64,000 bases of DNA from an uncultured Holophagales bacterium (GTDB lineage Bacteria; Acidobacteriota; Thermoanaerobaculia; Multivoradales; UBA5704), in the NCBI GenBank assembly GCA_963842525.1, contig CAWJGT010000009.1, positions 1,536,001-1,600,000 on the forward strand. The letters run 5' to 3'. Under the pieces are notes generated by a model that worked only from the letters and a program-made list of their open reading frames with translations, was not told where the DNA came from and searched no databases. This document shows positions 1-64,000 of this stretch, one piece after another. The translations under genes were made by a program, and so were the position numbers. Positions within the stretch are counted from its first letter, which is position 1. Each line of letters begins with the position of its first letter.

Positions 1-1
1 C

Positions 2-3000
2 CTCGGCCGCCTCGACGACCAGGTCAAGGTGCGCGGTTTCCGCGTCGAGCCCGGCGAGGTCGAGGCGGCGCTGGCGGCCCACCCCGCAGTCGCCACCTGC
101 GCCGTGGTGGCGCGGCCGGACGGCGCGGGCGGCGCCTTCCTCGTCGGGTACGTCGTGCCGGCCGGGGCCAGCGGCCTGGCCGCGGAGGAGATTCTGCGGT
201 TCCTGCGCGAGCGGCTCCCTTCCTGGCTCGTCCCCTCCCGCCTCGTCGCCGTGCCGGAGCTGCCGCGGACCTCCAGCGGCAAGGTGGACCGCCGCGCTCT
301 GCCCGAGCCGTCCGCCGCGCCGGCGGACCCGGGAGCCGCGCCTCGCACTCCGGCCGAGGAGCTGATCGCCAGCATCTGGGAGAACCTCCTCGGCCTCTCC
401 GGCATCGGTGCCCAGGACGACTTCTTCGCCGTGGGCGGCCACTCGTTGCTCGCCGCCCAGGCGGCGGCGCGCCTGCGCGAAGCCTTCGGGGTCGAGGTGC
501 CGGTCGCCACCCTGTTCACCAATCCCACCCTCACCTCCCTGGCCCTCGCCCTGGACGAGGCCCGGCGGGGGAGCGCCCGGGAAGAGATCCCCCTGGAACG
601 CCGGCCTGCGGGGCTGGAGACGGCCGAGGCGGGTGGCCCGCCGCTCTCCTTCGCCCAGGAGCGGCTCTGGTTCCTCCAGGAGCTGTCCCCGGGGACCGCG
701 GCCTACAACGTCTTCACCGCCACCCGCCTGGAGGGCCCGCTGGACGTGCCGGCCCTCCACTGGAGCCTGGGCCGGGTCACGGCGCGGCACGAGTCGCTGC
801 GCACGGTCTTCCCGCGCGGCGGCACGCGGCCGGTCCAGCGGGTCACCGCCTGGCCGGGGCCGGCGCTGCCGGTCGTCGATCTCACCGCGCTGCCGCCGGC
901 GGCTCGCGAGGCGGCGGCGCGGCGCCACCTGCGCGAGGAGGCCGCCCGCCCGTTCGACCTGGAGGCGGGGCCGCTCTTCCGCGCCCTGCTGCTGCGCCAA
1001 GGCGAAGCCACGCACGACCTGCTCCTCACCCTGCACCACATCGTGGCCGACGGCTGGTCGATGGACGTCCTGGCGCGGGAGCTGGCAGCCTTCTACGGCG
1101 CCGCGGCGCCGGCTCTTCCCGCTCTCCCGCCCCTGGACATCCAGCCCGCCGACGTCGCGCGCTGGCAGCGCGCGGCGCTGAGCGGCGGCGCCCTGGCGCC
1201 GCAGGTCGCCTACTGGCGCAGCGCCCTCGCCGGAGCCTCCGGCACCCTCGATCTGCCGATCGACCGGCCGCGGCCGGCGGTGCAGACCGACCGCGGCGGC
1301 GCGGTCCCGCTCACCCTGCCGGCCGAGGTGGCGCGCGACCTGCGCGCCGCCGCCCACCGCGAGGGGGCGACCGTGTTCATGGCCCTGCTCGCCGGCCTGG
1401 CGGCGGTCCTCCACCGCTACACCGGCGAGGAGGACCTGGTGATCGGCACCCCGGTGGCGCACCGCACGCGCAAGGAGCTGGAGGGCCTCGTCGGCCTGTT
1501 CGTCAACACGCTGCCGCTGCGCTGCGATCTGACGGGGGACCCCACCTGGCGCGAGCTGCTGGGCCGCGTCCGCGGCACCGCTCTGGGCGCCTACGTCCAC
1601 CAGGACGTCCCCTTCGAATGGCTGGTCGAGGAGCTGCACCTGCGGCGCGACCTGTCCCGCGGCCCCCTGTTCCAGGTGATGCTCTTCCTCCAGGAGGGTA
1701 TCGGCGCCGGCCTGGCGCTGCCTGGCCTGCGTTGCGCGCCGGTGCCGCTGCACAACGGCACCGCCAAGCTCGACCTCACCATCTCCCTCACAGCGATGGA
1801 CGGTGCGCTCGACGGCGGCATCGAGCTGAACGCCGCCCTCTTCGACCTCCCCACGATCGAGCGCCTCGCCGGGCACTTCGGCTGCCTGCTGCGGGGCGGC
1901 CTCGCCGACTCCGGCTGCCACCTGTCGGCGCTCCCCCTCCTCGACGAGGCGGAGCGCCACCAGCTCCTGGCCGGCTGGAACGGCACCGCCGCCGCGGGTG
2001 GCGCCACGGCGAGCCTCTACGATCTATTCGCCGCCCAGGCGTCCCGTACCCCGGAGGCGGCCGCGGTCCACTTCCGCGACCGGTGGCTGTCCTACCGGGA
2101 GCTCGCGGAGAAGGCGGAGGTCCTCGCGCGGCGGCTACGCGCCCTCGGGGTGGCCGCGGGCGACCGGGTGGGTATCTGCCTCGAGCGTTCGGCGGAGCTG
2201 CCGGCCGCCCTGCTCGGGGTGCTCGCGGCCGGGGCCGCCTACCTGCCGCTCGACCCCGCCCTGCCGGAGGCGCGGATCGCCGGAATGGTCGAAGAAGCCG
2301 CGCCGGCCGCCCTGATCGTGCGCCGCGGCTCCCGGAGAGGGTCGGCGGCCTGCCCGCTCGTCTTCGTGGACGAGGACGGCGAGGGCGCACAGCTGCCCGG
2401 GGCCGGACCCGGAGCCGAGGCTCCGGCGTACCTGATGTACACCTCCGGCTCGACGGGCCGGCCCAAGGGGGTGGTGGTCACTCACCGCAACGTCCTCAAC
2501 TTCTTCGCCGCCATGGACGAGGTCCTGGCGGCCGACGCGACGGGGGTCTGGCTCGCCGTCACCGGCATCTCCTTCGACATCTCCGTCCTCGAGCTGCTGT
2601 GGACGCTTTGCCGCGGCTACACGGTGGTGGTGCAGGAGGAGCTGCGCGCCACCCCCCGGCCGGCGGCCGGCGCGGGCCGCCCGGCGCGCCCGCTGGACTT
2701 CAGCCTCTTCTACTTCGCCGACGCCGGCGGGGACGCCGACCGCTACCGTCTGCTGCTCGACGGCGCGCGCTTCGCGGACGAGCACGGCTTCGCGGCGGTC
2801 TGGACCCCGGAGCGCCACTTCCACTCCTTCGGCGGGCTCTACCCCAGCCCGGCGGTGACCGGCGCGGCGGTGGCCGCGGTGACCCGGCGGGTCGGCGTCC
2901 GCGCCGGCAGCGTGGTGCTCCCCCTCCACGATCCGCTGCGGGTGGCCGAGGAGTGGTCGGTGGTGGACAACCTCTCCCGCGGCCGGGCCGGCGTCTCCTT

Positions 3001-5889
3001 CGCCTCCGGGTGGCACGCCGACGACTTCGTGCTCGCGCCGGACAGCTACGCCGCGCGCAAGGAGGTGATGCTGCGCGGCATTGACGAGGTCCGCCGCCTC
3101 TGGCGCGGCGAGCCGGTGCGGCGCCGCGGCGGCGCCGGGCAGGAGATCGACGTGCGGATCTATCCGCCGCCCGTCCAGGCCGAGCTGCCGTTCTGGCTCA
3201 CCGCCGCCGGCAACGCCGAGACCTTCCGCGAGGCGGGCCGGCTGGGCGCCAACCTCCTCACCCATCTGCTGGGGCAGAGCGTCGAGGAGCTGGCGGAAAA
3301 GATCGCGGTCTACCGGGCGGCGCGGCGCGAGGCGGGGCACGACCCCGAGAGCGGCGTCGTCACCCTGATGCTCCACACCTTCGTCGGCCGCGACCAGCAG
3401 GAGGTGCGGGCGCGGGTCCGCGGCCCGCTCACCGAGTACCTGCGCAGCTCCGTGGGCCTGGTGGACAACCTGGCGCGCAGCCTGGGCCTGGGCGCCGACG
3501 CCGGCAGCCTCTCGCCCGCGGACCTGGAGGCCCTGCTCGACCATGCCTTCGAGCGCTACTTCGCCACCAGCTCGCTGCTCGGCACCCGTGAGGAGTGCCG
3601 CGGCCGGGTGGCGCGTTTCCAGTCGCTCGGCGTCGACGAGATCGGCTGCCTGATCGACTTCGGGGTCGAGGTCGACGCGGTCCTCGCCAGCCTCGCCGAC
3701 CTGGCCGCCTTGCGCGAGGACGTCCAGGCCGCCGCGCACCGGCAGGCGGGCGAGGACGATTACACCCTCGCCGTCCAGGCCGCGCGGCACGGCGCCACCC
3801 ACCTCCAGTGCACCCCCTCGCTCGCCGCCCTCCTGGTGGCGGACCCGGCCTCCCGGGAGGCGCTGCGCCCGCTGCGCAAGCTCCTGGTGGGAGGCGAGGC
3901 GCTGCCCGCGCCCCTGGCCGAGCAGCTCACCGCGGCGGTGGGCGGGGAGGTCCTCAACATGTACGGCCCCACCGAGACCACGGTCTGGTCGCTGTACGAC
4001 CGGGTGCTGCCGGGCGAGCGGGTGACCCTCGGGCGGCCGCTGCGCAACACCGGGGTCCATGTGCTCGATCCGCGGCTGCAGCCGGTGCCCGTCGGCGTGC
4101 CCGGCGAGGTCTGGCTCTCCGGCGACGGCGTCACGGCCGGCTACTGGCGCCGTCCCGACCTGACCGCCGAGCGGTTCCTCCCCGACCCCTTCGGCGAGAG
4201 CCCGGGCGGCCGCCTCTACCGCACCGGCGACCGCGCCCGCCGCCTACCGGACGGCCGCCTGCACTTCCTCGGGCGCGCCGACCACCAGGTCAAGATCCGC
4301 GGCCACCGCATCGAGCCGGGGGAGGTGGAGGAGGCCCTGCGCCGCCACCCCGGAGTGGCCGAGGCGGTGGTCATGGCCCGCGAGGAGGCTTCCGGCGACC
4401 GCTGCCTCCTCGCCTGGGTGGTCCCCGAAGGGGGCGGCGGCGTGGCGCCGTCGCGCCTGGAGCCCAAGGGGGAGCTGCCGCCCGACCGCCCCCGCTTCCG
4501 GCTGCCCAACGGCATGGTGGTCACCTACCTGCGGGACTTCCAGGCCCGCACCGGCTACGAGGAGGTCTTCGAGGACGAGATCTACCTGCGCCACGGCATC
4601 GAGCTGCCCGACAACGCGTGCGTCTTCGACGTCGGCGCCAACATCGGCTTCTTCAGCCTGTGGCTGCACGGCCGCTGCCGCAACCCGCGGGTCTTCGCCT
4701 TCGAGCCGATCCCGCCGACCTTCGCCACGCTCGCGGCCAACATGGCCCTGTACGGCCTGGACGTGCGCCTGTTCAACCAGGGCGTGGGCGACCGCCCGGG
4801 GCGCGCCGACTTCGGCTTCTACCCCAACGCTCCCGGCCTCTCCGGCCGCTTCGCCGGCACCGCCGAGGACCGCGCCGAGAACCGCGCCATCATCCTTGAC
4901 TGGCTGCGCAAGGTGGCCAATCCCGACGGCGCCGCCGCCTTCTCGCCCGAGGAACTGGAGAAGACCCTCGACGAGCAGCTCCGTGTCGAGACCTGCTCGT
5001 GCGAGATCGTCACCCTCTCCGACGTCATCCGCGAGCACGGGGTCGAGCGCATTGACCTGCTCAAGGTGGACGTCGAGAAGAGCGAGCTCGACGTGCTGCG
5101 TGGCCTGCGTGACGAGGACTGGGGCAGGATCGACCAGGTGGTGCTGGAGATCCACACCCGCGAGCTGCTGGAGAGCATCACCGCGCTCCTTACCGCCAGG
5201 GGCTACCGGCTCGGCGTGGAGGAGGTCGCGGTGGTCGACGGCGCGGCGGCGGAGCACGGCCAGAGCGCGCACGTCTACATGCTCTACGCGGTGTCCGAGC
5301 GGCGGCGAGGGGGGGCGGCGGCCGGCACCCGGCCGGCGCTGTCGCCGGGCGAGCTGCGCCGCCATCTCGCCGCCCGCCTGCCCGAGCCGATGATCCCGGC
5401 GGCCTTCGTGATCCTGGAGACGCTGCCCCGCACCAGCAACGGCAAGATCGACCGGCGTGCGCTGCCGGCGCCCAGCGCCGAGCGGCCGCAGGTGGAGAGC
5501 GTCTTCGTGGCGCCGGCCACCCAGCTCGAGCGGTCGATCGCCGTCGTCTGGCAGGAGGTCCTGCGGCGCGACCGCATCGGCATCCACGACAACTTCTTCG
5601 AGGTGGGCGGCACCTCCCTGCTGCTCGTCCAGGTGCAGACCCGGATGCGGCAGGCGCTGAGACGGGAGGTGGCGATGGTGCAGATGTTCCGCCACCCGAC
5701 CGTCCACACCCTGGCCCAGGCGCTGGCGCGCGACGAGGACACCCTCGATCTGGCGGAGGCCGGTGAGCGCGGGCGCCTGCAGTCCGGCGTCGCGGAGCAG
5801 ACCAGCGCCTTCCGCCGCCAGCGGCAGTTCCTGGAAGACCGCAAACGCCAGAAGGCCTCCCTCGGACGGCCCGAGAGATGGGAGCCGCG

Positions 5890-5893
<4 letters not shown>
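2..5893 (+). CDS. NRPS, 5'-partial: A(C-term)-T-C-A[Gly; LLM monooxygenase insert; FkbM methyltransferase insert]-T
   Basis: Frame is open from base 2 (LGRLDDQVKVRGFRVE, A8 motif), so the GTG at 29 is not the start. T motif GGHSL; C motif HHIVADG (1034); A3 YTSGSTGRPKG; manual code DILQLGMVWK matches the Gly consensus; final T motif GGTSL; stop TGA 5891-5893. Confidence 0.95.
2690..3735 (+). other. Luciferase-like (LLM-class, FMN-dependent) monooxygenase domain inserted between A4 and A5 of the A domain
   Basis: Motifs LDFSLFYFAD, AVWTPERHFHSFGGLYPSP, RVAEEWSVVDNLSRGR, SFASGWHADDF and GVDEIGCLIDFG. It is flanked by A4 (SFDISVLE) upstream and HLQCTPS...GGE...NMYGPTETT downstream. Confidence 0.9.
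4490..5295 (+). other. FkbM-family SAM-dependent methyltransferase domain inserted between A8 and A9 of the same A domain
   Basis: Motifs RLPNGM, YEEVFEDEIY, VFDVGANIGFF, FAFEPIP and IDLLKVDVEKSE. It lies after GRADHQVKIRGHRIE (A8) and before LPEPMIP...NGKIDR (A9/A10). Confidence 0.9.
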
Positions 5894-46400
<40,507 letters not shown>

Positions 46401-46448
46401 AGCAGCTTGCAACGAGATCGGGTAGCAATCGATATCAAGGAGACAGCG

Positions 46449-46484
46449 ATGAATCAAGCACCGGCAGCCGGATTCCCCCTCACC
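46449..46484 (+). pseudogene. Remnant 5' end of an interface-A-T NRPS gene (MNQAPAAGFPLT), homologous to the start of 48655..52002
   Basis: RBS AAGGAG just upstream. Bases 46461-46484 match 48667-48690 at 21/24 nt with identical peptide PAAGFPLT, after which similarity stops. Confidence 0.7.
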
Positions 46485-46679
46485 ACCGCGCCGCGCCACG
46501 TGTTCGACCGCGCCATACACGAGTCGGGGGCGTGCTCCCCGAGCAGATCGACGAGGCAGGTGATCCAGCCCCTGCTGGGCGAGGGTCCAGAGGCACCGCT
46601 GGCTGACGCCCGACTCCCCGTGAGGATGTGGTCAATGTCGTTCGCAATGGAGTCCAATCCCGGCGGAGAGATCTCCGTC

Positions 46680-46708
46680 TTGCGAAGACTCTAGACAATG
46701 GTTATACT
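46680..46708 (+). promoter_or_regulatory. Putative sigma70-type promoter TTGCGA-N17-TATACT upstream of the radical SAM gene
   Basis: -35 TTGCGA at 46680-46685 (4/6 to TTGACA), 17-nt spacer, -10 TATACT at 46703-46708 (5/6 to TATAAT). It lies in the only long intergenic region of the window. Confidence 0.6.
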
Positions 46709-46912
46709 TGCTCGCTTGCTAGTGATTGGAGTTGCCCTCATGTTGTATCTACTGGCTGTCCTCCTCTCTTGTCGAGCTTCTTCGAACGGCGGGGGGATCG
46801 GGCGGCGCTTGGTGGCCTGCATCCTCGCCGGGCGATCCTTCTCGGGTTCCCGGCGGATCCTGGTAGTGATGGGGGACGGTGCGTTCCGAAGATGTTTGGA
46901 ATTCTCGTCCTC

Positions 46913-46928
46913 TTTTGAGTTCTCAAAA
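46913..46928. promoter_or_regulatory. AT-rich inverted repeat TTTTGAG-TT-CTCAAAA, candidate operator
   Basis: Perfect 7-bp arms with a 2-nt spacer, about 35 nt upstream of the GTG start at 46964. Confidence 0.35.
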
Positions 46929-46963
46929 CAATTTGACGGCGCAGCCGTTCAGGAGATCCGACT

Positions 46964-48622
46964 GTGAATGATCAGATTTCTCTGGACTGCATGGTCATAG
47001 GCTATAACGAGACCCCCTTCGAGCGATATGAGCAACTGCTGATGCAGTACGGGAGGGATACCGAAGCGTACCGCGACCTGCAACTCAGCTTTGTCGAGGT
47101 AGACGGACGGAAGCTGACTTATGCGGGGCTCCTGAGCTCGCTGTGGCACCAGGCCCGGGGCGCGTCCGACCCATGCCGGCAGGGGCCGTTCAAATCCGGT
47201 GACATTCCCAACCTTGCCGCAGTCTATCTCACTATCTATCTGCGGCGGCAGGGATTCACGGCGGACTACCTCAATCTTTTCCAAGACGAGAAGGATCGTT
47301 TGGCCGATATCCTCGCGCACGGAGTGCGTACAGTAGCGATTACCACAACGTTCTATGTTCTTAACTTCCCCGTGACCGAGATGGTCCAGTTCATCCGCAG
47401 CATCGATAGTGGAGTGAAGATCGTGGTGGGGGGGCCCCTCGTTGCAAACCATCTCCGCAATTACCATAACCAGGGCGATCTGATTACGGCATTGGACGAC
47501 ATCGGTGCTGACATCTATGTCCATGACTCGCAGGGTGAATGGACGCTCTGCCAAGTCCTGGCTGCTTTGAAGGGCAAGGGGGACCTCGGGCAGGTCCCCA
47601 ACCTGATCTACCGAGAAAACGGAACTTATCACCGCACGGCTGCACATGGGGAGAACAACTCGTTGGACGAGAACGCCATTGACTGGCGGATGCTGTCGGA
47701 TCACGACCTCGGGCCAACACTGCAGACCCGGACAGCGCGCAGCTGCGCCTTCTCCTGCTCGTTTTGCAACTACCCAACCCGTGCTGGTCGTCTGACTCTC
47801 GCCGGTCTCGACACATTGGAGCGGGAATTCAATTCGATGCGCGACTTGGGGAATATCGAGAATGTGATCTTCATCGATGATACCTTCAACGTGCCGCTGC
47901 CGCGGTTCAAGGAGATTTGCCGGCTTCTCATCGATCGTCAGTACGGTTTCAACTGGTACTCATATTTCCGGTGCAGTAACGCCGATGAGGAAACCTTCGA
48001 TCTCATGGCCGCGAGCGGATGCAAAGGTGTGTTTTTAGGTATTGAATCGGGCTCGCCGCGCATTCTCAAGAATATGAACAAGGCGGCAACAGTCGAGAAG
48101 TACGCAAATGGAATACGCAACCTCAAAGAGCGTGACATCCTCACCTTCGCATCCTTCATCGTCGGCTTCCCCGGGGAGACGCCGGAGACAGTGGGGGAGA
48201 CGGCCGAGTTCCTCACCAGCCACCGTCCGGACTATTATCGGGTCCAGCTCTGGTACAACGAACCAGGAACTCCGATCCATGACCAGGCCGATACCTACGG
48301 CATCATGGGAGACGGCTTCGTCTGGAATCACAAGACGATGGATAGCATGGAGGCGATGGATCACATCGAGCGACTGTTCCTGACCATCGATGGCCCCATC
48401 TGGTTGCCGCAATGGTCGTTTGATTTCTGGATCATTCCCTATTTTATGGGAATGGGGATCAGCCGCAAACAGTTCGATCATCAAATGCGGCTCGCACAGC
48501 AGCTTCTCAGCCTCGAGATCGCGTCCGTTGGACGGAGTACGCGTGAGAAGTTGCAGAACGAAATTCTGGGCGCCATGAAACGGGACATCGCCGGCTGGAA
48601 CCCCGCAGTCTCCAGCGCGTAA
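46964..48622 (+). CDS. Cobalamin-dependent (class B) radical SAM methyltransferase, PhpK/BcpD-like, 552 aa
   Basis: CxxxCxxC motif CAFSCSFC at 47744-47767. N-terminal B12-binding-like region (VAITTTFY...KIVVGGP). Class B motifs FIDDTFN, LGIESGS and FIVGFPGET. RBS AGGAG at 46951-46955. Subfamily assignment is from recall, not a search. Confidence 0.88.
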   Translation: MNDQISLDCMVIGYNETPFERYEQLLMQYGRDTEAYRDLQLSFVEVDGRKLTYAGLLSSLWHQARGASDPCRQGPFKSGDIPNLAAVYLTIYLRRQGFTADYLNLFQDEKDRLADILAHGVRTVAITTTFYVLNFPVTEMVQFIRSIDSGVKIVVGGPLVANHLRNYHNQGDLITALDDIGADIYVHDSQGEWTLCQVLAALKGKGDLGQVPNLIYRENGTYHRTAAHGENNSLDENAIDWRMLSDHDLGPTLQTRTARSCAFSCSFCNYPTRAGRLTLAGLDTLEREFNSMRDLGNIENVIFIDDTFNVPLPRFKEICRLLIDRQYGFNWYSYFRCSNADEETFDLMAASGCKGVFLGIESGSPRILKNMNKAATVEKYANGIRNLKERDILTFASFIVGFPGETPETVGETAEFLTSHRPDYYRVQLWYNEPGTPIHDQADTYGIMGDGFVWNHKTMDSMEAMDHIERLFLTIDGPIWLPQWSFDFWIIPYFMGMGISRKQFDHQMRLAQQLLSLEIASVGRSTREKLQNEILGAMKRDIAGWNPAVSSA

Positions 48623-48654
48623 TTGTGCCCTCGGCGAAGACTTAGAGGGTGTTT

Positions 48655-51600
48655 ATGGATAACCAACCGGCAGCGGGTTTCCCGCTCACCGAAAGCCAGC
48701 GGAGGCTCTGGTCCCTACGTCAGCAGGGGCTGGCGCCGCGAATTGCCTGCCTCGTTGATCTGATCGGAGAGTTCGAGCCCCAACTGGTGCGTAGAGCGAT
48801 AGAGCAGGTGGTACTGCGCCACGAGATGCTACGCACTGGTTTTCTGCGCAGGCCTGGGATGAGATTCCCGCTCCAAGTGCCGCGGGAGGCAGTGGCGGCT
48901 GGTTGGCTGGAGGTAGATCTTACAGAGGCGACAACTCCGGCGGCTGGCGACCGCTTCGAGGAACTCTGGCACCGCGAGCTGGTCTATGCGGCGGATCGCG
49001 AGGACGACCTCCTGAGGGCCGTGTTGATCACAAGGACGGGGAGCTGCTCCCTCTTGATCAGTGTGCCTTCCCTCTGCGCCGATGTTTTCTCACTGCGGCG
49101 GATCGTTGAGGAGGTGGCCCAAGTCTGCGCCGGCGGCGTGGAGGGCCTCGAAGACCCCGTGCCCTATCTCGACGTCGTTGAATGGCAGGGGAAACTGCTC
49201 ACTGGGAACGATGAGGAAGCTACCCGTGGGCGCGCCTTCTGGCGTCGGCAGGACCTCGGGGCGCTTCAGGCGCCATCTCTGCCATTCGAGGGCGGCTCCG
49301 GCCCTGCGCTCCGCGAGGACCGTGATGTGGTCCCCGCGCGAGTCAGCGTAGACACCGCATACGAGCTCCGTGCGGAGCTGTATACGGCTGCCGAGCGGCA
49401 TGGCGTCTCCCGCGTGGAGATCTTGCGTCTGGCTTGGCGGGTTCTGCTGGCACGCCTGTCAGGAGAGTCTACGTTCCTCCTCCACGAGCTCTTTGACGGT
49501 CGTAGCGACGAGCAACTCCTGTCCATGGTCGGCCCCTTATCACGCTGGATCCCACAGCGCGTTGAGGAGGTGGAAGACCACACTCTGGAGGAGGCTCTCC
49601 GCCGGGTCGGACGGCTCCATGTCGACTCCGAGGTCTGGCAACACCACCTGGAGTGGCCTGCGGAGGCCAATCCCGCGGTGGATGAGGCCATGGTGGGGTT
49701 CGTGGTTGAGTCCTGGCCCAGGTTCTCCGCCGGTGCGGGCCGGGCTCTCGCGGTGCGCCGTCGGCAGTCGTGGAGTGAGCCCTTTAAGCTCGTGCTCTGT
49801 TGTCTCGAGCTCGGAGAAGATCTGGCGGTCGAGCTGCATTATGACGCGAGTCGCCTGTCCCGGCCGGACGTGGAGCACACGGCGGCGCAGCTCGCCGTGC
49901 TTCTTGCGGGACTGAGCTCCGTCGAGCCTCGCTTGCGGCGGCTCTCTCTCACCGGCGAATCCGAAAGCCGAGTCCTGGCGCAGCTCTGCCGCGGAGAAGC
50001 GCTTCGGATCCCTGGGCAGCCGGTCCATCGTCTGATCGAGGCCCAGGCGGCGCTGATTCCGTTGGCGCCGGCGGTGATCTATGAAGATCTGGTCCTGTCC
50101 TACGGTGACCTTAATACCCGAGCCAACCAGCTCGGTCGTGTCCTTCGGCGCTTGGGCGTTACGCCCGACACTCCGGTGGCACTTTTTGTCGGACGCTCGC
50201 CCGAGCTGATGGTCGGGATGCTTGCGATCCTGAAGGCCGGCGGGGCCTACGTCCCCCTCGACGCTGCGCAGCCGAACCGCCGGCTTTCGATGGAGTTGGA
50301 CGACTTGGGGGTGCGGGTCATTGTTACGGAGAACGGTCTAGCCTCTCGGCTGTCCGATTTCCCCGGCGCGGTGGTCCGCATCGATGGCGACCAGGAGGAG
50401 ATCTCATGCGAGCCGAGGGTGGATCTCGAAAGGGGAAGCCTGCCGGAGAACCTCGCTTACATCATCTTCACCTCGGGGTCGACAGGCCGCTCCAAGGGGG
50501 TGGCCGTGGAGCACCGGCAGCTCCTCAATTACATTGAAGGGATCCGGACCCGGCTCAGCCTGGGGACGGGTTGGAGCTACGCCAACGTGTCCACGTTCGC
50601 GGCGGACCTTGGGAACACCACGGTATTCCCTGCGCTGACGAGCGGTGGCTGCCTGCACCTCGTCGCGCAGGAGAGGACTGCGGACCCCGCAGGCATGGTC
50701 GAGTATTTCGAACGGCACCCGGTGGACTGCCTGAAGATCGTGCCGACCCACCTGGAGGCCCTACACGCGATGGCCGAGCCGGAGCGCCTGCTGCCGCGCC
50801 GTCGCCTGGTACTGGGAGGGGAGGCCTCAAAGGTCCGGCATAGCGAGGAGCTGTCGCGGATTGCGGGGGAATGCCGGGTCTTCAACCACTACGGCCCGTC
50901 GGAAACCACCGTCGGCGTGCTCACGTACCCAGTGCCCACAGCCCTTGACAGCCGCTGCCGAACGCTCCCCATCGGCAGCCCGCTCCCCAACACCAGCGTC
51001 TATCTCCTCGACCGTGAAGGCAAGCGAGTGTCGGTCTGGGAGCCGGGAGAGATCCACATAGGCGGTGCCAGCGTGTCGCGCGGGTACTTCGGGCGTCCGG
51101 AGCTGACCGCCGAGAGCTTCGTGCCAGACCCCTTCGCGACGGAGCTGGGAATGCGGATGTACCGGACGGGGGACCTCGCCCGACTCCTGCCGGAAGGGAG
51201 TATCGAGTTCCTCGGTCGTCGCGACCACCAAGTCAAGTTCCATGGCTTCCGGGTGGAGCTCAACGAGATCCGGACACTGCTGAACACGCACCCGCAAATC
51301 CGCGACAGTGTGGTGCAGGCGATACGCGACCGGAATGGCCGCGACGCCCTGATCGCCTACTACGTCTCCCGCCAAGAGCTGGAGTTCGGCTCGCTGCGCG
51401 CCTGGCTCGCCCAGAGACTCGCCGAGGTGATCCTCCCCAACTTCTTCGTCCATCTGCGCAAGCTCCCTCTCACTCTGAACGGCAAGATCAACTATCAGGC
51501 GCTTCCCGGCATCGAAGAGGCCAAGCAGCAGGCGCGGAGCTCCTTCATCGCGCCGCGCACCGAGACCGAAGAGGAGGTGGCGAGAATCTGGTCCGAGGTT

Positions 51601-52002
51601 CTGGGTATCCATCCTGTAGGTGTAGGGGCCAATTTCTTCGAGCTCGGCGGGCACTCGCTCCTGGCCACCCGCATTATCTCCCGGCTGCGTGAGAGGTATC
51701 AGATCGACCTGCCGCTACGCGCGATCTTCGACACGCCAACCGTGGCGGCCCTTTCACGGTCCGTTGAGGCGCGGGCGGCGTCGGCCGCGGTGCCGCTGGC
51801 CGGCATGGGAGCGGAGCGGAGCATTGAGGACGATCTGGCCGAGTTGGAAGGGATCACGGATGAGCAAGCGCAAATCCTTCTTGAAGGCGCCGCTGATCAC
51901 CCCCAAGCGATCCCCGCGATGAAGGAGGCGATTCATCGACTTGCAGCGCTATCGTCCGGAGAAGCTTGCGCTTCCGCCACCGGAGAGATCCAGGATGAGT
52001 GA
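48655..52002 (+). CDS. NRPS interface(C-like, non-catalytic)-A(Asp)-T, 1115 aa
   Basis: The C-like domain has SVPSLCADVFS in place of HHxxxDG. Code DLTKVGHVGK matches Asp. T motif GGHSL. ATG 48655 follows GAGGG; GTG 48649 is an alternative start. Confidence 0.9.
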   Translation: MDNQPAAGFPLTESQRRLWSLRQQGLAPRIACLVDLIGEFEPQLVRRAIEQVVLRHEMLRTGFLRRPGMRFPLQVPREAVAAGWLEVDLTEATTPAAGDRFEELWHRELVYAADREDDLLRAVLITRTGSCSLLISVPSLCADVFSLRRIVEEVAQVCAGGVEGLEDPVPYLDVVEWQGKLLTGNDEEATRGRAFWRRQDLGALQAPSLPFEGGSGPALREDRDVVPARVSVDTAYELRAELYTAAERHGVSRVEILRLAWRVLLARLSGESTFLLHELFDGRSDEQLLSMVGPLSRWIPQRVEEVEDHTLEEALRRVGRLHVDSEVWQHHLEWPAEANPAVDEAMVGFVVESWPRFSAGAGRALAVRRRQSWSEPFKLVLCCLELGEDLAVELHYDASRLSRPDVEHTAAQLAVLLAGLSSVEPRLRRLSLTGESESRVLAQLCRGEALRIPGQPVHRLIEAQAALIPLAPAVIYEDLVLSYGDLNTRANQLGRVLRRLGVTPDTPVALFVGRSPELMVGMLAILKAGGAYVPLDAAQPNRRLSMELDDLGVRVIVTENGLASRLSDFPGAVVRIDGDQEEISCEPRVDLERGSLPENLAYIIFTSGSTGRSKGVAVEHRQLLNYIEGIRTRLSLGTGWSYANVSTFAADLGNTTVFPALTSGGCLHLVAQERTADPAGMVEYFERHPVDCLKIVPTHLEALHAMAEPERLLPRRRLVLGGEASKVRHSEELSRIAGECRVFNHYGPSETTVGVLTYPVPTALDSRCRTLPIGSPLPNTSVYLLDREGKRVSVWEPGEIHIGGASVSRGYFGRPELTAESFVPDPFATELGMRMYRTGDLARLLPEGSIEFLGRRDHQVKFHGFRVELNEIRTLLNTHPQIRDSVVQAIRDRNGRDALIAYYVSRQELEFGSLRAWLAQRLAEVILPNFFVHLRKLPLTLNGKINYQALPGIEEAKQQARSSFIAPRTETEEEVARIWSEVLGIHPVGVGANFFELGGHSLLATRIISRLRERYQIDLPLRAIFDTPTVAALSRSVEARAASAAVPLAGMGAERSIEDDLAELEGITDEQAQILLEGAADHPQAIPAMKEAIHRLAALSSGEACASATGEIQDE

Positions 52003-55000
52003 GCTCCAGCGGCGAATTGCAAAGCTTTCCCGAGATAAGAAAGCATTGTTGGTTTTGCGAAACCCGCTGTCATTTGCCCAGCGGCGTCTTTGGTTCCTCG
52101 AGCAGCTCGAGCCTGGCAACGCGTCTTACAACGTGCCGGCCGCGTTGCGCTTTTCGGGTCCGCTGGATGTCGGCGTGCTGCGGCGCAGCATGGCCGCAGT
52201 CGTAGCGCGTCACGCGATCCTTCGCACCTCGTTTCCTTCTTTTGACGGGCAGCCCTTCCAGATGGTCTCTCCTCCGTCGGAGATCCTTCTGCCGCTCGTG
52301 AGCCTGGAGATGCTTCCACCCGACTTGCAGGAGAGCGAAGCCCGGTGCATCGCTGAGCGGGAGGCCAGGCGCACCTTCGATCTCTCCGAAGGACCTCTGC
52401 TGCGAGCTAGCCTACTTCGTTTGGCAACAGAAGAGCACATCTTCCTTCTCAACCTGCACCACATCATCTGCGACGGCTGGTCGCGGGAGGTCCTGGTGCG
52501 GGAGGTGGCGGAGCTGTACGACGCTTCGTCGGCCGGGCGGCAACCGCACCTGCCTGAAGTGCCGATCCAGTATGTAGACTACGCCCGCTGGCAATATTCA
52601 TGGCTCAAGGGTGAGCAGGCGCGGATTCAACTCGCCTACTGGCGTCATCGCCTTGAGGGCTGCCCACCGCTGCTTGACTTGCCGACGAACCGCCCGCGGA
52701 AAGCCACGCCAAGCCATCAAGGGCGCGAGACGCACCGCCGGTTGCCTGAGTGCATTAGGGATGACCTCGACCGTTTGAAGAGAGAAGAACGAGCGACCAT
52801 CTTCATAGCCTGCCTGGCGGTCTTCAAGATATTGCTCTACCGGCTCTCTGGACAGCGTGATATAGCGGTAGGCACCCCAGTGACCAATCGTACCTGGTTG
52901 GAGACTGAGGGGCTGGTCGGCCTCTTCCTCAACATGCTGGTGCTGAGAACCGAAATACAGACTTCCTGCACGTTCCGACAGCTGCTTGCGCGAGTCCGGG
53001 AAGAGACCCTAGAGGCTTATGATCACCAGGACCTGCCATTCGAGTTGCTCGTGGACGAGCTACGACCGGAACGGAACTTGGGGGCTCACCCGTTGTTCCA
53101 GGTGATGTTCACCGAGGTGGAATTCCGGCCTGCACAGGCTTCACGGATAGGACTTCGAATCGAGCCCCTGGTCTTGGAGCGGCGGGCAGCCAAGTACGAC
53201 CTGAGCCTCGGCATCGGTGTCTGGAGCGACGGTATAGGTATCAATGCGGAGTGGCGGACTGAGCTGTTCGATGTGGCGACTGTGATACGGCTGCTAGGCC
53301 ACTTCGAAACATTGCTGACCTCGGCGGTGGCAAACCCCGATCGCCTCGTCAATGAGCTGCCGATCTTGACTGAGGGAGAGCGCTGGCACCTCATAGGAGA
53401 GTGGAACGATACGATTATCGATCAACCCTCCAAATGTATTCACCATCTGTTCGAGCAGAGTGCAGCCGAGGCCGGTGACCGCATTGCGCTCCTGTTCGAA
53501 AATCACTGCCTTACCTTCTCCCAGCTCGATTGCCTGGCGAACTGCGTCGCCGCACGGCTATTGGAGCTCGGACTAGGGACCGAAGCACCGGTGGGACTCT
53601 ATCTGGAGCGATCGCCGGAAATGGTGATCGGCATGCTCGGTGTCCTCAAGGCCGGAGGCTCCTATGTACCGCTCGATCCAAGTTTTCCGGAGGATCGGCT
53701 TGCCTTCATGGCCCAAGACGCCGGAGTCGAGATTCTGATGACGGGGCCTGAGCCTCCTGGAGGCCTCAAGCAGTGGGCAGTGCATACGATACACATCTGT
53801 GCCGAGGAGATATTGACGGCGCAAGCCCCCTTTCGTGCACGGGCCGAGCGGGTTCTGCCAGAGAACGTGGCTTACGTCCTCTACACCTCCGGCTCGACAG
53901 GACGTCCGAAGGGAGTGCGGATCACCCATCGCGCGGTCGTGAATTTCCTGTCTGCGATGGCGCGGCGCCCCGGATTAACGGAGCGGGACGTCCTCCTCGG
54001 CGTCACTACCCTGTCCTTCGACATCGCTGTCTTGGAGATCTTCCTGCCTCTTGTCATCGGAGCGCGACTGGTGCTCACCGGCCGCCGTACCTTGGCTGAC
54101 GGTCCGGCCCTGCTGCGCGCTCTTGAACGCTCGCAGGCGACGGTGATGCAGGGTACGCCCGCCACTTGGCGCCTGCTCCTCGCATCCGGCTGGCAGGGCG
54201 ATGGGCGGTTGAAGGTTTTGTGTGGAGGTGAAGCGCTGTCGCCGGATCTGGCGGATGCGCTGTTGCACGCCGGCGGCTCGCTGTGGAATCTTTATGGCCC
54301 CACTGAAACCACCGTGTGGTCGGTCACCGGAGAAGTGACGGCGGCAGGCGCGCCAATACCGATTGGTCGCCCGATCGCCAACACCAAGATCTATGTCCTT
54401 GCAAGCAGGCTCGCGCCGGCAGCGTTGGGCGCAGCGGGTGATCTTTATATCGGCGGCGACGGCCTGGCTCGGGACTACATCGGGCGCGCCGACCTCACCG
54501 CGGACAGCCTGATCCCCGATCCCTGGAGTGCCTCGCCAGGTGCTCGCCTCTACCGAACCGGTGATCGCGTGCGCTACTTCTCCGATGGTCGCCTTGAGTT
54601 TCTCGGCCGCAACGACCAGCAGATCAAGCTGCGGGGTCATCGCATCGAGTTAGGAGAAGTGGAGACCATTCTGGCACGCCATCCAGCCGTAGCGCAGACA
54701 GCGGTGGCGTTGCGCAGGGATGCTTCCGGGGAGAGCTGCCTCGTGGCCTATGTAGTGGCCTCTGGAGGTGACTCACCGGCGGCAGGTGAGCTGCAGCGAT
54801 TTCTGAGAGCGAAGCTGCCGCTCTATATGGTTCCAGCCGTCTTCATGATTCTAGATCGCCTTCCGTTGACACCCAATGGCAAGGTGAACCGCCGTGCTCT
54901 GCCCGACCCTGATGAACTGCGCAAAGCGGGCAGGCAGTTCGCTCCGGCGCAGACCCTGGTCCAGCAGAAAATCGTCGACGTCTGGGAGGAGGTGCTCAAG

Positions 55001-58000
55001 CTGCCGGGGATCGGCATTGCGGACAACTTCTTTGAGCTGGGGGGGCACTCCATACTTGCCACGCAGGTCATGGCCCGCCTGCGCAGCTCATTCGGGATTG
55101 AGGTACCCCTGCGAGATCTGTTCGAAGCTCCGACAGTAGCCGAAGTGAGCGAGCGGATCGAGGCCGCGCTGCGAGGGAGGATCGGTCTCCAGGTCCCCAC
55201 CATCGTAAAGCTTCCCAACCGAGATCGCATACCTCTATCGTTCGCGCAGCAACGGCTCTGGTTCCTAGATCAATTGGAGCCCGGAAGTTCCGTCTACAAT
55301 ATGTCCGTGGCTGTTCAGCTCCAGGGGAGTCTCGATGTCAGCGTCTTGGAGCGTACACTGGCCGAGATCATGCGGCGCCATGAGACGCTGCGGACCACCT
55401 TCTCTCTCGCGGGACAGGAACCGGTGCAGGTGATTGCTCTACAGGCTAGGCCAGCCGTGTCAGTGATCGACCTGCGCAACCTTGAGAGCGCGCGGTGCCA
55501 GGCTTTGACACAGCGGATCGTGCGTAGCTCGGCGACCGCGCCGTTCGACCTTTCGCGCCTGCCGCTGCTGCGGGTTTCGCTCCTCCTGCTGGCCGAGCAC
55601 GATCACATTATCCTCCTCACGCTGCACCATATCATCAGCGACGGCTGGTCGCTCGGCCTATTGATCCGCGAAATGGCAGCGATCTATGGAGCCTTTTCGC
55701 GACAGGCCCCCTCGCCGCTCCCCGAGCTGCCTGTGCAGTATGCCGATTACACTTTCTGGCAACGGGGTTGGTTGCAGGGTGAAACACTCGAGGTGCTTCT
55801 CAACTACTGGCGCAACCAGCTCAGTACAGGCATCTCGCCGATCGAGCTTCCGACCGATCGGCCTCGGCCACAGATCCAGAGCTACCGGGGTGCGCGGCGG
55901 TCCTTCAACATTGCGGTCCCCCAATCCCTCAGGAGCCTGATCCGCAAGAGCGAGGTAACCCTTTTCGCTCTGCTGATGGCGGTCTTGCATGTGCTCCTGC
56001 GCCGCTACTGCGGTCGCACTACCGTGACCGTCGGTTTCCCGGTCGCGAATCGCTCGCATGTAGAGATCGAGAAGCTGATCGGGTTCTTCGCCAACACCCT
56101 CGCGCTCCGCACGGAAATCACAGATCATCTGAAGTTTTCTGAGTTCCTGCAGCGGGTTAGCGAGACGGTTCTGGGAGCACTCGCCCATCAAGATATGCCG
56201 TTCGAGAAGCTGGTCGATGCCCTGGGGCCCGAGCGGGCGCTGGATCAGAACCCGATCTTCCAGGTCATGCTTGCACTCCAGAACGTCCCGTTGCCGACTC
56301 TTGAAATTTCGAAGCTGAGCGTGAGGCCTGTGGGCCTGGAGAGCGGAGTGTCCCGGTTTGATTGGCTTCTCTTCATGGAAGAGAGGGAGGGAAGCCTGCT
56401 CGGCAGCTTCGAATATTGCACTGACCTCTTCGATGCGGTGACGATCGCGCGGACTGTCGGCCACATCGAGTCGTTGCTGGGGAGGGTCGCCGTCGATCCA
56501 GAACAGCGGATCGACGACATCCCTATGCTGACCAGGAACGAATCGCACCAGACCCTGCTCGAGTGGAATGACCCGGGGTTCTCGAGATCTCCTTGGCAGG
56601 ACATCCCACAGCTCTTCGAGAGCCAGACCGAGATGAGCCCCGACACGGTTGCTGTCCGGTGGGAGGGCGACACTCTGACTTATCGGGAGCTGAATGCCCG
56701 GTCAAATGCCCTGGCCCGGCGCCTGCGGGCGCTGGGTGTCGGCCCGGATGTATTGGTCGCGGTCCACCTGGAGAGTTGTCTCGCACTATCCGTTGCGCTC
56801 CTGGCCATTTTGAAAGCGGGAGGTGCCTATCTTCCTCTCGACCCCTCTCATCCCAAGCAGCGGTTGGCCTTCTTGCTGGAGGACGCCGGCGTAGGGCTGA
56901 TCATCGCTGCAAGGGGGCCGGCCGAGGAGCCCAGGGTCCAGGGTATACCGGCCCTGTACATGGCGGAGAATGGGCAGGACGGCTGGGAAAGTGAACGCAA
57001 TCTCACACCCGTAGCGGAAAGTCAAAATCTGGCTTACGTGATCTATACGTCAGGATCGACGGGGAGGCCCAAGGGGGTGGCCATGACTCGCGGGGCTCTG
57101 GGCAACCTGCTGTCCTGGCAGCTCCGACAGTCCCGGCCGGCACCTGGAGCCGGCACCTTGCAGTTCGCTGCAACGACGTTCGACGTCTCCGCCCAGGAGA
57201 TCTTCTCGACCTGGTGTGCGGGCGGCACGCTGGTCCTGATTCCGGAGGCTCTGCGCCGGGACAGCTCCGCCCTCCTCGGTTTCCTCGCAGAATTACGGAT
57301 TGCGCGATTGTTCCTGCCCGTCGTGGCGCTCCAGCAACTTGCCGAGACCGCGCTCCGGGAAGAGCGCCGGCTCTTGCATCTGCGTGAGGTGGCTGTGGCG
57401 GGCGAGCAACTGCGGATCAGCGCGGAAATCCGTGACTTCTTCGAGCAGATCCCCAACTGTCAACTGCAGAACCATTATGGCCCGACCGAGAGCCATGTGG
57501 CAAGCGCCTTTACGCTCCTGGGTCCGCCTGCGACCTGGAGCACACTGCCGTACATCGGAAGACCGATCACCGGCGCAGCGATACACCTGCTGAGCCCATG
57601 TCTGCAGGCAGTACCCGCCGGAGTGGCAGGGGAGTTGTACATCGGCGGCGCAGGCTTGGCCCGGGGTTATATCAGCCGCGTCCAGCTGACGGCGGAGAGG
57701 TTTATCCCCGATGCCTTCAGCGGCGAGCCAGGATCACGCCTATACAGGACCGGAGACCTCGCTCGTCATCTGCCGGACGGCAACATCGAATTTCTCGGAC
57801 GCATGGATGACCAGATCAAGGTGAGAGGCTTCCGCGTCGAGCCGGGTGAGATCGAAGCTGTGCTCTGCCGCCACCCAGACGTCCGGCAGGCCGTGTCCAT
57901 GGCGCGGCAGAGGGCGCGCTACGGGACGGCGATCGTGGCCTACGTGGTCGCTGCCGAAGGGCGCAGCCCCACCGGACACGAGCTGCGACGTTGGCTGAAA

Positions 58001-59848
58001 GAGGAATTGCCGGAGCCGATGATCCCTGCAGCCTTCGTGGTTGTGGAGAGTCTCCCGCTGACGCGCAGCGGCAAGATCGATCGCCGGGCGCTGCCAGCAC
58101 CCTCTTGGGATCGATCCGGTATTGGAGAGGAGCTCACAGCGCCTCTCACCCCCGCAGAGGAGATCATCACCGGCATCTGGAGCGAGGTCCTGGGGATCGA
58201 GCGGCTGGGTGTCAACGACAACTTCTTTGACCTCGGAGGGCATTCCCTGCTGGCAACGAGGGTGATCTCCAGAATCCAGGATGTCTTTGGCGTCCCAGTG
58301 CCGCTGCGACTGCTTTTCGAGCGTCCAACGATCGCGGGGCTCGCGGTGGGAGTAGAAGCGGCGAAGCTGGCCGGCCTGGGATTGCAGGGTTCCCGGATCG
58401 AGCGCGCTCCCCGCACGGGTGCTCTGCCTCTCTCGTTCGCCCAGCAACGGCTTTGGTTCATAGATCAACTGGATCCCGGCAGCACTGCCTACAACCTCGC
58501 TGCGGCCGTGCGGCTGACCGGCATTCTTTCCCACCCAGCGCTGGAGAGAAGCTTCAAGGAGGTCCTGCGCCGGCACGAGGCCCTGCGGACGACTTTCGCG
58601 GAGAAGGAGGGCCGTCCGGTGCAGGTCATCGCGCCGCCTTCCCCGCGGACCCTGTCGGTCGTCGATCTGGAGAGCCTCTCTGGGATACAGCGAGATAGGG
58701 AGGTCCTTCGGATCGCCGAGGAAGCAGCCCGAGCGCCGTTCAACTTGAGCCGCGGTCCGCTCTTGAGGATCCTGCTGGTGAGGTCGACTGCACAGACGCA
58801 CGTCCTGACGCTGATTCTGCATCACATCGTCGCCGACGCCTGGTCGATGGGCATCCTCGTGCGCGAGATCGACACTCTTTATAGGGCCTTCCTCCACGGC
58901 CGCCCATCACCCTTGAACGAGCTCCCGATCCAGTACGCAGACTTTTCCTGCTGGCAAAGGGACTGGCTCCAGGGAGAGGTCCTGGAGACACATCTCGCGT
59001 ACTGGCGGCTGCGGCTAACCGGTGCGCCGTTGCTTCTGCTACCGACGGACCGTCCACGGCCGGCTGCCGACCCGCAGAAGGGGGGGCGCCGTTCTTTCTT
59101 TATGGAAGCGGAGCTGACCAGGTCCCTCAAACAGATCAGTCGCGCCGAAGGCGTAACGTTGTTCATGACCTTGCTTGCAGCATTCCAAAGCCTGCTCTGC
59201 TTCGCCGCAGGACAGGATGACGTGGTCGTTGGAGCAGACATCGCGAACCGCAACCGCCGTGAGACGGAAGGCCTGATCGGGTTTTTCGTCAACATGTTGG
59301 TGATGCGGGCCGATCTCGCGGGGAACCCCACTTTTCGCCAGCTGCTGCGGCGAGTGCGAGAGACGGCGCTTGGCGCTTTTGCGCACCAGGATCTACCGTT
59401 TGAGCGGGTGGTCGAGGAGCTGCGGCGAGAACGAACAGCACCGCAGCCATTTCAAGTTGTATTCAACTTCGACAACACCGCCGCGATCGCGGCGGCGGAC
59501 GATCGGCCCGTGGGTGATCTATCGATAGAGACGATAGACCTGGGAGGGACAGCCGTCAGGTTCGAGCTGGCTTTGGCGATGAGAGAGCACGCCAGCGGCC
59601 TGCGGGCCAGCTGGCTGTACAGTACAGATCTATTCGACGAGCTGACCGTCGACCGGATGCAGGCGCGGTTCGAGTCGATGCTCCGCTGCGTCGTCGCCAA
59701 TCCGGAAGTGCGCCTCAAGCAGCTCGAGCTGTCGAGCAGGTTGGAGCACGACGGCCGGGACCTGCAAGGTCGCGAGCGTGAGGAGCGTAAAAAAATGTTG
59801 CGGAGCGTAAAACCGAGAGCGATGCAGGTTGGACTCGATCTGGCATGA
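51995..59848 (+). CDS. NRPS C-A(Gly)-T-C-A(Pro)-T-C, 2617 aa
   Basis: Docking-like start MSELQRRIAKLSRDKKALL at ATG 51995. C motifs HHIICDG, HHIISDG and HHIVADA. Codes DILQLGLVWK (Gly) and DVQFAAHVAK (Pro). Carriers GGHSI and GGHSL. Ends with a terminal C domain. Confidence 0.93.
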   Translation: MSELQRRIAKLSRDKKALLVLRNPLSFAQRRLWFLEQLEPGNASYNVPAALRFSGPLDVGVLRRSMAAVVARHAILRTSFPSFDGQPFQMVSPPSEILLPLVSLEMLPPDLQESEARCIAEREARRTFDLSEGPLLRASLLRLATEEHIFLLNLHHIICDGWSREVLVREVAELYDASSAGRQPHLPEVPIQYVDYARWQYSWLKGEQARIQLAYWRHRLEGCPPLLDLPTNRPRKATPSHQGRETHRRLPECIRDDLDRLKREERATIFIACLAVFKILLYRLSGQRDIAVGTPVTNRTWLETEGLVGLFLNMLVLRTEIQTSCTFRQLLARVREETLEAYDHQDLPFELLVDELRPERNLGAHPLFQVMFTEVEFRPAQASRIGLRIEPLVLERRAAKYDLSLGIGVWSDGIGINAEWRTELFDVATVIRLLGHFETLLTSAVANPDRLVNELPILTEGERWHLIGEWNDTIIDQPSKCIHHLFEQSAAEAGDRIALLFENHCLTFSQLDCLANCVAARLLELGLGTEAPVGLYLERSPEMVIGMLGVLKAGGSYVPLDPSFPEDRLAFMAQDAGVEILMTGPEPPGGLKQWAVHTIHICAEEILTAQAPFRARAERVLPENVAYVLYTSGSTGRPKGVRITHRAVVNFLSAMARRPGLTERDVLLGVTTLSFDIAVLEIFLPLVIGARLVLTGRRTLADGPALLRALERSQATVMQGTPATWRLLLASGWQGDGRLKVLCGGEALSPDLADALLHAGGSLWNLYGPTETTVWSVTGEVTAAGAPIPIGRPIANTKIYVLASRLAPAALGAAGDLYIGGDGLARDYIGRADLTADSLIPDPWSASPGARLYRTGDRVRYFSDGRLEFLGRNDQQIKLRGHRIELGEVETILARHPAVAQTAVALRRDASGESCLVAYVVASGGDSPAAGELQRFLRAKLPLYMVPAVFMILDRLPLTPNGKVNRRALPDPDELRKAGRQFAPAQTLVQQKIVDVWEEVLKLPGIGIADNFFELGGHSILATQVMARLRSSFGIEVPLRDLFEAPTVAEVSERIEAALRGRIGLQVPTIVKLPNRDRIPLSFAQQRLWFLDQLEPGSSVYNMSVAVQLQGSLDVSVLERTLAEIMRRHETLRTTFSLAGQEPVQVIALQARPAVSVIDLRNLESARCQALTQRIVRSSATAPFDLSRLPLLRVSLLLLAEHDHIILLTLHHIISDGWSLGLLIREMAAIYGAFSRQAPSPLPELPVQYADYTFWQRGWLQGETLEVLLNYWRNQLSTGISPIELPTDRPRPQIQSYRGARRSFNIAVPQSLRSLIRKSEVTLFALLMAVLHVLLRRYCGRTTVTVGFPVANRSHVEIEKLIGFFANTLALRTEITDHLKFSEFLQRVSETVLGALAHQDMPFEKLVDALGPERALDQNPIFQVMLALQNVPLPTLEISKLSVRPVGLESGVSRFDWLLFMEEREGSLLGSFEYCTDLFDAVTIARTVGHIESLLGRVAVDPEQRIDDIPMLTRNESHQTLLEWNDPGFSRSPWQDIPQLFESQTEMSPDTVAVRWEGDTLTYRELNARSNALARRLRALGVGPDVLVAVHLESCLALSVALLAILKAGGAYLPLDPSHPKQRLAFLLEDAGVGLIIAARGPAEEPRVQGIPALYMAENGQDGWESERNLTPVAESQNLAYVIYTSGSTGRPKGVAMTRGALGNLLSWQLRQSRPAPGAGTLQFAATTFDVSAQEIFSTWCAGGTLVLIPEALRRDSSALLGFLAELRIARLFLPVVALQQLAETALREERRLLHLREVAVAGEQLRISAEIRDFFEQIPNCQLQNHYGPTESHVASAFTLLGPPATWSTLPYIGRPITGAAIHLLSPCLQAVPAGVAGELYIGGAGLARGYISRVQLTAERFIPDAFSGEPGSRLYRTGDLARHLPDGNIEFLGRMDDQIKVRGFRVEPGEIEAVLCRHPDVRQAVSMARQRARYGTAIVAYVVAAEGRSPTGHELRRWLKEELPEPMIPAAFVVVESLPLTRSGKIDRRALPAPSWDRSGIGEELTAPLTPAEEIITGIWSEVLGIERLGVNDNFFDLGGHSLLATRVISRIQDVFGVPVPLRLLFERPTIAGLAVGVEAAKLAGLGLQGSRIERAPRTGALPLSFAQQRLWFIDQLDPGSTAYNLAAAVRLTGILSHPALERSFKEVLRRHEALRTTFAEKEGRPVQVIAPPSPRTLSVVDLESLSGIQRDREVLRIAEEAARAPFNLSRGPLLRILLVRSTAQTHVLTLILHHIVADAWSMGILVREIDTLYRAFLHGRPSPLNELPIQYADFSCWQRDWLQGEVLETHLAYWRLRLTGAPLLLLPTDRPRPAADPQKGGRRSFFMEAELTRSLKQISRAEGVTLFMTLLAAFQSLLCFAAGQDDVVVGADIANRNRRETEGLIGFFVNMLVMRADLAGNPTFRQLLRRVRETALGAFAHQDLPFERVVEELRRERTAPQPFQVVFNFDNTAAIAAADDRPVGDLSIETIDLGGTAVRFELALAMREHASGLRASWLYSTDLFDELTVDRMQARFESMLRCVVANPEVRLKQLELSSRLEHDGRDLQGREREERKKMLRSVKPRAMQVGLDLA

Positions 59849-59863
59849 CCGAGGCTACTCAAA

Positions 59864-60889
59864 ATGTCTGAAAAATTGAGCGACAGATTCAATCGGACCA
59901 TTGGTGCTAAACCCAAGTCCCTGTGGCTTTCCAGTGAGGACCCCGTACGATTCGAGCGACTCCTGCCGGAGCGCGATTTGCCTTTGCTGGCCAAGCCCAA
60001 CATGAGTGACATCGATCTGGCCGCCTGGGCAGCGGCCAGCCGCGGACCCGTCGCCGAGCGGCTCACGCGGGCGGGTGGCATCCTATTTCGTGGTTTCAGT
60101 ATCCGCTCTGTCGAAGAATTCGAGCGGTTGTGCAGGGCCGTGTCCCCCGTGCTAATGGACTATAGCGAGAGATCGACGCCGCGCAGTGAGGTCAGCGGCA
60201 AGATCTATACCTCGACCGAGTACCCGGCCGACCAGAACATCCCATTTCACAACGAGCTCTCCTATGCGCAGCGCTGGCCCTTGAAGATCTGGTTTTTCTC
60301 GCTCAAGCCCGCCGCTCAGGGAGGCGAGACCCCGATCGCTGACAGCCGCGCCGTCTTTCGCCGGATTCCCCCCGCGATCAGGGATCGGTTTATCGAGAAA
60401 AATGTGATGTATGTGCGCAACTTTGGCTCGGGACTGGGCTTGAGCTGGCGAGAGGTTTTCCAAACCGAGGAGAAAGCCGTGGTGGAAGATCATTGCCGGA
60501 GAGCTGACATCGAGTTCGAATGGGGGCCAGGAGAGCGGTTGCGAACGAAGGCGATCCGGCCGGCCGTCGCCCAGCATCCTCAGACGGGAGACATCGTGTG
60601 GTTCAACCAGGCGCATTTGCATCATATATCGAGCCTGCCTGCTGCAGAGCGTACCTCCTTGTTGGAGGTCATTTCGCAAGATGAGCTTCCCTTCAATACC
60701 TTTTATGGCGACGGTACGGAGATCGCAGACGAAGACCTGGACGAGATCCGGCAAGCCTACCAGGAGGCCGCGGTGTATTTCCCCTGGGAGGAGGGTGACG
60801 TCTTGATGTTGGACAACATGCTCGTGGCCCACGGCCGGACCTCCTATACGGGACCACGCAAGATCGTGGTGGCGATGGCGGAGGCCTGA
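59864..60889 (+). CDS. Stand-alone TauD/SyrP-like Fe(II)/2-oxoglutarate dioxygenase (probable carrier-bound amino acid beta-hydroxylase), 341 aa
   Basis: Motifs GGILFRGF, IYTSTEYP, IPFHNELSY, GGETPIAD, WFNQAHL and DNMLVAHGRTSY; GAGG RBS at 59851. Confidence 0.92.
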   Translation: MSEKLSDRFNRTIGAKPKSLWLSSEDPVRFERLLPERDLPLLAKPNMSDIDLAAWAAASRGPVAERLTRAGGILFRGFSIRSVEEFERLCRAVSPVLMDYSERSTPRSEVSGKIYTSTEYPADQNIPFHNELSYAQRWPLKIWFFSLKPAAQGGETPIADSRAVFRRIPPAIRDRFIEKNVMYVRNFGSGLGLSWREVFQTEEKAVVEDHCRRADIEFEWGPGERLRTKAIRPAVAQHPQTGDIVWFNQAHLHHISSLPAAERTSLLEVISQDELPFNTFYGDGTEIADEDLDEIRQAYQEAAVYFPWEEGDVLMLDNMLVAHGRTSYTGPRKIVVAMAEA

Positions 60890-60920
60890 GGAAAAGGTTC
60901 CTGTTCGGAGGCCCCAGCAG

Positions 60921-63900
60921 ATGGAACTACCGCGTCAGCCTCTCGAAGGATTCCGGCTGTCACCGCACCAGAGAGATCTTTGGCTGTGGCAGAGCAGCAG
61001 CCCTGCTACCTTCCGTTCCCAGTGCGCCATCCTGATCGAGGGTGCCGTCGACGTTGTCCGCTTGCGGGCGGCCCTGGGGCAGATCCTGGAGCGGCACGAA
61101 GCCTTACACACCACCTTTCAGCAACCCGTCTGGATGAAAGTTCCGGTACAGGTGATCAACAGAGCTGCGTCGCTCCGACCGGATCTTCAGTGGGGCAATG
61201 GGTCTCTCGACGAAGTGCAGGAGCTTCTCGCTGCGCAACGACGGATCACTTTCGACCTTGCCAGCGGCCCTCTGGTCCGTGTCTCGCTCGTGAGGCTTGG
61301 CAGCCTCGATCACCTGCTGATCCTCTCTCTGCCTTCCCTGTGCGCGGACTCCTGGTCGCTTGCGATCCTGGCCGATGGGATCGTCGACGCCTACCTCGGG
61401 CTGGAAAGGAGCACGGAAGATCCGATCCAGTACCTTCAGTACTCGGAATGGCAGAACAATCTGCTGGAGGAGAATGACAAAGAGTATGAGGAGGGGCGGG
61501 AGTTCTGGCGCCGGAAGATGGCACTGCCGGCTCTGGATCTACCGCTTGAACGAGTGGCGGTATCCGAGCACTGCCCATTGTCGTTGCGCAGGGTCACCGC
61601 GAGGGTGGAGCCGATTCTGACCGAAGCTCTCGCCGGGCTCTGCCGCCGCTCTGACATCACGTTTTCCGAATGTCTGCTCGCCTGCTGGGAGCTGCTGCTG
61701 TTCCGGCTCACCGGACAGTCCAGCATCGTTGTACGTTGCCGGTTCGACGGTAGAGACCTGGAGGAGCTGCACAAGACGGTCGGCCTCTTCTCCAAGTACC
61801 TCCCCGTAGCGGTCGACATCGGTGCCGAGTTTACGCTGCCGGAGCTGTGGCAAGACGTCAAGAGCGCAGTATCGGAGGCCCGGGACCGCCAGGAGTACTT
61901 CACGGAAGGTGGGGCGGAAGAGGAGGGTGATGCCCAGGTCTGGCCCAGCCATCCGATCCTCTTCGAATACGAGAGACGAGAACCGCCCCGAAGGATCGGC
62001 GATTTGCGGCTGTCGGTTTACGAACGATACGACTGCACTTTGCCGTTCCAGTTGAAGCTTGCGGCAATCCACTACGGTGACTGGATTGACCTGGAGTTCC
62101 ATTTTGATTCAGCAGTGTTTGCGCAGGCCACGGTCCAGCGTCTTGCTGCCTCGTTTAGAGCTGCTCTTGATGGTGTGGTCCGCGCTCCCGATCAGCTCGT
62201 CCACGACATCGAGATCCTGAGCGAGGCGGAGCGGCATCTGGTACTCTGCGAGTGGAGCCAGACGGTGAGTGCGTGTTCCCAGGGCTTCTTCCATCATTGC
62301 TTTGAAACACGCGTGCGACAGCACCCGGAAAGGTTCGCCGTCGTATCTGAAACCGCGCAACTCACCTATCGCCAGCTCGATCGACGTGCGAACCAACTCG
62401 CTCAGCATCTGCTGGCGCTCGGAAGCTCGGCCGGACCGACCGGTGGCGCTCTGCCTCGAACGCTCGGTCGAGTTGCTCGTCGCCATCCTGGGCATTCTCA
62501 AGGCTGGTGGGGCATATGTCCCATTGGATCCGTTGCAGCCGGAACGGCGCCTGCGCCTGGTCGTGGAGGATGCGCGCGCGCCGATAGTCGTGACCCAGGA
62601 GAAGCTGCGCGGAAAGTTTGCTGCAATGGACGTGGTCGCTGTTTGCTTGGACACCGACTGGCCGCAGATCGCCACCCGTAGCGCCGAGAAAGCCGAGATC
62701 GAGCTCTTCCCTGAGAACCTCGCCTATATTATTTACACCTCCGGGTCCACGGGAAGGCCGAAGGGAGTCATGATCCGTCACGAGTCCTTGTCGAGCCTGG
62801 GAGAAGCGCTAGAGCAGGCATTGGGCTGCGGGACGGAGTTGCGGCGAGTTGGGGTCAACGCCCCCGTCGTCTTTGATGCGTCGGTCAAGCAACTCCTTCA
62901 GCTCTCGCGAGGCCATACGCTCCATATCGTCCCGGACCAGGTGCGCGGGGACGGTCAGGAGCTGCGGTCCTATCTCGGCGAGCACCGGCTGGATCTCTTC
63001 GACTGCACGCCGTCGCAGCTCCGGCTCATCCTGGACTCCGCCAGCGACCTGGCCGATCTCGCACAGACTTTGTTCCTGATTGGTGGAGAACCGGTCGACA
63101 AATCCCTCTGGAACCGGCTTTCGATCCCGGGCTCTCCCCCAGCGTTCAACGTCTATGGTCCCACGGAGTGCACGGTCGATGTCACCGTGTGCCGTATTCA
63201 GCCGGAGCTGATGGAGCCTGCGATCGGTCGGCCACTCGCGAATGTCGAAGTCTATGTCCTCGATGAGAATCTGAGGCCCGTACCCATCGGAATCCCGGGC
63301 CAGCTCGCCGTCGGTGGGCGAGGCTTGGCACGCGGTTACCTCAGCAGCCCGGAGCTGACGGCCGAGAGGTTTCTACCGCATCCGTTCAGTCCAGGTGTGG
63401 GAGAGCGGCTCTATAAAACCGGCGATCTGGTCCGTCACCTTTCGCACGGGGGAATCGAATTCCTGGGGCGCATCGATCAACAGGTCAAGGTGCGCGGCTA
63501 CCGGGTCGAGCTTGGGGAGATCGAGTCTGTCTTAACCAATCATCCCGGAGTCCAGATGGGGGCGGTGCTTCTGGCGCAGCTTGCCCCGGAAGATCGACGC
63601 CTCGTGGCATATTGGGTTGCTGTGCGCGGCCAAGCCCCTGCTCCCGATGAGCTGCGGGAGCATATGCGCCGGCAGTTGCCCGAGTACATGGTACCGGGCT
63701 TGTTCGTCCAGTTGCCGGGACTGCCCCTGACCCGCAACGGCAAGGTCGACCGGCATGCGCTACCCGCTCCGGTCCTCCAGCAGCAGGAGCGCCACTTTGT
63801 CGCACCCCGGACTCAGACGGAGCAAATGCTGGCGGAGATCTGGGGCGAGGTCCTGAAGCTCGAGCGGGTTGGGGTCGAGGATGATTTCTTCGACCTCGGC

Positions 63901-64000
63901 GGACACTCGCTGCTGGCTACGCAACTGATATCGCGGGTGCGCAAGGTCTTCCGCATAGATCTCCCTCTGCGCGCTCTGTTCGAGGCGCCTCAACTGGACC
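60921..64000 (+). CDS. NRPS interface-A(Glu)-T, 3'-partial, with a +1 frameshift at ~62424 (sequencing error or pseudogene)
   Basis: The C-like domain has SLPSLCADSWS with no HH. Removing one A from GGAA at 62421-62424 restores LGARPDRPVALCLERS...KAGGAYVPLD. The shifted frame contains YTSGSTGRPKG, FDASVKQ, FDCTPS, LIGGE, NVYGPTECTVD (code DAKDLGVVDK, Glu), NGKVDR and GGHSL up to the window end. Confidence 0.88.

Follow-up and report, generated by a model that had tools for sequence, protein, structure and literature searches.

A monooxygenase and a methyltransferase inside the adenylation domain of an internal glycine module: a candidate route to an alpha-methoxyglycine link

Introduction

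Close to the start of a 64,000-nucleotide stretch of DNA from an uncultured Holophagales bacterium (hereafter the window), a single NRPS adenylation (A) domain is interrupted twice, once by a luciferase-like monooxygenase (LLM) and once by an FkbM-type methyltransferase. What such a module makes of its amino acid is the question raised by this locus. The original prediction, drawn from the sequence alone, was that the monooxygenase hydroxylates the alpha carbon of a glycine, and that the methyltransferase caps the hydroxyl before the chain is extended by a polyketide step. Our literature search returned no description of LLM and FkbM in one glycine A domain, and the combination is absent among the seven families of Lundy 2020, as set out in the consulted parts of that paper (PMC8341866). 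Di-interrupted A domains do occur there as family 7 and resemble ours in having two separate inserts per A domain, but those inserts are two methyltransferases, at a2-a3 and a6-a7, whereas ours pair a monooxygenase at a4-a5 with a methyltransferase at a8-a9.

Results

We delimited the A domain by its core motifs. All ten, A1 to A10, follow one another in order and in a single frame on the + strand between positions 2027 and 5464, so that the predicted span of 2000-5470 brackets the domain exactly. The N-terminal part (2027..2644; PF00501, residues 676-881 of P0001, the translation of window positions 2-5893) holds A1 (nt 2087), A2 (nt 2222), A3 (nt 2429) and A4 (FDISVLE, 2573-2593). The middle part (3746..4432; TIGR01733 and AMP-binding, residues 1249-1477) holds A5 (NMYGPTETT, 3956-3982), A6 (nt 4103), A7 (nt 4217) and A8 (4271-4330), and a last stretch (5378..5464) comprises A9 (LPEPMIPAAF, 5378-5407) and A10 (NGKIDRRAL with the Lys517 equivalent, 5438-5464). 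In Pfam the AMP-binding match on P0001 is correspondingly split in two stretches, the best being 676-881, and AMP-binding_C is matched as well. The LLM occupies the gap between A4 and A5 (2699..3715, +) and the FkbM domain that between A8 and A9 (4502..5281, +); motif order and the Pfam and NCBIfam matches agree on this layout and put both inserts where they had been predicted. Among the solved A domains with which a structural model of the whole domain (pLDDT 84) could be aligned is 5WMM, itself interrupted.

When the ten specificity positions were read off the motifs, they reproduced the predicted code, DILQLGMVWK, which is of the glycine type. Published codes include DILQLGMIWK for glycine domains with a monooxygenase (MOX) and DILQLGVI for glycine. 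By its code, the A domain is thus putatively glycine-specific.

Both inserts look active, judging from full-length profile matches, the conserved FkbM residues and confident predicted folds. The LLM belongs to the FMN-dependent MupA/Atu3671 family (TIGR04020, residues 900-1238, score 523 bits, cutoff 244, profile positions 1-341 of 341) and also matches Bac_luciferase (residues 911-1213, E 3.6e-45). In a sequence search its closest solved relative was the OX domain of PuwE (PDB 6KET, E 6e-121), to which the LLM model is 52% identical over the whole length with a TM score of 0.92 normalised to the target. That the LLM binds FMN and works as an oxygenase is predicted from homology and a confident fold. 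The C-2 hydroxyl of the acyl chain in puwainaphycin has been attributed to PuwE OX (PMC4219810, in the part consulted), and embedded members of the LLM's family have likewise been credited with hydroxylating the position alpha to a carrier thioester. In contrast to our LLM, which lies inside an A domain, PuwE OX sits between PKS and NRPS parts, and its substrate is a beta-amino fatty acyl chain.

The methyltransferase insert matches Methyltransf_21/FkbM (PF05050) over residues 1543-1737 (E 2.6e-16, score 60.7 bits, cutoff 22.7, profile positions 1-173 of 173) and carries the SAM motif VFDVGANIGFF at 4622-4654 (+), with the core DVGANIG. Modelled alone with AF2, it adopts a class I methyltransferase fold (pLDDT 88); Foldseek returned only generic methyltransferase matches (TM 0.4-0.45), and a sequence search found no solved relative. 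Across the three FkbM groups compared, 30 positions reach at least 90% conservation, and at all 30 our insert carries the shared residue. The prediction had taken FkbM for an O-methyltransferase family, in line with the MIBiG survey excerpted from Paoli 2022 (PMC9259500), where 29 FkbM proteins are counted as O-methyltransferases against one amide N-methyltransferase, EreM. It also fits the pertinent section of Lundy 2020 (PMC8341866), where serine carried on the T domain is O-methylated by the type II M domains of family 2a (KtzH, ColG), which sit at the same a8-a9 site and have DVGx(N/H)xG as their SAM motif. The likeness is one of site and motif only: KtzH and ColG methylate Ser or Thr side chains and family 2a A domains are Ser/Thr-specific, whereas our A domain has a glycine-type code, and its methyltransferase would find no oxygen other than that introduced by the LLM.

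The module is internal, as predicted. Its reading frame (+ strand, frame 2, open from 2 to 5893 in the window) belongs to an ORF of 4568 aa whose start lies ahead of the window, at position -7813. This FAAL-started protein is closed by C-A(LLM)(FkbM)-T, with the stop at 5893 after the T domain. Ahead of the A domain lies the condensation domain of the glycine module (641..1969, +; PF00668, residues 214-656 of P0001, E 5.9e-90), with HHIVADG at nt 1034. Behind it lies the thiolation (carrier) domain (5507..5716, +; PF00550 and seed mapping), with its serine in GGTSL at 5606-5620. No TE was found at the end of this ORF or before the KS gene. The next ORF (5878-15420) overlaps the first by 16 nt and opens with a PKS module KS-AT-ACP (5920..8847, +; Pfam, translation and seed mapping), so that the T domain hands to a KS. 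This module consists of a KS (5920-7242) with intact Cys/His/His motifs, an AT (7486-8367) with the motif HAFH and an ACP (8653-8847), all on the + strand. Since the AT-to-ACP spacing is only ~96 residues, the module has no KR, DH or ER. A further condensation domain (8926..10257, +; PF00668, residues 1017-1459 of P0002, and seed mapping) would carry the ketide-extended chain to the next amino acid. Elsewhere in the same assembly line, ORF3 has a plain glycine module (code DILQLGLVWK) before a KS, and a plain glycine-to-KS hand-off thus works in this system.

We searched for the A-LLM-A-FkbM-A-T architecture more widely. Among the best 120 database homologues, 118 could be mapped for architecture and code, and 104 of the 120 share the layout, across at least 5 phyla; these and the following comparative counts come from related sequences and are hence not independent observations. 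Together with the domain E-values, 104 homologues of identical layout exclude chance as its origin. That the module merely incorporates glycine, one or both of its inserts being relics without activity, is highly improbable: nothing specific speaks for it beyond the plain glycine module of ORF3, and against it stand the full-length profile matches of both inserts, the complete set of shared FkbM residues, the whole-length identity of the LLM to a solved OX domain and the retention of the pair across phyla.

The two inserts are inherited together and go with a glycine code. A glycine-type code was read in 104/104 of the LLM+FkbM homologues among the best 120 and in 15/15 LLM+FkbM genome loci, but in none of 41 A domains interrupted by FkbM only, where 24/41 codes were of the Thr or Ser type and the rest mostly of the Asp/Asn/Gln/Glu type. 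The glycine-linked FkbM inserts (17 rows, with 3 truncated loci in addition) form one side of a branch with SH-aLRT support of 100, with 72 other FkbM domains on the opposite side. In a 66-row tree of the LLM domains, 15 A-embedded LLM-only rows (one of them supplied by this same genome) are interspersed among 47 LLM+FkbM rows, some of them inside a group with SH-aLRT 100; both architectures therefore use the same type of LLM enzyme.

What precedes the module varies. In our protein and the 104 homologues taken together, an FAAL-type loader stands directly before it in 31/105 and an NRPS module in 39/105, with 30 different readable codes, while 29/105 proteins start at the C domain and 6/105 are truncated. 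With so variable an upstream unit, the methyl does not go to a residue ahead of the module. What follows is more uniform: a KS comes next, directly or past a small FkbM gene, in 15/17 loci (L012 and L013 counted), and a C domain instead in two loci of relatives (L087, L093) and in 5/104 homologous proteins, so the module can do without a KS partner. One relative (L091) has the same KS-AT-ACP-C order, also without a KR; in other cassette loci the AT-to-ACP gap is 0.8-4 kb, with room for a KR in some.

These data also bear on whether the FkbM domain methylates another atom, either the glycine amide nitrogen or the enol oxygen of the next module's beta-keto unit, which would make the two inserts independent decorations. 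EreM is an FkbM-family methyltransferase of backbone amide nitrogen (Paoli 2022, PMC9259500, as excerpted), and 17 of the 41 FkbM-only A domains lack Ser/Thr codes, so the FkbM insert family is not restricted to alcohol acceptors; in related loci, moreover, FkbM domains are fused behind KS-AT-ACP or encoded by small genes just before the KS gene. Independence, however, predicts glycine-coded A domains with FkbM only, of which the 41 include none. Known embedded a8-a9 M domains, in the literature sections consulted, act on the substrate of their own T domain, and the FkbMs tied to a PKS step form a clade separate from the embedded glycine-linked ones. We consider methylation of another atom quite unlikely, and we infer O- rather than N-methylation.

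Discussion

Our favoured answer, to which we give a probability of roughly 60%, is that the LLM places a hydroxyl on the glycine alpha carbon of N-acyl-Gly-S-T, that FkbM caps the product as alpha-methoxyglycine, and that ketide extension follows. As far as sequence comparison can tell, the adenylation domain of this internal glycine module is most likely trifunctional. Glycine would be loaded on the T domain by its own A domain and acylated by the upstream C domain with the FAAL-started lipodipeptide. The embedded FMN-dependent LLM would then hydroxylate the N-acyl-glycyl thioester on the T domain at its glycine alpha carbon, as has been proposed for MtaG/MelG and SolF, and the embedded FkbM would O-methylate the carbinolamide ahead of its collapse. 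The outcome would be N-acyl-alpha-methoxyglycyl-S-T, an N-acyl-O-methyl aminal, which the KS of the next protein would extend with malonate. Without a KR, this extension would give a 4-acylamino-4-methoxy-3-oxobutanoyl unit, and the chain would go on through 10 further NRPS modules and one further PKS module. Each step of the predicted hydroxylation and capping thus has comparative or literature support.

Pederin-type aminals contain acyl-NH-CH(OMe)-C, derived from glycine that is then ketide-extended, and are made by trans-AT PKS/NRPS systems with separate tailoring enzymes. The prediction had called the motif pederin-like, which holds loosely: the predicted product shares acyl-NH-CH(OMe)-C, but as the PKS module that follows lacks a KR, the adjacent carbon would stay a ketone, and the tailoring enzymes are embedded. 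According to our literature search, the methoxy-glycine link, if made as proposed, has not been described so far.

The closest named glycine modules would suggest a different fate for the hydroxylated intermediate. In MtaG and MelG (myxothiazol, melithiazol; C-A-MOX-A-T-TE), a luciferase-like monooxygenase at a4-a5 of the glycine A domain, as in our module, is proposed to alpha-hydroxylate glycine and so to lead to a terminal amide, and the account of these modules given by the prediction matches the consulted parts of PMC11411415 and PMC10204066. Compared by description, those modules are terminal, with a TE and a carbinolamide that is proposed to collapse to a primary amide, and have no methyltransferase insert, whereas ours is internal, without a TE, carries FkbM and is followed by a KS. 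By analogy, the carbinolamide could collapse in mid-line, so that the lipodipeptide departs as a primary amide, the KS is left with a glyoxylyl thioester and two products result; the methyltransferase would then act elsewhere or merely modulate timing. We regard such oxidative cleavage as unlikely. For the only a4-a5 MOX modules that the sources consulted name, collapse to a terminal amide is the accepted proposal, our LLM is of the same type as in LLM-only modules, and the module ends its protein in most homologues. Cleavage would nevertheless leave FkbM without a substrate, yet FkbM accompanies the LLM and the glycine code in every one of the 104 homologues and groups in a clade of its own. 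Moreover, where the FAAL stands directly before the module, cleavage would only make a fatty amide, and there is no TE to clear the T domain.

Solanimycin, in turn, shows that an internal alpha-hydroxyglycine can survive. According to the relevant portion of PMC10204066, an FMO is embedded in module 4 of SolF, an internal module for glycine, and solanimycin B keeps the alpha-hydroxyglycine. SolF resembles our module in being internal, in its embedded flavin monooxygenase and in extending the chain onward, but its FMO lies at a8-a9 with no methyltransferase and its hydroxyl is free, whereas ours combines an LLM at a4-a5 with FkbM. Because internal LLM-only glycine modules also occur and solanimycin B retains a free hydroxyl, chain continuation does not need capping.

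N-acyl-alpha-alkoxyglycines are classical N-acyliminium precursors, and beside an unreduced ketone an alpha-methoxy group may readily be eliminated, so that the final product may lose it. In its strong form, this would make alpha-methoxyglycine a transient, methanol being lost to give an N-acylimine that is trapped by ring closure, cross-linking or addition, with no methoxy aminal in the mature product. The argument is one of chemical reasoning from the behaviour of such precursors, to which the adjoining ketone lends weight here, since there is no KR. Against it, no enzyme for a trapping step was recognised next to the module, and the varying AT-to-ACP gaps among the loci do not point to one fixed follow-up reaction. 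We therefore think a merely transient role improbable, and we infer that the methoxy group is retained.

The double-insert architecture is not unique to this window: a second copy is present in the same genome, and the architecture recurs in many soil bacteria.

A glycine adenylation domain with two embedded tailoring domains

A single open frame on the forward strand (window positions 2–5893) forms the C-terminal 1963 residues of ORF1, a 4568-aa assembly-line protein starting at −7813. On the same strand, Pfam and NCBIfam models resolved this segment into a condensation (C) domain (aa 214–656), the first part of an adenylation (A) domain (aa 676–881), a full-length luciferase-like monooxygenase (LLM) of the MupA/Atu3671 family (TIGR04020, aa 900–1238; score 523 bits, cutoff 244), the middle part of the A domain (aa 1249–1477), a full-length FkbM methyltransferase (PF05050, aa 1543–1737; E = 2.6e-16) and, after the FkbM domain, the end of the A domain and a carrier (T) domain. 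All ten core A motifs were found in the expected order; A4 (nt 2573) and A5 (nt 3956) flank the LLM, and A8 (nt 4271) and A9 (nt 5378) flank the FkbM domain. The C and T domains carry the motifs HHIVADG and GGTSL. The original prediction, a doubly interrupted glycine A domain within window 2000–5470, was thus right in every detail of architecture: both inserts are full-length and lie between parts of the A domain, and the interval encloses that domain (2027–5464). The ten specificity positions were again read as DILQLGMVWK, in agreement with the codes given in the accessible literature for glycine domains with a monooxygenase insert (DILQLGMIWK) and for glycine (DILQLGVI).

Both kinds of insert, and both insertion sites, are already known. 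The MtaG and MelG glycine modules are described, in the available portions of two reports, as C-A-MOX-A-T-TE with the monooxygenase (MOX) between a4 and a5, and hydroxylation of the glycine α-carbon followed by carbinolamide collapse to a terminal amide is proposed for them (PMC11411415; PMC10204066). As far as its available text goes, Lundy et al. 2020 distinguishes seven families of methyltransferase (M)-interrupted A domains, among them type II (KtzH, ColG), located between a8 and a9, whose SAM motif is DVGx(N/H)xG and whose substrate for O-methylation is T-bound serine, and a natural di-interrupted family with two M domains, at a2–a3 and a6–a7 (PMC8341866). In the same portion of that paper, MOx occurs in the introduction and abbreviation list only, and a combined MOx and M family is not among the categories (PMC8341866). 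The likeness of the window LLM to the MtaG monooxygenase, and of its FkbM insert to KtzH-type M domains, is drawn from site, motif, family models and literature rather than from direct alignment.

AF2 models gave a pLDDT of 88 for the FkbM insert alone and of 84 for the whole 1155-residue domain, the latter with a pTM of 0.52, so the modelled relative placement of its three parts is not reliable. With the domain model as query, Foldseek retrieved ordinary A domains, the M-interrupted A domain 5WMM and, at 52% identity and a target-normalised TM of 0.92, the OX domain of PuwE (6KET). For the FkbM insert, sequence comparison found no solved relative at E ≤ 0.01, and comparison by fold returned only generic class I methyltransferases (TM 0.4–0.45), so the fold does not indicate the acceptor atom.

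The interrupted module lies within a longer assembly line

ORF1, on the forward strand, opens with FAAL-ACP and two plain C-A-T modules (codes DLFNNALTYK and DAWTVAAVCK) and ends with the glycine module at window 5893. ORF2 (5878–15420, forward strand) begins 16 nt ahead of the ORF1 stop and reads KS-AT-ACP-C-A-T-C-A-T, in line with the predicted hand-off from T domain to KS. In translation its KS has the Cys and two His motifs and its AT has HAFH; only about 96 residues separate AT from ACP, so KR, DH and ER are absent. ORF3 (10,327 aa) comprises C-A-T, a second KS-AT-ACP, seven further C-A-T modules and a final C domain fused to a TauD-type dioxygenase, its C-terminus lacking T or TE. Since ORF2 and ORF3 continue the line, the glycine module is internal.

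The start of ORF3 (window 15417–21650) is itself a plain glycine module (DILQLGLVWK) without inserts that hands on to the second KS-AT-ACP, which has no reductive domains and is 57% identical to the PKS module of ORF2.

LLM and FkbM inserts recur together in several phyla

We queried a collection of 5.8 billion proteins with the A(LLM)(FkbM) region and assigned the architectures of the best 120 matches (43–64% identity) by mapping with domain seeds taken from the window. This architecture search, proposed with the original prediction, returned 104 proteins in which one A domain holds both LLM and FkbM, 14 with the LLM only and 2 that could not be mapped. Named sources among these 120 were Acidobacteriota (Thermoanaerobaculia, Pyrinomonadaceae, Blastocatellia), Chloroflexota (Herpetosiphon, Roseiflexaceae), Gemmatimonadota (Longimicrobium) and Nostoc, with Acidobacteriota MAGs the nearest, and in most of the 120 the module is terminal within its own protein. 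The module is therefore not peculiar to the window, which is one of more than 100 carriers. Full-length LLM-A-FkbM matches were present in 6 of 40 relatives' genomes, four of these 6 being among the five same-genus genomes; the best reached 66% identity, so there is no close orthologue of the window's cluster among the 40.

Searching 185,579 species genomes with an FkbM-insert alignment confirmed at least 510 loci, of which 78 distinct loci were kept, and added the phylum Bacteroidota. Among the matches listed, these 78 include 15 intact LLM+FkbM A domains, 2 more that are frameshifted or truncated, and one 1.9-kb fragment that clusters with LLM+FkbM domains. That one or both inserts in the window are inactive relics is very improbable: its FkbM insert has the shared residue at 30/30 positions conserved at ≥90% in three FkbM groups. 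Standard domain callers are not known to annotate FkbM inserts.

Specificity codes and phylogeny of the two inserts

The code DI(L/V)QxGxxWK was found in 104/104 LLM+FkbM homologues, 14/14 LLM-only homologues and 15/15 LLM+FkbM loci, and, among the matches listed, in 0/41 A domains interrupted by FkbM without LLM. Within these listed FkbM-only domains, 24/41 have codes that we take to be Thr- or Ser-type, and most others presumably Asp-, Asn-, Gln- or Glu-type. Type II M domains are described, in the accessible part of that literature, with Ser/Thr substrates, whereas 17/41 FkbM-only domains here reach beyond them.

These 17 a8–a9 inserts sit in A domains of presumed Asp/Asn, Gln and Glu type and of some unassigned codes (loci L014, L017, L027, L030, L032, L039, L041, L046, L048, L056, L063, L064, L075 and others).

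In a quick IQ-TREE analysis of 92 FkbM domains, a branch with an SH-aLRT of 100 split 17 glycine-linked and 3 truncated inserts from the 72 other FkbM domains, and the rows nearest the window were the paralogue (the second module copy in this genome) and a Thermoanaerobaculia locus. The LLM tree (66 rows) drew on this genome for the window, the paralogue, one LLM-only A domain and four other LLMs, and on the homologue set for every one of the 14 LLM-only proteins and a random 45 of the 104 with LLM+FkbM. Here the LLM-only A-embedded domains were dispersed among the LLM+FkbM rows, some within a group with an SH-aLRT of 100, indicating that both architectures use the same LLM enzyme type and that FkbM was gained or lost more than once. 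The strongest support for an O-methylated glycine is that a methyltransferase type otherwise seen with oxygen-offering residues meets glycine only alongside the LLM, and there as a separate clade; this coupling of inserts is a correlation among related sequences.

Units flanking the module

In 105 proteins (the window and the 104 homologues), the module is directly preceded by a FAAL-type loader in 31 and by an NRPS module in 39, with 30 different readable codes; in 29 the C domain comes first, and 6 are truncated. With so variable an upstream unit, the methyl acceptor cannot be a conserved residue ahead of the module. That the FkbM domain methylates some other acceptor, such as an amide nitrogen, is improbable. 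Paoli et al. 2022, in its accessible text, counts 29 MIBiG FkbM-family proteins as O-methyltransferases, 4 of them experimentally, with EreM the only N-methyltransferase of the family (PMC9259500). EreM, as an FkbM enzyme that methylates an amide nitrogen, is a weak point of the O-methylation reading, as is the spread of FkbM-only domains beyond Ser/Thr codes.

Downstream, a KS follows in 15/17 loci, directly or past a small FkbM gene, among the matches listed; in the remaining 2/17 the small FkbM gene alone is visible, and one of these hits the contig end. One relative's locus has the window's KS-AT-ACP-C layout. An obligatory KS partner is ruled out, since a C domain continues the line in two relatives' loci and follows the T domain in 5/104 homologous proteins.

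The collapse proposed for MtaG and MelG raises oxidative mid-line cleavage, in which the chain would break at the hydroxylated glycine; we regard this as unlikely. In the available account of solanimycin B (PMC10204066), an internal glycine module whose FMO is inserted at a8–a9 makes an α-hydroxyglycine that is retained, which shows that this kind of residue can withstand later elongation of the chain. That the solanimycin chain continues without capping is at the same time a weak point of a capping step.

A proposed route to an N-acyl-O-methyl aminal

As judged from the protein sequences, the chemistry of the original prediction, α-hydroxylation and then O-methyl capping of glycine, is the best reading. 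The A domain would load glycine, which would be acylated; the LLM would then hydroxylate the α-carbon on the carrier, presumably after acylation because a free α-hydroxy-α-amino thioester would fall apart. The FkbM domain, inserted in the A subdomain from which embedded M domains gain access to the carrier arm, would methylate the new hydroxyl, and a stable N-acyl-α-methoxyglycyl thioester would pass to the KS. We put at about one half the probability that such a trifunctional A domain (glycine loading, post-acylation α-hydroxylation, carbinolamide O-methylation) constitutes a widespread, unrecognised in-line cis-AT NRPS/PKS route, usually with a KS next, to a pederin-like N-acyl-O-methyl aminal, in more than 100 clusters of Acidobacteriota, Gemmatimonadota, Chloroflexota, Bacteroidota and Cyanobacteria. 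On this reading the methoxy group could in addition act as a latent N-acyliminium electrophile.

Methoxyglycine might instead be only a transient intermediate. The ketone adjacent to it in the window's module could favour methanol loss, another weak point of the preferred reading. In the PKS modules that follow the di-interrupted module in the KS-bearing loci, the AT-to-ACP distance ranges from 0.8 to 4 kb, which leaves room for a KR and more in many, and for none in the window. We consider a merely transient role improbable, and a retained methoxyglycine remains preferred.

In the open-access literature we found no description of FkbM and a luciferase-like monooxygenase in one A domain, no account of methoxyglycine biosynthesis and, for an O-methylated glycine hemiaminal formed via an adenylation-domain monooxygenase, only reviews or unrelated work. 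The monooxygenase is known alone in terminal glycine modules and the FkbM-type O-methyltransferase alone in Ser/Thr modules; the searchable literature yielded no account of the two sharing a glycine A domain, of such a domain lying internally or of its usual hand-off to a KS. If the chemistry is as proposed, methyl capping could stabilise an otherwise unstable carbinolamide on the assembly line, structure prediction would change for more than 100 orphan clusters, mostly from uncultured soil phyla, and the domain would offer a compact, portable part for installing an N,O-acetal in designed peptides and polyketides. The interest lies in re-annotating orphan clusters of little-studied phyla and in a possible cis-AT path to the N-acyl-O-methyl aminal.

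Related loci and genomic neighbourhood

The paralogue, P0039, is a second C-A(LLM)(FkbM)-T on the same contig (G000:C9:1343700-1349917; 59% identity). Next come a stand-alone FkbM gene, an unrelated 12-kb gene stretch (a sigma-54 activator, a Ser/Thr kinase with TPR, a fatty acid desaturase, Uma2 and DUF5916) and a gene opening with KS-AT-ACP. We considered whether P0039 is a terminal module, as the small FkbM gene and the unrelated stretch would suggest; however, the gene beginning with a KS lies immediately past that stretch.

Elsewhere in the genome, LLMs occur in an LLM-only A domain that ends a protein, as two stand-alone LLMs and as PKS-linked LLMs; among them no myxothiazol-like terminal C-A(LLM)-T-TE was recognised with a seed set that lacks TE. 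At G000:C6:93589-105080, a KS-AT part and a C-A-T module flank an LLM in each of two tandem PKS/NRPS proteins, resembling the arrangement in PuwE, whose monooxygenase is assigned, in the available text, to the 2-hydroxyl of the acyl chain (PMC4219810).

Small stand-alone FkbM genes follow the di-interrupted module in 10/17 loci among the matches listed (L003, L004, L005, L008, L010, L011, L012, L015, L019, L038) and precede the KS gene wherever one is visible. They branch as a distinct clade (SH-aLRT 97) that also takes in the FkbM domains fused behind KS-AT-ACP (L021, L067), and the PKS-step product may be what they methylate; the window cluster has no such gene beside its KS. FkbM-T didomain proteins (L016, L022, L025, L037, L045, L047, L054, L059) form a separate, well-supported clade, and in most cases a free A domain and a KS-AT gene come after them.

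Directly 5′ of ORF1 lie three genes (L001 5306–12112, window −14694 to −7888) encoding a DUF3326 protein, an ORF with a C-terminal stand-alone LLM (55% identity to the embedded LLM) and a 907-aa protein that has the N-terminal lantibiotic-dehydratase domain alone; transposase genes of the Mutator family and of Mu type occur at −16 to −20 kb. Downstream of ORF3 are a B12-binding radical SAM protein (window 46937–48619), C-A-T (48646–51999), C-A-T-C-A-T-C (51923–59845) and a free TauD (59849–60886). G+C is 72–76% in ORF1–3 versus about 60–65% in the downstream NRPS genes (46400–64000), the genome average being 67.5%, and window 1–46400 and 46400–64000 may be two systems of differing origin end to end or one split line. 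One frame at 60807–62678 holds a C domain and the initial 45 residues of an A domain, the remainder of which lies in an overlapping frame from about 62.3–62.4 kb (62269–73704, into the adjoining locus L002); this split may reflect a frameshift or an assembly error in the NRPS gene.

What the first reader, a model, noticed from the sequence alone, without database searches (positions are those of the whole stretch)
46401..48700. Recombination scar: an orphan gene start duplicates the N-terminus of the gene 2.2 kb downstream
Seen: 48 nt after the C-TauD stop, a good RBS and ATG (46449) encode MNQAPAAGFPLT, and the frame then loses NRPS similarity. The intact I-A-T gene starts MDNQPAAGFPLT (48655). 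The 24-nt cores differ only at three synonymous third positions (GCC/GCG, GGA/GGT, CCC/CCG). Inference: the native I-A-T gene once followed TauD directly. It was truncated when a block from a related but diverged cluster (radical SAM plus its own I-A-T and downstream genes) was joined on. The synonymous divergence argues against a simple target-site duplication.
Basis: partly seen in the sequence, partly recalled or inferred. Interest (0 to 1): 0.75.

Follow-up and report, generated by a model that had tools for sequence, protein, structure and literature searches.

The report
Junction scar in a hybrid NRPS cluster
The short stretch between two genes of a giant peptide-synthetase cluster holds broken leftovers of genes from two different parent clusters, so it marks where two related clusters were joined into one.

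Summary
The 563-nt spacer (46401-46963) lies between the C-TauD stop and the radical SAM start.

It holds three relics:
- An RBS, an ATG and 12 codons that copy the start of the I-A-T gene.
- Directly after them, an inverted and frameshifted copy of I-A-T codons 14-55 (E 2e-11). This inversion is why the frame "loses similarity".
- A frameshifted copy of the last ~25 codons of TauD at 46823-46899, just before the radical SAM gene.

Third-codon-position GC (GC3) drops at the spacer from ~0.93 on the left to ~0.73 on the right. Each relic keeps the GC3 of its own side: the I-A-T relic 34/38 against 27/38 for the live gene, the TauD relic 19/27 against 27/27.

Relatives show both parent layouts intact: C-TauD→I-A-T, and C-TauD→radical SAM→I-A-T.

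A contig from a soil metagenome of another study (~92% identical) spans the junction. There the relic is further eroded, so misassembly and a conserved small gene are both unlikely.

The best reading is an illegitimate join of two diverged sister clusters. Which half was resident is unresolved, no parental cluster was found, and whether the hybrid works is unknown. This is a clear example of a known process.

The parts
45408..46400 (+). TauD-family domain at the C-terminus of the ~10,800-aa NRPS (ORF 14028-46400). Stop TGA at 46398-46400. This is the end of the high-GC3 half.
   Evidence: Pfam TauD, 169 bits, after C-A-T-C-A-T-C. GC3 is 0.87-0.95 in 300-nt steps from 45201 to 46100.
46401..46448 (+). 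Spacer with the RBS AAGGAGA (46437-46443), 5 nt before the orphan ATG.
   Evidence: Sequence read.
46449..46484 (+). Relic i-1: a direct copy of codons 1-12 of an I-A-T gene (MNQAPAAGFPLT). It heads an 81-codon junk frame that stops at 46692-46694.
   Evidence: 78% identical over 36 nt to 48655-48690. Of 12 codons, 6 are identical, 3 synonymous and 3 non-synonymous. No Pfam or NCBIfam family for the 81-aa product.
46488..46604 (-). Relic i-2: an inverted, decayed copy of I-A-T codons 14-55, with an 8-nt and a 1-nt deletion.
   Evidence: 70.6% over 126 columns to 48694-48819, E 2.3e-11. The reverse-strand translation reads SQRCLWTLAQQGL..ITCLVDLLGEH... Of 38 ungapped codons, 19 are identical, 6 synonymous and 13 non-synonymous. 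GC3 is 34/38 against 27/38 in the live gene.
46605..46822 (.). Filler of unknown origin, GC 0.57. The join between the two lineages lies somewhere here. It contains one promoter-like site, TTGCGA-17-TATACT, at 46680-46708.
   Evidence: No credible blastx match to any protein of the locus. No repeat elsewhere in the genome. No Rfam match, and fold z-score -0.16 for the whole spacer. Promoter scan.
46823..46899 (+). Relic T': a decayed copy of the last ~25 codons of a TauD domain (RSFSGSRRILVVMGD / VRSEDVW). A 2-nt deletion shifts the frame between the two pieces.
   Evidence: Local alignment to 46297-46379. blastx shows 10/15 and 7/7 identical residues. Of 27 ungapped codons, 9 are identical, 8 synonymous and 10 non-synonymous. 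GC3 is 19/27 against 27/27 in the live TauD tail.
46900..46963 (+). Spacer with the RBS AGGAGA (46951-46956) for the radical SAM gene. Both T' reading frames stay open until 46965-46967 and 46969-46971.
46964..48622 (+). B12-binding radical SAM methyltransferase (552 aa, GTG start, CAFSCSFC cluster motif at residue 261). First gene of the lower-GC3 half.
   Evidence: Pfam B12-binding plus Radical_SAM. NCBIfam TIGR04479, PhpK family, 637 bits against a cut-off of 600. GC3 0.66-0.77. Motif.
48655..52002 (+). Intact I-A-T gene (1115 aa): a condensation-like interface domain without HHxxxDG, then an adenylation domain and a carrier domain.
   Evidence: Pfam Condensation at only 104 bits, plus AMP-binding and PP-binding. 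VPSLCAD stands where HHxxxDG would be. GC3 0.66-0.86.

Best explanation
The 563-nt spacer is the physical join of a hybrid NRPS/PKS gene cluster.

Two homologous but diverged 'sister' clusters were the parents:
- Parent A has high GC3. Its giant NRPS ended in C-TauD and was followed directly by its own I-A-T gene.
- Parent B has lower GC3. Its C-TauD was followed by a B12 radical SAM gene and then its I-A-T gene.

A non-homologous (illegitimate) join linked parent A, cut after codon ~55 of its I-A-T gene, to parent B, cut ~25-30 codons before the end of its TauD domain. Both cut ends survive as dead relics.
- In the parent-A relic, codons 14-55 were flipped, either during the join or later.
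- About 218 nt of unassignable filler lie between the two relics.

The result keeps the working order C-TauD | (radical SAM) | I-A-T. The terminal C-TauD of one lineage now faces the interface-A-T module of the other.

Shown: the relics, their orientation, their decay, the compositional step, the existence of both parental layouts, and the independent bridging contig.

Inferred: the order of events, that one event made both cuts, and that the hybrid assembly line works.

Unresolved: which half was resident.
For: 1. Three relics lie in parental order.
 - Direct I-A-T codons 1-12.
 - Inverted codons 14-55 (E 2.3e-11).
 - TauD tail (E 6e-6).
 - Sources. They are the spacer's only genome-wide matches below E 1e-3.

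2. Composition steps at the spacer.
 - Per-kb GC is 0.69-0.77 over 1-45000 and 0.57-0.66 over 47001-64000.
 - GC3 is 0.87-0.98 in the last 5 kb of the giant NRPS, including its TauD domain.
 - GC3 is 0.66-0.77 in the radical SAM gene and 0.66-0.86 in I-A-T.
 - Whole genes read 0.89-0.94 on the left and 0.72-0.77 on the right.

3. Each relic has the GC3 of its own side.
 - Inverted I-A-T relic: 34/38 against 27/38 in the live gene. P(>=34/38) is 0.012 at the right-half rate of 0.73.
 - TauD relic: 19/27 against 27/27 in the live tail. Fisher p is 0.004, and P(<=19/27) is 4e-4 at the left-half rate of 0.93.

4. Differences between relics and live copies pile up at third codon positions.
 - They number 18, 14 and 30 at positions 1, 2 and 3 (chi-square p 0.035).
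 - VRSEDVW is kept through 4 synonymous changes.
 - So much of the divergence arose while both copies were under selection, before the join.

5. The lost genes were close kin of the live ones.
 - 34 of 50 ungapped relic codons encode the same residue as the live I-A-T.
 - Seven other I or C domains share only 14-21 of 53-55 residues over the same stretch.
 - The tail VRSEDVW is shared by T and T' and by none of the 8 relatives' TauD tails read.

6. Both layouts occur intact in relatives.
 - Of the 9 loci L021-L029, 6 have C-TauD→I-domain.
 - One of those 9 (L021, same family) has TauD→radical SAM→I-domain, as does L018 (same order).

7. Misassembly is unlikely.
 - A 1896-nt contig of run X3, from a different study and ~92% identical, covers 45003-46466 and 46669-46947.
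 - The longest identical runs between the copies are 13, 9 and 9 nt.
Against: - No parental-type cluster was recovered.
 - The best I-A-T relatives are 48% identical among 300 genomes of the order.
 - They are at most 34% identical in the 5.8-billion-protein collection.
 - Radical SAM relatives in metagenome contigs are 57-63% identical.
- TauD and I-domain trees of 9 rows each had no supported branch.
- The relics are short: 50 and 27 ungapped codons.
- The direct GC3 comparison of the I-A-T relic with the live gene is only p 0.08.
- The 218-nt filler is unexplained.
- The mechanism of the inversion is unknown.
- The stretch 46947-47045, from the TauD relic into the radical SAM gene, is not bridged by any contig that was laid.
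- The direction of transfer is ambiguous.
 - The right half has the lowest GC3 among this genome's megasynthase genes.
 - The left half, in turn, is a >99th-percentile GC island flanked by low-GC DNA on both sides.
Confidence: 0.8

Rival explanations
1. In-situ tandem duplication. One cluster with the order TauD→radical SAM→I-A-T duplicated the segment from the TauD tail to the I-A-T head and lost the first radical SAM copy. The spare copies then decayed.
For: It predicts the observed order: TauD, I-A-T head, TauD tail, radical SAM, I-A-T. The relics are each other's closest known kin.
Against: - It does not explain the GC3 step of ~0.2 between all genes to the left and all genes to the right.
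- It does not explain why each relic carries the GC3 of one side.
- Pure decay should spread changes evenly over codon positions, but they number 18, 14 and 30.
Confidence: 0.07
2. Only the radical SAM gene is foreign. It was inserted between TauD and a native I-A-T gene, and the insertion duplicated the flanks.
For: The radical SAM gene has the lowest GC of the locus, 0.50-0.60. Most relatives lack it at this position: 6 of the 9 loci L021-L029.
Against: - I-A-T and every gene downstream for ~45 kb share the lower GC3 of 0.72-0.77, not the left half's 0.89-0.94.
- The copies are 70-78% identical rather than near-identical, and no mobile-element gene lies between them.
- TauD→radical SAM→I-domain is an established layout elsewhere.
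Confidence: 0.04
3. Assembly chimera. Two organisms' clusters were joined by the assembler.
For: The compositional step is abrupt. Soil metagenome runs hold related sequence. Genome contamination is estimated at 3.4%.
Against: - The contig is 1.98 Mb long.
- The two sides share no repeat longer than 13 nt that could mislead an assembler.
- A contig from a different study spans TauD, the orphan start and the TauD relic.
- A chimera would not place relics of both partners in register.
Confidence: 0.03
4. The spacer encodes something functional: a small protein (the 81-codon frame at 46449, or the 89-codon frame at 46698 with a hydrophobic start), or a leader or regulatory RNA for the radical SAM operon.
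For: The RBS and ATG at 46449 are intact. There is one promoter-like site at 46680-46708, against 0.2 expected. The 46698 frame begins with a membrane-helix-like stretch.
Against: - In the ~92% relative, 202 nt of the 46449 frame are missing, and net 10-nt indels at 46711-46731 break the 46698 frame.
- Neither frame matches a protein family.
- There is no Rfam match, and the fold is no better than shuffles, z -0.16.
Confidence: 0.04

Closest known systems
Recombination-driven diversification of NRPS genes and clusters. Sources: Baunach et al. 2021, PMC8097286 (abstract and a word search seen); Booth et al. 2022, PMC9205934 (abstract and a word search seen); Medema et al. 2014, PMC4256081 (search listing and abstract only).
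   Same: New assembly lines arise by joining parts of related synthetase clusters. Here too a hybrid line results, and module order is preserved.
   Different: By their abstracts, those studies describe recombination as the driver of NRPS and assembly-line change. Here the join lies between genes, is non-homologous, and left ~560 nt of debris from both parents. The words remnant, scar, relic, pseudogene and GC content do not occur in the first two papers.
NRPS-fused TauD-type aspartyl beta-hydroxylase with a downstream interface (I) domain module. Described by Reitz et al. 2019 (recalled, not held). antiSMASH 8 added profiles for these beta-hydroxylases and interface domains (PMC12230676, passage seen).
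   Same: A C-TauD terminus is followed by a gene that opens with a condensation-like domain lacking HHxxxDG, then A-T.
   Different: Here the TauD and the interface module come from different lineages. A B12 radical SAM gene sits between them, as it does in two relatives.
Homology-facilitated illegitimate recombination and pseudogene relics at horizontal-transfer junctions (recalled from general knowledge; no paper read).
   Same: It is a non-homologous join with filler DNA and truncated gene ends, next to homologous sequence.
   Different: No anchor region or microhomology could be identified, because the exact breakpoint lies in unassignable filler. An inversion of 117 nt accompanies the join.
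Target-site duplication of a transposable element.
   Same: There are direct repeats on both sides of an inserted gene.
   Different: The repeats are 36 nt at 78% identity, 2.2 kb apart, and differ at synonymous sites. No transposase lies between them, and the next 117 nt are inverted.

Membership tests
Gene relic (pseudogene fragment) at a recombination junction | Significant homology to a functional gene | tested here: met
   E 2.3e-11 for I-A-T codons 14-55 and E 6e-6 for the TauD tail. Genome-wide the values are 2.7e-9 and 7e-4.
Gene relic (pseudogene fragment) at a recombination junction | Truncated and frame-broken, so it cannot encode the parent protein | tested here: met
   Only 55 codons of ~1115 are present, and codons 14-55 are inverted with 8-nt and 1-nt deletions. 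The TauD relic is ~25 codons long with a 2-nt deletion.
Gene relic (pseudogene fragment) at a recombination junction | Not conserved as a gene in close relatives | tested here: met
   The X3 contig (~92% identical) lacks 202 nt of it and carries further small indels. This rests on one contig at depth 6.
Gene relic (pseudogene fragment) at a recombination junction | The two flanks have different evolutionary origin | tested here: met
   By composition only: GC3 is 0.89-0.94 against 0.72-0.77, and the relics match their own sides. Phylogenetic confirmation failed for lack of close relatives.
Fused TauD beta-hydroxylase plus interface-domain module (beta-hydroxy-Asp type) | TauD-family domain fused behind a C domain at the NRPS C-terminus | tested here: met
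   Pfam TauD, 169 bits, at residues 2492-2781 of the 2798-aa tail, preceded by a Condensation domain.
Fused TauD beta-hydroxylase plus interface-domain module (beta-hydroxy-Asp type) | The next gene opens with a condensation-like domain lacking the HHxxxDG catalytic motif | tested here: met
   VPSLCAD aligns to HHIISDG of a canonical C domain. All 6 I-type domains in the alignment have non-His residues at both His columns, 5 of them as xPxxCAD and L018 as APALGCD.
Fused TauD beta-hydroxylase plus interface-domain module (beta-hydroxy-Asp type) | Adenylation domain specific for aspartate | tested here: inconclusive
   The ten specificity positions were read by eye from the A-domain sequence printed, using recalled GrsA numbering. 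They give DLTKVGHVGK, which is 9 of 10 of the recalled Asp code DLTKVGHIGK. No predictor was run.
PhpK-family B12-dependent radical SAM methyltransferase | Passes the curated family cut-off and has a B12-binding domain, a radical SAM domain and CxxxCxxC | tested here: met
   TIGR04479 at 637 bits against a cut-off of 600. Pfam PF02310 and PF04055. CAFSCSFC at residue 261. The substrate was not tested.
Transposon target-site duplication | Short, (near-)identical direct repeats that immediately flank a mobile element | tested here: not met
   78% identity over 36 nt. The interval holds a radical SAM gene and no transposase.

The most novel reading that the evidence does not exclude
The hybrid is a working assembly line. 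A C-TauD terminus from one lineage condenses onto and hydroxylates the residue carried by an interface-A-T module from another lineage. The split C-TauD | I-A-T protein boundary would then be a naturally validated point at which whole halves of giant lipopeptide clusters can be exchanged. The scar would date and document such an exchange, which is shared by soil strains ~8% diverged.
Probability: 0.3. Interest if true: 0.65.

Novelty: new member of a known kind. Interest (0 to 1): 0.45.

Why it matters
Exchange of parts between synthetase clusters is usually inferred from conflicting trees. Here the breakpoint itself is preserved, with leftovers of both parents.
- The cut points can be read to within ~220 nt. 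One lies inside the I-A-T gene at codon ~55. The other lies ~25-30 codons before the end of the other parent's TauD domain.
- The join is non-homologous and lies at a boundary between proteins.
- The join predates the split of strains that are now ~92% identical.

If the hybrid makes a product, the C-TauD | interface-domain boundary would be a natural fusion site for engineering large lipopeptide lines. If it does not, the locus is a dated example of how such clusters die.

Tried and rejected
- The search for related loci with the I domain in genome contigs gave one distant locus at 29%.
- The search for related loci with the radical SAM protein in metagenome contigs gave 9 loci at 57-63%.
 - None had a TauD hit next to it.
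 - None carried the scar.
- The protein collection gave no full-length relative of the I domain above 34% among 11 hits, and 2 short hits at 33%. An intact copy of the lost gene was therefore not found.
- TauD and I-domain trees of 9 rows each had 0 supported branches, so they give no verdict on discordance.
- Flank synteny in the 5 same-genus genomes was uninformative. Matches were at most 80% identical and scattered over many small contigs.
- No NRPS fragments were found at the outer borders of the cluster.
- There was no Rfam family and no unusual RNA fold in the spacer.
- blastx of 46605-46822 against all proteins of the locus gave only chance-level matches.
- Earlier-findings look-ups returned nothing.
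- Read laying:
 - No laid contig covers 46947-47045, and none spans the whole stretch.
 - Run X1 holds 100%-identical short contigs that bridge nothing.
 - The small word shares (at most 0.19) are not used as evidence of habitat.
- An apparent difference within run X3 comes from separate short contigs that may belong to different strains, so it was not used. The TauD part is ~92% identical and the radical SAM pieces ~98%.

Full report
**Observation**

- The giant NRPS ORF (14028-46400) ends with TGA at 46398-46400.
- 48 nt later, behind AAGGAGA (46437-46443), ATG 46449 opens MNQAPAAGFPLT. The frame runs 81 codons to a stop at 46692-46694.
- The I-A-T gene starts at ATG 48655 with MDNQPAAGFPLT.
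- The 24-nt cores differ only at three synonymous third positions.

Alone, this match is borderline: 25 nt at 88% identity, E 0.011 within the window.

A self-comparison of 46250-47000 against the window and a repeat search show two more relics.
- Directly after the 12 direct codons, 46488-46604 is the reverse complement of 48694-48819.
  - That stretch is codons 14-55 of the I-A-T gene.
  - Identity is 70.6% over 126 columns, E 2.3e-11.
  - The reverse strand reads SQRCLWTLAQQGL..ITCLVDLLGEH.., broken by an 8-nt and a 1-nt deletion.
  - The frame "loses NRPS similarity" because this piece is inverted, not because the gene stops.
- 46823-46899 is a decayed direct copy of the TauD tail 46297-46379.
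  - It reads RSFSGSRRILVVMGD, then VRSEDVW after a 2-nt deletion.
  - It lies 65 nt before the radical SAM start, GTG 46964.

Against the whole 9.95-Mb genome these two are the spacer's only matches below E 1e-3, at 2.7e-9 and 7e-4. The 218 nt between them (46605-46822) match nothing.

**Genes around the spacer**

Pfam gives:
- ..C-A-T-C-A-T-C-TauD for the end of the giant NRPS.
- B12-binding plus Radical_SAM for 46964-48622.
- A weak Condensation hit (104 bits) plus A-T for 48655-52002.
- C-A-T-C-A-T-C for 51941-59848.
- A free-standing TauD at 59864-60889, followed by another C-like-A-T gene.

The radical SAM protein passes the NCBIfam cut-off for the PhpK methyltransferase family, 637 against 600 bits.

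The first domain of I-A-T has VPSLCAD where a canonical C domain has HHIISDG. All 6 I-type domains in the alignment have non-His residues at both His columns, 5 of them as xPxxCAD. This fits the non-catalytic interface domain that accompanies siderophore-type beta-hydroxylases (PMC12230676, passage seen; the original description is recalled and not held).

Read by eye, the A domain's specificity residues are Asp-like. This rests on recalled numbering and is not a tool result.

**Composition**

- Per-kb GC is 0.69-0.77 over 1-45000 and 0.57-0.66 over 47001-64000.
- The drop is in third codon positions and falls at the spacer.
  - GC3 is 0.87-0.98 through the last 5 kb of the giant NRPS, TauD domain included.
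  - GC3 is 0.66-0.77 in the radical SAM gene and 0.66-0.86 in I-A-T.
- Whole-gene GC3 is 0.89-0.94 for the four left-hand genes and 0.72-0.77 for the right-hand megasynthase genes.
- The relics follow their sides.
  - The inverted I-A-T relic has GC3 34/38 against 27/38 in the live gene. P is 0.012 under the right-half rate, but only 0.08 by direct Fisher test.
  - The TauD relic has 19/27 against 27/27 in the live tail. Fisher p is 0.004, and P is 4e-4 under the left-half rate.
- Differences between relic and live copy number 18, 14 and 30 at codon positions 1, 2 and 3, among 83, 79 and 81 compared bases (chi-square p 0.035).

Much of the divergence therefore arose under selection, before the copies became relics.

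**Relatedness of the parents**

- 34 of 50 ungapped relic codons encode the same residue as the live I-A-T.
- Seven other I or C domains share 14-21 of 53-55 residues over that stretch.
- The tail VRSEDVW occurs in both TauD copies and in none of the 8 relatives' tails read.

The parents were sister clusters.

**Relatives**

- The radical SAM gene has no close orthologue in 40 related genomes. The best matches are 62% and 61%, and an own-genome paralogue is 60%.
- A DNA search of 91 other genomes of the family returned 9 loci.
  - Six have C-TauD followed directly by an I-domain gene (L022, L024, L025, L026, L028, L029).
  - One has TauD→radical SAM→I-domain (L021).
  - Two hold the radical SAM gene without a TauD in the stretch held (L023, L027).
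- L018, from a genome of another family in the same order, also has TauD→radical SAM→I-domain.
- None of the 150 listed matches covers the spacer. A further 140 matches were not listed.

Both parental layouts are thus real architectures. Neither parent itself was found, and the trees were unresolved.

**Is the join real?**

- The window lies in a 1.98-Mb contig.
- The duplicated pieces share no identical run longer than 13 nt. Neither an assembler nor homologous recombination has a repeat to act on.
- In run X3, from a different study than the run with 100%-identical contigs, one 1896-nt contig covers both sides.
  - It is ~92% identical: 112 mismatches over 45003-46466.
  - It covers 45003-46466 and 46669-46947.
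  - It skips 202 nt and has 23 other letters in between.
  - It therefore joins the high-GC3 TauD and the orphan start to the low-GC stretch with the TauD relic.
  - Most of the I-A-T relic is deleted in it, and small indels (net 10 nt at 46711-46731) are present.
- Run X2 holds 151-nt contigs over 46519-46669 and 46717-46867, with 5 and 3 mismatches.

These results argue against a chimeric assembly and against a conserved small gene, and they show continuing erosion. No contig that was laid bridges 46947-47045.

**Wider context**

The cluster runs from about C9:1,525,400 to 1,632,200.
- The left half holds a lanthipeptide-dehydratase-N-like gene and a fatty-acyl-AMP-ligase-type starter NRPS.
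- The right half holds further NRPS and PKS genes, a third TauD, a MacB-type transporter, a carbamoyltransferase, a methyltransferase and a CmlA-like hydroxylase.

Which half was resident is open.
- The right half has the lowest GC3 among the genome's ~110 ORFs of 1500 aa or more. Most of those read 0.83-0.95, and the genome median is 0.835.
- The left half is a GC island above the 99th percentile of 5-kb windows, with 0.59-0.67 GC on both sides.
- A 3.4-kb IS element brackets the whole 115-kb segment in inverted orientation, at C9:1514678-1518050 and 1633078-1636452.
  - It carries an rve/Mu-type transposase and an AAA_22 gene.
  - It has six full copies at 99.9% identity in the genome.
  - Its copies are near-identical, whereas the scar is shared with a strain ~8% diverged, so the IS insertions are probably younger than the scar.

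**Verdict**

It is a well-preserved junction scar of a hybrid NRPS cluster, formed by a non-homologous join of two diverged sister clusters at the C-TauD | I-A-T boundary.

Recombination between such clusters is well known (PMC8097286 and PMC9205934; abstracts and word searches seen). This is therefore a new example of a known process rather than a new kind of thing. Its value is that the breakpoint can be read directly.

Still unknown:
- Whether the hybrid line works. A frameshift near 62.43 kb may break a downstream NRPS.
- How the inversion arose.
- What the filler is.

Noticed in passing
window 62400-62450 (ORFs 60921-62681 and 62269-end): The C-like-A-T.. NRPS gene behind the free-standing TauD is split by a +1 frameshift at the start of its A domain. 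Pfam AMP-binding positions 1-46 lie in one frame and 43-384 in the other. The site reads CTCGGAAGCTCGG and is not a long homopolymer. It may be a real inactivation of the right half or a sequencing error.
   Followed up: partly
window 46964-48622; L021 (G043:C286); L018 (G027:C1); G000:C3:504447-506042: A PhpK-family B12 radical SAM methyltransferase sits between a fused TauD domain and an interface-A-T gene in three separate clusters. A 60% paralogue in the same genome lies between two NRPS genes with no TauD. It probably methylates the residue loaded by the next module, but the substrate is unknown.
   Followed up: partly
G000:C9:1514678-1518050 and 1633078-1636452 (outside the window; L030, L034): Two inverted copies of a 3,375-nt IS (rve/Mu-type transposase plus an AAA_22 gene) bracket the whole ~115-kb cluster. 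The genome holds six full copies at 99.9% identity and two partial ones. Further transposase genes lie at C9:1518075-1519706 (Mutator family) and L034:4712-5386 (DDE_Tnp_1).
   Followed up: partly
L034 about 8780-8945 (G000:C9 about 1,640,780-1,640,945): A ~150-nt element between a VWA gene and a TPR gene matches dozens of places, on both strands, in each of the five same-genus genomes at 74-88% identity. It looks like a palindromic REP/MITE-like repeat.
   Followed up: no
L031:5392-8112 (G000:C9:1525392-1528112): The high-GC half opens with a lanthipeptide-dehydratase-N-terminal-like gene (Pfam Lant_dehydr_N, 135 bits) just before an NRPS with a fatty-acyl-AMP-ligase-type starter. This is an unusual partner for an NRPS line.
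   Followed up: no
window 46698-46967: An 89-codon frame with a hydrophobic, helix-like start (MVILARLLVIGVALMLYLLAVLLS) runs through the TauD relic and ends in the GTGA overlap with the radical SAM start. It has no family match, and indels break it in the related X3 contig.
   Followed up: yes
whole genome G000: The 9.95-Mb genome holds about 110 open frames of 1500 aa or more, many in long runs on contigs C3, C19 and C34. That is an unusually large megasynthase load.
   Followed up: no
window 59848-60921: The right half contains a second TauD→interface-domain junction. There the TauD is a separate gene, starting 15 nt after the preceding NRPS stop, rather than a fused domain. The two TauD copies are 48-49% identical.
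   Followed up: partly
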